This document shows, piece by piece, positions 1 to 52,238 of a stretch of DNA of 52,238 nucleotides (position 1 is the first letter of the stretch; each line of letters begins with the position of its first letter). A program made the translations under genes and the position numbers. The stretch is from an uncultured Anaerolineales bacterium (GTDB lineage Bacteria; Planctomycetota; Phycisphaerae; FEN-1346). The notes under the pieces are model-generated. The model was given only the letters and a program-made list of their open reading frames with translations, was not told the DNA's origin and did no database searches. The DNA lies in the NCBI GenBank assembly GCA_964437855.1, contig CAYTJE010000001.1, forward strand, positions 1-52,238, read 5' to 3'.

Positions 1-2
1 GG

Positions 3-494
3 ACCGGGCATGGGGGGTTCCGGAAACGTGCTCCCCGGTAATGGGACTTGAACCAGAAGAAACGGGGTCCCAGCAAGATCTGCCTGGCGGATCACGGGCT
101 ACGAGCCAGTTGGCTTCAGGAGGTTATCCCCCTTCACCCGCCTGGGTTGAGCGAGAATCCTCACCTCACGACCTTGGCAGGATACATCGCCGAGAGCGTA
201 ACGGGTAGCACCCTGGCGACGATTGGTTCGCTTGACCTGGCACACCTTCCCGAACGTTCAAATCAGCCGGAGATTGACTTTATCATGACCGTGGGTACCA
301 AGCGAGTGCCTCTTGAGGTCAAGTATCAGAAACGCATCGATGCGTTACGAGATACGGAAGGGCTCCGAACATTCATCGAGAATACCTCGAACAACGCACC
401 CTTTGCGGTCCTGGTGACCCAGACGGACATGCCGCCGCTGGACGACCCCCGAATCGTCACTCTCCCTCTTTCGAGCCTGATGCTTCTCAGATGA
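3..494 (+). CDS. AAA+ ATPase with DUF4143-type C-terminal region (5-prime partial, frame open to window edge)
   Basis: Frame is open from nt 3 with no upstream stop. The C-terminal pattern EIDFIM..KRVPLEVKYQKRI..LRTFIEN..VLVTQTD..IVTLPL matches the DUF4143 ATPase tail. GC is visibly lower than the rest of the window. Confidence 0.7.
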
Positions 495-557
495 GGCGGG
501 AGGCTTGCGGCGGCCGGTCCATCCACTTGTACGTGTTTAGCGTGGACTTCAGGCGCT

Positions 558-666
558 GTCATTTCGGCCGAGCCCTCGCCAAAGGCGAGGGCGAGCGGAG
601 AAATCTCGTTGTCCGAACACGCATAACGGCGAGATTCCTCGACTCGCTTCGCTCGCTCGGAATGAC
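558..666. repeat. MITE-like palindromic element, family B (GTCATyyCGAG...GAGATTCCTCG...CTCGGAATGAC)
   Basis: Termini GTCATTTCGGCCGAGC and GCTCGCTCGGAATGAC are inverted copies. Related copies lie at 5708-5805 and 7285-7391. It sits between two convergent genes. Confidence 0.7.
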
Positions 667-710
667 ACGCTAAACACGTCCATCCACTTCTTATCCCAGT
701 ACCCGTCCAC

Positions 711-1568
711 TCACATGTCCTTGAAGAGCGCGGGCTGCGGAGGCTCCGCCTTCACGCTGCGCATTCTGGGGCGCCGAAGCATGATCTTGGGGCGCGGAAA
801 GCGCCTTGGCTCCAGGCGGTGTCTCGCCATGGCGCAATACGCTTCGCTGATGTCAATCCCGATAAACCTCCGGCCGGTCGACTTGGCCGCCACGCAGGTG
901 GCCCCGGAGCCGTTGAACGGGTCAAGGACGATGTCCCCCGGAAAGTCTTCCGACGGCACCTCGGCGAACGTGTACATGAGAATCAGGCGCTGCGGAAGAA
1001 CCACCGGGAACGGGGCGGGATGGCCTCCGGTGCGCGCCACGTCTTCAGGGTACATGGGCCACACCTGCATCGTCAGGTTGACCCACTGTTCCTGGGACAG
1101 TTTGCTGGCTTCCTTGACAGCCTTGGGCAGTTTCCGGGGCTTGCCCGGCTTGACAAACACATTGATGAATTCAATGGTATTGTCTTCGTAGAGATTTGGG
1201 GGGTACGGGTAACTGCCGAACATCTTGACGGTTGTTTGTTTCTGCCAGATGTAGAGGCTGAACCGCTCAAAGGCGCAGGCCTCATCCCTCAGAATGGACG
1301 CCTCGATGTCGTTGTTCAAGTTCTTCAGGTGCCGCGTATGGCTCTTGTTCATCGCCTTCTTGGGAACGGGCACCCTGGGCGTGTTGATGCAGAGTTTGCC
1401 GTTCGGAACCAGGACGCGGCCGGCCTCGCGCCAAACCGCCAGGAGGTCGGCCAAGTAATCGTCATACGAGGGCTGGCCGATCTGCCCCTCCACGCCGTAG
1501 TCAACCAGGTTCCAATAGGGAGGGCTGGTGACGATCACGTGCACAGACTCTTCCGGCAACTCGGCCAT
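711..1568 (-). CDS. Beta-class DNA amino-methyltransferase, SPPY type (likely N4-cytosine; N6-adenine not excluded)
   Basis: VIVTSPPYW (motif IV) lies at the N-terminus and LDPFNGSGATCVAA (motif I, FxGxG) near the C-terminus, the order typical of beta-class MTases. No cognate endonuclease is visible. Confidence 0.85.
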   Translation of the reverse strand: MAELPEESVHVIVTSPPYWNLVDYGVEGQIGQPSYDDYLADLLAVWREAGRVLVPNGKLCINTPRVPVPKKAMNKSHTRHLKNLNNDIEASILRDEACAFERFSLYIWQKQTTVKMFGSYPYPPNLYEDNTIEFINVFVKPGKPRKLPKAVKEASKLSQEQWVNLTMQVWPMYPEDVARTGGHPAPFPVVLPQRLILMYTFAEVPSEDFPGDIVLDPFNGSGATCVAAKSTGRRFIGIDISEAYCAMARHRLEPRRFPRPKIMLRRPRMRSVKAEPPQPALFKDM

Positions 1569-1695
1569 GACGCGGGCGGCGTCGCCGCCTTCTGCGGTCT
1601 GCCATTCTAACGCCAGCCGGCACGACGGGTAAAGGAAATAGGGCGTTGGCTGCCGGGCTCTATGGCCGCGCTGAATACGGCTCTTCCGGGCCCGG

Positions 1696-2757
1696 CTACA
1701 TGGCGTCCGGGGAAGCGTGGCGGACGTAGATGCGCCAGCGGCGTTCCAGGTCCCTCAGGCCGAAGCCGTAGGCCTTGCGGAGGGCCTCTTCCTGCGGCAT
1801 GCCGTCCTTGAGGTTCTCGACGAAGGTCTTGAAGTGTCGCCGGCCGGCGGCCAGGAGGAAATCGACGAGCGTCAGGGCCACGCGGTACTGGCCGAGGGTC
1901 AGCAGCCCCCCCATCGGCACCTGGAAGATGGCGCGGATCGACCGGCCGGAGCGGGCGATGCGTTCGGCGGGTTCCCACTTCTGCGGGCGAAGGGCCTTGT
2001 CGTTGACGGTGGTCATGTACTCGGCCAGTCCCTCGTGGAGCCAGAGGGGCAGGCGGCCCTGCGTCTTGTACAACTCGAAGAAGGCGTGGGTGCCCTCGTG
2101 GGCGAAGAGTTCCTGGAGCCGGCGGGGGGCGTCGGTCTCGATGGGGATACAGATGTGGACCAGCGAGGGCCCGTCGGGGCCGTGCGCCTCGATGCCGAAG
2201 TAGGCCCCCGCCCGCGACGCCGCCATCATGCCGTCGAACCGCTTGGCGTACGCCTCGAAGCGGCGCCGGTGGCGAAACAGGATCAGCACGCATTTGCCGT
2301 CCCACACCCGCTCGCTCGCCGACAGGGCGAACTGCTTCAACAGGTTCCGGTACAGCGCCTCGGACCACCGGAGGAAGTTCAGGCTGACCCGTCGGCCGGC
2401 GTCGCTGAAGATGAGGTAGTGGCGGGTTTCGGCCATCTGGAGGTCGGTGCCAAGGGCCTTGTTGATCGTCTTGAGCCGCTTCTTCTGATGGGCGACGATC
2501 GCCTTCTGGTCGATGCCGCCGGAAGCGGTCCGCCAGTCGGCGGGGAGGCTGTAGAGTGCGCGGCCGGCCGGCGTGACGGCCGAGACGCGTTCCTCGTGCG
2601 ACCGCGGGGGCGGGGGCGGCTCGAACTCGATGGCCGACGCCCCGGTCCCCCAGGCCGACAGGGCGACCCCCGCCGCCACGCCGGCCGCCAGCGCGATCGC
2701 CCGCCGCCGCCACCTCCGGCCCCGATGCCCCATGTCGTGTGCTCCCCCGTGGCTCAT
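1696..2757 (-). CDS. DUF1570-like secreted metallopeptidase-fold protein (HExxH)
   Basis: Arg-rich N-terminus followed by a hydrophobic stretch (RRWRRRAIALAAGVAAGVAL). Contains HEGTHAF and a downstream HEGLAEY. Its ATG overlaps the hflX stop (ATGA at 2754-2757). Confidence 0.7.
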   Translation of the reverse strand: MSHGGAHDMGHRGRRWRRRAIALAAGVAAGVALSAWGTGASAIEFEPPPPPRSHEERVSAVTPAGRALYSLPADWRTASGGIDQKAIVAHQKKRLKTINKALGTDLQMAETRHYLIFSDAGRRVSLNFLRWSEALYRNLLKQFALSASERVWDGKCVLILFRHRRRFEAYAKRFDGMMAASRAGAYFGIEAHGPDGPSLVHICIPIETDAPRRLQELFAHEGTHAFFELYKTQGRLPLWLHEGLAEYMTTVNDKALRPQKWEPAERIARSGRSIRAIFQVPMGGLLTLGQYRVALTLVDFLLAAGRRHFKTFVENLKDGMPQEEALRKAYGFGLRDLERRWRIYVRHASPDAM

Positions 2758-4052
2758 GGCTCATCCGTTACGTGACAGGACGCCTCGGCCACGCGATGGA
2801 TTTCCGGAATCAGGCGCTCCGGCAGCCGGACGGTCTGGACGATGGCGGTGTCCGCGGTGTGCCGCCGGAGCACCTCGGCGTGCTGCCGGAGCCAGGCCAG
2901 GAGCCGGCCGTCGGCGGCGTCGGCCCGGACGGTGACCTCGCGCGGGGGCCCCATGAGCCGCTCGAGCACCGCCTCGGCGAGCCGATCGAGCCCGTCGCCG
3001 CGCGTGGCGCTGACGGCCACGGCACCGGGACGGCGGCGGCGGGACAGGTCGAGGTCGGCCTCGTTGGTCACAAGGTCCACCTTGTTCAGGACGACGAGTT
3101 GGGGCTTCTCGTCGCAGTCGATCTCGGCAAGCACCCGCTCGACCGCCTCCAGGTCGTCCTGGACGTGCTCGGTGGAGGCGTCCACGACGTGCAGCAGGAG
3201 GTCGGCGTGGACGGCTTCCTCCAGGGTGGCCTTGAACGAGGCGACGAGGTGGTGCGGCAGGTCGCGGATGAAGCCGACCGTGTCGGAGAGCAGGGCCGAC
3301 AGGCCGAACGGCAGGGGCCAGGCGCGGGTCCGGGTATCGAGGGTGGCAAAGAGTTTGTCCTCGACGTAGGCGCGGGCGTCGGTCAGGGCGTTCAGCAGGC
3401 TCGACTTGCCGGCGTTGGTGTACCCGACGAGTCCGACGGTAAGTTGGTCGCGGCGGGAGGCGACCTGGCGTTCCTTCCGGGCGTCGATCTCGGTGAGGCG
3501 GCGCTTCAGGTCGCGGATGCGCCGGCGGACGAGTCGGCGGTCGGTCTCCAACTGGGTCTCGCCGGGGCCGCGGGTGCCGATGCCGCCCTCGATCCGCGAC
3601 AGGTGCGTCCACAGCCGGCGCAGCCGGGGGTAGGTGTACTCCAGTTGCGCGAGTTCCACCTGGAGCCGGGCCTCGTGGGTGCGGGCGCGGGCGGCGAAGA
3701 TGTCCAGGATCAGTTCGCTGCGGTCGAGGGTCTTGACGCCGGTGCCGGCCTCCAGGTTCCGGACCTGGGCGGGCGTGAGGTCGGCCTCGAAGATGACGAC
3801 GTCGGCCTCGCGGTCGCGGCAGAGGGCCCGCAACTCCTGGACCTTGCCGTGGCCGATGTACGTGCCCGGATGGACCCGCCGGCGGCGCTGAATCATCGCG
3901 GCGACGACACGGGCGCCGGCGGTGTCGGCGAGGCGGCCGAGTTCGTCCAGCCGGTCGCGATGCGTCTGCTCGCCGTCGGCGTCGGAGATGACCTCCACCA
4001 GGACGGCCCGCTCCTTGACGACGGTGCGCCGGGTTCGTTTCAGTTCCTTCAC
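2754..4052 (-). CDS. hflX: GTPase HflX
   Basis: G1 GYTNAGKSSLLNALT, G3 DTVGFI and G4 NKVDL, plus an HflX-type N-terminal domain. GTG start with AAGGAGG upstream. Confidence 0.9.
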   Translation of the reverse strand: MKELKRTRRTVVKERAVLVEVISDADGEQTHRDRLDELGRLADTAGARVVAAMIQRRRRVHPGTYIGHGKVQELRALCRDREADVVIFEADLTPAQVRNLEAGTGVKTLDRSELILDIFAARARTHEARLQVELAQLEYTYPRLRRLWTHLSRIEGGIGTRGPGETQLETDRRLVRRRIRDLKRRLTEIDARKERQVASRRDQLTVGLVGYTNAGKSSLLNALTDARAYVEDKLFATLDTRTRAWPLPFGLSALLSDTVGFIRDLPHHLVASFKATLEEAVHADLLLHVVDASTEHVQDDLEAVERVLAEIDCDEKPQLVVLNKVDLVTNEADLDLSRRRRPGAVAVSATRGDGLDRLAEAVLERLMGPPREVTVRADAADGRLLAWLRQHAEVLRRHTADTAIVQTVRLPERLIPEIHRVAEASCHVTDEP

Positions 4053-4235
4053 CGGCTCAGTATCGCCTCCTTGAGGGGTTATCGGCTCGTTTCGGCGCTG
4101 TTCTCAATGGTATAGCGCCGGCGGCGCGGGGTCAATGCGGGGAGGCGGGAGGGGTGCCCTTCGAGCCGCGTGTGTAAGCACGCGGGTTCGCACAATCGGT
4201 GGCGCATGTATCGCACGCGAGTATCGCGCCGCCAA

Positions 4236-4270
4236 TCGAGCATACCCGCGACCTCACGGTCGCGGCTCGA
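4236..4270. repeat. REP-like hairpin, family E (TCGAGC..CGCGACC-TCAC-GGTCGCG-GCTCGA)
   Basis: The 28-nt string CCCGCGACCTCACGGTCGCGGCTCGAAA (4245-4272) is identical to 42135-42162 inside mtaB. It lies immediately downstream of the stop of the 4276-5712 gene. Confidence 0.75.
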
Positions 4271-4275
4271 AAACC

Positions 4276-5712
4276 CTACTCGCCATAGACGACCATCGCC
4301 GGCAAACGTTCATAGGTATCGACGCCCGCCGGCGGCGGGGGCGCCGGGTCGCGGAACCAGGCGAGCAGATACGGCCCGTCGCCGGTGCGGCGATGGGCGT
4401 CCCACCAGGCCAGGCTCCGCCCGGCCCAGGCCAGGTCGGCGTCGCCGCCGGTCTTCCACTCGACGGCCCAGGCGTCGAGGGGTTGCGTGCGGCCGTCGGC
4501 GTCGGTGGCCTCGCTGCCGTCGACCCGAAGCATCGCGACGGCGTCCGGCCGGTTCGACAAAGCGCGCAAGCCGGCCGGGCTCGGCTCCACCGCCTTGCTT
4601 TCGAAGGGCATGGGCTGCGTATCAAGCAGGTGGAGCAGAAACCGCGCCGCGCGGCTTTCGAAAGCAGGCGCTTCGCCCAGACAGAGTACGCCCTGCACCT
4701 TGTATAGGTCGTCGGACGAAGCCAACACGGGAAGCGGAAACGGGGTTTCTCGAGGTTTCGGCAACGGGAAGCGGGCAGCGGTGCCGCCGTGCGACGCCAA
4801 GCAGACAAAGTGCTCCAAGGCCGCGAGCGGCTTTCCACGTTCGGCATAGTACACGCGGGCTTCGCGGATGCTTGGCCCTTCTGGCCCGGCAAACAGAACG
4901 ATCAGGACGCTTGACGCAGCGGCTAGCAACAGCATTGCTCCCACCAGAAACGCACGGCGGCGCTGAAGCAGAAGGGCAGCCACGAGCACGGCCAGCGAAA
5001 AAAGGGCTAGGCCCAGCCAGATCGTTGTCGAGTCTGCTCCCGGCCCTGAAGCCTCAGCGAATAACCAACAAGTGTCCGGTTGAACCGTGGCCAGCATGCC
5101 CGGCGGGAAGGACGCCGACACGACCTGTAGGTCATCCGGCGGCCGGTAATGTACGACCCGCGCCCGGCCCGGCGGAGCGCCGTTATCGGTCACAATGACG
5201 TCCAGTAGGCCACAGCGGGCCGCCATGTTGAATTCGCCGGGCAAGGTGGAAGAGTAGTAAATGGAGCGAACCTCTCGACCATCCAGGGCTTTACGGAGAT
5301 CCCGTACAAGACGCGTACTCCCTCGCGTCATCATTCGCCCCACGATAGCCACGTTCTCGGAGACGGGGCGAATCGGGATATCCTCTATCTCGCTGACATC
5401 AACTATATCACCATCGCTGCTCTCGCACCCAACCGTCACAGACAAGGGGCCGCCAGCGTAGAAGACGGGGAAAACGAACTCTTCGGTTCGGCCGGGAGCC
5501 ACGTGAAGCGGCGCCACGATGTCAACCGGGCCGCCACAGGAAACGCGAGTCCGGTCGAAAGGCCGGTCCGAGTCGTTCGAAACAACCAGCGTCACAGGCA
5601 CGTAATAGCCGACGCGCGCCAGGCCGTCGGTGACGTCGAGGGAGGCGGTGACGTCGATGTCTGCGGCGAGGGCGGCGGGGACGGCGAGGAGGAGAAGGGA
5701 AAATGATGTCAT
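4276..5712 (-). CDS. Hypothetical secreted/membrane protein (signal peptide plus two central TM helices)
   Basis: Start chosen at ATG 5712, giving MTSFSLLLLAVPAALAADI, a signal-like N-terminus. The longer ORF to 6066 runs through a repeat and into the upstream gene. No recognisable domain. Confidence 0.6.
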   Translation of the reverse strand: MTSFSLLLLAVPAALAADIDVTASLDVTDGLARVGYYVPVTLVVSNDSDRPFDRTRVSCGGPVDIVAPLHVAPGRTEEFVFPVFYAGGPLSVTVGCESSDGDIVDVSEIEDIPIRPVSENVAIVGRMMTRGSTRLVRDLRKALDGREVRSIYYSSTLPGEFNMAARCGLLDVIVTDNGAPPGRARVVHYRPPDDLQVVSASFPPGMLATVQPDTCWLFAEASGPGADSTTIWLGLALFSLAVLVAALLLQRRRAFLVGAMLLLAAASSVLIVLFAGPEGPSIREARVYYAERGKPLAALEHFVCLASHGGTAARFPLPKPRETPFPLPVLASSDDLYKVQGVLCLGEAPAFESRAARFLLHLLDTQPMPFESKAVEPSPAGLRALSNRPDAVAMLRVDGSEATDADGRTQPLDAWAVEWKTGGDADLAWAGRSLAWWDAHRRTGDGPYLLAWFRDPAPPPPAGVDTYERLPAMVVYGE

Positions 5713-5805
5713 GCTGAGCGCCGCGACGCATCTCGCCTTGCTCCACAGCCAAAACAAAAGACCACGGCGAGATTCTTCGTCGCCCTGCGGGCTCCTCAGA
5801 ATGAC
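5708..5805. repeat. MITE-like palindromic element, family B
   Basis: The left end GTCATGCTGAGCG..CGACGCATCTCGCC and right end GGCGAGATTCTTCGTCG..GCTCCTCAGAATGAC are inverted copies. It fills the spacer between the debranching gene and the 4276-5712 gene. Confidence 0.75.
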
Positions 5806-5819
5806 AACCGGTTTGCCCA

Positions 5820-8042
5820 TCACGGCGCGCCCCCCGTCTCCTCCAGCATCCGCCAGATATGGATCGCGGCCGCCACCGACCACGCCTGGGCGATGCACCC
5901 GCCGGGTGCGTGCGGCGGGTCGCCGTCGTACACCTCGCCAATCTGGCCCAGACACGCCTCGTCCATGGCATCCACGAGCCCAGAGAGGATCTGCCCCGCC
6001 TCGCCCCGGGCACACTCGCGGCACTCGACGGCGAAGACGGCGTCGACGTACGGCCCCAGGAGCCACGGCCAGGCGGTGCCCTGGTGGTAGGCGGCGTCGC
6101 GCTCGTCCGGGCCGCCGCGGTACACCCCTTTATACGAGGGATGGGCCGGGTCGAGCGTCCTGAGGCCGCGGGGCGTCAGGAGCCGCTCGCGGACCGTCCG
6201 GACGACGGCCTTCGCGCGCTCGCCCCGCAGCGGCGCGTGCGGCAGGCCGACCGCGAAGATCTGGTTCGGCCGGATCGCGGGGTCGGGGGTGCCACCCGGC
6301 GCGATGCAATCGTACAGACACCCCGCGGCCTCGTTCCAGAAGAGGGCCTCGAAGGCGTCGCGGGCGGACGCGCGAAGGCCGCACGCCTCGGGCGCCTCGA
6401 CGCCGAGCGTCTCGGCCATCTCCTCCACGAGGGCGAGGCCCGAGAGCCAGAGGGCCTGGACCTCGACCGCCTTCCCGTGGCGGGGCGTGACGGGCCGACC
6501 GTCGGACGTGCGGGCGTCCATCCACGTCAGTTGCGTGTGCTCGTCACCGGCCAGGACGAGACTGTCGGCGTCGGCATGGATGCCGAACCGCGTGCCCTCG
6601 GCGCAGCGGCGGACGATGTCGCAGGCGACGGGCCAGAGCGAGGCGCGGGCGTGGTCGGCCCAGCCGGGGTCGTGGGGCACTTCCTGCTCGCCGCACCACG
6701 TCACGTACGCCGCCAGGGCCTGGAGGAACCAGAGGCCGGCGTCGACGGTGTTGTAGGCGGGCTCGCCGTCCTCCTCACCGAAGGAGTTGGGGATGAGACC
6801 ATCGGCAGCGGCGGCGGCGAACGCCTCCAGGACCATGGCGGCCTCCGCGGGCCGCCCGACCTCGATCGCCAGGCCCGGCAGGGCGATCATGGCATCGCGG
6901 CCCCAGTCGGCGAACCACGGGTAGCCGGCGATGACGGTCCGCAGGTCCTTGCCCGCGGCGCGGCGGCAGACGAGGAAGGCGTCGGCGGCGCGGCGGAGGG
7001 CGGAAACGGGATCGGTCGCGCTATCGGAGGGGCCGGAGCGGAGGGGGATATCCCGCCGCTCCCGCGGCGGGCTCGAAGGCATGGCGCGCGGCGGGCTCGG
7101 AGACGGCGGGTCGAAGACACAGAACAGGCGGCAGTCGCCGGGGCCGGAACCGCGGACGGTCCATCGGCCGGGCGCGAGGAGGTCCTGCGTGAAGTCAAAC
7201 CCGCGCTCCCGCTCGACGCGGACCTGGACGCCCTCGTACCACGTGGGCTCGCCGCCGGCCTCGACGGAAACATCCCCCTCGCTGTCATCCTGAGGCCCGC
7301 AGGGCCGAAGGATCTCGCCTTGGTCGTTCGCCGGCGCGCCGTTCTCACGGCGAGGTTCTTCGTCGCGGCTTCGCCGCTCCTCAGAATGACAGCCTTCCGG
7401 GACATCCGCCCACACGAACACGCCCGGCAGGCCCTCCGTCAGGACCCGCCAGCCGGGGGCGTCCTGGAGAAGTTCCGCGCGGAAGCGGTCGTGCTTGTGG
7501 CCCAGATGGTGCATCGACCGCAGGGCGAGCATCGGGGCCAGGTCGAGCGTCCAGTCGCCGTCGGCCTGGACCTCATAGGTGATGCATACGCCCGCCGCAT
7601 CCGGCAGCAGGTGGACCTCACGGGTCACCGTCGGCCCGGCGGCGCGGGAGACGAGGGCCACCCCGCTTGCGCGGCGGGTCTCCGCACCCGCCGCGTGGTC
7701 AACCAGACCGCCTATCCTGCGCGGTGGCTCCGCAGACCCACCGCGCGGCACATTATGGAACTCGAAGGCCACCGCCGAGCCGTCGGGATGAAAGCCGCCT
7801 GAGTACTCGGTGGTGGAGAGCCAGGCCTCGCCGTCGGCGGTCGCGAGCCGCTCGTCGATGTGCGAGAGGACGACGTGCCGCCCCAGCGGCGGCCGCAGCG
7901 CCGGCACCCACAGGCCGTGATACCGGCGCGTCGGACACAGGAGCACCGTGGAGGAGGCGTAGCCGCCGCCGCCGTCGGCCAGGAGCCACTCGGTGGCCAG
8001 GGCGCGGTCGAGGTCTCGCAGGTCGTCGGCGCGGCGGTGCAT
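5820..8042 (-). CDS. Amylo-alpha-1,6-glucosidase / glycogen debranching enzyme (bacterial-archaeal GDE type)
   Basis: N-domain GGGGYASSTVLLCPTRRYHGLW and C-domain GYPWFADWGRDAMIALPGL, with a long alpha/alpha-toroid-like tail. Start set at ATG 8042 (MHRRADDL...), because the ORF part upstream of it overlaps a repeat. Confidence 0.85.
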   Translation of the reverse strand: MHRRADDLRDLDRALATEWLLADGGGGYASSTVLLCPTRRYHGLWVPALRPPLGRHVVLSHIDERLATADGEAWLSTTEYSGGFHPDGSAVAFEFHNVPRGGSAEPPRRIGGLVDHAAGAETRRASGVALVSRAAGPTVTREVHLLPDAAGVCITYEVQADGDWTLDLAPMLALRSMHHLGHKHDRFRAELLQDAPGWRVLTEGLPGVFVWADVPEGCHSEERRSRDEEPRRENGAPANDQGEILRPCGPQDDSEGDVSVEAGGEPTWYEGVQVRVERERGFDFTQDLLAPGRWTVRGSGPGDCRLFCVFDPPSPSPPRAMPSSPPRERRDIPLRSGPSDSATDPVSALRRAADAFLVCRRAAGKDLRTVIAGYPWFADWGRDAMIALPGLAIEVGRPAEAAMVLEAFAAAAADGLIPNSFGEEDGEPAYNTVDAGLWFLQALAAYVTWCGEQEVPHDPGWADHARASLWPVACDIVRRCAEGTRFGIHADADSLVLAGDEHTQLTWMDARTSDGRPVTPRHGKAVEVQALWLSGLALVEEMAETLGVEAPEACGLRASARDAFEALFWNEAAGCLYDCIAPGGTPDPAIRPNQIFAVGLPHAPLRGERAKAVVRTVRERLLTPRGLRTLDPAHPSYKGVYRGGPDERDAAYHQGTAWPWLLGPYVDAVFAVECRECARGEAGQILSGLVDAMDEACLGQIGEVYDGDPPHAPGGCIAQAWSVAAAIHIWRMLEETGGAP
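7285..7391. repeat. Family B MITE-like element embedded in frame in the debranching-enzyme CDS
   Basis: GTCATCCTGAGGCCCGCAGGGCCGAAGGATCTCGCC ... GGCGAGGTTCTTCGTCGCGGCTTCGCCGCTCCTCAGAATGAC. It is translated as GCHSEERRSRDEEPRRENGAPANDQGEILRPCGPQDDS. Confidence 0.7.
7669..7746. repeat. REP doublet (family A) embedded in frame in the debranching-enzyme CDS
   Basis: Two hairpins: CGCGGCGGGT-CTCCGC-ACCCGCCGCG and GCGCGGTGG-N9-CCCACCGCGC. The span is 78 nt, or 26 codons. It is translated as ..VPRGGSAEPPRRIGGLVDHAAGAETRR.. Confidence 0.7.
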
Positions 8043-8110
8043 GGGGCGCTCCGAACGGACGAACCGCAACCTTACGGTTGCGGCTCGGGCGAAGCAAGTA
8101 TAAAAGGCCC

Positions 8111-8235
8111 TAACAGAAAGACATTCAACGCAGAGCACGCCGAGGACACAGAGAGAAACGACGCCTTCTTGAGTCAGAAGCAAGGCGCTCCTTCGTTCTC
8201 AGCGGTCTCTGCGCTCTCTGCGTTTCATTCTGTTA
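8111..8235. repeat. Inverted pair of family D units (AACGCAGAG-rich) with terminal inverted repeats TAACAGAA..
   Basis: The left end TAACAGAAAGACATTCAACGCAGAGC and right end CTCTCTGCGTTTCATTCTGTTA are inverted copies. The unit resembles those at 37890-37930 and 38049-38080. Confidence 0.65.
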
Positions 8236-8326
8236 GAGGTTGTAAGGCAGGCGGGCGCCGGCACTCGAGGCGGCGTCGGAGGCCACAGGCGTTTCGGCGG
8301 GGGAGGTCTGGAGCCGGATGGCCCCC
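8233..8326 (-). pseudogene. Displaced duplicate of the 3-prime end of the GH15-ferredoxin gene (remnant)
   Basis: 8284-8326 matches 8504-8546 at about 38 of 43 nt by eye. The remnant translates as GAIRLQTSPAETPV..., against GAIRLQTAPAETPV... in the intact gene. Confidence 0.5.
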
Positions 8327-8419
8327 GACTGTTCGCGCGGTGGGCCGGGAGACCCACCGCGCGGAATGGCTGCGACTGTTCGCGCGGTGGGCCGGGAGAC
8401 CCACCGCGCGGAATGGCTG
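8326..8419. repeat. Tandem duplication (2 x 47 bp) of a family A REP hairpin
   Basis: CGACTGTTCGCGCGGTGGGCCGGGAGACCCACCGCGCGGAATGGCTG occurs twice, identical and head to tail. Each unit contains the stem CGCGCGGTGGG / CCCACCGCGCG. Confidence 0.9.
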
Positions 8420-8434
8420 GAGGAGGCAGGACGG

Positions 8435-10843
8435 CTACTCGGCGGCCCGGCTCTCGTCGTCGCCGTTGCCGCCAGCGTCGCCGGCGCCGTCGCCCCCGGC
8501 GGAGACGGGCGTCTCGGCAGGGGCGGTCTGGAGCCGGATGGCCCCCAGGGGGCAGTACGTGACACACTCGCGGCACAGGACGCAGTCGTCGAGGCGGTCG
8601 GTGCTGATGTACGACTTGTCGTTGCACATCTCGAAGACGCCGGCCTCGCAGCGGGCCAGGCACACGCCGCAGCCGACGCAGTCGCGGGTGCTGACCGAGA
8701 GGGTGGCCGCCCGGCCGTCGCGCCGGAACGAGGCGGCCGCGACGAGGTCCGGGGTGGGCTCGTCGGTCTCGGAGACCTCGTGGGCCTGCTGCCAGGAGTG
8801 GCTGCGGACCTGGTGCCGGCCGAAGCGGTCCATGCGGAAGACGCTCCGGCCGCAGGTCGGGCACCGGTGCAGGTCCTCCAGTTTCTGGAGGTACTTCAGG
8901 AGCGTCAGGACCAGCGTGCCGTGGCTCCACGTCAGGGGGCTCACGGAGAGGGGCCGGCCGGTGTCGGGGTCCACCTGCTCGGCCAGGACGCCGGAGTCCA
9001 GGGCGTGGGTGACGGCCCACTGGAAGATCGGGAGGGCCTGTTTGAGTTCCTCGACCGTCTTGCCGCGGGCGATGGTGTAGTCGGCCAGCCAGATGGTGCA
9101 GACGAACCAGGGGTTGCCGGGGACGCCGCGGCGGTCGGCGGCGTCGAGATAGTAGGTGTCGCCGGCGTATCGGGCCAGTCCGCCCACGGGGGTCTTGACC
9201 CAGAGGGTCTGCTCGACGGCGTGCATGGTCTTTTCGACGCGGGGGTCGTCGGCCTCGAAGGCGTGGAACTTGAAGAGGGCAAAGAGGCTGGCGTCGACGG
9301 TGGGGTCCACCTCCACGCCGCCGTCGGGCGTCGGCACGAGCCGGCGGACGAACCGCTGGTGCTCGTCGCTCCAGAGGTGGTCGGCTATCCCCGCGCGGAC
9401 CTCCTCGGCGGCGCGGTCGTAGCGGTCGGCGTGGTCGGAGTCGCCGAAGACCCGGGCGAAGTTGCGGGCGGCGGTCAGCCCGCCGTAGACCGTGGCGCAG
9501 GTGTAGGTGTGGACGCCGTACCGCTCCTCCCACAGGTCGTAGGAGGGTTTGGGCAGGCCGGTCTCGGGGTCGCGGAAGTCGGCCATGAAGTCGGCGGCCT
9601 TGCGGATGAGGGCGTGGTACAGGGGGCGGACGTACTCGACGTCGCGGTACTGCCAGAAGTGCCGCCACAGCGCCCACAGGACCAGGGCGGTCTGGTCCTC
9701 CTGGATGGGCAGCCGCTGCACGCCGGCGACCATCCACGGGTGCCAGGACGAGGCCGGCGTCCCGTCCGGGTTGTACTTGTGCAGCAGGTACCCCTGGTCG
9801 GTCAGAAGGCGGGCGCACTGGGTATAGAAGCGGCACGTCAGGTCCGGGTAGCCGGCCAGGTCGAGGGCGTGGCAGACGAGGGCGGCGTCTCTCGGCCACA
9901 TGTAGGAGTAGGTGTCGCGGGAGAACTGGAGGACGTCGGAGTCGTTGGCGGCGACGACGGCGCCGCGGTTGTCGATCTGGGACCGCAGGATGAGCAGGCT
10001 CCGCTTGTAGAGGTCGCGGACGCGGTCCGGCAGGTTGCCGAAATTGCAGGCCGGCCCGTTGACCCACGCGCGCCAGTAGCCGAGGGTCCGCCGGAGCATC
10101 GTCTCCGGGGTGCGGTCCTTGAGCACGCCGTAAAGGTCGCGCAACTCGTCGAACGAGGGGGCGACCACCAGGTAATAGTAAACGGTGGCGGCGGCGCCCG
10201 CCTCCAGGGTAACCGAGGCCCCGATGGTCGAGTCGACGGCGCCCTGGCTGATGGGGTTGCCGGAGAGCCGGCCGTCCTCGGCGTCGCGCCAGGTGCCCTC
10301 GGCCCCGTGGAAGCCGCAGGCGCCGGTGGCGAACTGGTCCACGCCGTGGCGGTCGGCGCCGTCGGGCCCGGTCCGGCAGAAGCCGGCCAGCACGTACCGC
10401 GAGCCGCGGTAGTGGACGACGGCCTCCAGGCGCGGGTCGTAGTAGGCGGTGTCGCCCACCTTGGTGCCGTACATCGAGAGGTCCTGGTGCAGAAACAGGC
10501 GGATCTCGCGCCGGCGGTCGGCGGTGTTGGTGACCCGGATGCTGCGGAGGTAGACGTTGCGGTTGAAGTCGACCACGTCGTTGCAGACGAGCCGGACGGC
10601 CAGGTCGGCGTGCTCCAGGCGGACGTCGGTGACGAGGGTCTCGGGGAGGTAAAGGAGCGAGCGGTCCCACCCCGGGTCGGCGGTCCAGGCGAGGCGGTCC
10701 TCGGCCCAGACGCCGAACCGGCACGGGCCCCAGCCCGCGTGGTTCTCCTGGCCGACGTAGGGGAAGTACAGGTCGCGGATCTGGTACTCCGCGTCGAAGG
10801 CCAACAGCAGGTTGCCGTTGCCGACAGGGATATCGCGCGGCAC
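8435..10843 (-). CDS. Glycoside hydrolase family 15 (glucoamylase-like) fused to a C-terminal 2x[4Fe-4S] ferredoxin-type domain
   Basis: The N-terminal and catalytic region is GH15-like (MPRDIPVGNGNLLLAFD..., WPRDAALV, SWHPWM, LTWSHGTLV). The C-terminus has CVGCGVCLARC and CVLCRECVTYCP (8526-8683). GTG start with GGAG upstream. Confidence 0.85.
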   Translation of the reverse strand: MPRDIPVGNGNLLLAFDAEYQIRDLYFPYVGQENHAGWGPCRFGVWAEDRLAWTADPGWDRSLLYLPETLVTDVRLEHADLAVRLVCNDVVDFNRNVYLRSIRVTNTADRRREIRLFLHQDLSMYGTKVGDTAYYDPRLEAVVHYRGSRYVLAGFCRTGPDGADRHGVDQFATGACGFHGAEGTWRDAEDGRLSGNPISQGAVDSTIGASVTLEAGAAATVYYYLVVAPSFDELRDLYGVLKDRTPETMLRRTLGYWRAWVNGPACNFGNLPDRVRDLYKRSLLILRSQIDNRGAVVAANDSDVLQFSRDTYSYMWPRDAALVCHALDLAGYPDLTCRFYTQCARLLTDQGYLLHKYNPDGTPASSWHPWMVAGVQRLPIQEDQTALVLWALWRHFWQYRDVEYVRPLYHALIRKAADFMADFRDPETGLPKPSYDLWEERYGVHTYTCATVYGGLTAARNFARVFGDSDHADRYDRAAEEVRAGIADHLWSDEHQRFVRRLVPTPDGGVEVDPTVDASLFALFKFHAFEADDPRVEKTMHAVEQTLWVKTPVGGLARYAGDTYYLDAADRRGVPGNPWFVCTIWLADYTIARGKTVEELKQALPIFQWAVTHALDSGVLAEQVDPDTGRPLSVSPLTWSHGTLVLTLLKYLQKLEDLHRCPTCGRSVFRMDRFGRHQVRSHSWQQAHEVSETDEPTPDLVAAASFRRDGRAATLSVSTRDCVGCGVCLARCEAGVFEMCNDKSYISTDRLDDCVLCRECVTYCPLGAIRLQTAPAETPVSAGGDGAGDAGGNGDDESRAAE

Positions 10844-10881
10844 GTGCCGTCTCCATCCGCCCCCGCAGGGCGAAGCGGCGA

Positions 10882-10909
10882 ATTATAGCCGATGCGGCGG
10901 CGGCGTCAA
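10882..10909 (-). promoter_or_regulatory. Sigma70-like promoter for the GH15 gene: TTGACG-16-TATAAT
   Basis: On the minus strand the -35 is at 10909-10904 and the -10 at 10887-10882. It lies about 40 nt upstream of the GTG start. Confidence 0.5.
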
Positions 10910-10920
10910 CCAGGAGCCGA

Positions 10921-11031
10921 GGAACGTTCCCGGAAGTGTTTGTCGGCGCTTGGGCGGGGCCGGCTGAACCTTTTTGGGGGAACGGGAACGGGGAATGCGA
11001 AATGCGGAACGGGGAACGCGGAACGAACGGC
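10921..11031. promoter_or_regulatory. Perfect palindrome GGAACGTTCC plus an array of GGAACG/GGAATG half-site-like repeats
   Basis: The palindrome is at 10921-10930, just upstream of the -35. A G-rich array GGGAACGGGAACGGGGAATGCGAAATGCGGAACGGGGAACGCGGAACGAACGG lies at 10976-11031. Confidence 0.4.
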
Positions 11032-11050
11032 GGCGCCGGAGGCGGGCGGC

Positions 11051-12223
11051 TCAGGCGCCCGCGCGGGTGCGGAGGTTGTCTAAGACGTTCATGAAGTTGA
11101 TGTAGGAATCGTACGGCGACTCGTACGGATTGAAATACGTGTGCACGTCGCCGTCGGCGAACCACTTGGTGCACATGTAGTAGAAGTGGTCGGAGGTCTG
11201 GAGCCGGCGCCAGTCGTGGAGCAGGTCGGGGGCGGCGGCGGCCTTGACGGCCTCCTCCAGGCGGTAGAGTTCGTGCAGGGCGTTCGACTGCATGGCGTTG
11301 CCGAGCCAGGCCGAGAGGTCGCGTTCCATGTCGGCCCAGGAGACCATGTGGGGGACGTCGAGTTCGCCCTCCGGCTCGTAGGTCTCGACGGCCTGCGAGA
11401 GGGTCTTGAAATCGTTCTTCCCGTCCTTCATGACCCGTTCGGGCAGATGGTAGAGGAACGAGAAGATGCCCGACTCGGCCCACTGGTGCTCGCCGAACGT
11501 CTCGTAGTCCATGAACAGGTTGACCACGTACCCGTTGCCGTTGACCTGGTCGACCCAGCGGGCGAAGGTCTCGGCCTTCAGGGGCCATTCGGGCCAGGAG
11601 CGGTCGGAGAAGCGGAAGGCGATGTCGTCGGAGAGCCGATAGTTCTTCAGCAGGAGCCGGATCCGCTCGGCGCCCACCGGCTTGTAGATGAACGCCGGCG
11701 ACCGGTAGCCGAGGATGTGGTCGGCGCCTTCGGCCACGATGCCGGCGTATCCGAGTTCCTCGATGAAATGGGCCAGGTCGTTATTGTAGATGAGTTCGGT
11801 GTTCCGGAAGATGCGCGGCGACACGCCGAACGTCTCCTGCATCCTGGCCGACTGGGCCAGCACCTGCTCGCGGAACTCCTCCCGGCTGTAGAGGAACGCG
11901 AGGCTGTGGTAGTAGGTCTCGGCCAGGAGTTCCACGCGGCCGGTATCCACGAGCGCGCGGAACGAATCGACGACCTCCGGGGCCCACTGCTCGAACTGGT
12001 CCAGCGCCACGCCCGTGATGGAGTAGGAGACGGCGAACTCCGGGTGCTGGCGCAGCAGGTCCAGCATCAGGCGGTTCGACGGCAGGTAGCACCGCTGGGC
12101 CACCTTCCGGCAGACCTCGGCATTGTGGTACTCGTCGAAGTAATTGGCGTCGGAGTCGAAGACGCTGTACCGCCGGAGGCGAAAGGGCTGGTGAACCTGG
12201 AAATAAAAACATATGCTGGCCAT
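11051..12223 (-). CDS. Glycoside hydrolase family 57 (alpha-amylase / alpha-glucan-active enzyme)
   Basis: MASICFYFQVHQPFRLRRY... is a typical GH57 N-terminus, and FMDYETFGEHQW is present. The ATG at 12223 lies 2 nt after the GT4 stop. Confidence 0.85.
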   Translation of the reverse strand: MASICFYFQVHQPFRLRRYSVFDSDANYFDEYHNAEVCRKVAQRCYLPSNRLMLDLLRQHPEFAVSYSITGVALDQFEQWAPEVVDSFRALVDTGRVELLAETYYHSLAFLYSREEFREQVLAQSARMQETFGVSPRIFRNTELIYNNDLAHFIEELGYAGIVAEGADHILGYRSPAFIYKPVGAERIRLLLKNYRLSDDIAFRFSDRSWPEWPLKAETFARWVDQVNGNGYVVNLFMDYETFGEHQWAESGIFSFLYHLPERVMKDGKNDFKTLSQAVETYEPEGELDVPHMVSWADMERDLSAWLGNAMQSNALHELYRLEEAVKAAAAPDLLHDWRRLQTSDHFYYMCTKWFADGDVHTYFNPYESPYDSYINFMNVLDNLRTRAGA

Positions 12224-12225
12224 GC

Positions 12226-13566
12226 TTACGCCTTGGCGACGTCCTGGTACACGTCGAGGCACGCCCGGCCGGCGTCGAGCCAGACGAATTTGCGGACCTC
12301 GAACGCCCCGTGCTCCCGCAGCGTCTTCTGCAGCGGCGGGTGCCGCAGCACCGCCACGATCTTGTTCGCCATCTCGTTGATGTCCCAGAAGTCCACCTTC
12401 AGGGCGTGGGTCAGGATCTCGCTCACCCCGCTCTGCTTCGAGATCAGCACCGGCACGTCGCGCTGAAGCGCCTCCAGCGGCGCCAGGCCGAACGGCTCAG
12501 AGACGCTCGGCATGACGTACAGGTCCGCCATCTTGAACACCCGTTCCAGGTCGCCCCCGCTCAGGAACCCCGTGAACGTCACGCGGTGGCCGATGCCCAT
12601 GGCGGCGGCCAGTTCAATCATCCGCCGAATCATGTCCCCCGACCCCGCCATCACGAACTTCACGTTATCCATGACACCGAGGACCCGGCGGGCGGCGGCC
12701 AGGAAGTACTCCGGGCCCTTCTGCATGGTGATGCGGCCGAGGAACAGCACGATCTTGTCGCCCGTCTCGATGCGCTCGACAGTCGTCGGCACCGGCTCGC
12801 CGTCGATTGTGATGGCGTTGTAGACGACCCGGCATTTCGATTCCGGCACGCCGTAGCGCCCGGTCACGATGCTGCGGGTCAGCCGGCTGACGCAGATCAC
12901 CTGCCGGGCCCCGTGCATGCCGGCCCGTTCCACGTCGTACACCTGCTGGTTAACGGCCGTACCGCTCCGGTCGAACTCCGTCGAGTGCACGTGGACCACG
13001 AGGGGTTTGCCCGTCAGGGCCGACACGCTGAGCCCCGCGGGGTACGTCATCCAGTCGTGGGCGTGAATGACGTCGAACTCGTGTCGGCGAGCGATCTCGG
13101 CCACCAGGCGGGCGTAGCGGTGGACCTCGCTGAAGAGGTCGCCGCCGTAAAGGCCCAGTTCGCCGGTCACGCTTGCGGCGGCGCGGGCGGGCGCGGACGC
13201 CTCCGCCTCCGCCGGCGGCGCCGGCCGAGTAACCTGCCGCGGCCGCGACTCGCGCTCGCGCTGCTCCGCGTAGGCCCGCTCGGTCTGGTACGGGCTCAGC
13301 CCGGAATCGACCGGGATCAGCCGGACGTGCTCCAGGCCGTCCACGGTCCAGTAGGGCTGCTGCTCCCCCTGCCGCTGGTAGGCCTCCTCGGCCGAGAGCA
13401 CGTGGACGCGGTGAAGGGTGCGGCCGCCGCCGCCGCGGGGCAGGACGAACAGGATGTCCGTCCCCAGATCGCTCAGGGCCTTCGTCAGACCGTAGCAGGC
13501 GGTGCCCAGGCCGCCGCTGATGAACGGCGGAAACTCCCAGCCCAGCATGAGGACCCGCATGGTCAC
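12226..13566 (-). CDS. GT4/GT5-type glycosyltransferase (glycogen-synthase-like)
   Basis: MRVLMLGWEFPPFISGGLGTACYGLTKAL N-terminus and a C-terminal GT-B motif, PSVSEPFGLAPLEAL. Operonic with the GH57 gene. Confidence 0.85.
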   Translation of the reverse strand: MTMRVLMLGWEFPPFISGGLGTACYGLTKALSDLGTDILFVLPRGGGGRTLHRVHVLSAEEAYQRQGEQQPYWTVDGLEHVRLIPVDSGLSPYQTERAYAEQRERESRPRQVTRPAPPAEAEASAPARAAASVTGELGLYGGDLFSEVHRYARLVAEIARRHEFDVIHAHDWMTYPAGLSVSALTGKPLVVHVHSTEFDRSGTAVNQQVYDVERAGMHGARQVICVSRLTRSIVTGRYGVPESKCRVVYNAITIDGEPVPTTVERIETGDKIVLFLGRITMQKGPEYFLAAARRVLGVMDNVKFVMAGSGDMIRRMIELAAAMGIGHRVTFTGFLSGGDLERVFKMADLYVMPSVSEPFGLAPLEALQRDVPVLISKQSGVSEILTHALKVDFWDINEMANKIVAVLRHPPLQKTLREHGAFEVRKFVWLDAGRACLDVYQDVAKA

Positions 13567-13668
13567 ACCACCCGTCCCGTGACGCCTGTGCGCCTTGACG
13601 GCGCAGACTCCTATTGCCCCTCTGACTCATGTGCGGCGCGAAGGAAGATCACACTAACTCCCAACCCG

Positions 13669-13697
13669 ATTGTAAAACGCGGCCCGGCGCGTGTCAA
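13669..13697 (-). promoter_or_regulatory. Sigma70-like promoter for the GT4-GH57 operon: TTGACA-17-TACAAT
   Basis: On the minus strand the -35 is at 13697-13692 and the -10 at 13674-13669. Confidence 0.5.
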
Positions 13698-13807
13698 TCG
13701 CTTTGGGCCGAGGCCCCGGCAAGAATTCCATTAAGACCGGCCCCGCCGCGACGGGCGCCGCGCCCGGCGCTGCTGCCAGGGCAGAAAGCCCACCGGGCGC
13801 TTTTGCA

Positions 13808-13835
13808 TTGCATCGCGCCCGCGGCCATGTAAGAT
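13808..13835 (+). promoter_or_regulatory. Sigma70-like promoter, divergent from the previous one: TTGCAT-16-TAAGAT
   Basis: The -35 is at 13808-13813 and the -10 at 13830-13835, about 29 nt upstream of ATG 13864. Confidence 0.4.
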
Positions 13836-13863
13836 GCGCCTCGACCCGCAGCAAGGACCCCCC

Positions 13864-15477
13864 ATGGCTGACCCGCAGCGCGTCCTCGTGATCGGTCTGG
13901 ACGGCATGTCGCCGGAGGCGTTGGCGGCGTTGACCGCCCGCGGCGCCATGCCCACCCTCGCCGCGCTTCCGGACCGGGGCGTGGGCGGCGTGCTGGAGTC
14001 GACGGTCCCGCCGTTCACCTGCCCGGCCTGGCCCACCATGTGTACCGGCGTGGGGCCGGGCCGGCACGGCGTCTTCTCGTTCATCCACCGCCGCCCGCAG
14101 AGAGGCCGCGACGGCGCCCGCATCGTGGCGTCCACGGACCTGGCGGCCCCGCGGTTCTGGCAGTTGGCGGCCGAGGCGGGCCGGCGGGCCGCCGTCCTCT
14201 ACGTGCCGACCATGTACCCGGCCGATGCCGTCGAGCCGCTCTTCGTCAGCGGGTTTCCGGCGCCCGACCGACCGGACGCCGGCGCCGTGTACCCGTCGGA
14301 GGCCGAGGCGCCGCTGCGGCGGGCGGTCCCGGCGCTCCAGGAGTCCAACGTCTTCATGCAGGTCCGGCCGGCGCCGGGCGAATCCCCCCACGACGCCCGG
14401 CTGCGACACATCCGCGCCCACGCCGAGGCCGAGGCCGCACGCGTGACCCAGACCTTCGACCTCGCCGCCCGCGAGCGGCTCGACCTGGCGATGGTCGTCT
14501 TCAGTTTCCCGGACCGGGTCTTCCACCCGTACTACGGGTGCGTCGTGGCGGGGGAGGACGCGCCGGCGGACTGGCTGGCCCTCCGCGAGGGCCTCGACGC
14601 CGGCTTCGCCCGGATAGACGGCGTCATCGGCCACCTGCTCGAGCGGTTCGGCGAGCCGGCCACCGTGCTCGTCGTCAGCGACCACGGGTTCACCCGCAAA
14701 CGCGGCGCGTTTTACGTGGGCGAGTGCCTCCGGCAGGCGGGCCTGCTGAAGCCGGCCGGCTGGCGGTACCTCCTGAGCCGCCTCGCGAGGCGCGCGGGCT
14801 CCAAGGACGCCCGCCAGAGCCTCGTCGCGGAAGACCCCTGGGCCGACCCGTCCATCGACTGGCGGAAGACGCAGGTGTTCCCCGCCCACGACCACGAGCG
14901 GGGCCTCTTTGTGAACCTGGCCGGCCGGGGGCCGACCGGCGTCGTTCCCGCCGACGCCCGCGACGCCGTCCTCGACCGGGCCCGCGAGGCCGTCCTGGCG
15001 GTCCGCGACCCCGAGACGGGCGAGCGGCCGGTCCGCGCCGTCCGGCGCCGCGAGGCCGTTTACCGCGGCCCCTTCGTGGACCGGGCCCCCGACCTGCTGC
15101 TGGAGATGGAGACCGGCTGGCACCTTCGCCGGAAACTGGCCTCCCGGCGCCGCGGACGGACGCCCCTCCGACGGTCGGACACCATGGCGGGGATCCACCA
15201 TCCGGACGGCATTCTGCTGGCGTCCGGCCCCGCCGTCCGGCCCGGGGCGGCCCTGGAACGGCCCCAGATTCCGGACATCGCGGCCACGGTCCTGGCGCTG
15301 GCGGGCCTGGCGCCGGGCGAGGCGCTGGACGGCCGGTGCCTGGACGAGGTCTTCGACGTGCCCGCCGGTCCCGTGACCGTCCGGGGTACCGCCGCCGGCC
15401 GGTCGGAGGGCTCCGGCTATTCGGCCGAGGACGAAGCCGAGGTGGCCCGCCGGCTCGAGGACCTGGGGTACCTGTGA
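13864..15477 (+). CDS. Alkaline-phosphatase-superfamily nucleotide pyrophosphatase/phosphodiesterase (NPP-type)
   Basis: VLVIGLDGMS metal site and the PPFTCPAWPTMCTGVGPGRHGV nucleophile region. Start taken at MADPQRVLVIG. Confidence 0.8.
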   Translation: MADPQRVLVIGLDGMSPEALAALTARGAMPTLAALPDRGVGGVLESTVPPFTCPAWPTMCTGVGPGRHGVFSFIHRRPQRGRDGARIVASTDLAAPRFWQLAAEAGRRAAVLYVPTMYPADAVEPLFVSGFPAPDRPDAGAVYPSEAEAPLRRAVPALQESNVFMQVRPAPGESPHDARLRHIRAHAEAEAARVTQTFDLAARERLDLAMVVFSFPDRVFHPYYGCVVAGEDAPADWLALREGLDAGFARIDGVIGHLLERFGEPATVLVVSDHGFTRKRGAFYVGECLRQAGLLKPAGWRYLLSRLARRAGSKDARQSLVAEDPWADPSIDWRKTQVFPAHDHERGLFVNLAGRGPTGVVPADARDAVLDRAREAVLAVRDPETGERPVRAVRRREAVYRGPFVDRAPDLLLEMETGWHLRRKLASRRRGRTPLRRSDTMAGIHHPDGILLASGPAVRPGAALERPQIPDIAATVLALAGLAPGEALDGRCLDEVFDVPAGPVTVRGTAAGRSEGSGYSAEDEAEVARRLEDLGYL

Positions 15478-16478
15478 GCGCCGGCCCCCGGCCGCGCCAG
15501 GATGGATGCGCCGTGGACCCCGACCTGTCCGTCATCATCGTGGCCTACCGCTGCCGGGACGACCTGGCCCGGTGCCTGGAGTCGGTCCGGACAGGCGCGG
15601 CGTCGCTGTCCGCCGAGGTCATCGTGGTCGAGAACGCCAGCGGCGACGGGACCGCCGAGATGGTCCGCGAACGGTTTCCCGAGGTCCACCTGATCGCGAA
15701 CCGCGAGAACCGCGGCTTCGCCGCCGCCTGCAACCAGGGCCTGGCGGTCGCCTCCGGCCGGCACGTCCTGTTCCTGAACCCCGACACCCGGCCGGCCGAG
15801 GGCTCGCTCCCCACGCTGGTGGAGACGCTCGACCGGCATCCGGACGTGGGCGCCTGCGGGCCGCAACTCCGCGGCACGGACGGGGCCATCCAGCCGTCGG
15901 TCCGGACGGACCCGACGCTGGCGGCCCTGCTTCACCAGTTTACGCCGCTGCGTCTGCTGCGGCTGCTGGCGCCGGCGTACCGGCGGTACAAGCGGCGGGA
16001 CATGGATTTCCGGTCCCCCGCCGACGTCGATACCGTGATGGGAGCCGCCCTGTGCGTGCCCCGCCGCGTCCTGGACGAGGTCGGTCCGATGGACGAGCGG
16101 TACTTCGTGTACCACGAGGAGGCGGACCTGTGTCTGCGGATTCGGCGGGCGGGGTACCGCGTGCGGTTCGAGCCGGCCGCCCGGGTCGTCCACGTGGGCG
16201 GCGTGTCGGCCGGCCATGCGGCGGCCAACGTCCTGTACCTGCGGAGCCTGTACCGGTTTCTGTACAAGCATCACGGCCGGCTGAAGGGCGGGCTCATGGT
16301 CGCCGCGCTGCGGGCCGGCCTGTACCTGCGGGAGGCGATGCAGTTGCCGGCCCAGGCCCTGGCGGCCGGGGCGATGCTGGCCGTCGGGCAGGTCGACCGG
16401 GCCGGCCGGCGCGGCCGGCGGGCCTGGCGAGCCTTGCGCTATCTCGGCTGCGACGCCTGGCGAACGCTGTTCGTCTAA
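15474..16478 (+). CDS. GT2-family glycosyltransferase
   Basis: LSVIIVAYRC..., VVENASGDGT, NRGFAAACNQG, FLNPDT and a YHEEADLCLR pattern. The GTG start overlaps the upstream stop (GTGA at 15474-15477). Confidence 0.85.
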   Translation: MSAGPRPRQDGCAVDPDLSVIIVAYRCRDDLARCLESVRTGAASLSAEVIVVENASGDGTAEMVRERFPEVHLIANRENRGFAAACNQGLAVASGRHVLFLNPDTRPAEGSLPTLVETLDRHPDVGACGPQLRGTDGAIQPSVRTDPTLAALLHQFTPLRLLRLLAPAYRRYKRRDMDFRSPADVDTVMGAALCVPRRVLDEVGPMDERYFVYHEEADLCLRIRRAGYRVRFEPAARVVHVGGVSAGHAAANVLYLRSLYRFLYKHHGRLKGGLMVAALRAGLYLREAMQLPAQALAAGAMLAVGQVDRAGRRGRRAWRALRYLGCDAWRTLFV

Positions 16479-16496
16479 CCCTACAACGCTAACCTG

Positions 16497-16569
16497 TGCG
16501 CGGCCCGTACGGGCCGCGCAGGTCAAAAAACGCGACCTCCCGCGCGGCGGCCTTCCAGGGCCGCCGCGC
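16497..16569. repeat. Two family A REP hairpins in the spacer after the GT2 gene
   Basis: TGCGCGGCCC-GTAC-GGGCCGCGCA at 16497-16520 and GCGCGGCGGCC-TTCCAG-GGCCGCCGCGC at 16542-16569. Confidence 0.75.
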
Positions 16570-16600
16570 ATGAGATAATCCGATAGAACGGGGCATTCAG

Positions 16601-17629
16601 GTGCAGAACGGACGAGGCATGCCGGCACCGGACGCGATCGACGCCCCGCTCCGTCTCCGCCACGTGCCGTGCGATTACTGCGGCGCGGAGGAGGCCGAGC
16701 CCTGTCTTTCCGGGCCCGACCGCGTGTGCGGGTTGGAGGGCGAGTTCCACGTGGTCCGGTGCACCCGCTGCGGTCTGCTCCGGACGAACCCCCAGCCCGT
16801 GCCGGAGGACCTGGCCAAGGCCTACCCGCCTTCCTACGACGTGCACGCGGCCTCGGTGACGATTCCCGACCCTCCGACGGGGCTGCTGCGATGGGGCCTG
16901 GTCAACTATCGGAACTATCCCCTTGGCCGAAAGGCCCCCGCTATTGTACGCTGGGTGATGCTGCCCTGGGCCCGGCTGCGGCTTCGGGGGCGCAAGTTCG
17001 TCGATTACGTGCCGTACCGCGGCCAGGGGCGGCTGCTCGACTTCGGATGCGGCACCGGGGGCTACGTGGCCCGGATGGCGGCCGCCGGATGGAAGGCGGA
17101 AGGCATCGACCTGGTTCCGTCGGCGGTGGCCACCGGACGCCGGGCCGGCCTGACCCTTCACGAGGGGACCCTGCCGGGGGCGGCGCTGCCGACCGCCCAC
17201 TACGACGTGATCACCCTGTGGCACGTACTGGAACACGTACCGAGCCCGATGGCCACCTTGAAGGCGGCGCGGGACCTTCTGCGTCCGGACGGGCGGCTGG
17301 TGGTGGTGTGTCCGCTGATGGACAGCCTGGCGGCCGGGTGGTTCGGGGCCTCGTGGTTCGGCCTGCGGGAACTGCCTCGGCACCTGACGCATTTCACGCA
17401 GCGGACGCTGAGGCGTCACCTGGAGGCGGCCGGGCTGGAGGTGGAGCGGGCCCTGCCCATCCGCCGGCCCACGTTCATGCGCCACAGCCTCCTGCAGCGG
17501 GCGGAGGATACGGGCCGGGCACGGTACCGGTGGCTCGCGCAGTCGCGGACCCTGTCGCGCGGGCTGAGCCACCTGGCCCGGCTTCTTGGACGGACCGACG
17601 AGGTGCTGCTTGAGGCCCGGCGGGCCTAG
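16601..17629 (+). CDS. Class I SAM-dependent methyltransferase with an N-terminal Cys4 zinc-ribbon-like motif
   Basis: LLDFGCGTGGYV (motif I). CDYCG...RCTRCG lies at the N-terminus. The start could instead be ATG 16619. Confidence 0.8.
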   Translation: MQNGRGMPAPDAIDAPLRLRHVPCDYCGAEEAEPCLSGPDRVCGLEGEFHVVRCTRCGLLRTNPQPVPEDLAKAYPPSYDVHAASVTIPDPPTGLLRWGLVNYRNYPLGRKAPAIVRWVMLPWARLRLRGRKFVDYVPYRGQGRLLDFGCGTGGYVARMAAAGWKAEGIDLVPSAVATGRRAGLTLHEGTLPGAALPTAHYDVITLWHVLEHVPSPMATLKAARDLLRPDGRLVVVCPLMDSLAAGWFGASWFGLRELPRHLTHFTQRTLRRHLEAAGLEVERALPIRRPTFMRHSLLQRAEDTGRARYRWLAQSRTLSRGLSHLARLLGRTDEVLLEARRA

Positions 17630-17646
17630 CGCGACAGCGCTACTTC

Positions 17647-17750
17647 CCGCGCGGCGGGTCTCCCGGCTTCGCCGCGCGGAGGCAACAACAGCGTTTCCGG
17701 CGGCGCGGTGGCCCAGTCCATACGGAGGCGTATGCCGAGGGCCACCGCGC
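17647..17750. repeat. Two family A REP hairpins in the spacer before the radical SAM gene
   Basis: CCGCGCGGCG...CGCCGCGCGG at 17647-17679 and GCGCGGTGGCCC...GGGCCACCGCGC at 17703-17750. Confidence 0.75.
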
Positions 17751-17778
17751 AGAAGGCACAGCATGAAGGATGTGAGAC

Positions 17779-19269
17779 GTGAAGGTGCTCCTGATACGGC
17801 CGCCCCAGGCGTTCGCCCGTGGCGGTCATGTGGCCGTTCATGTGGATGTCCCGTTGGCCCTGATGTATCTGGGGGCGATTGCCGAACGGGCCGGCCACCA
17901 GGTCGTTCTGTTCGACGCCGCGGTCCAGGCGGACGCCGCGCCCCTGCGGTTCGACGACGAAGGCCGGCTCCACGTCGGGACCGATTGGGACGACGTGGCC
18001 CGGACGGTCGAGGCGGCGGCGCCGGACGTGATCGGCATCACCAGCCTGTACTACACGCAGATGCCGCAGGCGCTGGAGACGGCCCGGGTGGCTCGCCGCG
18101 CCTTGCCCGACGTGCCCATCGTGGTGGGCGGCGCGCCGGTGACGGTCCGGCCGGAGGACTACCTGGCCGAGCCGGCCGTCAGCATGGCCGTGGTGGCCGA
18201 GGGCGACGTGGCCCTGCCGCGGCTGCTCGAGGCCCTGGCGGGGGGGGCCGACCTCCGCGACGTCCCGAACCTGGTGTATCGCGCCGGCGGGGGCCTCCGG
18301 CGCAACCCGGGCGCGGCCTTCGTCGAGGACCTCGATGCGCTGCCCGACCCGGCGTATCACCTGGTGGACCTGCCGCGGTACATGCGGGCGCTCAGCCAGG
18401 ATTCGGCCGGGCGGTGGACATGGAAGCCCCGGCGCCTGATGACGGTCCAGACCAGCCGGGGCTGTCCGTTCGGGTGTACCTACTGCGCGGTCCGGTTGCA
18501 CATGGGCCGCCGGTACCGCGTGCAGTCGCCCGAGCGTGTCCTGTCGCACCTGCGGTTTATTGCAACGGACCCGGGCATCCGGCACATTCATTTCATCGAC
18601 GACAACCTGGGCCAGGATCAGGAGCGTTTTCACGCGATTCTCGACGGCCTGATCCAGATGAAACGCGAGGGCCTGCCGATGGTCTGGGACACCCCCATCG
18701 GCATGCGGACCGACCGGCTGACCTACGACCTCCTGGCCAAGGCCAAGGAGGCCGGCTGCCGGTCGATGTATCTGACCGCGGAATCCGGCTCGCAGCGCGT
18801 GCTCGACCGGGTGATCCGGAAGGGGCTGAAACTCGAGAAGGTCCTCCAGGCCGCCGACGCCTGCAAACGGCTCGGCATCAAGGCGCGGGCCGGCTTCATC
18901 ATGGGCCTGCCCGGCGAAACGCTCGAGGACATGCAGAAGACCATCGAGTTGGCCCGGCACCTCAAGCGGCGTTACGGCATCCGAGGCCACGTGTCCATGG
19001 CCACGCCCCTCTACGGCACGCCGCTGTATGAGACCTGCGAGCGGCAGGGCTACCTCAAGCAGGCGATGACGCCGGAAGCCGTCGCCCGGTCGTTCGCGGA
19101 GGGCGGCATGATCGAGACCGAGGACTGGACCGTGGCCGACCTCCGGCGGATGCGGGATGCCTTCCGGCGCCAGGACGGCTGGGTCCACCGGGCGGTCCGC
19201 ACGGTCCGCACGCGGCTCTTCCGCCTCGGTCGCGGCCCGGCACCCTACGCGAAGGAGACGGAGGGATGA
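17779..19269 (+). CDS. B12-binding-domain radical SAM protein (class B-like)
   Basis: A Rossmann-like B12-binding N-domain (KVLLIRPP..., IGITS, VVGG) followed by TSRGCPFGCTYC (Cx3Cx2C). There is no Cys-rich SPASM tail. GTG start, and the stop overlaps the sulfatase ATG. Confidence 0.85.
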   Translation: MKVLLIRPPQAFARGGHVAVHVDVPLALMYLGAIAERAGHQVVLFDAAVQADAAPLRFDDEGRLHVGTDWDDVARTVEAAAPDVIGITSLYYTQMPQALETARVARRALPDVPIVVGGAPVTVRPEDYLAEPAVSMAVVAEGDVALPRLLEALAGGADLRDVPNLVYRAGGGLRRNPGAAFVEDLDALPDPAYHLVDLPRYMRALSQDSAGRWTWKPRRLMTVQTSRGCPFGCTYCAVRLHMGRRYRVQSPERVLSHLRFIATDPGIRHIHFIDDNLGQDQERFHAILDGLIQMKREGLPMVWDTPIGMRTDRLTYDLLAKAKEAGCRSMYLTAESGSQRVLDRVIRKGLKLEKVLQAADACKRLGIKARAGFIMGLPGETLEDMQKTIELARHLKRRYGIRGHVSMATPLYGTPLYETCERQGYLKQAMTPEAVARSFAEGGMIETEDWTVADLRRMRDAFRRQDGWVHRAVRTVRTRLFRLGRGPAPYAKETEG

Positions 19270-20747
19270 ATCGCCGACGCTTTCTCCAGGCCCTGGCCGG
19301 CGGCGCCGCGGCGGCCATTCCCGAAGGCTTCGCCCGCGCCGCGGGCGCACCGGCCCGCCCCCGCGTGACCAAACCCAACGTCGTCCTCGTGCTCGTGGAC
19401 GACCTGGGATGGACGGACTCCAGCACGTACGGCTCCGAGTACTACGAGACGCCGAACCTCTCGCGTCTGGCGGCCGGCGGCATGACGTTCACCGACGCCT
19501 ACGCGGCGTGCGCGGTCTGCTCGCCGACGCGGGCGGCGGTAATGACCGGCCGGTGGCCGGCCCGGCTGGGCGTCACGGACTGGATCCGGGCGCGGTTCCA
19601 GGGCGGCACGATCCCCGAGGACCACGAGCCGCCCTCCGGGTGGTGGAGCCGGCCCGGCTTCAAACTCCGGTGCCCCGAGAACGCCCTCTGGCTGAACCTC
19701 TCGGAGATCACCATCGCCGAGGCCCTGAAAGCGGCCGGCTACGTCTCCTGCCACATCGGCAAATGGCACCTGGGCGCCGACCCGTGGTATCCGGACAAGC
19801 AAGGCTTCGACGTTAACATCGGGGGGTGCGACTTCGGCCAGCCGCCGTCGTATTTCGATCCGTACGAGAAGCGCCGGCAGGGGCGGATTCCGACCCTCGA
19901 GCCCCGCGCCGAGGGCGAGTACCTGACGGACCGCGAGGGCGACGAGGCCGCCCGCTTCATCCGGACCTCGGCCCGCGCCGGCCGGCCGTTCTTCCTCTAC
20001 ATGGCCCACTACGCCGTCCACACGCCCATCCAGGCCAAGAAGGACCTCATCGAGAAATACCAGGCGAAGCCCCCGACCGATCGGCATACGAACGCCACCT
20101 ACGCCGCCATGATCGAGAGCGTCGATACCGCCCTCGGCACCATCCTGAAGGCCCTGGACGAGGCCGGCGTGGCCGGCCACACCCTCGTCATCTTTACCAG
20201 CGACAACGGCGGCCTGGTGCCCATAACGCGGAACACGCCGCTGCGGGCCGGCAAGGGATACCCGTACGAGGGCGGCATCCGGGAGCCGCTCGTCGTCCGC
20301 TGGCCGGGCGTCACCACGCCCGGCAGCACGTGCGACGTGCCCGTGACGAGCGTGGACCACTTCCCGACGATCTGCCAGGCCGCCGGCGTGGGGCTTCCGA
20401 CGGACCGGGCCATCGACGGCGAGAGCCTCCTGCCGTTGCTCCGTGGCACGGGCGGCCTGAAGCGGGAGGCCATCTACTGGCACTTTCCGCATTACCGGCA
20501 GGGGCACCGCGTGCCGCCCTACAGCATCGTCCGCCAGGGCGACTGGAAACTCATCCGCTGGCACGAGGGCCCCACCTGGGAACTCTACCATCTGGCCGAC
20601 GACCTCTCCGAGACGAACGACCTCGCGCCCGCGATGCCCGAGAAGGTCCAGGCGCTGGACGCTCAACTGATGGCGCACCTTCGAGAGGTCGGCGCCAAGA
20701 TGCCCGAACCGAACCCGTCGTACAAACCGAAAGCCCGGAAAGGATGA
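19266..20747 (+). CDS. Sulfatase 1 (Cys-type, Tat signal)
   Basis: MNRRRFLQALAGGAAAA Tat-like signal, VDDLGW and CSPTRAAVMTGR (CxPxR). Confidence 0.9.
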   Translation: MNRRRFLQALAGGAAAAIPEGFARAAGAPARPRVTKPNVVLVLVDDLGWTDSSTYGSEYYETPNLSRLAAGGMTFTDAYAACAVCSPTRAAVMTGRWPARLGVTDWIRARFQGGTIPEDHEPPSGWWSRPGFKLRCPENALWLNLSEITIAEALKAAGYVSCHIGKWHLGADPWYPDKQGFDVNIGGCDFGQPPSYFDPYEKRRQGRIPTLEPRAEGEYLTDREGDEAARFIRTSARAGRPFFLYMAHYAVHTPIQAKKDLIEKYQAKPPTDRHTNATYAAMIESVDTALGTILKALDEAGVAGHTLVIFTSDNGGLVPITRNTPLRAGKGYPYEGGIREPLVVRWPGVTTPGSTCDVPVTSVDHFPTICQAAGVGLPTDRAIDGESLLPLLRGTGGLKREAIYWHFPHYRQGHRVPPYSIVRQGDWKLIRWHEGPTWELYHLADDLSETNDLAPAMPEKVQALDAQLMAHLREVGAKMPEPNPSYKPKARKG

Positions 20748-22201
20748 CGATGAACCGCCGACGCTTTCTCCGCCGAGCCGGCCTCGGTGCCGCCGCCCTG
20801 CTGGCCGGGGGCCGGTCCGCCGCCCGCGCCGCCTCTTCCGCCGACAAGCCCAACATCCTCTTCATCATGGTCGACGACCTGGGCAAGGAATGGGTCGGCT
20901 GCTACGGGGGCGAGGACATCGAGACGCCGAACCTGGACCGTCTGGCCGCCGGCGGCATGCGGTTCGAAAACGCCTACTCCATGCCGCAGTGCACGCCGTC
21001 GCGCGTCACGCTCCTGACCGGCCGGTACCCCTGGCGGACCGGTTGGGTCAACCACTGGGACGTCCCGCGATGGGGCGTCGGGTACTTCGACTGGAAATGC
21101 CATACCACGTACGCGAATATCCTGAAGACGGCCGGCTACGCCACCGCCGTCGCCGGCAAATGGCAGATCAACGACTTCCGCCTCGAACCGAATGCCCTCG
21201 AGAAGCATGGATTCGACCAGTGGTGCCTGTGGACCGGCGGCGAGGGCGGCAACCGCAAGTCCAACAAGCGGTACTGGGACCCCTACATCCACACCCGCGA
21301 CGGCAGCAAGACCTACGAGGGCCAGTTCGGCCCGGCCCTCTACACCGATTTCCTCATCGACTTCATGGCCCGCCACAAAGACGAGCCGATGGGCCTCTAC
21401 TTCCCCATGTGCCTGACCCACGGTCCCCAGGTCCACACCCCGGACGAGCCGGACGCCAAGGGCAAACTGGCCAGGCACAAGGCCATGGTCCGGTACACCG
21501 ACAAACTCGTCGGCCGGCTCGTGGGCGCCCTGGACGACCTCGGCATCCGCGACCGCACCCTCATCATCTTCACGACCGACAACGGCACGAGCGGCCGGTT
21601 CACGGGGACACTGAACGGCCACAAGGTGCGCGGCGGCAAGGGCAAGGAGAGCGAGGCCGGCGTCTGCGCCCCGTTTCTCGTCAACGGGCCGGGCCTGGTG
21701 CCGGCCGGCGTCGTGACCGATGCCCTGACGGACTTCACGGACCTGCTGCCGACCTTCGCGGACCTCGCCGGCGCGGCGGTGCCGGCCGACTGGCCGGTGG
21801 ACGGCGTCTCCATCGCCCCGCTGCTCCTGGGCCGGGCCGAAGATTCGCCCCGCCAATACATCCTGGCCATGGGGCACGGTCCGGCCGCCCTGGACAACGA
21901 GGGCGTGCGCGGCCGGGCCGACTACGCCACCCGCGTGATCCGCGACAAGCGGTTCAAGGTGTGGGTGGATCATCACGCGACGATCATCCGCCTGCACGAC
22001 CTGAAGGCCGACCCCTTCGAGGAGAAGAACCTCCTCGCGAGCGCGGAGCCGGAGCACAAGGCCGCCCTCGCCAAGTTCCAGGCCGTTCTCGACACCATGC
22101 CCAAGACCGACGCCCGGCCCAAGTACGAGCCGCGCGCGGCCAATCCGTGGGATCGCAAACCCGCCTCGGCCAAACGCAAGAAGAGAAAGAAGAACCCGTG
22201 A
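20744..22201 (+). CDS. Sulfatase 2 (Cys-type, Tat signal)
   Basis: MTMNRRRFLRRAGLGAAALLA, MVDDLG and CTPSRVTLLTGR. ATGA overlap with sulfatase 1. Confidence 0.9.
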   Translation: MTMNRRRFLRRAGLGAAALLAGGRSAARAASSADKPNILFIMVDDLGKEWVGCYGGEDIETPNLDRLAAGGMRFENAYSMPQCTPSRVTLLTGRYPWRTGWVNHWDVPRWGVGYFDWKCHTTYANILKTAGYATAVAGKWQINDFRLEPNALEKHGFDQWCLWTGGEGGNRKSNKRYWDPYIHTRDGSKTYEGQFGPALYTDFLIDFMARHKDEPMGLYFPMCLTHGPQVHTPDEPDAKGKLARHKAMVRYTDKLVGRLVGALDDLGIRDRTLIIFTTDNGTSGRFTGTLNGHKVRGGKGKESEAGVCAPFLVNGPGLVPAGVVTDALTDFTDLLPTFADLAGAAVPADWPVDGVSIAPLLLGRAEDSPRQYILAMGHGPAALDNEGVRGRADYATRVIRDKRFKVWVDHHATIIRLHDLKADPFEEKNLLASAEPEHKAALAKFQAVLDTMPKTDARPKYEPRAANPWDRKPASAKRKKRKKNP

Positions 22202-22257
22202 CCGCCCAGCGCGACCTCGCCGTGGCCGCGCGGGGCTCAAGACAGAAAGGAGACCCG

Positions 22258-23976
22258 ATGAACCGCCGCCAGTTTCTGCGAACCGCCGGTCTCGGAGCCG
22301 CCGCCTTCCTCACCGGGTGCCGGGCCGCCGCCCGTGCAGCCGCCCCGGCCAAGCGGCCGAACATCATCCTCATCATGTCCGACGACATGGGGTACTCGGA
22401 CCTCGGGTGCTACGGGGGCGAGATTGAGACGCCCACCCTCAATTCGCTAGCGGCCAAGGGCGTCCGCTTCACCCAGTTCTACAACACGGCCCGGTGCTGC
22501 CCCACGCGGGCCAGCCTGATGACCGGCCTGTACCAGCACCAGGCGGCCGTCGGCCACATGATGGGCGACCGCAACCTGCCGGGCTACCGCGGCGACCTGA
22601 GCCGGAATGCCGTCACCATTGCCGAGGCCGTCAAGCCCGCCGGCTACGCCGCCTACATGTCCGGCAAGTGGCACGTGACGCCCCACACCCGCCCGGACGG
22701 CCCCAAGCACAACTGGCCGCGGGCGCGCGGGTTCGACCGTTTCTTCGGCACCATCCACGGGGCGGGGTCGTTCTACGACCCGAACAGCCTGACCCGCGAC
22801 AACACCCAGATTCCGCCCGGCAAGGACTTCTATTACACCGATGCCATCAGCGACAATGCCGCCGGCTACATCCGCGACCACAGGAAGCAGAAACCCGACG
22901 CGCCCTTCTTCATGTACGTGGCCTATACGGCCGCCCACTGGCCGATGCACGCCCGGCCGGAAGACATCGCCCGCTACAAAGGCCGGTACGACGCGGGCTG
23001 GCAGGAGATCCGCCAGGCCCGGTACAAACGGATGCGCCGGATGGGCCTCCTGAAGGAGCCGTGGGACCTCTCGCCCCGCGACGCCAAACGCTGGGAACAG
23101 GTCTCGGAGGCAGACAAAAAGTGGCACGCCCGCCGCATGGAAGTCTACGCCGCCATGGTCACCGTCATGGACTCTGGGCTAGGCCGCATCGTCCAGGCCC
23201 TGAAGGAGACCGGCCAGTACGAGAACACGCTCATCCTCTTCCTCGAGGACAACGGCGGGTGCGCCGAGGAGTTCGGCAGCCGCGGCAAGCCGCGCAACCA
23301 CGCCAAAAACCTCAAGAAGGCCGAACCGATGGCCCCGGACGCCCTCCAGACCCACATGGTGCCGCCCGTCACGCGCGACGGCCGCCCCGTGCGCGTGGGT
23401 CACGGCGTAATGCCCGGCCCGGCCGACACGTACATCGCCTACGGCAAGGAGTGGGCGAACGTCTCGAACACCCCCTTCCGCCTGTACAAGCACTGGGTGC
23501 ACGAGGGCGGCACCGCCACGCCGCTCATCGCCCACTGGCCCGCCGGCATCCCGACGGACCGGCACGGGGCGATGGAGCGGCAGCCCGGCCACCTCATCGA
23601 CATCATGGCCACCTGCGTCGACCTCGCCGGCGCCGACTATCCCGAAACGTTCAAGGGGAACCGGATCACGCCGATGCAGGGCGTGAGCCTGGCCCCAGCG
23701 TTCCTCGGCAAAGACGTGGGCCGCGACGAGCCCATCTACTTCGAGCACGAGGGCAACCGCGCCATCCGCGACGGCAAGTGGAAACTCGTCGCCAAGGGCG
23801 CGGGCGGACCGTGGGAACTGTACGACATGGAGGCCGACCGCAGCGAACTCCACGACCTGGCCGGGAAGCACCCCGACCGCGTCCAGGCGATGGCCGAGCG
23901 GTGGGAGGCCTTCGCCCGCCAGGCCCACATGATCCCCTGGCCCTGGAAAGGCAAGTACCGACGCAAGAAGGGATAA
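22258..23976 (+). CDS. Sulfatase 3 (arylsulfatase-like, Cys-type, Tat signal)
   Basis: MNRRQFLRTAGLGAAAFL, MSDDMGYSD and CCPTRASLMTG. GAAAGGAG RBS at 22245-22252. Confidence 0.9.
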   Translation: MNRRQFLRTAGLGAAAFLTGCRAAARAAAPAKRPNIILIMSDDMGYSDLGCYGGEIETPTLNSLAAKGVRFTQFYNTARCCPTRASLMTGLYQHQAAVGHMMGDRNLPGYRGDLSRNAVTIAEAVKPAGYAAYMSGKWHVTPHTRPDGPKHNWPRARGFDRFFGTIHGAGSFYDPNSLTRDNTQIPPGKDFYYTDAISDNAAGYIRDHRKQKPDAPFFMYVAYTAAHWPMHARPEDIARYKGRYDAGWQEIRQARYKRMRRMGLLKEPWDLSPRDAKRWEQVSEADKKWHARRMEVYAAMVTVMDSGLGRIVQALKETGQYENTLILFLEDNGGCAEEFGSRGKPRNHAKNLKKAEPMAPDALQTHMVPPVTRDGRPVRVGHGVMPGPADTYIAYGKEWANVSNTPFRLYKHWVHEGGTATPLIAHWPAGIPTDRHGAMERQPGHLIDIMATCVDLAGADYPETFKGNRITPMQGVSLAPAFLGKDVGRDEPIYFEHEGNRAIRDGKWKLVAKGAGGPWELYDMEADRSELHDLAGKHPDRVQAMAERWEAFARQAHMIPWPWKGKYRRKKG

Positions 23977-23996
23977 GCGGGCCCCGCCCGTCGGCC

Positions 23997-24105
23997 GAGT
24001 CCCGACCGAGCCGGTCGCGGAAGCGGCCGGTTATCGCCTCCCGTCGTGGTCCGAGCCGCCGCGACTAACCCCGCCCCGCCGCTGCCGCGTCGGGCTGAGC
24101 ACGGA
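23997..24105 (+). repeat. Sulfatase-leader element, divergent copy c4
   Basis: Hairpins CCGGTCGC-GGAA-GCGGCCGG and CCCGCCGC-TGCC-GCGTCGGG, with a core ..CCCGTCGTGGTCCGAG. It ends 14 nt before the sulfatase 4 ATG. Confidence 0.5.
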
Positions 24106-24118
24106 GAAAGGCCCTCTT

Positions 24119-25618
24119 ATGAACCGCCGCACGTTTCTGCACTCGGCCGGCCTGGGGGCCGTGGGCCTGGCCCGGGCCGCCACCGCCATGGAGCGGGCCC
24201 CCAGCGCCGCTCGCTCGCGCTCGCGGCTAGCAGAGACAAACCGGGTCGCGACCGCCCCCCGAGCCGCGACCCTAAGGGAGCGGCCCAACATCCTCCTCAT
24301 CCTCCCCGACGACCAGACCTGGCGAGACAACGGCTGTTACGGCCACCCGGACGTCCGCACGCCGAACATCGACCGCCTGGCCGAGGCGGGCATGCGGTTT
24401 ACCCACTGCTTTACCGCGACGGCCATGTGCGCCCCCACCCGCCAGCAACTCTACACGGGCCTCTTTCCCGTCCGAAACGGCGCCTACCCGAACCACAGCC
24501 GCGTCTACGGCGGGACCCGGAGCATGGTCCACCACCTGAAGGCCCTGGGGTACCGGGTGGGCATCGCCGGGAAACACCACTTCGGCCCGCGCGACTCGTT
24601 CCCCTTTGAGAACCTCAAGCCCAAGGACGTGCCGGCGTTCATCGGCCGCAAGCCGGACGAGCCGTTCTGCCTCATCGTCTGCTCGCACAGCCCGCACCTG
24701 CCGTGGAAGGCCGGCGACGCCTCCGCCTACGACCCGGACGCCCTCACCCTGCCGCCCTACCTGGTGGATACGCCCGAGACGCGCGAGGCCCTCACGAAGT
24801 ACTACGCCGAGATCACGGACTTCGACCGCGAGGTGGGCGAGTGCATGCGGCACGTGCGTGAGGCCGGCGCCGAGAAGGACACGATCTTCATCTACACGAG
24901 CGAGCAGGGCGCCCAGTTCCCGCACGGCAAATGGACGTGTTACGACGTGGGCCTGCGCACCGCCCTGGTGGTCCGCTGGCCCCGTCGCGTCAAACCGGGC
25001 ACCACCACCGACGCCCTGGTCCAGTACGTGGACGTGGTGCCGACGCTGATCGAGGCGGCCGGCGGCGACCCGGCCCGGATCGACACCGGCTGCCCGGACG
25101 CCCGGGGCGAGACCGGCTTCGACGGCCGCAGTTTCCTCGGCGTCCTCCTCGGCCGGGCCGACACGCACCGCGACGCCGTCTACGGCGCCCACACCACGCG
25201 GGGCATCATCGCCGGGTCCGACTGTTACCCCATCCGCTCGGTCCGCACCCGGCGGTACAAGTATATCCGCAACCTGAACCACGAGTCGGCGTTCCACAAC
25301 GTCCTGATCCAGCGGGAGAAGTCCTACTGGCCGTCGTGGCAGGAGAAGGCCAAGACCGACCCCAAGGCCGCCTACCTGGTCCGGATGTACGAGCACCGGC
25401 CGGCCGAGGAACTCTACGACCTGCGGGCGGACCCGTGGGAACTGGAGAACCTGGCCGATGAGCCCGCCCTGGCCCGGGTCAAGGCCGACCTCCGCAAACG
25501 CCTGGACGCCTGGATGGCCCAGCAGGGTGATAAGGGCAACGCCACCGAGATGCAGGCCCGCCAGCGCCAGGGCCGCGGCAAGAAGAAGAAACGGGCCAAG
25601 GCCAAACCGGACGCCTGA
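24119..25618 (+). CDS. Sulfatase 4 (Cys-type, Tat signal; heparan/N-sulfoglucosamine-sulfatase-like)
   Basis: MNRRTFLHSAGLGAVGLA, LPDDQ and CAPTRQQLYTGL. The spacer between the signal and the mature domain is unusually long. Confidence 0.9.
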   Translation: MNRRTFLHSAGLGAVGLARAATAMERAPSAARSRSRLAETNRVATAPRAATLRERPNILLILPDDQTWRDNGCYGHPDVRTPNIDRLAEAGMRFTHCFTATAMCAPTRQQLYTGLFPVRNGAYPNHSRVYGGTRSMVHHLKALGYRVGIAGKHHFGPRDSFPFENLKPKDVPAFIGRKPDEPFCLIVCSHSPHLPWKAGDASAYDPDALTLPPYLVDTPETREALTKYYAEITDFDREVGECMRHVREAGAEKDTIFIYTSEQGAQFPHGKWTCYDVGLRTALVVRWPRRVKPGTTTDALVQYVDVVPTLIEAAGGDPARIDTGCPDARGETGFDGRSFLGVLLGRADTHRDAVYGAHTTRGIIAGSDCYPIRSVRTRRYKYIRNLNHESAFHNVLIQREKSYWPSWQEKAKTDPKAAYLVRMYEHRPAEELYDLRADPWELENLADEPALARVKADLRKRLDAWMAQQGDKGNATEMQARQRQGRGKKKKRAKAKPDA

Positions 25619-25674
25619 CCGCCGCGGGGCCGCCCTCGTCAGCCCGCCGGGGCGGCGGCGGGTTGGCTCGGCGG

Positions 25675-25703
25675 TTGACCGTGGCGGGTGGGCGGTTTAG
25701 AAT
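25675..25703 (+). promoter_or_regulatory. Sigma70-like promoter for sppA: TTGACC-17-TAGAAT
   Basis: The -35 is at 25675-25680 and the -10 at 25698-25703. AAGGAGA RBS at 25723-25729. Confidence 0.55.
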
Positions 25704-25736
25704 CCGGTCTGTTCCCGCGCCTTAAGGAGACCGGTT

Positions 25737-26795
25737 ATGAGCGATGGATCCTGGACGCCCGGAGGCCCCGGGTCCGCCGTGCCGCCGTCGTCCCCGCCGC
25801 CCGCGCAGCCGCCGCCCCGCCGCAGCCGCGTGCTGACGGTGCTCGGCACGATCGTCCTGGTCCTCTCGATCCTGGCGAACATCGTGCTGCTCCTGGTGGT
25901 GGTCGGCCTGATAGGCATGGTGGGGATGATGGGTGCCGGCGGCGGCGTGGTGGAAACGCCGCTGCTGGAGCGCACACTCGAGCGGGGTCCGGCGTCGACC
26001 AAGGTCGCCGTCGTGCGGATTCAGGGCCTCATCGAGGACACCCAGGCCGAGCGGGTCCGCCGGCAACTGGACAAGGCCGCCCGCGACGATGCCGTCCGGG
26101 CCGTCATCCTCCGCATCAACTCGCCCGGGGGGTACCTGACCGCCAGCGACGTCCTGTACCACCACATCCGCCGATTCGCCGAGGAAAGCGGCAAGCCGGT
26201 CGTGGCGGCGATGGACTCCGTGGCGGCCTCCGGCGGGTACTACGCCGCCTGCGCCGCCGAGACCATCGTGGCCCAGCGGACCACCGTGACCGGGTCGATC
26301 GGCATCATCGCCCAGTACTTCTTCCTGAACAGCCTGATGGAAGACAAACTGGGCATCCAGATGGTGACGCTGAAGCGCGGCCGGCAGAAGGACTGGCCGA
26401 ACCCCTTCGCGGCCGAGATGACCCCCGAACAGCGCGACTACATCATGACCTCGCTCCTGGACCCCGGCTACGACCAGTTCGTGGACGTGGTGGCCGAGGG
26501 GCGGGACATGGACCGCCCGGACGTGCTCCGCCTGGCCACCGGCCGCATCTTCATGGGCCCCGAGGCCCGCGCGAGCGGCCTCGTGGACGAGATCGGCTAC
26601 TTTGAGCGGGCCGTCGCCATCGCCAAGGAGAAGGCCGGCGTGGCCGAGGCACGGGTCGTCGAGTACGTCCAGCCGTTCTCCCTGATGAACCTGATGGGCC
26701 TGACGGCCAAGGCGGAGTCGCTGCTGGACCTGAGGCCGGAGACGCTGCCCGCCCTCTCCTCACCGCGAATTATGTACCTGTGGACGGGTCAGTAA
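25737..26795 (+). CDS. sppA: Signal peptide peptidase SppA (36K type)
   Basis: N-terminal TM helix, INSPGG, AASGGYYAA and TGSIGI motifs. Confidence 0.9.
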   Translation: MSDGSWTPGGPGSAVPPSSPPPAQPPPRRSRVLTVLGTIVLVLSILANIVLLLVVVGLIGMVGMMGAGGGVVETPLLERTLERGPASTKVAVVRIQGLIEDTQAERVRRQLDKAARDDAVRAVILRINSPGGYLTASDVLYHHIRRFAEESGKPVVAAMDSVAASGGYYAACAAETIVAQRTTVTGSIGIIAQYFFLNSLMEDKLGIQMVTLKRGRQKDWPNPFAAEMTPEQRDYIMTSLLDPGYDQFVDVVAEGRDMDRPDVLRLATGRIFMGPEARASGLVDEIGYFERAVAIAKEKAGVAEARVVEYVQPFSLMNLMGLTAKAESLLDLRPETLPALSSPRIMYLWTGQ

Positions 26796-26814
26796 TACGA
26801 CGGAACGGCCTTGT

Positions 26815-26836
26815 GCGCGGTCCGGACGGACCGCGC
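26815..26836 (+). terminator. REP-type hairpin after sppA, possible terminator
   Basis: GCGCGGTCC-GGAC-GGACCGCGC, followed a few nt later by a short T run (GTGTTTTC). Confidence 0.4.
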
Positions 26837-26898
26837 GACAGGGTGTTTTCGGGACGGCGCGGTCCGTACCCGCTGTGCCCGTCCCTTTCTGCTGCGCG

Positions 26899-26927
26899 TT
26901 GACACCTCCGCGACCGGCCCCTAAGAT
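26899..26927 (+). promoter_or_regulatory. Sigma70-like promoter for hemL: TTGACA-17-TAAGAT
   Basis: The -35 is at 26899-26904 and the -10 at 26922-26927. Confidence 0.55.
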
Positions 26928-26969
26928 GGTCTCTGACGGTTCCCCGCGACTCGAGTGTCGAGGTCCGGC

Positions 26970-28319
26970 ATGCACGGTGCGTCCGACGGCCCCCCCCTCC
27001 GAGGCAGCGCCGAGGCGCTGGCGCGCGCCGAGCGGGTCATGCCGGGCGGCGTCTCCAGCCCGGTCCGGGCTTACGGGGCGGTGGGCGGGCGGCCGCCCTT
27101 CATCGCCTCCGGCCGGGGAGCCCGCCTCACGGACATCGACGGCAACACCTATATCGATTACGTGTGCAGTTGGGGACCGCTCATCCTGGGCCACGCGCAC
27201 CCGCAGGTGGTGGACGCGGTGCGGGAGGCGCTGGAGGCGGGGGCCTCCTTCGGCGCCCCGACGCTTCGCGAGATCGACCTGGCCGAACGCGTCGCCGACG
27301 CCATGCCGCACGCCCAGCAGGTCCGCTTCGTCAACTCGGGGACCGAGGCGACGATGAGCGCCCTTCGGCTGGCGCGGGCGGCCACGGGGCGGCCCGGCGT
27401 CCTCAAGTTCGAGGGGGGCTACCACGGCCACGTGGACGGCCTCCTGGTGGCCGCCGGCAGCGGCGCCACGACCTTTGCTGCTCTGCGAAGCAACGAGGCT
27501 TCGCTGCGAAGCACGAGCGGCTCGCCGGCCAGCCCCGGCGTGCTCGCCGAGACCGTCCGGCACACGCACCTCGTGCCCTTCAACAACCTGGAGGCCGCCG
27601 CCGAGACGTGCGAGGCCCACGCCGACGCCCTGGCCTGTATCCTGGTGGAGCCGGTGGCCGGGAACATGGGCGTTGTGCCGCCCGCCGACGGATTTCTGGA
27701 CGGCCTCCGCCGATTGGCCGACCGGCACGGCCTGCTCCTGGTGTTTGACGAGGTGATGACCGGTTTCCGGGTAGCCCGGGGCGGCGCGGCCGAGCGATAC
27801 AACGTGACGCCCGACCTGGTGACGTTGGGCAAGGTCCTTGGCGGCGGACTGCCGGTGGGCGCCTACGGCGGCCGGGCCGACCTCATGCAGCAGGTCAGCC
27901 CCGCCGGGCCGGTGTACCAGGCGGGCACGCTGTCGGGAAATCCGCTGGCCATGGCCGCCGGAATCGTTACGCTGGACGTATTGGCCGAGCCGGGCGCCTA
28001 CGAGCAACTCGAGACGGCCGGCGCCCGCCTGGCCGACGGCCTGGCCCAGGCCGCCCGCGAGGCCGGCGTCCGGGCCCGCGTGCAGCGGGTCGGCTCGATG
28101 CTGTCACTGTTCTTTACGGATGGACCGGTAACCGATTACGCCTCGGCGAGGCGGTGCGACACGCAGGCGTTCGGGCGGTTCCACGGGGCGATGCTGGCCC
28201 GCGGCGTCTACCTGCCGCCAAGCCAGTTCGAGGCCTGGTTCGTGAGCCTCGCCCACGGCGAGGCGGAGATCGACCGGACCGTCGAGGCCGCCCGCGAGGC
28301 CCTGCGCGACCTCGCCTGA
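26970..28319 (+). CDS. hemL: Glutamate-1-semialdehyde 2,1-aminomutase
   Basis: PGGVSSPVRA, SWGPLILGH, NSGTEATMSALRLAR, DEVMTGFR and YQAGTLSGNP, collinear with HemL as I recall it. An alternative GTG start lies at 26955. Confidence 0.92.
   Translation: MHGASDGPPLRGSAEALARAERVMPGGVSSPVRAYGAVGGRPPFIASGRGARLTDIDGNTYIDYVCSWGPLILGHAHPQVVDAVREALEAGASFGAPTLREIDLAERVADAMPHAQQVRFVNSGTEATMSALRLARAATGRPGVLKFEGGYHGHVDGLLVAAGSGATTFAALRSNEASLRSTSGSPASPGVLAETVRHTHLVPFNNLEAAAETCEAHADALACILVEPVAGNMGVVPPADGFLDGLRRLADRHGLLLVFDEVMTGFRVARGGAAERYNVTPDLVTLGKVLGGGLPVGAYGGRADLMQQVSPAGPVYQAGTLSGNPLAMAAGIVTLDVLAEPGAYEQLETAGARLADGLAQAAREAGVRARVQRVGSMLSLFFTDGPVTDYASARRCDTQAFGRFHGAMLARGVYLPPSQFEAWFVSLAHGEAEIDRTVEAAREALRDLA
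27477..27518. repeat. 42-nt palindromic insert in frame in hemL
   Basis: GCGAAGC-AACGAG-GCTTCGC-T-GCGAAGC arms, translated as AALRSNEASLRSTS. This lies between AGSGA and SPGV, where E. coli HemL has only about 7 residues (from memory). Confidence 0.5.
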
Positions 28320-28392
28320 CGGGCCGCGGCGCGGCCGGTCTGCCGGTCCGCCCCGGCAAGCCGTGCCGAACAACAGTCCAGGGAGAGACGCC

Positions 28393-29295
28393 ATGGCTCA
28401 AGAGCAGAAGCGCGACCAGACGGTTCGTCTGCCCAATCCGAGCGCCCAGCCGTTCGTCGCCGCCCTGAAGACGGTGCGGTTCTTCGCCGTGCTGTTCTTC
28501 TGGGTGGCCATGGTGTGCGTCCTGGCCCACGTGGCGGCGTTCGTGTTGACCGAATGGGTGGGCCTGTACGAGGAGTCGGAGACCGACCCGCCGCCGGCCG
28601 AGATCCCGGCCGAGGCGGCCGCCTCCGCTCCCGCACCGTGGCTGGGCCTCGTGGAGTCGTCGGCCGTGGCAGGCCAGCCGGGCGAACTGTTCCCGAACGT
28701 CAAACCCGACCAGCCGGCGAAGGCGGCGACCGAGACGACCGACGCGGCACCGGCCGAACCGGAGACGCCTCCGCCCGCCCCGGAACCGGAGGCGAACGAG
28801 GAGGAGGGCGTCGTCGGCATGGGCGGCGGGACGGAGACGTCCGAGGAAGCGTTACCCGAGACCCCGGAGGACGGCCGCGGCGCCGCCTTCTATCGCCGGG
28901 TGACCGCCCGCGTGCTGCGCCCGGCCCGGGTGGTCGGCATCCTGGCGTCGATTCTGCTGGCGGTGACGGTGTTTCTGTACCTTCAGATCGCCCTGCTGGG
29001 CCGGCTGGCGGGGATCCGCCAACTGACCCGGGCCCTGTTTCTCCTGCTGCTCTTCCTGGTGACCGTCCTGCCGTGGAGCAACGTCTTTGAAGAGGTGCAG
29101 GTTACCGCGCTGTACGATTTTGCCCAACTTCTGTCGGACCACGCGGCGGGGGCGGGGGCCTCGGCGGACTGGGCCGAGGCGGGCCTGTACTACGGCCGGT
29201 ACTTCGTCTTCCCGGCAATCGGCGTGCTGCTGCTGGGTCTGGCAGGGCTCCACTTCGCCGGGGGTTACAGCCGGTCGGTCCTCGCGAACGAGTAG
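28393..29295 (+). CDS. Hypothetical membrane protein (N-terminal TM, acidic/Pro-rich linker, C-terminal TM bundle)
   Basis: Start at ATG 28393 with AGGGAGAGA upstream. Hydrophobic segments FFAVLFFWVAMVCVLAHVAAFVL and VVGILASILLAVTVFLYL. No known domain recognised. Confidence 0.6.
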   Translation: MAQEQKRDQTVRLPNPSAQPFVAALKTVRFFAVLFFWVAMVCVLAHVAAFVLTEWVGLYEESETDPPPAEIPAEAAASAPAPWLGLVESSAVAGQPGELFPNVKPDQPAKAATETTDAAPAEPETPPPAPEPEANEEEGVVGMGGGTETSEEALPETPEDGRGAAFYRRVTARVLRPARVVGILASILLAVTVFLYLQIALLGRLAGIRQLTRALFLLLLFLVTVLPWSNVFEEVQVTALYDFAQLLSDHAAGAGASADWAEAGLYYGRYFVFPAIGVLLLGLAGLHFAGGYSRSVLANE

Positions 29296-29315
29296 CCGGA
29301 CGGAGGCCCGTCACC

Positions 29316-30332
29316 ATGATCCGGTTCCGCTGTCCGCACTGCGACTCGCAGATGGAGGTGGACGAATCGTTCGCCGGGCAGCCGGCCCGGTGCCCCACGT
29401 GCGGGACGACCCTGAAGGTGCCGGCCGAAGACACCTCGCACGCCCGGGCGGCCCCGGCCGGGGGATCGCGGCGCGGCACGGCGCGCGTCATGATCGGCGG
29501 GGAAGACGTCGACGTGGTTCCCCCGCTGGATACGATGGTCATCGTCAGCCTGGTGTGTGTGGGGCTGGCGGTGGGGGTGTTTCTGCTTGCCGGCCTGACG
29601 AAGTTCGTCCGCCTGCCGTGGGCCGTGGGCGCGCTGCTGGGCATGCTGATGGCGCTGCTGGGCGTGATCGTGGCGATCCCGGCCTACCATAGCATCCGGC
29701 GGAGCAAGGGGCGGCGCCGCGGCCGGACCCACGCGATGATCGCCCTGGGGTCCGGGAGCGGCCTGTTTCTGATCTTCGCCGTCGTCGCGCTCGTCCTCTT
29801 TCTGCGTCACTTCTATATGCGTGCAACTTGCGAGGAGAACCTGGAGCACATCTACGTGGCCCTGCGCCAGTACGCCGATGACCACAAGGGCGCATTTCCG
29901 CCGGCGCTCGAGACCCTCGCGGACGAAGGGTACCTCCCCAGCGACCGCTGGCTCACCTGCCCGGCCCACGTCAAGGCGTCGATCGGCGAGAATACCTACG
30001 TTCTGACCCCCGAGATCAACGTCGAGGCCAAGCGCCCCGGCGGCGAGCCCTGGTGGCCGCCCGACACCATGATCGTCAGCGACGGCCGGCCCGACGCTCA
30101 CCAGGACGGCAAGGTCCGCGTGCTGCTCTTGAACGGCGAGATCAAACACATCCCCCTGTCCGAGTGGTACGCCTACCGGAAAACTCAGAACCAGCGCTGG
30201 AGCCGCATCGTCATGGAGCGGCGCGAGGCCCGGCCACGCAAACCGGGGCCACCGCCGGAGCGGCCGAAGACGCCGCCGCCCGCCAGCGGGGACCCATCGG
30301 CCGCCGGGACATCCAAGGAGACCGGCCCGTGA
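29316..30332 (+). CDS. Zinc-ribbon membrane protein with a DUF1559/pseudopilin-like C-terminal segment
   Basis: MIRFRCPHCDSQMEV..ARCPTCGTTLKVP, several TM helices, then CEENLEHIYVALRQYADDHKGAFPP, which resembles planctomycete H-X9-DG family heads. Confidence 0.6.
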   Translation: MIRFRCPHCDSQMEVDESFAGQPARCPTCGTTLKVPAEDTSHARAAPAGGSRRGTARVMIGGEDVDVVPPLDTMVIVSLVCVGLAVGVFLLAGLTKFVRLPWAVGALLGMLMALLGVIVAIPAYHSIRRSKGRRRGRTHAMIALGSGSGLFLIFAVVALVLFLRHFYMRATCEENLEHIYVALRQYADDHKGAFPPALETLADEGYLPSDRWLTCPAHVKASIGENTYVLTPEINVEAKRPGGEPWWPPDTMIVSDGRPDAHQDGKVRVLLLNGEIKHIPLSEWYAYRKTQNQRWSRIVMERREARPRKPGPPPERPKTPPPASGDPSAAGTSKETGP

Positions 30333-30658
30333 CGAACGAGCCCATCGAGACCGAGGCCGACCGCGACGACGGCCCGTCCGCCCTGATGAAGGCCCTGGCC
30401 GCGGTCATGCTCGTCATCCCCCTGGCGGGCATCGCCTGGCACGTGTACGTATCCCTAGCCCTGGACGACGAGGCCGTCTCCGCCTACCTCCGAAGCCTGT
30501 GGCTGAAGGCGCTGGCGCTGGTGGCGTTCTTCAACCTCCTGGGCAACTGGTTCCACTACCGCCACACCCGGATGAAGGTGGACCTCGCCTCGCGCATCCT
30601 GACCTACGTGTGGGTCATCTCGATGGTCCTCTTATTCCGGCGCGTCGTGAACTGGTGA
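30329..30658 (+). CDS. Small hypothetical membrane protein
   Basis: GTG at 30329 overlaps the upstream stop (GTGA), with AAGGAG at 30315-30320. Three predicted TM helices. Confidence 0.5.
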   Translation: MTNEPIETEADRDDGPSALMKALAAVMLVIPLAGIAWHVYVSLALDDEAVSAYLRSLWLKALALVAFFNLLGNWFHYRHTRMKVDLASRILTYVWVISMVLLFRRVVNW

Positions 30659-30697
30659 CGCCGGAACTGACGTGACCGCGGCACCGGGTTCCTTTGC

Positions 30698-31528
30698 GTG
30701 ACGGTTTCCGCCGACGAGAGGGATTCCGTGACCGATCTGGCCGTCGTCTTCCCGACTGCCGGCGAGTTCGAGAAGGCCCGCCGCGCCCTTCGCCACGCCG
30801 GGGCAGCCTACCGGGTCGTGGAGCCGCCCGTCGAGGTCGCCGACGTGGCCGTGCCGCTGCTCGTCCTGCCCGACGCCTCGCGCGGAGCCCTGCACGAGTC
30901 CTTACGCGCCGGCGTGATGATGGCCGGCCAGGTGCCTTACCGGGAACCGGCGGGCGACGTCCTGGCCGACCTGCCGCCCGCCCCGGCCGGCGCCGACGAC
31001 GTCGTCGGCCGCATCACCATCGCCTTCGTCGGCCCGTGCGTCGCCACCGCGGACGAGATCCGGTTCACGGCCCAGGTCCAGGGCGACCTGGCGCCGGTGA
31101 TGCCGTATCTGAACGCCACCCTCCCCGCCGGCACGTATGGACCGGAGGGGCCCACGTTCACCTTGATGGACGGTCAGCGGCTGGTGAATCTGTCGGGACA
31201 CCGTATCGCGGTCTCGCGCTGCCGCGAGATGCTCGACGCCTGGCGGACGCTGGCCAAGGTCAAACGCACGGTGCTGGACGTGTGGTCGCGGCGAGAGGGG
31301 ATTCAGCCAAGCACGGAGCGGCGCGTCCAGGTCACGGCCCTGGAGGTCTACCAGCGGACGCCGCAGATCAACTGCGGCGCCTGCGGCGAGCCGACGTGCA
31401 TGGCCTTCGCCGCCCGGCTCGTGGCAGGGGAGCAGCGGCCGGAGCACTGCACGCCGGCGCTGGAGGGCGAATACCAGCATCTGCGCGCGGGCCTGCGGGA
31501 GATCGCCGACCGCCTTGGGCTGGGATGA
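30698..31528 (+). CDS. (Fe-S)-binding protein: DUF3343-like N-domain plus a C-terminal CFeSP/RnfB-type 4Fe-4S domain
   Basis: C-terminal INCGACGEPTCMAFAARLVAGEQRPEHC. The N-terminal VVFPTAGEFEKARRALRHAGAAYRVV resembles DUF3343. The start is either 30698 (GTG) or 30728 (GTG with GAGAGGGA upstream). Confidence 0.6.
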   Translation: MTVSADERDSVTDLAVVFPTAGEFEKARRALRHAGAAYRVVEPPVEVADVAVPLLVLPDASRGALHESLRAGVMMAGQVPYREPAGDVLADLPPAPAGADDVVGRITIAFVGPCVATADEIRFTAQVQGDLAPVMPYLNATLPAGTYGPEGPTFTLMDGQRLVNLSGHRIAVSRCREMLDAWRTLAKVKRTVLDVWSRREGIQPSTERRVQVTALEVYQRTPQINCGACGEPTCMAFAARLVAGEQRPEHCTPALEGEYQHLRAGLREIADRLGLG

Positions 31529-31614
31529 CCGCCGAAACCCTCGACACGGCCCGCCCCGTGCCGTAGTTTAAGAGGTGTTGGGTACCACGGGTGGCTTGCC
31601 GCGCGCATGTAGCG

Positions 31615-31712
31615 AGGCGGCCGCCGGAGCGGCCGGCCATCTTCATCCGCCGTGGTAGATACCAGGGCCGATGAGGATGCCCCGACGGTTCCGCATCGGG
31701 CTCGGGCTCGGC
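31615..31712 (+). repeat. Sulfatase-leader element, divergent copy c3
   Basis: Hairpin CGGCCGC-CGGA-GCGGCCG, core CATCTTCATCCGCCGTGGTAGATACC, and hairpin CCCGACGG-TTCC-GCATCGGG. Confidence 0.5.
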
Positions 31713-31755
31713 GAGTCGGGAAACCCGCCGCGCGATTCTTTGTCAGGAGACCATC

Positions 31756-34329
31756 ATGTTCCGACCCACGCGACGTGAGTTTCTGAAGGCCGCAGCCGCC
31801 GGTGCGGCCGTCTCGGTCGCCCCGCACCTCGTCCGCCGTGCAGCCGGCGCCGTCACCAATCCGAAGGAACGGCCGAACATCCTCTGGCTGAGTGCCGAGG
31901 ACCTCAGCCCCACCCTGGGCTGCTACGGCGACTCTTGCGCCGACACGCCGAATCTCGACAAGTTTGCCGCCCAGGGCGTCCGCTACGACAACGCCTTCAC
32001 CCACGCGCCCGTGTGCGCCCCCGCGCGCAGTGGCATCATCACGGGGATGTACCACACGACGATCGGCACCTCGTGGATGCGATGCAGCGGCGTGCCGCCC
32101 GTCGAGGCCCGTTGCTTCCCCGAGTATCTGCGGGCGTACGGGTACTACTGTACGAACAACTCGAAGACCGATTACCAGTTCTCGCCCCCGCCCACGGCGT
32201 GGGACGAGTCGAGCCGGAAGGCCCACTGGCGCAAGCGCCCACGGAAGGACCAGCCGTTCTTCGCCGTCTTCAACTTCACCGTCACACACGAGTCGAGCAC
32301 CCGGCGGTGGAAGGAGGGCCAGCAGCAACACGACCCCGCCAAGGCCCCCGTCCCGCCGTACTACCCGGACACGCCCGTCGTCCGGCAGAACATCGCGTGC
32401 TACTACGACAAAGTGTCGCAACTGGATGGCCAGATCGCCGACCGCCTGAAGGAACTGGAGCAGGCGGGCCTCGCCGACGACACCATCGTCTTCTTCTGGG
32501 GCGACCACGGGTGGGGGCTGACGCGCGGCAAGCGGTGGGTGTACGATTCCGGCATCCGCGTGCCGCTCATGGTCCGCGTGCCGGAGAAGTGGCGCCGGTG
32601 GGCGGAGGCGGGCGTCGTCGGTTCGGTGGCCCCGGGGACGGTGGCGACGGAGTTTGCGCGGTTCCTGGACTTCGCCCCCACGGTCCTCAGCCTGGCGGGG
32701 GGGCTGATTCCCGACCACATGCAGGGCCGGGCCTTCCTGGGGCCGCAGAAAGGCAAGGAGCCCGCTTACGTCTACGCCGCCCGCGACCGCATGGACGAAA
32801 CGTACGACTGCATCCGCGCCCTCCGAGACAAAAAGTACAAGTATATCCGGAACTTTATGCCATACCTGCCCCGCGGCCAGATCATCAACTACATGGACCA
32901 GACGCCCATCCTGAAGGAGATGCGGCGGCTGCACGACGCGGGCAAACTCAAAGACGGTCCCCAGATGCAGTTCTTCGAACCCACCAAGCCCGTCCACGAA
33001 CTCTACGACATCACCCGCGACCCGCACGAGGTCCACAACCTGGCCGGCGACCCGAAGCACCAAAAAACCGTCGAGCGCATGGAGGCGGCCCTGTTTGCCA
33101 AGATGAAGGCCATCGGCGACGTCGGCCTCATCCCCGAGTGCGAGTTCGACCAGATGAAGGGTTCCGGCCGGACCGACCCGCCCGTCTTCACCGTCACCGG
33201 CGGCGGAAACGGCAAGGCCCAGATGGTCCGCCTGACGTGCCCGACGCCCGGTGCCTCCATCACCTACCAGGTCAGCGAGCCCCCCGAAGCCGGGGGCGGC
33301 ACGGTCCTTCTGCCCGCCGCCAAGGCCCGCATCCACGGCAACGGGGCCAAGAAGAGCGGCGACCACATCAGCCACTGGCGCGGCAAGGACACCTACGTGG
33401 CCTGGAAGGCGAAGGTGCCGGCCGCCGGCCGCATGCCCGTCTGGATCGCCCAGGCCAATGCCGGCGAGAGCGGATCCGAATACGAACTCGCCATCGGCGA
33501 CGCCAAACTCACCGGCCGCATCCAGCACACCAATGGCTGGGAGACATGGAAATGGGTCCGCGTGGGCGAGGTCACGCTCGAAAAGGGCGGCACGGTCGAG
33601 GTCCGCCTCACGCCCACGAAGCAGGTCCAGGGGCGGCTGGGGAACGTTCGGGCCGTCGCCATCGGCGGCGAGAAGCCCCCCGAGACCGCGCGGGGGGCGG
33701 CCTGGCTCCTCTACCACGAGCCCATCGAGGTCGCCCCGGGCGAGCGGGTCCAGGCCAAGGCCGCACGCCTCGGCTACGCCGCGAGCGCCACCGCAACGTT
33801 TACCTACGGTGACGCGGGCGAGCCGCCCGCCAAGCCGAAGCCCGATGAGACGCCGTGGCGGAAGAAGATTGACGAGAGCGGGATGATCGACCGGATTCTC
33901 GCCCTCAAGGCCTACGACGGCCGGTGGACCGAGGGAGAGCAGGCGTACCTGGCGGCCCTGGCCGACCCCACCGGCCCCGTCCGTTACTGGGCCGTGGTGG
34001 GGCTGCACCAGGCGTATGCGGACGGCCCGCCGCCGCGCAAGATCCTGGAGAAGGTCCGGGCGCTCCTCGCGGACGAGGCGCCGTCGGCGCCCATCGCCGC
34101 CGCCCACGCCCTGGTGGCCTGGGGTGAAACGGAGGCGGGCCTCGCGCGCCTGGTCGAGGCTCTGAAGGCACCGGGCGAGAAGACGCGGCTCCTCGCGGGC
34201 CACGTGCTGGAAGTCCTCGGCCCAAAGGCCAAACCCGCCGCCGCCGAAATCGAGAAGGCCGCCAACGGCCAGGGCGGCTACCCCGGCCGACTCCTCCCGC
34301 GCGTCGTCAAGGCGCTGAAGGAGGCGTAA
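31756..34329 (+). CDS. Sulfatase 5 (Cys-type, Tat signal) with a long C-terminal extension (Fn3-associated/CBM-like modules and HEAT-like repeats)
   Basis: RREFLKAAAAGAAV, SAEDLS and CAPARSGIITGM. The C-terminal half has TCPTPGASITYQV, a WETWKWVRVGEV beta-sandwich-like segment, and VRYWAVVGL/AAAHALVAWGE helical repeats. Confidence 0.85.
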   Translation: MFRPTRREFLKAAAAGAAVSVAPHLVRRAAGAVTNPKERPNILWLSAEDLSPTLGCYGDSCADTPNLDKFAAQGVRYDNAFTHAPVCAPARSGIITGMYHTTIGTSWMRCSGVPPVEARCFPEYLRAYGYYCTNNSKTDYQFSPPPTAWDESSRKAHWRKRPRKDQPFFAVFNFTVTHESSTRRWKEGQQQHDPAKAPVPPYYPDTPVVRQNIACYYDKVSQLDGQIADRLKELEQAGLADDTIVFFWGDHGWGLTRGKRWVYDSGIRVPLMVRVPEKWRRWAEAGVVGSVAPGTVATEFARFLDFAPTVLSLAGGLIPDHMQGRAFLGPQKGKEPAYVYAARDRMDETYDCIRALRDKKYKYIRNFMPYLPRGQIINYMDQTPILKEMRRLHDAGKLKDGPQMQFFEPTKPVHELYDITRDPHEVHNLAGDPKHQKTVERMEAALFAKMKAIGDVGLIPECEFDQMKGSGRTDPPVFTVTGGGNGKAQMVRLTCPTPGASITYQVSEPPEAGGGTVLLPAAKARIHGNGAKKSGDHISHWRGKDTYVAWKAKVPAAGRMPVWIAQANAGESGSEYELAIGDAKLTGRIQHTNGWETWKWVRVGEVTLEKGGTVEVRLTPTKQVQGRLGNVRAVAIGGEKPPETARGAAWLLYHEPIEVAPGERVQAKAARLGYAASATATFTYGDAGEPPAKPKPDETPWRKKIDESGMIDRILALKAYDGRWTEGEQAYLAALADPTGPVRYWAVVGLHQAYADGPPPRKILEKVRALLADEAPSAPIAAAHALVAWGETEAGLARLVEALKAPGEKTRLLAGHVLEVLGPKAKPAAAEIEKAANGQGGYPGRLLPRVVKALKEA

Positions 34330-34404
34330 CAGAAACGTATAGCACGGTGGGTCTCCGCACCCGCCGCGCAAGGTTTGTCATTCCGACCGAGCCGGCGCAT
34401 GCTC

Positions 34405-34518
34405 GTCGTTCGATCCCGCCGCGGGAGCGGCGGGTCATCACCATCCGCCGTGGTCGACAACCAAGGCAGACGCCGATGTCCGGCTGCTTCCGCAGCCGGC
34501 TCGAACGGCAAACAGGCA
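34405..34518 (+). repeat. Sulfatase-leader element copy c1 (114 nt, structured, inverted termini)
   Basis: GTCGTTCGATCC-[CCCGCCGC GGGA GCGGCGGG]-TCATCACCATCCGCCGTGGTCGAC...[CCGGCTGC TTCC GCAGCCGG]-CTCGAACGGCAAACAGGCA. It ends 25 nt before ATG 34544. Confidence 0.75.
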
Positions 34519-34543
34519 CCCCGCACAGCACGAAAGGACCGCC

Positions 34544-36145
34544 ATGAACCGTCGCAGGTTTCTCGAGACCGCCGGCCTCGGCGCCGCTGCCGTCGCCGGG
34601 GCGACCCTCGGGCCGCTCGCACGCCCGTCTTGCGCCGGCGAACCGGCAAGCGCTTCCGGCGGCGCGGGCGACCAGCGCCCCAACATCCTCCTCATCATGG
34701 CCGACGACGTGGGCTACGCGGACATCGGCTGTTACGGGTCGGAGATCCGAACGCCCACCCTCGACGGCCTCGCCCGCCGGGGTATCCGGTTCACCCAGTT
34801 CTACAACATGGCCAAGTGCAACCCGACCCGCTCGACGCTGCTGACGGGCCTGTACTTCCGCAAACGTCATGCGGAGAACGCCCGCTCGCTCGGCACGCTG
34901 ATGCGGCAGGCGGGCTACTACGCCGCCACCAGCGGAAAGGAACATTTTGACGGCTGGGTGCCGAAGCACTGCTACGCCACCGAGTCGTTCGACGACGCCT
35001 TCACCTTCTACGCCTGCACGCAGTACTTCATTCCGCCGGGGTGGGACTTCACCCGCCCGTTCCAACTGAACGGCGAGGTGCTCAGGCCCGAGGCGATTCC
35101 CGTCTCGCGCAAACCGTTCTACAAAACGGACGTCATCACCGACTACGCCCTGCGGTTCCTCGATAAGGCGGAGGCGGCCGAGAAGCCCTTCTTTCTGTAC
35201 CTGCCGTACCACGTGGCCCATTACCCGCTCCAGGCGCGGCCGGAAGACATCAAGAAATATCGCGGCCGCTACCGGAAAGGGTGGGATGCCGTCCGGGCCG
35301 AGCGGTTCGCCCGGCAGAAGAAACTGGGCGTCCTGCCGCCGAACACGACACTCTCCGAGCCGGAGGATAACATCTACCCCCACCGCGGCGACGATGAGTG
35401 GTCCTCCTACACCCCGTGGGACGAGGTACCCGAGAGCAAGAAAGGCCGCCTCGACCTGGAGATGGCCGTCTTCGCCGCCATGATCGACCGGATGGACCGG
35501 AACATCGCCCGGGTCCTGGCGAAGATCGAGGCCATGGGCCGGGCGGAGAACACCCTCGTCCTGTTCCTCGTCGACAACGGGTCGTGCCCGTTCGACAACG
35601 GCGGCAAGCGTGACGCCAACGCCCCGCTCGGCAGCGCGGGCTCGTACGCGTTCCTGCGGCCGGCGTGGGCGTGCGTCGGCAACACACCGTGGCGGTACTA
35701 CAAGCAGTACGGGCACGAGGGCGGCCCGCATACGCCCTTCATCGGCCACTGGCCGGGCGTCATCGAACCGGGCATCACGCACCAGGTGGGGCACGTGGCG
35801 GACATCGTGCCCACGCTCCTGGAGGCGGCGGGCACCTCGTATCCGCAGGAGGCCGACGGCAAGCCGACCCCCGCGCTGGACGGGTCGAGCCTGATGCCGA
35901 TCTTCCGCGGCGGGGCGCGGCCGCAGCCGGAGATCCTCGTCTCCGGCTGGAAAAACGCCAGGCGGATGGTCCGCGTGGGCGACTGGAAGATCGTCTGCGT
36001 CAAAAACCGCCCGTGGGAACTCTATCGGATGGACGCCGACCCCGCCGAGACAAACAACCTGGCCGATGCGCGGCCGGAGAAGGTCAAGGAGATCGTCGCG
36101 CAATACCAAGCGTGGCTCGAGGCGAACGACGCCAGGCCGACGTGA
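34544..36145 (+). CDS. Sulfatase 6 (arylsulfatase-like, Cys-type, Tat signal)
   Basis: MNRRRFLETAGLGAAAVAGATLGPLARP, MADDVGYAD and CNPTRSTLLTGL. Confidence 0.9.
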   Translation: MNRRRFLETAGLGAAAVAGATLGPLARPSCAGEPASASGGAGDQRPNILLIMADDVGYADIGCYGSEIRTPTLDGLARRGIRFTQFYNMAKCNPTRSTLLTGLYFRKRHAENARSLGTLMRQAGYYAATSGKEHFDGWVPKHCYATESFDDAFTFYACTQYFIPPGWDFTRPFQLNGEVLRPEAIPVSRKPFYKTDVITDYALRFLDKAEAAEKPFFLYLPYHVAHYPLQARPEDIKKYRGRYRKGWDAVRAERFARQKKLGVLPPNTTLSEPEDNIYPHRGDDEWSSYTPWDEVPESKKGRLDLEMAVFAAMIDRMDRNIARVLAKIEAMGRAENTLVLFLVDNGSCPFDNGGKRDANAPLGSAGSYAFLRPAWACVGNTPWRYYKQYGHEGGPHTPFIGHWPGVIEPGITHQVGHVADIVPTLLEAAGTSYPQEADGKPTPALDGSSLMPIFRGGARPQPEILVSGWKNARRMVRVGDWKIVCVKNRPWELYRMDADPAETNNLADARPEKVKEIVAQYQAWLEANDARPT

Positions 36146-36155
36146 AGCGCCAAGT

Positions 36156-36269
36156 GTCGTTCGAACCCGCCGCGGGAGCGGCGGGTCATCACCATCCGGC
36201 GTGGTCGATGACCTCGGTAGAGGCGGATGACCGGCTGCTCCCGCAGCCGGCTCGAACGGCAAACAGGCA
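36156..36269 (+). repeat. Sulfatase-leader element copy c2 (114 nt)
   Basis: Same length and ends as c1. There are about 12 mismatches by eye, mostly in the central 28 nt. It ends 27 nt before ATG 36297. Confidence 0.75.
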
Positions 36270-36296
36270 TCCCACGTGCAACCTGAAAGGAGCGCC

Positions 36297-37856
36297 ATGA
36301 ACCGCCGCACGTTTCTCGAAACGGCCGGCCTCGCCGCCGCCGCCGGGGCGACCCTCGGGCCGCTCGTCCGCCCGGCCCGCGCCGCCGGAGGCAAGAAGGA
36401 CGACCGGCCCAACATCCTCCTCATCATGGCCGACGACATGGGCTTCTCCGACGTCGGCTGCTACGGCGGGGAGGTCCGCACGCCGCACATCAACGGCCTG
36501 GCCCGCCGCGGCATCCGCTTTACCCAGTGCTACAACAACGCCAAGTGCGGGCCCACGCGGGCGTCGCTCCTGACGGGGCTGTACGACCAGCAGGTCGGTA
36601 CCCGGCCACTGAAGCACTGCGTGACCCTGGCCGAGGTCCTGAAGGCCGCCGGCTACCGGACCCTGATGACCGGCAAGTGGCACCAGAGCGAGATTCCCGT
36701 CCATCGCGGCTTCGACCGCTACTTCGGCCTGGCCGACGGGTGCTGCAACTTCTGGAACCCCGGCCGAGAGCGCGAGGGCGAGCCGCCCCCCGGCCGCAAG
36801 TGGAAACGCTGGCGGCGATGGGCCATCGACGACCAGGTCTTCCAGCCGTACACGCCCGAGGACCGCGACTTCTACACCACCGACGCCTTCACGGACTACG
36901 CCCTTAAGTATCTCGACCGGTACGGCAAAGAGGACCGCCCCATCTTCCTGTACCTGGCGTACACGGCCCCGCACTATCCGCTGCACGCCTGGCCGGACGA
37001 CATCGCCCGCTACCGCGACACGTACACGGTGGGGTGGGACGAAATCCGCCGACGCCGCTGGAAGCGGCAGGTGGCGATGGGCCTGACTGCCGACCACTGG
37101 GACCCCTCGCCGCGCGACCCCTCCGTCACCCCGTGGGACGAGGCGAAGGGCAAGGACGAATGGGCCCTGAAGATGGCCGTCTACGCCGCCATGATCGACC
37201 GCATGGATCAGAACATCGGCCGCGTGCTCGCCAAGTTCCGTGACCTCGGGCGCCTGGAGAACACGCTCGTCCTCTTCCTCTCGGACAACGGCGGATGCGC
37301 CGAGAACGTGAACAAGACGCCGGAGGTGCCACCCGGCCCACTGCCCTCGTACCGGACGGTCGATAAGCCGTGGGCGAACGCCTCGAACACACCGTTCCGC
37401 AAGTACAAATCGTGGGACCACGAGGGCGGCATCTGCATGCCCTTCGTCGTCTCCTGGCCGCGCGTCGTCACCGACGGCGGCCGCATCGACCGCCGCGTCG
37501 GCCACATCATCGACGTGATGGCCACCGTCTGCGACGTGGCGGGGGCCGAGTATCCGTCGGAATATGACGGCCACAAGGTCCTGCCCCTGGAGGGCAAGTC
37601 GCTCCGGCCGCTCATCGAGGGCAAGGACCGCGAGGGACACGAGGCCCTGTACTGGCAGTTCGGTGGCTCCAAGGCCGTCCGGGCCGGCCAATGGAAACTC
37701 GTCAAACACGGCAAGGCCGACTGGGAACTGTACGACATGGAAGCCGACCGCTGCGAACTTCGCGACCTCGCAACGCAGCACCCCGACCGCGTCGAACGGA
37801 TGGCCGGGATGTGGGACGACTGGCGCCGGCGCTGCGCCCGCGATTACAAGGGCTGA
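36297..37856 (+). CDS. Sulfatase 7 (arylsulfatase-like, Cys-type, Tat signal; tandem paralog of sulfatase 6)
   Basis: MNRRTFLETAGLAAAAGATLGPLVRP, MADDMGFSD and CGPTRASLLTGL. GAAAGGAG RBS at 36285-36292. Confidence 0.9.
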   Translation: MNRRTFLETAGLAAAAGATLGPLVRPARAAGGKKDDRPNILLIMADDMGFSDVGCYGGEVRTPHINGLARRGIRFTQCYNNAKCGPTRASLLTGLYDQQVGTRPLKHCVTLAEVLKAAGYRTLMTGKWHQSEIPVHRGFDRYFGLADGCCNFWNPGREREGEPPPGRKWKRWRRWAIDDQVFQPYTPEDRDFYTTDAFTDYALKYLDRYGKEDRPIFLYLAYTAPHYPLHAWPDDIARYRDTYTVGWDEIRRRRWKRQVAMGLTADHWDPSPRDPSVTPWDEAKGKDEWALKMAVYAAMIDRMDQNIGRVLAKFRDLGRLENTLVLFLSDNGGCAENVNKTPEVPPGPLPSYRTVDKPWANASNTPFRKYKSWDHEGGICMPFVVSWPRVVTDGGRIDRRVGHIIDVMATVCDVAGAEYPSEYDGHKVLPLEGKSLRPLIEGKDREGHEALYWQFGGSKAVRAGQWKLVKHGKADWELYDMEADRCELRDLATQHPDRVERMAGMWDDWRRRCARDYKG

Positions 37857-37889
37857 TCCCCGGGGGCCGGCGCCTTCGACGCTCCTCTC

Positions 37890-37930
37890 TTAACGCAGAG
37901 AGCGCAGAGGAACAGAGAGAACGCAGAGAA
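37890..37930. repeat. Family D unit (TTAACGCAGAGAGCGCAGAGGAACAGAGAGAACGCAGAG)
   Basis: Direct repeat of 38049-38080. Related inverted units lie at 8111-8235. Confidence 0.7.
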
Positions 37931-37944
37931 GACCTCAAGGCTGA

Positions 37945-37992
37945 GTAACAGCAAAGGCAAGTAACGGCGAAGGAGAGTAACGGCAAAGGCAA
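37945..37992. repeat. 3 x 16-bp tandem repeat GTAACRGCRAAGGMRA
   Basis: GTAACAGCAAAGGCAA, GTAACGGCGAAGGAGA and GTAACGGCAAAGGCAA in tandem. Confidence 0.8.
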
Positions 37993-38048
37993 CAGCGGCG
38001 GCCGGGACGACGCCGTAGCCCGGGCGGGCGGGTCCCGGCGGTTCGGTT

Positions 38049-38080
38049 TTAACGCAGAGAGCGCGGAGAACGCAGAGAAC
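38049..38080. repeat. Family D unit
   Basis: TTAACGCAGAGAGCGCGGAGAACGCAGAGAAC, in the same orientation as 37890-37930. Confidence 0.7.
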
Positions 38081-38228
38081 AACAAAACGGGAAAGATGCA
38101 GATACAGGGATAGCGTTATGCGACGTGTGGCCCGGCCGGCCTTGCCCGGCCGGGAGAAAGCCGGGTGCCACTGGCGGCTTGTCCGCCAGTGTGCGAAGCA
38201 AGCCGGTCAATGCCCGAAGGAGGCCGAC

Positions 38229-39440
38229 ATGCCACGCCGAATCGTCATTGCGAGCGTTCTTGCACTGGCCCTCGCCTTGGCCGCCGCGGCCCAGGCCGCC
38301 TGGCCTCGCCACACCATCGACGACTCCAGCCGCGGGGCCGACGGCACACGCCTCGCCGACGTCAACGGCGACGGCCGCCCGGACATCGTTACCGGCTGGG
38401 AAGAGGGCGGCATTACCCGCGTCTACCTCAACCCCGGGCCCGAGAAGGCGAAGGGCAAATGGCCGGCCGTCACCGTCGGCAAGACGCCCAACGTCGAGGA
38501 CGCCGTCTTCGTGGACCTCGATGGCGACGGCGCCACCGACGTCGTCACGTGCTGCGAGGGCCGGACGCGGACCCTGTTCGTCCACTGGGCGCCGAAGGTG
38601 CCGGACCGGTACCTGGACCCCGATGCCTGGACGACCGAGGCCGTGCCCGCCTCCAAGGGCCGGATGATGTGGATGTTCGCCGTGCCGGTCCAACTCGACG
38701 GCAAGCACGGCGACGATCTCGTCGCCGGCGGCAAGGGTGCCGGGGCCGCCGTCGGCTGGTTCCGGTCGCCCGCCAACCCGCGGAACCTGGCCGACTGGAC
38801 GTGGCACCCGCTCCAGAAGGTCGGCTGGGTCATGTCCATCCGCCTGGAAGCCATCGACACGGATGGCAACCTCGACATTCTGGTCAGCGACCGCAAGGGC
38901 CCGACGCGCGGCGTGTTCTGGCTTCGGAACCCCGGGCCCGACGCCGACCTGACGCGCGCCGAGGCGTGGAAACGCCACAACATCGGCGGTGCCGGCCGCG
39001 AGGTCATGTTCCTGACGACCGCCGACCCCGACCGCGACCGGCGCGAGGACGTGTTCGTGGCCACCAAGCCGCGCGACATCCTCTATCTGCGTCAGACGAC
39101 CCGCGGCGGGCGGGAGTGGAAAACCTACCCCATCCGCCTGCCCGAGACGGCCGGCACCGCCAAGGCCGTGGCCGTGGGCGATATCGACGGCGACGGCCGG
39201 AAGGACCTGCTCTTCTCGTGCGAGCACGCCACGCCGCCACGCTCCGGTGTCATGTGGCTCTCGTATGCGAAGTCGCCCACGGAGACCGCGTGGCAGGCCC
39301 ACGACGTCAGCGGCCCGGAGGGCGTCAAGTTCGACCTCGTCGTCCCCCGGGACCTCGACGGCGACGGCGACCAGGACATCCTGACGTGCGAAGAGCGGCA
39401 TAACCTCGGCGTCATCTGGTACGAGAATCCCAGGCGGTAG
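38229..39440 (+). CDS. FG-GAP/VCBS repeat protein (secreted)
   Basis: Signal MPRRIVIASVLALALALAAAAQA, repeated DxDGDGxxD(I/V/L) motifs (VNGDGRPDIV, DLDGDGATDVV, DIDGDGRKDLL, DLDGDGDQDIL), and AAGGAGG RBS. Confidence 0.8.
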   Translation: MPRRIVIASVLALALALAAAAQAAWPRHTIDDSSRGADGTRLADVNGDGRPDIVTGWEEGGITRVYLNPGPEKAKGKWPAVTVGKTPNVEDAVFVDLDGDGATDVVTCCEGRTRTLFVHWAPKVPDRYLDPDAWTTEAVPASKGRMMWMFAVPVQLDGKHGDDLVAGGKGAGAAVGWFRSPANPRNLADWTWHPLQKVGWVMSIRLEAIDTDGNLDILVSDRKGPTRGVFWLRNPGPDADLTRAEAWKRHNIGGAGREVMFLTTADPDRDRREDVFVATKPRDILYLRQTTRGGREWKTYPIRLPETAGTAKAVAVGDIDGDGRKDLLFSCEHATPPRSGVMWLSYAKSPTETAWQAHDVSGPEGVKFDLVVPRDLDGDGDQDILTCEERHNLGVIWYENPRR

Positions 39441-39479
39441 AAGTCCGTATGGCTGGGGTCGGCGGCACAGGCTTTTTCC

Positions 39480-39509
39480 TTGCAACGGCCGCCTGCCGGG
39501 AAGCATAAT
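39480..39509 (+). promoter_or_regulatory. Sigma70-like promoter: TTGCAA-18-CATAAT
   Basis: The -35 is at 39480-39485 and the -10 at 39504-39509, upstream of the TPR lipoprotein gene. Confidence 0.45.
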
Positions 39510-39572
39510 CGAGCCTTGCGGAAGGGTCGGTGCGTACTCGCCAGCCCGGCTTCAAGTCGAGAGGAGGGACCT

Positions 39573-40313
39573 ATGGCGTCGAGCAACGGTTCAGCGCGTT
39601 CGGCTGGCACCCCTCGGAGCCCCGGAATGCCCTGTCGCGGCCGAGCGCTCGGCCCCCACGGGCCGCGCCTGGCGGCGCTGCTCATCGTGGCCGTCGGCCT
39701 GGTGGCCGGCGGATGCGAGGACCCCAGCCTGCGATTTAACCGCGCGGGCATGGAGGCGTACCACCAGGGCAAGTACACCCAGGCCCGGGCCGCCTTCGAG
39801 GAAGCCATCGAGCAGAATCCTGACGTCGGCACTTACTACTTCAACCGCGGCATGTGCGAGCAGGCCCTCGGCCACCATACCGAGGCGATTTTCAACTACC
39901 AGATGGCCACGAAACTCGACGCCTCCATCGTGGGCGCCTACAAAAACGCCGCCGACTGTTACCTGGAACTCGGCAAGCCGGCGCAGGCCCGCGAGGTCCT
40001 CGAACAGGGCACCCGGGCCAACCCGTACACGGCCGAGGCCTTCATCAACCTGTCGCGGTTCTACGACGCCCGGGGCGATGAGTTCAACGCCAAACTGGCC
40101 ATGGCCAAGGCCGTCGCCGCCGACCCCGAAAACCCCGTGGCCCACCGCGAGTACGCCCAACTGCTGCTCAGGGTCGGCAAACGCGAGGAGGCCGTCAAGC
40201 ACCTTCGCAAGAGCATGCAACTTCAGCCGGTTCAGCCGGAGGTGTCGGCCCAACTGTCGGAACTCGCCCCGCCGGAGGACGAACTCCCGACCCCAAAACC
40301 CCAGAGCGAATGA
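39573..40313 (+). CDS. TPR-repeat lipoprotein
   Basis: GAGGAGGGA RBS, signal with lipobox-like LVAGGC, and several TPR-like helices (AIEQNPD.., ATKLDAS.., AVAADPENP..). Confidence 0.75.
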   Translation: MASSNGSARSAGTPRSPGMPCRGRALGPHGPRLAALLIVAVGLVAGGCEDPSLRFNRAGMEAYHQGKYTQARAAFEEAIEQNPDVGTYYFNRGMCEQALGHHTEAIFNYQMATKLDASIVGAYKNAADCYLELGKPAQAREVLEQGTRANPYTAEAFINLSRFYDARGDEFNAKLAMAKAVAADPENPVAHREYAQLLLRVGKREEAVKHLRKSMQLQPVQPEVSAQLSELAPPEDELPTPKPQSE

Positions 40314-41425
40314 ACGCCCACAAACCGGCCTACCGGGTTGGACCGCGCAACGGCTCGCATCAGCGAGCCGTTGGCTTTCTCGCCCTCCTCGCCGCCCTGG
40401 CCTCCGCCGCCCCTCGCGCGGCGCTGGCCTGGTCCGACCGCGGACATCGCCTGATCACCGAGGAAGCCGTCCGCCGGCTGCCCGAGCCCCTTCGCGGCCT
40501 GCTGGGGACCGAGGCCCACCTGGAGCGGCTCCGCCGGGCCTGCGTCGCCCCCGGCCGCCGCGCCCCTCAGGCATCCGAGCACCAGCCACCGCAGGAAATC
40601 CACCGCCACGTCTTCCGGATCGACGCGATCACGGACGAGCCGTACCCGTTCAAGACCTTTCCCCGGAAGCGAGCGGAGGCCGAGGCCCGGTTCGGCGCCG
40701 AGACCTTCCTTGAACACGGTACCGCGCCCTGGGCCGCCGCTGATGCCATGGAACGCCTGGCCGACGCCCTCGCCGCCGGCTGCGCTGAAGAGGCATTCAC
40801 GGCGGCCGGCGACCTTGCCCACTATGCCGCCGACCTCCATATGCCCCTCCACACCACCAGGAACCGCGATGGGCAACGCACCGGCAACCACGGCATCTAC
40901 AAGGCTCTGACGGTCGGGCTCGTCCACCGGTACCCAGAGTTCTACGAGAAAGCGGTCCGGAAAGGGCGGCAAATGGTCCGGTACCTCGACGCGCCGACCG
41001 ACCGGCTCTTCGACTGGCTCATCGCGGCCCACGGCCGGGTGAAGCCGATCCTGGAGGCCGATTCGGCCGCGAGGAAAAAGACCACGTATAACCCCGCCCA
41101 GCACCCCGAGGACCTGACGGATCCGGACGCGACCCGCGCCCGGCCGTACTACAAGACGCTCAAGGGCGAACTGGGCCGGCGCGGCTCGCCCGAGGCCGCC
41201 GCCCGACGCGACGCCGCCGCCCACCTGGCCGACCTGGTCTACACGGCGTGGGTCCGGGCCGGCAAACCGCTCTCGCTCCAGGCCGCGGCGCCCGCCGAGC
41301 AGGGGCCGTCCACGGTTCCGTACTGGCTTCTGGCACCGGCCATCGCCATGGTGATTCTGCTCCTTCTGCCCCGCCGGCGGCCGGACACACGCGGCGGCAA
41401 GGATTCGGGGCCGGGATCGCCGTAG
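40310..41425 (+). CDS. S1/P1 nuclease / zinc phospholipase C-fold protein with a C-terminal membrane anchor
   Basis: The predicted signal cleavage ..RAALA|WSDRGHRLI leaves an N-terminal Trp. DLAHYAADLHMPLHTT is present. C-terminal TM WLLAPAIAMVILLLL. ATGA overlap with the TPR gene. Confidence 0.65.
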   Translation: MNAHKPAYRVGPRNGSHQRAVGFLALLAALASAAPRAALAWSDRGHRLITEEAVRRLPEPLRGLLGTEAHLERLRRACVAPGRRAPQASEHQPPQEIHRHVFRIDAITDEPYPFKTFPRKRAEAEARFGAETFLEHGTAPWAAADAMERLADALAAGCAEEAFTAAGDLAHYAADLHMPLHTTRNRDGQRTGNHGIYKALTVGLVHRYPEFYEKAVRKGRQMVRYLDAPTDRLFDWLIAAHGRVKPILEADSAARKKTTYNPAQHPEDLTDPDATRARPYYKTLKGELGRRGSPEAAARRDAAAHLADLVYTAWVRAGKPLSLQAAAPAEQGPSTVPYWLLAPAIAMVILLLLPRRRPDTRGGKDSGPGSP

Positions 41426-41491
41426 CCTGCGTGGCCGTTCGAGCCGCCGGCCGGTTCGAAGCAGCGATGGGCAGGAAGCGGTGTATCTCCG

Positions 41492-42865
41492 ATGGCCGAC
41501 CCGTTCCGCACCTTCAAGGTGATCTCGTTCGGCTGCAAGGTCAATCAGACCGAGGGGTGGGCCCTGGCCGAGCGCCTTCGCGGTCTGGGCCTGCGCGAGG
41601 TCGGCCGCCGCGCCCGCGCCGACCTGGTCATCGTCAACACCTGCTGCGTGACGGCCGAGGCCGCCCGCCAGGGCCGACAGCGCGTCCGCCGGGCCCTTCG
41701 CCGTGACGCCGGCGTCGCGGTCACCGGCTGCGACGCGCACCCTGCGGCCGAGGACGCGGCGCTCGGCCAGATCGAAGACCTCCTGGCCCTGGAGGCCGAC
41801 AAGACCCGCCTCCTCGCCCGCCTCACGGACACGGGCCGGCTGCCGGAGGAGGCCGAGGGCGCCACCCGGAGCGGGCCGGAAGGCGAACCGGCGTCCCAGC
41901 CGCGGAGCCGGGCCTTGCTCAAGGTCCAGGACGGCTGCCCCGGCGGCTGCACGTACTGCATCGTGCCCAGGGTCCGGCCCCGCGTCCGCTCGTTGCCGCC
42001 AGAGGAGGCCGTCCGGACAGCCGAGCGCCTGGTCGCGGAGGGGTTTCGCGAGATCGTCCTCTGCGGCATCCACCTGGGGCTGTACGGCTGCGATCTCGCA
42101 CCGTTGTCGAGCCCCGACCGTAAGGTTGGGGGTGCCCGCGACCTCACGGTCGCGGCTCGAAAGGCAGGCGCGCCCGGCCTCGCCGACCTCCTTGCGCGCC
42201 TCCTGGCAATCGACGGCCTGGGCCGGGTGCGCCTGTCGAGCATCCTGCCCACAGAGGTGGGCGGCTCGCTGCTGGCGCTGATGGCGGCGGAGCCGGACCG
42301 CCTCTGCCCCCACCTGCACCTCCCGCTCCAGTCGGGCGACGACGAGGTCCTTTCGCGCATGGGTCGGCCGTACACGTCGGCCGATTTCCTGGGGGCCGTC
42401 GAGCGGGTCCGCGGGACGCTCGACGCGCCGGCCATCACCACCGACGTCCTGGTGGGCTTCCCCGGCGAGACGGACGCCGCGCTGGAGCGGACCCTCGCCG
42501 TGTGCCGGGAGGCCCGGTTCTCGCGGATGCACGTCTTCGGGTTCTCGCCCCGCCCGGGGACAGGGGCGGCCGAGGGGCCCGACCCCGTCCCCGGCGAGGC
42601 GAAGCGGGCGCGAGTCCGGCGGGCGGCGGCGCTCGGCGAGGAACTGGCCGAGGCCTACCGCCGCTGGCTCGTGGGCCGACGCGAGCAGGTGGCCGTCGAG
42701 ACGGTCCACCGCGACGGCGCCGCCGAGGGCCTGGCGGCACGCTACGTCCGGGTCCGGGTTCGCGGCCCTTTGCCGGAAGGCGCCGGCCGGCGGGACCTCG
42801 TGCCCGTGCGGCTCAAGGGCGCCGACGGCGAGGCGCTCGCGGCCCAACTCGAGCCGCAAACGTGA
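41492..42865 (+). CDS. mtaB: tRNA methylthiotransferase, MtaB/MiaB family (radical SAM)
   Basis: UPF0004 N-domain (KVISFGCKVNQTE, VIVNTCCVT), radical SAM LKVQDGCPGGCTYC, and a TRAM-like C-terminus. Confidence 0.85.
   Translation: MADPFRTFKVISFGCKVNQTEGWALAERLRGLGLREVGRRARADLVIVNTCCVTAEAARQGRQRVRRALRRDAGVAVTGCDAHPAAEDAALGQIEDLLALEADKTRLLARLTDTGRLPEEAEGATRSGPEGEPASQPRSRALLKVQDGCPGGCTYCIVPRVRPRVRSLPPEEAVRTAERLVAEGFREIVLCGIHLGLYGCDLAPLSSPDRKVGGARDLTVAARKAGAPGLADLLARLLAIDGLGRVRLSSILPTEVGGSLLALMAAEPDRLCPHLHLPLQSGDDEVLSRMGRPYTSADFLGAVERVRGTLDAPAITTDVLVGFPGETDAALERTLAVCREARFSRMHVFGFSPRPGTGAAEGPDPVPGEAKRARVRRAAALGEELAEAYRRWLVGRREQVAVETVHRDGAAEGLAARYVRVRVRGPLPEGAGRRDLVPVRLKGADGEALAAQLEPQT
42107..42160. 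repeat. Family E palindromic element (54 nt = 18 codons) in frame in mtaB
   Basis: The arms TCGAGCCCCGACCGT and ACGGTCGCGGCTCGA have one mismatch. It contains the 28-nt string that is identical to 4245-4272. Confidence 0.7.
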
Positions 42866-42948
42866 GTTCGCGATATCCGGCGGCGCAGCGCGTTCGTCGC
42901 CCGCCAAGGCGCGTACTCCCCTTCGACGGCGCCTCGCGGCTTACTACT

Positions 42949-43063
42949 ACAACGCTATGTCAGCATGGTGCGCGGCGGGTCTGGATTACCCACCGCGCCC
43001 GAATCGGGCATTCTGCGTCTGCGCGGCGGGTGCGGAGACCCGCCGCGCACGAGATAGCGTTGT
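42949..43063. repeat. Family A REP doublet bracketed by a 10-bp inverted repeat
   Basis: ACAACGCTAT ... [TGCGCGGCGGGT..ACCCACCGCGC] ... [TGCGCGGCGGGT-GCGGAG-ACCCGCCGCGCA] ... ATAGCGTTGT. Confidence 0.8.
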
Positions 43064-43100
43064 CGTGTTACGGGGCGGGGCCGAGACAGCCGCCTGTCCC

Positions 43101-43129
43101 TTGCAAGCGGCCGGGCCGGCCGCTACAGT
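43101..43129 (+). promoter_or_regulatory. Sigma70-like promoter for aroA: TTGCAA-17-TACAGT
   Basis: The -10 ends 7 nt before ATG 43137, which would give a leaderless or near-leaderless mRNA. Confidence 0.4.
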
Positions 43130-43136
43130 CTTGCCC

Positions 43137-44471
43137 ATGACCGCACGGGAGATACACCCCGCCGCCGGGCCGGTGTGCGGCCGGGTCCGGCCGCCGGGTT
43201 CCCGCAGCATCACCAACCGGGCGCTCGTGGTGGCGGCCCTGGCCGAAGGGGAGTCGGTCCTGGAAAACGTCGGCCTCTCCGGCGACACCCGCGTCTGCGC
43301 CGAGGCGCTGCGGACGCTGGACATCGCGGTCGAGGTGGACGAGGCCGGCCGCTCGATGCGTGTCGCCGGCTGCGGCGGCACGGTGCCGCCCGGCCCGAAG
43401 GACGTCTATACCGGCGAGTCGGGCACCGCCACGCGTTTCGTGACGGCCCTGACGGCCGCCGGCCGGGGGCGGTATCGCATCGACGGCGCCCCGCGGATGC
43501 GCGAGCGGCCGATTCAGGACCTGCTGGACAGCCTCTCGGCCTTGGGCGTCCGGGCCGAGAGCGAAGCGGGGACCGGGTGTCCGCCCGTGCGCCTCGAGAC
43601 CGCCGGCCTCCGGGGCGGCACAGTCAGCCTGAGCGGCGCGGTCTCCAGCCAATTTCTGTCGGGGCTGCTGATGGCCGCCCCGTCAGCCGACGGTCCGGTG
43701 ACGGTTGAGGTGGCCGGCGAACTCGTCTCCAAGCCGTACGTGGACCTGACCGCGGCCGTGATGGCGGCGTTCGGGGTCGAGGTCCAGCGCGACGGCTACG
43801 CGCGGTTCCGGCTAGACGCCCCGCGGGCCTACACGGGCCGGACCTACGCGGTGGAACCCGACGCGTCCAGCGCCAGTTACTTCCTGGCGGCGGCGGCGGC
43901 GACCGGCGGGCGCGTGACCGTCCAGGGCCTGGCCCGGACCAGCGCCCAGGGCGACGCCCGGTTCCCCGGCATCCTGCGCGCCATGGGATGCGAGGTCGTC
44001 TGGACCGACGACGGCGTCACGGTGACCGGCCCCGATCGGCTCTCGGGGCTGCGGATCGACATGAACGCGATGCCCGACATGGTGCTGACGCTGGCGCCGC
44101 TGGCGCTGGTGGCCCGCGGGCGGACCGTCATCGAGAACGTGGCGAACCTGCGCGTGAAGGAATCGGACCGGCTCTCGGCGCTGGCCACGGAATTGAAGCG
44201 GCTGGGCGCGAAGGTCGAGGAGCGGCCGGACGGCCTCGCGATCACCCCGCCGAAGACGATCCGCCCGGCCGAGGTCGCCACCTACAACGACCATCGCATC
44301 GCCATGGGCATGGCGGTGGTCGGCCTGGTCGTGGGAGGCGTGCGGATCGCCGACCCCAAGTGCGTCGCGAAGACGTACCCCGGCTTCTTCGAGGACCTGG
44401 AGCGGCTGGCGGGGGGCGGATCGGGCGCCGGGCAAGGCGATTCGGGCCACACAGGGAGCGACGTACCGTGA
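43137..44471 (+). CDS. aroA: 3-phosphoshikimate 1-carboxyvinyltransferase (EPSP synthase)
   Basis: PPGSRSITNRALVVAAL, GESGTATRF, RMRERPI, VSSQFLSGLLMAAP, LRVKESDR and DHRIAMG motifs. Confidence 0.92.
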   Translation: MTAREIHPAAGPVCGRVRPPGSRSITNRALVVAALAEGESVLENVGLSGDTRVCAEALRTLDIAVEVDEAGRSMRVAGCGGTVPPGPKDVYTGESGTATRFVTALTAAGRGRYRIDGAPRMRERPIQDLLDSLSALGVRAESEAGTGCPPVRLETAGLRGGTVSLSGAVSSQFLSGLLMAAPSADGPVTVEVAGELVSKPYVDLTAAVMAAFGVEVQRDGYARFRLDAPRAYTGRTYAVEPDASSASYFLAAAAATGGRVTVQGLARTSAQGDARFPGILRAMGCEVVWTDDGVTVTGPDRLSGLRIDMNAMPDMVLTLAPLALVARGRTVIENVANLRVKESDRLSALATELKRLGAKVEERPDGLAITPPKTIRPAEVATYNDHRIAMGMAVVGLVVGGVRIADPKCVAKTYPGFFEDLERLAGGGSGAGQGDSGHTGSDVP

Positions 44472-44950
44472 AGACGCCACGACTCATCACGGCGCTGGCG
44501 CTGCTGTCGGCGGTTGGGGTCTCGACCGGCTGCGGGGGGTGGCGGCTGGGGGGCACCCAGACCCGCCGCGACGTCTACATGAACCTGATGACCCCGCTGG
44601 AGCAGTCGAAATACCAGTACATGGAGGCCCTGGACAAGCCGGTGAGCCTTCGGCTGGCGTACCTCCAGGAGATTGGGGTTTATCAAACGTGGGCCGAACA
44701 GCCGAAAGATATGCAGGAGGCCATTCTGCGCCGGGAGGTCACCGAGGGCATGACGCCGGTCCAGGTGCAGATGGCCTGGGGGCATCCCGCCGCAAAACGC
44801 GACGTCACCCTCCCGGCCGAACGGGCGGAGGCCCATCGGCGCGAGGTCTGGGATTACGAGATCCGGTCTCACGGAATCGGCGGCAGCCAGTATGAGCGGA
44901 GCATCTGCTTCTGGGACGGTCACGTCCTGTGGGTCCGCGACGGCGGGTAG
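44468..44950 (+). CDS. BamE/SmpA-OmlA-like lipoprotein
   Basis: GTG overlaps the aroA stop (GTGA). Signal with lipobox VSTGC, and GMTPVQVQMAWGHP is typical of the SmpA_OmlA fold. Confidence 0.55.
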   Translation: MKTPRLITALALLSAVGVSTGCGGWRLGGTQTRRDVYMNLMTPLEQSKYQYMEALDKPVSLRLAYLQEIGVYQTWAEQPKDMQEAILRREVTEGMTPVQVQMAWGHPAAKRDVTLPAERAEAHRREVWDYEIRSHGIGGSQYERSICFWDGHVLWVRDGG

Positions 44951-46112
44951 CCGGACGCTGCGGGTGCTGCTGGTCTCGTCGCACCGGCCGCTGGCCGAGG
45001 AGGCCCGCGAGATGCTGGCCGACGCGGCGGTGACGGTTGACGTGACCGAGGAGGCCCCTCTTTCCCCACCCGTGGACGCCGACGCCGTCCTGATCGATCT
45101 GGCCGAGGAGGACGCCGGCTCCATGGAACGGGCCCTGGGCCTGGCAAGCCGCCTGAGCGACTGCCCCGTGCCAGTCCTGATCCTCAGCGACCCCCTGCCG
45201 CGCGAGAAGCGTATCGCCCTGCACCGGGCGGGGGCGATGGGGTTCGCCGCGCTGGACGAGGACCCGGAAGAACTGGCGGCTCGGATCGCGAGCCTCTCCG
45301 GCGCGACGCGGGCGGCCGCACGGGCCGTCAAGCGGCTGCGGGACCACTCCCGGCATCTGGACGAGCAGTTGCGGCTGGCCCAGCGTCTCCAGATGGATTT
45401 TCTGCCGCGGCGCCTGCCGGCGATGGCCTCCGGCCGCTTTGCCGCACGCCTTGAACCGGCCGCCTGGGTCGCCGGCGATTTCTACGACATCTTCCGGCTG
45501 GACGAAGAGCACGTCGGCTTTTACGTCGCCGACGCCGTGGGTCACGGCATACCGGCGGCGCTGCTCACGGTGTTCGTCAAGAAGTCGCTTCAGACCAAGC
45601 ACATCGAGGGCAAGCGGTACGCCCTCATCCCGCCGGAGGAGGCCCTCCGACTGCTGAACGCCGACCTGTTATCAGCGGAACTCCAGGAAACGCCCTTCAT
45701 CACGCTCGTCTACGGACTGTATCACGAGACCACCGGGGAGGTGGTGTACGCCCGGGCGGGGCATCCTGAGCCGCTGCTCCTGGGTCCGAAGGCCGCCATC
45801 GAGCCGCTCGGCAGCGACGGGCCGTTGTTGGGCATCTTCCCGGACGCCACGTTCGAGTCCCGTCGGCGGCATCTGGAGCCCGGCCAACGGCTGCTCCTCT
45901 ACAGCGACGGGGCGGAACGGGTGGACCCCGGCCGTGGGGCCAATCCGGACCGGCTGCGCGAGATCGTCCAGACGGCCGCCCTCCTGCCCCTGGAGGCCCT
46001 GCTCGACTCGGTCCTCGATGCCGTCCGCGGGGCCACCGGCGGCCAGCGTCTGGCCGATGACGTCACGCTCGTGGCGCTGGAGGTGACCGAGGGCGCCGGC
46101 GAGTCCGCCTGA
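44892..46112 (+). CDS. PP2C/SpoIIE-family phosphatase with an N-terminal receiver-like domain
   Basis: DFLPRRLP...GDFYDIF...[14 protein letters not shown]...LYSDG...[10 protein letters not shown]. The start is uncertain: ATG 44892 overlaps the upstream gene by 59 nt, and GTG 44964 is an alternative. Confidence 0.8.
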
Positions 46113-46145
46113 CCCGTTGCTCTGCCTTCCGCGGGGCCGTTTCCC

Positions 46146-46175
46146 TTGCAGCAGGGGGTCTGCCGGGCGTATAAT
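46146..46175 (+). promoter_or_regulatory. Sigma70-like promoter for hisF-pilT: TTGCAG-18-TATAAT
   Basis: The -35 is at 46146-46151 and the -10 at 46170-46175. Confidence 0.5.
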
Positions 46176-46272
46176 CCGGCCCGGATTGCCCGACCCCCAA
46201 GCGGCTGCCGGGAATCGCGGACCCGCGGCCCCGGCGGGGATCGGTCTCGAGGCCAAGGTACCCGAGCGCCCC

Positions 46273-47061
46273 GTGCTGGCGAAGCGGATCATCCCGTGTC
46301 TCGACGTCGACCGCGGCCGTGTCGTCAAGGGGACGCGGTTTGTCCGTCTGCGCGACGCCGGCGACCCGGTGCAGGTGGCGGCGCGGTACGATACCGAGGG
46401 TGCCGACGAACTGGTTTTCCTGGACATCACGGCCAGCCACGAGCGGCGGGACATCCTGCTGGAGGTGGTCCGCCAGACGGCCGAACAGGTCTTCATGCCG
46501 CTGACGGTCGGCGGCGGGGTGCGGACGCTGGCGGACATCCGCCGGCTCCTCCGGTGCGGGGCCGACAAGGTCTCGATCAACTCGGCGGCGGTGGCCGACG
46601 AGGATTTCGTCCGCCGGGCGGCGCAAGCGTTCGGCAGCCAGTGCATCGTCGTCGCCATCGACCCGAAGCGCGTTCGGGAAAACGGCCGGGAGGTCTGGCG
46701 CGTCCACATTCGCGGCGGACGGGTGCCGACCGACCGCGAGGCCGTCGCCTGGGCCCGGCGGGTCGAGGAACTTGGCGCCGGCGAAATCCTGCTCACCAGC
46801 ATGGACGCCGACGGCACCCGCGACGGGTACGACCTGGAGATGACCCGGGCAGTGGCCGAGGCCGTGCGCCTGCCCGTCATCGCGAGCGGGGGGTGCGGGT
46901 CCCCCGAGCACATCGTGGAGGTGCTGACCCGCGGCAAGGCGGATGCGGCCCTGGCGGCGAGCGTGTTCCACTGGCGGCAGTACACGATCGCCGAGGCGAA
47001 GTCGGCCCTGGAGCGGGCGGGTGTGCTGGTCCGGCAGCCGTTCGCCACCGCCGAGGGGTAA
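46273..47061 (+). CDS. hisF: Imidazole glycerol phosphate synthase cyclase subunit
   Basis: (V)[54 protein letters not shown] and ASGG. GTG start at 46273. Confidence 0.9.
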
Positions 47062-47096
47062 CGACCGGGTAACGTCTCCGACGGAGAGGGGCACCG

Positions 47097-48212
47097 ATGG
47101 CCACCGAGCCCAGCACGCCGGCAACGGATTTCGACGCGCTGCTCGCGCTGGCGATGCAGCAGGGTGCGTCGGACCTGCACCTGAAGCGCGGACGGCCGCC
47201 CATGCTTCGGATCAACGGGCGCATTCAGGTAACGGACCTCCCGCCACTGGACCCCGAGACGATCCTGGCCCACCTCGACGCGATCCTGGACGAACGCACC
47301 CGCCAGATCCTCCAGGAGACGGGCAGCGTCGATTTCTCTCGCGCGCTGGAAAGCGGCGACCGATTCCGACTCAACGTCTACCGTCAGCGGGGCGCGATCA
47401 GTGTGGCCGCGCGACGCGTGAGCCGCACCATTCCCACCTTCGACGAACTACACCTGCCCGGCGAGGCCCTGAGACGCATCAGCCAGGCGCAGCAGGGGCT
47501 GGCCATTTTCAGCGGCATGACGGGTTCGGGGAAGTCCACGAGCATCGCCTCGTGCATCGAGCACATCAACCAGCACCGGGCCTGCCACATCATCACGCTG
47601 GAGGACCCCATCGAGTACCTGTTCGAGGACAAGGAGGCGTTCATCAACCAGCGGGAGGTCGGCATCGACGTACCCTCGTTCGAGGCCGCGCTCCCCGCGC
47701 TGCTCCGCGAAGACCCCGACGTGGTGCTCATCGGGGAGATGCGGACGCGCGAGTCGCTGGCGGGCGCGCTGCGGGCCGCCGTCACCTCCCGGCTGGTCTT
47801 CACCACGGTCCACGCATCGGGCGCCGGGAGAGTGATCACCCGGCTGCTCCAACTGGCCGGTCCCCAGGACCATCAACGCGTGCGCGAGGCCCTCGCGAAC
47901 AATCTGGTAGCCGTCGTCTGCCAGAAACTCGTACCGACGGTCGATCCCAACGTGCCACGGGTGCCGGCCACCGAGGTCATGTTCGTCACCCCCGGCGTAC
48001 GCAAGGCCATTCTCGAGGGGGAGGAATCGCGCCTGGCGGGCCTGATCGAGGCCGGCCGGGACGCAGGCATGCACGACATGGTTCAAGACCTGGCCCGCCT
48101 CGTGCGGGAGGAATGGGTCGCGCCCAGCGACGCCTACGCGGCGGCGCCGAACGCAGAGGCCTTGAAGATGGCGATCCGCGGCATCGAGTTCAAGAAGGGA
48201 GGGCTCCGATGA
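47097..48212 (+). CDS. pilT: Type IV pilus retraction ATPase PilT family
   Basis: ASDLHL, Walker [10 protein letters not shown], Asp box ITLEDPIEY, Walker [12 protein letters not shown] and His box TTVHAS are all intact. Confidence 0.88.
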
Positions 48213-49996
48213 GGCGAGCGGGTCGGCCAGAGGGGATGCCTCGCCGAGGCCCGCGGACCCTGCTCGGGACGCTGGCCGTCGTGGCGCTGGTCCTGGCCGG
48301 CGGGGCCGCCGCACTCGGGGCAGAGACGGCCGACCGGGACCCCGCCTACTATCCCGCGGGGTTCCAATCGCCGGACCTGGCGCAGCCGGGCCTGGCCGTG
48401 GGGGGACTCGTTCGCGTCCTCCTGCTGACCCTGTTGGCCGGAGGCATTTTCTGCGTTGCCAACTGGGTGTTCGCCGACACGCGGCTCGTCGGCGCCAACC
48501 GGAGGCTCTGGAGCGCCTTCACGATCGGGACGGGGTTGACCGCGTTCGCGGCGGCGCTGCTGGTGCCGTGGTTCTCCGTGGGCCTGCCTCTGGGAATCGT
48601 GGTGTTCGTGGGGTCGGCATTGGCGTACGTGGTTCACCGCAACGGGAAGGTCACGCCGCCGCTTCGCGTGCTGACGGGCGCGCATTGGAAGCGGTTGACG
48701 CGTCGCGCGAGGGGGCGCGGGGGAGGACCCGCCCCCCAGGCCGCCGAGCCGGAGATCGCCTTCCTGGGCTACGACGACATCCCCCGTCGGCTGGAGGCCG
48801 ATTCGTTCCCGCAGGAACGGGCGGCTCGCGAAGTCAAGCGAATCGTGCGGGAAGGGATCGACCGGGAGGCCTCCGCCGCCGGCCTTATCGTCCGCCCGCA
48901 AAAGGCCGAGGTGCGCTACCGCGTAGGCAGCGAGATGGTGGCGGGCGGCGAGGTGGACCGGACGATCGCCGACGAGGCCGTCCGGGCCATCAAACGGCTT
49001 GCCAACCTGGATCCCGACGAGACCCGCAAGCCGCAGGAGAACCGGCTTCAGGCGGTCGTGGGCGGCCGGACCTACGACCTGCGGATCAAGACAGCCGGTA
49101 CGGTCCGCGGCGAACAAGTGGCCATCGGCATCCGCGACCAGGCGGCCACCAAACTCCGCCTTGACGACCTCGGGATGACCGAGGACCAGACGGTCACCTT
49201 GAAGGAGGCGCTCGACCAACGGCCGGGCCTGGTGCTGATTTCCGGCCCGAAGCACTCCGGACTCACTACCACGCTGCATGCGTGCCTGCGCTACGTTGAC
49301 CGGTACATCAACAACGTGGTGGCGTTCGAGCCGCGGAGCGACCTGACGGTCGAAAACGTGGAGCACCTCCAGGTGGACCAGGAAGACGGGCCGGTAGCGG
49401 CCTCGGAAGTCCGCAGCCGGCTCCACCTGGAACCCGATGTGATCGTCTTCGACTCGCTCTACGAGCCGGACGTCGCCCAGGTTCTGGCCGGCGCCGCCGC
49501 CGAGCATGCTCTGGTGCTTTCGGTCCGGGCCGGCGACTCGACGGAGGCCCTGACACGGCTGGGGCACCTGTTCGGCGACGGCGCGCTGCTCGGGCGCCAT
49601 CTCCAGGTCGTGGTGAACCAACGGCTGGTGCGGCTGCTGTGCCCCGAGTGCAAGGAAGCGTATCGACCGAACCCCGAGTTCCTTCGGAAGGCCAACCTCG
49701 CCGCCGAGGCGGTTGACACGCTGTACCGGCCGCCGGCGCGAACCGCGGTCACGGACGGGCAGGTGGAGGTCTGCCCGCGATGCCGGAACCATCGGTACAC
49801 CGGCCGGACGGGCCTCTTCGAGGTGATGCCCATCGACGAGGAGGCCCGCCGGTTGATCGCCCGCGGGGCGCTGGCCGACCTCAGAACCCATTGCCGAACC
49901 CTCGGCATGCGCAACCTCCAGGAAGAGGGCCTTCGCCTGATCATCGACGGCCGGACCTCCGTCGAAGAGGTCGTCCGGGCCATCAAGGCGAACTGA
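48209..49996 (+). CDS. Membrane-anchored GspE/PilB-family protein with degenerate ATPase motifs (predicted pseudo-ATPase)
   Basis: ATGA overlap with pilT. N-terminal TM helices. GspE-like core in which Walker A is GPKHSGLT (Leu replaces Lys), Walker B is DVIVFDSLYE and the His box is LSVRAGD. The CPECK...CPRCRNHRYTGR tetra-Cys motif is retained. Confidence 0.75.
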   Translation: MRRAGRPEGMPRRGPRTLLGTLAVVALVLAGGAAALGAETADRDPAYYPAGFQSPDLAQPGLAVGGLVRVLLLTLLAGGIFCVANWVFADTRLVGANRRLWSAFTIGTGLTAFAAALLVPWFSVGLPLGIVVFVGSALAYVVHRNGKVTPPLRVLTGAHWKRLTRRARGRGGGPAPQAAEPEIAFLGYDDIPRRLEADSFPQERAAREVKRIVREGIDREASAAGLIVRPQKAEVRYRVGSEMVAGGEVDRTIADEAVRAIKRLANLDPDETRKPQENRLQAVVGGRTYDLRIKTAGTVRGEQVAIGIRDQAATKLRLDDLGMTEDQTVTLKEALDQRPGLVLISGPKHSGLTTTLHACLRYVDRYINNVVAFEPRSDLTVENVEHLQVDQEDGPVAASEVRSRLHLEPDVIVFDSLYEPDVAQVLAGAAAEHALVLSVRAGDSTEALTRLGHLFGDGALLGRHLQVVVNQRLVRLLCPECKEAYRPNPEFLRKANLAAEAVDTLYRPPARTAVTDGQVEVCPRCRNHRYTGRTGLFEVMPIDEEARRLIARGALADLRTHCRTLGMRNLQEEGLRLIIDGRTSVEEVVRAIKAN

Positions 49997-50014
49997 CCCG
50001 CATCGGAGACCGCC

Positions 50015-51358
50015 GTGATCGTGAACCTGCTGGTCCTGGCCGCCGTCGCCACGGTCGCCGCCTTCGGCGCCATGCAGCGCCTGTACCGGGCGGCGCAGAT
50101 GCTGGTGGCGCTGATCCTGGCCGGGGCCCTGGCCTCCACGCTGGCCGGGCCATTGGCGGGGGTAATCTCCGCCTCCTCCAACAACCCGGACAGCACGTGG
50201 TACTATGTGGGGGACGCCATCTGCCTGTGGGGGATCCTGTGTGCGGCGCTGCTGGGCCTGCGGACAGCCGGCCACCGCCTGCTGCCGAACACGCCCCCCC
50301 TGCCCACCGTCGCCAGCCAGGCTGGCGGGGCCGTGGTCGGCGCCCTGGCCGGATACCTGGCCGTCGGCCTCTGCCTGATGATCGTCCAGATGCTGCCGGT
50401 CGCCCCCGCGCCGCTGGGCTACGAGCCGTTCCGATACCTCGAAGGAACCAGCCGCGCGAGCCCGGAGCGCGTCGTCCACGGAGACACCGCCTGGTTGGCC
50501 CCGGACCGGTCGGCCATCTGGCTGTTCGACACGATCACCGGAGGCGGCGCCGCTCCGGAAGGGGGAGCCCTCCTGGCACGCTACGGCGACACGTATCCTC
50601 CGCCGAGGATGCGGCCGCAGGACTATGCGCCCGCCGTGAACGTGGACGACTTCCTCTACTTCCACTGGTACCGGCGATGGCTCGCCGTCCGGTGGCGGAC
50701 CGGCCAGGCCCTGGGGCCTGTCCCCGAAGTCCCCTCGGGGGCGCCCGGCGAACACGGACTGGCCGTCGCGCACAAGCACCGCGAGACCCTCTACGGGATG
50801 CAACTCAAAACCTACCCCGCGGAGCGGTCGGCGTCGATCACCGGGTTCCCCGGGATCGAACCGCCCGAGGGGAAGGAGTTTCTGAAGGTCCGCATCCAGA
50901 TGGAACCGGAGACACGTCTGCCGAGGGCCATCGACTCGGCCCAGTTCTACCTGGTGGACGAGGCCGGCGGCCGACTGGCCGGCGCCCCGATGGTCCTCGG
51001 CGAAGCGCAGATGAACCAGGAGGGGCAACCCGAACCCGTGTCAACGTCCGTGTCGCCGCAGACCACGCCGCGGAACACGCGGTTCGCTTTCCCCGACGGG
51101 AGCCGCGAGGACGCCTGCCTCTGCACCGGCATGCGCTTCCTCTTCACCGAGCCCCGCCACCGGGACGCCAAGTTCTTCGTCTTCGCCGTGCCGAAGGCCA
51201 CCGCGACCCGGGCGATCCGGCTCCTCCTGGACCCCCGGGTTCCCCCGACCGCTGAATTGAACGAGGAAGGCTGGCCGGAGAAGGCGGACCCGGACAAGCC
51301 CCCCCCACCACAGGGGCACCGCGAACAGCGCAGCGGGTCTGGAGCGCCCGGGACCTGA
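50015..51358 (+). CDS. CvpA-like polytopic membrane protein with a C-terminal DUF4352-like domain
   Basis: Four N-terminal TM helices in a CvpA-like arrangement. The C-terminal part contains PEGKEFLKVRIQME...FYLVDEAGG. Confidence 0.55.
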   Translation: MIVNLLVLAAVATVAAFGAMQRLYRAAQMLVALILAGALASTLAGPLAGVISASSNNPDSTWYYVGDAICLWGILCAALLGLRTAGHRLLPNTPPLPTVASQAGGAVVGALAGYLAVGLCLMIVQMLPVAPAPLGYEPFRYLEGTSRASPERVVHGDTAWLAPDRSAIWLFDTITGGGAAPEGGALLARYGDTYPPPRMRPQDYAPAVNVDDFLYFHWYRRWLAVRWRTGQALGPVPEVPSGAPGEHGLAVAHKHRETLYGMQLKTYPAERSASITGFPGIEPPEGKEFLKVRIQMEPETRLPRAIDSAQFYLVDEAGGRLAGAPMVLGEAQMNQEGQPEPVSTSVSPQTTPRNTRFAFPDGSREDACLCTGMRFLFTEPRHRDAKFFVFAVPKATATRAIRLLLDPRVPPTAELNEEGWPEKADPDKPPPPQGHREQRSGSGAPGT

Positions 51359-51441
51359 CCCGTGAGGCGCGGTGGTGACGAAGCGCCACCGGGACCCCTC
51401 GAGGCGAGAACGCCACAAACTGCAAGGGAGCCACCACACGC

Positions 51442-52238
51442 ATGGAAGACCTGGCAAGACATCTGTGCGACTTGGCCAAACGGCGCGGCGTGGATTTCGC
51501 CGACGTCCGGGCGATCCAACGGGACGGCGAAAGCGTGCTCGTGCAGGACGGCCGGGCCGACAAACTCACCGCCTCCGCCGACCGGGGCATCGGCGTGCGG
51601 GTCCTGGTGGGGCGGGCCTGGGGGTTCGCCTCGGCCGACAGCCTCCAGCGCCGCCGGGCCGAGCAGTGCGTCGACGACGCCATCGCCCTGGCGAAGGCGT
51701 CCGAGGCCCTGGTCACCGACCCGGCCCGCATGGCCGAGACGACCCCTATCGAGGCCGAGGACCGGACCGAGCCCGAGGTCGCGCCCGGCGCGATGCCCGT
51801 GGCCGAGAAGATCGACCGCCTCCTGGAATACGAACGGGCCGGGCGGGCGACGGCCTCCGACGGGCAGCAGATCGTCAACTCCATCGTCAGTTACGCCCAA
51901 GCCTGGCACGAGGAGGTACTGGCGAACACCGAGGGCACCGTCCTTGAATCGGGCGGCAGCCGGGCCGTCGCCACCACGATGTTCGTGGCGACGGACGGCC
52001 GGATCCTTCAGCGCGGCACGGAACAGCGCGGCATCGTGGGCGGAGCCGAACTGCTGCGGCGCGTCGAGCCGGACGAGTTCAGCGTCCGGGCGGCTCAGAA
52101 GGCGCTGGCGGCCCTGGAGGCCCGGCCCGCCCCCGCCGGACGGTTCACCGTCCTCTTCCACCCGTCCATCACGGGCCTGCTGGTGCACGAGGCCCTGGGC
52201 CACAACGCCGAGGCCGACGCCGTCTGGGCCGGCGAGAG
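51442..52238 (+). CDS. tldD: TldD/PmbA-family metalloprotease (3-prime partial, runs off the window)
   Basis: DFADVRA...GIGVRVLVG..WGFAS...LVHEALGHNAEAD (HExxGH). There is no stop before the window end, so it is absent from the ORF track. Confidence 0.85.
   Translation, partial: MEDLARHLCDLAKRRGVDFADVRAIQRDGESVLVQDGRADKLTASADRGIGVRVLVGRAWGFASADSLQRRRAEQCVDDAIALAKASEALVTDPARMAETTPIEAEDRTEPEVAPGAMPVAEKIDRLLEYERAGRATASDGQQIVNSIVSYAQAWHEEVLANTEGTVLESGGSRAVATTMFVATDGRILQRGTEQRGIVGGAELLRRVEPDEFSVRAAQKALAALEARPAPAGRFTVLFHPSITGLLVHEALGHNAEADAVWAGE

What the first reader, a model, noticed from the sequence alone, without database searches (positions are those of the whole stretch)
42107..42160. 54-nt palindromic element in frame in mtaB, with an identical 28-nt core downstream of an unrelated gene
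The string CCCGCGACCTCACGGTCGCGGCTCGAAA occurs identically at 42135-42162, inside the mtaB CDS, and at 4245-4272, just after the stop of the 4276-5712 gene. In mtaB it is part of a 15-bp-arm inverted repeat spanning 18 codons, translated as ..SSPDRKVGGARDLTVAARK... That places it between the radical SAM core GIHLGLYG and LADLLARL, where B. subtilis MtaB, as I recall it, has only about 10 residues. A related motif (GGTCGCGACC..GAGCCGCGACCCTAAGG) appears at 24243-24277.
Basis: partly seen in the sequence, partly recalled or inferred. Interest (0 to 1): 0.65.

Follow-up and report, generated by a model that had tools for sequence, protein, structure and literature searches.

The report
Palindromic repeat inserted inside mtaB gene
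A small mobile palindromic DNA repeat (REP type) has landed in frame inside the tRNA-modification gene mtaB of an uncultured Phycisphaerae bacterium and adds about 22 amino acids to a loop; this kind of event is known from other bacteria, so it is a tidy new example and not a new kind of element.

Summary
The 28-mer occurs exactly twice (4245-4272 and 42135-42162; 0 expected by chance). The mtaB copy is an in-frame pair of inverted hairpin units.

The pair belongs to a dispersed REP/REPIN-like family. Its layout is TTCGAGCC-stem-GNRA-stem-GGGTAC, then a variable centre, then GTAC-CCGCGACC-TYAC-GGTCGCGG-CTCGAA. An exact-core scan found it in 87 stretches of genome DNA, mostly Phycisphaerae and Planctomycetota MAGs.

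Window 4160-4272 is a full copy. The mtaB copy (42107-42162) lacks the centre.

The unit matches the REP-like hairpins that Quentin et al. 2018 list next to class 3 HuH-Y1 transposase genes (Legionella, Solibacter, Planctomyces).

Most MtaB orthologues lack the insert. Two (75% and 73% identical) carry the same insert with the right hairpin intact. The closest relative (P0004) has an empty site.

Of 119 measurable MtaB homologues, 24 carry inserts in this loop. Several are unrelated palindromic elements.

The same family sits in frame in ubiE (twice), lnt, a Wzy_C gene, and in the window's GDE and sulfatase genes. It also supplies the mtaB stop codon.

No transposase was found in the DNA I could fetch. 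Intragenic REP dimers are already described (Rickettsia RPEs; Di Nocera 2013).

Verdict: a real feature, a new member of a known kind, of moderate interest.

The parts
41492..42865 (+). mtaB CDS (457 aa; UPF0004 and Radical_SAM domains), the host gene.
   Evidence: ORF listed. Pfam PF00919 and PF04055. Homologues are named MtaB by their sources. The AF2 model (pLDDT 91) is closest to B. subtilis MtaB, MiaB and RimO. All six cluster cysteines are invariant in the alignment.
42107..42135 (+). Left REP unit of the intragenic pair. Foot TCGAG; stem CCCCGACC (42112-42119); GNRA loop GTAA (42120-42123); stem GGTTGGGG (42124-42131); head GTGC (42132-42135, consensus GTAC, shared with the right unit).
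   Evidence: Sequence. The unit finder reports it. The same subfamily (left arm CCCCGACC with a TCAC right loop) occurs in L025, L048, L008, L044 and L080.
42135..42162 (+). Right REP unit, which is the 28-mer. Stem CCGCGACC (42136-42143); loop TCAC; stem GGTCGCGG (42148-42155); tail CTCGAA (42156-42161).
   Evidence: Exact duplicate of 4245-4272. The stem and tail are intact in the orthologous copies L088 and L093.
42162..42178 (+). Tail AGGCAGGCGCGCCCGGC, translated KAGAPG. It probably arrived with the element, which would bring the insert to about 66 nt (22 codons).
   Evidence: Many copies continue MRGCG after CTCGAA. L030 has CAGCGCAAGCCGGCGCGCCCGGC, translated AQAGAPG. The extent is inferred, not shown.
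4160..4272 (+). Full-length REPIN-like element (113 nt) with a left unit, a central hairpin and a right unit. It lies between the stop of gene 4276-5712 (-) and hflX 2754-4052 (-).
   Evidence: DNA fold z = -5.0 (+) and -4.4 (-). The hflX assignment rests on Pfam.
42848..42873 (-). REP unit overlapping the 3' end of mtaB. CTCGAGCCGCAAAC-GTGA-GTTCGCGA encodes the last residues LEPQT. The TGA stop (42863-42865) lies in the GTGA loop.
   Evidence: Relatives P0002, P0003 and P0005 end in ...SEPRS, which is consistent with the same unit.
41438..41460 (+). Possible remnant, TTCGAGCCGCCGGCCGGTTCGAA, in the 66-nt spacer upstream of the mtaB start.
   Evidence: This is weak evidence and could be chance.
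24260..24283 (+). Canonical class-3-type REP unit CGAGCCGCGACC-CTAA-GGGAGCGG. It is in frame (PRAATLRER) in the linker between the signal peptide and the sulfatase domain of ORF 24119-25618. Weaker unit-like matches lie at 24173-24196 (+) and 24207-24230 (-).
   Evidence: One search gives 0 mismatches. It agrees at 24 of 26 positions with the L. pneumophila unit in the Quentin 2018 supplement. The Pfam sulfatase domain starts at aa 56. This paralogue has 159 nt from ATG to the RPNILLI motif against 93-129 nt in its paralogues.
7052..7077 (+). REP unit CCCGCCGC-TCCC-GCGGCGGG-CTCGAA. It is in frame (PSSPPRERRD on the - strand) in the linker between the GDE_N and GDE_C domains of ORF 5820-8183 (-).
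8064..8087 (-). REP unit CGAGCCGCAACC-GTAA-GGTTGCGG, just upstream of the likely true start (ATG at 8042) of the GDE gene.
34409..34505 (+). REPIN of the same architecture with different stems (CCCGCCGC and CCGGCTGC), upstream of sulfatase gene 34544.
   Evidence: (families D15, D16).
36160..36256 (+). REPIN, 90% identical to the one at 34409, upstream of sulfatase gene 36297.
   Evidence: (D16).

Best explanation
The 54-nt palindrome is a head-to-head pair of REP units, a REPIN that has lost its central spacer. It belongs to a dispersed, non-autonomous palindromic repeat family of Phycisphaerae and Planctomycetota.

The unit is foot NCGAG, an 8-bp stem, a GNRA loop (or its complement), an 8-bp stem, and head GTAC. 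It is the same type of hairpin that flanks class 3 HuH-Y1 (TnpAY1, RAYT-like) transposase genes in Planctomycetes, Acidobacteria and Legionella.

Inferred mechanism: such a transposase, acting in trans on single-stranded hairpin DNA, copied the element into mtaB.

The insertion survived for three reasons. Its length is a multiple of three. The frame used has no stop, and only the frame that reads TAA or TGA in the GNRA loop is closed. It also lies in a beta-alpha loop of the radical-SAM barrel that tolerates extra residues.

The centre was probably lost by deletion between the two GTAC heads.

The insert is most likely a tolerated passenger that is now translated as about 22 extra loop residues. 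It is probably not an adaptation of MtaB.

Shown here: family membership, the in-frame position, absence from most orthologues, sharing with two orthologues, and recurrence in other genes.

Inferred: the transposase, the single-strand mechanism, the centre deletion and the neutrality.
For: - Exact duplicate, 0 expected by chance.
- The exact core occurs in 87 stretches of genome DNA. About 50 of them come from one MAG, BS750m-G62.
- The flanks show a common architecture of two inverted units around a 35-55-nt centre.
- The left hairpin covaries. 91% of cells are paired against 66% in shuffles, with 88 double-change cells against 29, and 0 of 500 shuffles reach this. Slid controls pair at 36-48%.
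- The supplement of Quentin 2018 lists CCGAGCCGCGACCGTAAGGGAGCGGA and relatives beside class 3 TnpAY1 genes. Window 24260-24283 is that unit.
- Orthologues: 81 of 119 have the canonical loop. P0004 has an empty site. P0002 and P0049 carry the same insert.
- GC3 of the insert is 0.70 against 0.93 for the rest of the gene (P = 0.002).
- In the AF2 model the insert has pLDDT 67-70, forming a coil plus a short helix between strand 187-192 and helix 230-238.
- Other in-frame copies: ubiE in L021 and L063, both at Pfam profile position 46/47; lnt linker in L086; a Wzy_C protein in L030; the window's GDE and sulfatase genes.
- Intragenic REP dimers encoding 20-30 aa are documented in PMC3733652.
Against: - No Y1 or RAYT gene was found in about 740 kb of fetched DNA. 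This covered tblastn with a recalled E. coli RAYT, Pfam scans of 10 genes lying between inverted units, and motif scans. The mobilising enzyme is therefore inferred from the literature alone.
- The classical GT[AG]G foot is absent.
- The published class 3 units have a mismatched stem (GACC against GGGA). The mtaB unit has a perfect stem.
- The three insert-bearing orthologues fall in three different subclades of a rough NJ tree, each next to empty-site relatives. A single ancient gain would need several precise losses. The alternative is repeated gains at the same site.
- The right unit is better conserved than the rest of the gene: 90% nucleotide identity and 90% at third positions, against 77-80% and 63-67% elsewhere. 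A purely neutral passenger does not predict this. The sample is only 10 codons, however.
Confidence: 0.75

Rival explanations
1. It is a classical MITE. A DDE-type transposase recognises the terminal inverted repeats TTCGAGCC and GGCTCGAA and mobilises a roughly 110-nt element by cut-and-paste, perhaps into TCGA targets. The hairpins would be incidental.
For: The termini are perfect 8-nt inverted repeats. The size of 95-115 nt is typical of a MITE. The palindromic TCGA at both ends could be a target duplication. No Y1 transposase was found.
Against: The internal units covary to keep hairpins while their sequence changes, as expected for structure-recognising Y1 enzymes. Single units and centre-less pairs occur on their own. 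The same unit is published as flanking class 3 Y1 genes. No IS with these ends appeared in the fetched loci, and no duplication beyond TCGA is visible.
Confidence: 0.1
2. The right hairpin inside mtaB is kept by selection at the nucleotide level. It could act as an mRNA structure that slows translation or sets mRNA stability. It could also be a protein-binding site, or its peptide RDLTVAARKAG could have become a useful helix. On this reading the element has been co-opted.
For: The 8-bp stem and the tail GCTCGAA are intact in three orthologues that are 73-78% identical in protein. The left unit has decayed in one of them. Third positions are 90% identical against 63-67% elsewhere. The rare codons GCT and CGA are retained in a gene with GC3 of 0.93. 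AF2 predicts a helix at 215-224.
Against: Only 10 codons and three non-independent comparisons support this; P is about 0.09 for one pair by a hand binomial calculation. Gene conversion from the many genomic copies, or recent independent insertions, would give the same picture. Most orthologues function without the insert. The closest relatives carry quite different elements at the site.
Confidence: 0.12
3. It is not an insertion. It is an ancestral loop of this MtaB clade that resembles the repeat by chance, or an assembly chimera.
For: Three orthologues share the loop at the same position.
Against: A 28/28 match has 0 chance expectation. The loop DNA has the full two-unit architecture of the family, down to a subfamily-specific left stem. 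81 of 119 homologues lack it. A second assembly confirms the sequence. The codon composition is atypical.
Confidence: 0.02
4. It is a solitary CRISPR-like repeat: a 28-nt unit with a hairpin followed by an 8-nt handle-like tail, acting as an orphan repeat or a regulatory RNA.
For: The length (28 nt), the hairpin and the ...CUCGAAA tail resemble type I-F repeats. This resemblance is from memory only.
Against: None of the 87 stretches of genome DNA has a regularly spaced array. Copies occur as inverted pairs around a structured centre. The units are palindromic partners of each other. No cas genes are present in the window.
Confidence: 0.01

Closest known systems
REP-like hairpins associated with class 3 TnpAY1 (HuH-Y1) genes (Quentin et al. 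2018, BMC Genomics 19:475, PMC6006769, Additional file 2)
   Same: The foot, 5' arm and loop are nearly the same: C-n-G-A-G, CCGCGACC, then GTAA or GTGA. Window 24260-24283 matches the L. pneumophila unit at 24 of 26 positions. The P. limnophilus unit begins ACGAGCC like many copies here. Copy number is high (about 600 in S. usitatus according to the paper). The taxa listed there are Planctomycetes, Acidobacteria and Proteobacteria.
   Different: The published units have an 'atypical' stem with two mismatches (GACC against GGGA). The mtaB and 4160 units have a perfect 8-bp stem with covarying variants. The regular head-to-head dimers with a structured centre, and the in-frame intragenic copies, are not described there. 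Adjacency to a class 3 tnpA gene could not be checked here.
REPINs and RAYTs (Bertels and Rainey 2011, PMC3116915); GTAG- and CGTC-tagged REPs, including intragenic REP dimers (Di Nocera et al. 2013, PMC3733652)
   Same: Short hairpin units lie in inverted pairs that fold into one long hairpin. They are mostly placed just after stop codons. Some supply stop codons. Some dimers lie inside ORFs and encode 20-30 aa. In Opitutus terrae the dimer partners are separated by only 1-2 bp.
   Different: The head is GTAC (variants GTCC, GTGA, ATAC), not GTAG or CGTC. The host lineage is uncultured Phycisphaerae. The same protein loop is occupied by several unrelated element families across the phylum.
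Rickettsia palindromic elements (RPE; Ogata et al. 2000 and 2002, as cited in PMC3733652)
   Same: Palindromic repeats are inserted in frame in housekeeping genes. They are translated as extra surface segments, and the host protein is presumed to remain functional.
   Different: RPE-1 is longer (100-150 nt; figure from memory). The host is an obligate intracellular alphaproteobacterium. The families were not compared here by sequence.
Bacterial MITEs (Correia/NEMIS, ERIC, Nezha; review PMC10969869)
   Same: They are non-autonomous, about 100 nt long, have terminal inverted repeats, and can fold as RNA or DNA hairpins.
   Different: MITEs are defined by a parental IS with the same ends and by target duplications. 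Neither was seen here.

Membership tests
REP / REPIN | Short (20-40 nt) imperfect palindrome whose structure rather than sequence is conserved | tested here: met
   The unit has an 8-bp stem and a 4-nt loop. On 52 left units, 91% of cells pair against 66% in shuffles. Six of 8 pairs show double changes, and 0 of 500 shuffles reach the observed score.
REP / REPIN | Many dispersed copies, mostly extragenic | tested here: met
   87 stretches of genome DNA carry the exact core, about 50 of them from one MAG. 198 generalised units were found in 690 kb of fetched DNA. Only about 5 of 98 exact-core copies lie in supported coding frames.
REP / REPIN | [quoted passage not shown] | tested here: met
   One search shows 95-116-nt dimers and centre-less forms of 50-58 nt. 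Fold z-scores range from -2.8 to -5.0.
REP / REPIN | Conserved GT[AG]G tetranucleotide at the foot | tested here: not met
   The head is GTAC, with variants GTCC, GTGA, ATAC and GCAC. The other end is NCGAG.
REP / REPIN | A single-copy RAYT gene flanked by the units in the same genome | not testable with these tools
   Whole MAGs cannot be scanned. Nothing was found in the fetched pieces.
Class 3 TnpAY1-associated REP-like structures (Quentin 2018) | 5' foot CnGA followed by a hairpin of the CCGCGACC-GTRA-GGNNGCGG type | tested here: met
   Window 24260-24283 matches with 0 mismatches the pattern taken from the published units. The mtaB and 4160 units share the foot, the 5' arm and the loop. 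Their 3' arm is fully complementary instead of mismatched.
Class 3 TnpAY1-associated REP-like structures (Quentin 2018) | Units flank a class 3 tnpA gene (HuH motif NHVH, Y motif YV..EQ) | tested here: inconclusive
   A motif scan of all six frames of about 740 kb gave 0 hits. The genomes are only sampled around repeat copies.
MITE | Terminal inverted repeats | tested here: met
   TTCGAGCC and GGCTCGAA at the two ends.
MITE | Target-site duplication, and a parental IS with the same ends | tested here: inconclusive
   No flanking direct repeat beyond the palindromic TCGA is visible. No IS was seen. No sufficiently close pair of filled and empty sites is available, since the best relative is 75% identical in protein.
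Rickettsia palindromic elements (RPE) | In-frame insertion in conserved ORFs that stay intact | tested here: met
   mtaB, ubiE (twice), lnt, a Wzy_C protein, GDE and sulfatase all keep their Pfam domains on both sides of the insert. This shows that it works like an RPE. Sequence relatedness to RPEs was not tested.
CRISPR repeat | Regularly spaced direct repeats with unique spacers | tested here: not met
   Copies are single or in inverted pairs. The few same-strand pairs are duplicated whole elements.
MtaB (host protein) | UPF0004 N-domain with three Cys, a radical-SAM CxxxCxxC motif, and a fold like MtaB, MiaB and RimO | tested here: met
   Pfam domains. C15, C51, C80, C149, C153 and C156 are invariant. 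Foldseek gives 9a6d_A (MtaB) at E = 6e-42 and MiaB 7mjz at 7e-35.

The most novel reading that the evidence does not exclude
The beta-alpha loop after GIHLGLYG in planctomycetal MtaB may be a recurrent landing site. About one homologue in five carries an insert there. Several of the inserts are unrelated palindromic elements: four read at the DNA level, plus others suggested by their peptides. Close relatives show three different occupancy states.

One hairpin of the REP pair is kept intact at the nucleotide level in three diverged lineages. This would mean one of two things. Either insertion is targeted, for example at a DNA or replication feature of the site, or at earlier elements that act as landing pads. 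Or the hairpins inside the CDS are maintained by selection or by gene conversion.

If so, mtaB would be a natural system for asking whether REP hairpins inside genes are functional.
Probability: 0.15. Interest if true: 0.65.

Novelty: new member of a known kind. Interest (0 to 1): 0.4.

Why it matters
The result adds uncultured Phycisphaerae to the short list of lineages (Rickettsia, Opitutus, some Proteobacteria) in which palindromic mobile repeats are translated as parts of housekeeping proteins.

It also ties this repeat to the poorly studied class 3 HuH-Y1 transposase group.

There are practical consequences:
- Such inserts inflate and blur protein alignments.
- They create apparent lineage-specific loops.
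- They donate stop codons.
- They seed spurious ORFs in high-GC MAGs.

The many independent inserts in one MtaB loop map a permissive site in a radical-SAM methylthiotransferase. They also offer a comparative set for testing how long REP hairpins persist inside coding DNA.

Tried and rejected
- Rfam. The whole window at gathering threshold gave 0 hits. The full element at E <= 10 gave only far sub-threshold matches to long-hairpin miRNA models. It is not a known RNA family.
- tRNA or tmRNA. None in the window. The TTCGA motifs lie in stems, not in T-loops.
- CRISPR-like solitary repeat. Rejected because there are no arrays.
- Peptide census. A protein-database search with the element's translation failed. 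The query must be at least 40 aa. A doubled 52-aa profile gave one hit at E = 6, because short peptides cannot reach significance against 5.8 billion sequences.
- Transposase hunt. I tried tblastn with an E. coli RAYT sequence recalled from memory (best E = 0.19, not a transposase), ORFs between inverted units, Pfam on 10 genes lying between inverted units (all ordinary metabolic or regulatory genes, two with no Pfam match), and HuH/Y motif scans. None found a transposase.
- Viral contigs. 0 matches.
- RNA-seq runs. None could be listed, so retention of the insert in mRNA is untested.
- Hits in other phyla. The exact-core hits in Opitutaceae, Proteobacteria and Actinomycetota MAGs are single perfect hairpins with different flanks, one followed by a T-run like a terminator. 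I do not count them as family members. The 'Anaerolineales' label on several MAGs that carry true copies was not verified.
- Dating the insertion. A rough NJ tree leaves open whether there was one gain with several losses or repeated gains.
Full report
**Observation.** The 28-mer CCCGCGACCTCACGGTCGCGGCTCGAAA is present exactly twice, at 4245-4272 and 42135-42162 on the + strand. No further match appears with up to three mismatches, and none was seen in 100 shuffles.

The second copy lies in ORF 41492-42865 (+), 457 aa. That ORF carries the UPF0004 and Radical_SAM domains. Its homologues are named MtaB by their sources. Its model (pLDDT 91) is closest to B. subtilis MtaB, MiaB and RimO.

Position 42107 opens codon 206 and 42160 closes codon 223, so the 54 nt are 18 whole codons, SSPDRKVGGARDLTVAAR. 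The outer 15-nt arms pair at 14 of 15 positions.

A Logan contig of a microbial-mat metagenome run (3205 nt, depth 9.7) covers 41700-42600 without a single difference. Other contigs of that run and of a sediment run match only 42108-42165, which means they are other copies of the repeat. An assembly artefact is therefore unlikely.

**What the repeat is.** A scan of one genome per species with CCGCGACCNNNNGGTCGCGGCTCGAA returned 87 stretches of DNA, each with at least one exact match. About 50 came from one Black Sea Planctomycetota MAG (BS750m-G62). Others came from several Phycisphaerae MAGs and from MAGs labelled Anaerolineales.

The flanks show that the 28-mer is the right end of a larger element. 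Its layout is:
- (T)TCGAGCC, a 6-nt variable stem, a GNRA loop, the complementary stem, GGGTAC;
- a centre of 35-55 nt that itself forms a hairpin;
- GTAC, CCGCGACC, TYAC or TTCC, GGTCGCGG, CTCGAA, often followed by MRGCG.

This amounts to two hairpin units in inverted, head-to-head orientation, which is the REPIN layout.

On 52 left units chosen only for the CGAGCC foot, the stem covaries strongly. 91% of cells are paired against 66% in shuffles. There are 88 double-change cells against 29, and 0 of 500 shuffles reach that. Slid controls pair at 36-48%. The hairpin, not its sequence, is what is kept.

Window 4160-4272 is a full 113-nt copy. It sits 3 nt after the stop of the minus-strand gene 4276-5712 and upstream of hflX.

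With a generalised unit definition, the window also holds:
- REPINs at 34409-34505 and 36160-36256;
- a unit at 8064-8087;
- a unit at 7052-7077;
- a unit at 42848-42873.

**The mtaB copy.** It consists of left unit TCGAG-CCCCGACC-GTAA-GGTTGGGG-GTGC, directly joined to right unit CCGCGACC-TCAC-GGTCGCGG-CTCGAA.

The left stem CCCCGACC/GGTCGGGG combined with a TCAC right loop is a subfamily seen as 107-108-nt elements in L025, L048, L008, L044 and L080. The mtaB copy equals such an element with the centre removed between the two GTAC heads. That deletion is an inference. Centre-less pairs of 50-58 nt also exist elsewhere, in L081, L026, L005 and L024.

The third-position GC content of the 20 insert codons is 0.70, against 0.93 for the rest of the gene (P = 0.002). 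This fits a non-coding origin.

**Comparison with orthologues.** In 119 measurable homologues, the distance from the GIHLGLYG-type motif to RLRLSS is 23 residues in 81 of them. The window protein has 45.

The closest relative in a rough tree, P0004 (locus L089), has an empty site: GADLPRRVPLHDLL.

P0002 (75% identical, L088) and P0049 (73%, L093) carry the same insert at the same place and in the same frame. In both, the right unit keeps its perfect stem and the GCTCGAA tail. The loops are TCCC and TTCC, both common variants in the family. The left unit is mutated in L088 and unrecognisable in L093.

The right unit is 90% identical in nucleotides and at third positions, against 77-80% and 63-67% for the rest of the gene. 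This rests on only 10 codons.

The three insert-bearing proteins lie in three subclades, each next to empty-site relatives. I cannot decide between one old gain with several clean losses and repeated gains.

Bacteroides MiaB (7mjv) aligns with 17 gap positions across this stretch. In the model, the insert is a coil plus a short helix (215-224) with pLDDT 67-70, lying between strand 187-192 and helix 230-238.

**A crowded loop.** 24 of the 119 homologues have at least 8 extra residues in this loop. Where I could read the DNA, the inserts are other palindromic elements:
- GTCATTCCGACCGAGG...CTCGGAATGAC in L090 and L092;
- two copies of GAAACGACCCCWGGGGTCGTTTC in L094;
- other hairpins in L096.

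L091 (P0003) combines half of the GTCATTCC element with a full copy of the present family.

Three close relatives (P0002, P0003, P0005) thus show three different states at one site. Earlier elements may serve as landing pads for later ones. Alternatively, this loop may simply be one of the few places where inserts survive.

A second variable region lies in the linker before the radical-SAM domain.

**Other genes.** The family is in frame in several other genes, and Pfam domains are intact on both sides in each:
- ubiE of two different MAGs (L021, L063), in opposite orientations, both at Pfam profile position 46/47;
- the linker between the LNT_N and CN_hydrolase domains of lnt (L086);
- a Wzy_C membrane protein, as a full 107-nt copy (L030);
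- in the window, the GDE_N/GDE_C linker of ORF 5820-8183 (7052-7077, PSSPPRERRD);
- in the window, the linker after the signal peptide of sulfatase 24119-25618 (24260-24283).

The unit at 42848-42873 encodes the last five residues of MtaB, and its GTGA loop contains the TGA stop.

Only the frame that reads TAA or TGA in the GNRA loop is closed, so two of three frames on either strand tolerate the pair.

**Link to known systems.** Rfam has nothing.

Di Nocera et al. 2013 (PMC3733652) describe REP families in more than 80 species, including Planctomycetes. They report REPs that supply stop codons, and intragenic REP dimers encoding 20-30 aa, most numerous in Opitutus terrae and Rickettsia conorii.

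Quentin et al. 2018 (PMC6006769) define class 3 TnpAY1 proteins, found mainly in Planctomycetes, Acidobacteria and Proteobacteria. [quoted passage not shown]

Their supplementary table lists these units:
- CCGAGCCGCGACCGTAAGGGAGCGGA (Legionella);
- CGGAGCCGCGACCGTAAGGGAGCGTCC (Solibacter);
- CACGAGCCGGAAGCGTGAGCGACGGGT (Planctomyces limnophilus).

Window 24260-24283, CGAGCCGCGACCCTAAGGGAGCGG, is that unit. The mtaB units share the foot, the 5' arm and the loop, but have a perfect 3' arm.

The family is therefore best filed as a Phycisphaerae branch of the class 3-type REPs. The likely mobilising enzyme is a class 3 HuH-Y1 transposase acting on single-stranded hairpins.

That last step is inferred. 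I found no such gene in about 740 kb of fetched DNA, and whole MAGs cannot be scanned with these tools.

**Verdict.** It is an in-frame REP pair, tolerated in a permissive loop of MtaB, and one of many such events in this lineage.

The phenomenon and the repeat type are both published. What is new is the lineage, the regular dimer architecture, and the repeated occupation of a single MtaB loop by unrelated elements.

The conservation of the right hairpin and the patchy distribution of the insert remain unexplained. They are the only parts that could lead somewhere less ordinary.

Noticed in passing
window 7269-7391 (- strand), inside ORF 5820-8183; also near 5796, 657 and 34377: A second, unrelated palindromic element (GTCATTCTGAGG...CCTCAGGATGAC) is in frame in the GDE_N region of the glycogen-debranching-like gene, read as CHSEERRSRDEEP...QDDSEGDV. 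Pfam splits GDE_N into two stretches. The same family fills the MtaB loop in L090 and L092.
   Followed up: partly
window 8334-8410: A third palindrome, CGCGCGGTGGGCCGGGAGACCCACCGCGCG, occurs as a tandem pair 47 nt apart (I1). It overlaps long ORFs on both strands. Its family and coding status were not examined.
   Followed up: no
window 19266-25618 and 31756-37856: A cluster of at least seven paralogous sulfatase genes with MNRR..FL signal peptides, typical of Planctomycetota (families D1-D14). Two of them are preceded by 90%-identical REPINs that were evidently duplicated together with the genes (D16).
   Followed up: partly
MtaB alignment A1, columns about 150-215 (proteins P0006, P0007, P0008, P0012, P0015, P0017): The linker between the UPF0004 and radical-SAM domains is a second insertion-rich region. 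Its peptides look repeat-derived: VIPTEASRREAERRNL...EIPRLAALARDD in P0006 and HTGGQAASGTPPTPGHERSEWPGRRCQAP in P0008 and P0012. The corresponding part of the window protein is the only segment with pLDDT below 50.
   Followed up: no
L060 about 2200-2450 (- strand ORF 2005-4092): An alcohol-dehydrogenase-like gene carries a tandem in-frame duplication, PGDAARGGCGDPPRGKVPLD(M/V)PRPAL, which looks like yet another repeat family.
   Followed up: no
L007 about 7728 (-) and L091 663-887: These are composite elements in which half of the GTCATTTCGACCGAGG family is fused to a full copy of the TTCGAGCC family. This suggests that one palindromic element inserts into another.
   Followed up: partly
L012, L028, L084, L075 (Opitutaceae and Verrucomicrobia), L042 (Proteobacteria), L043 (Acidobacteriota), L069 (Actinomycetota): The exact core also occurs in other phyla, but as single perfect hairpins with different flanks. 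L042 is followed by a T-run like a terminator. L012, L028 and L084 are one orthologous locus. Whether these belong to the class 3 REP type or arose by convergence is open.
   Followed up: partly
window 41438-41460: The short palindrome TTCGAGCCGCCGGCCGGTTCGAA lies in the spacer just upstream of the mtaB start. It may be the worn-down ends of an element, or chance.
   Followed up: no
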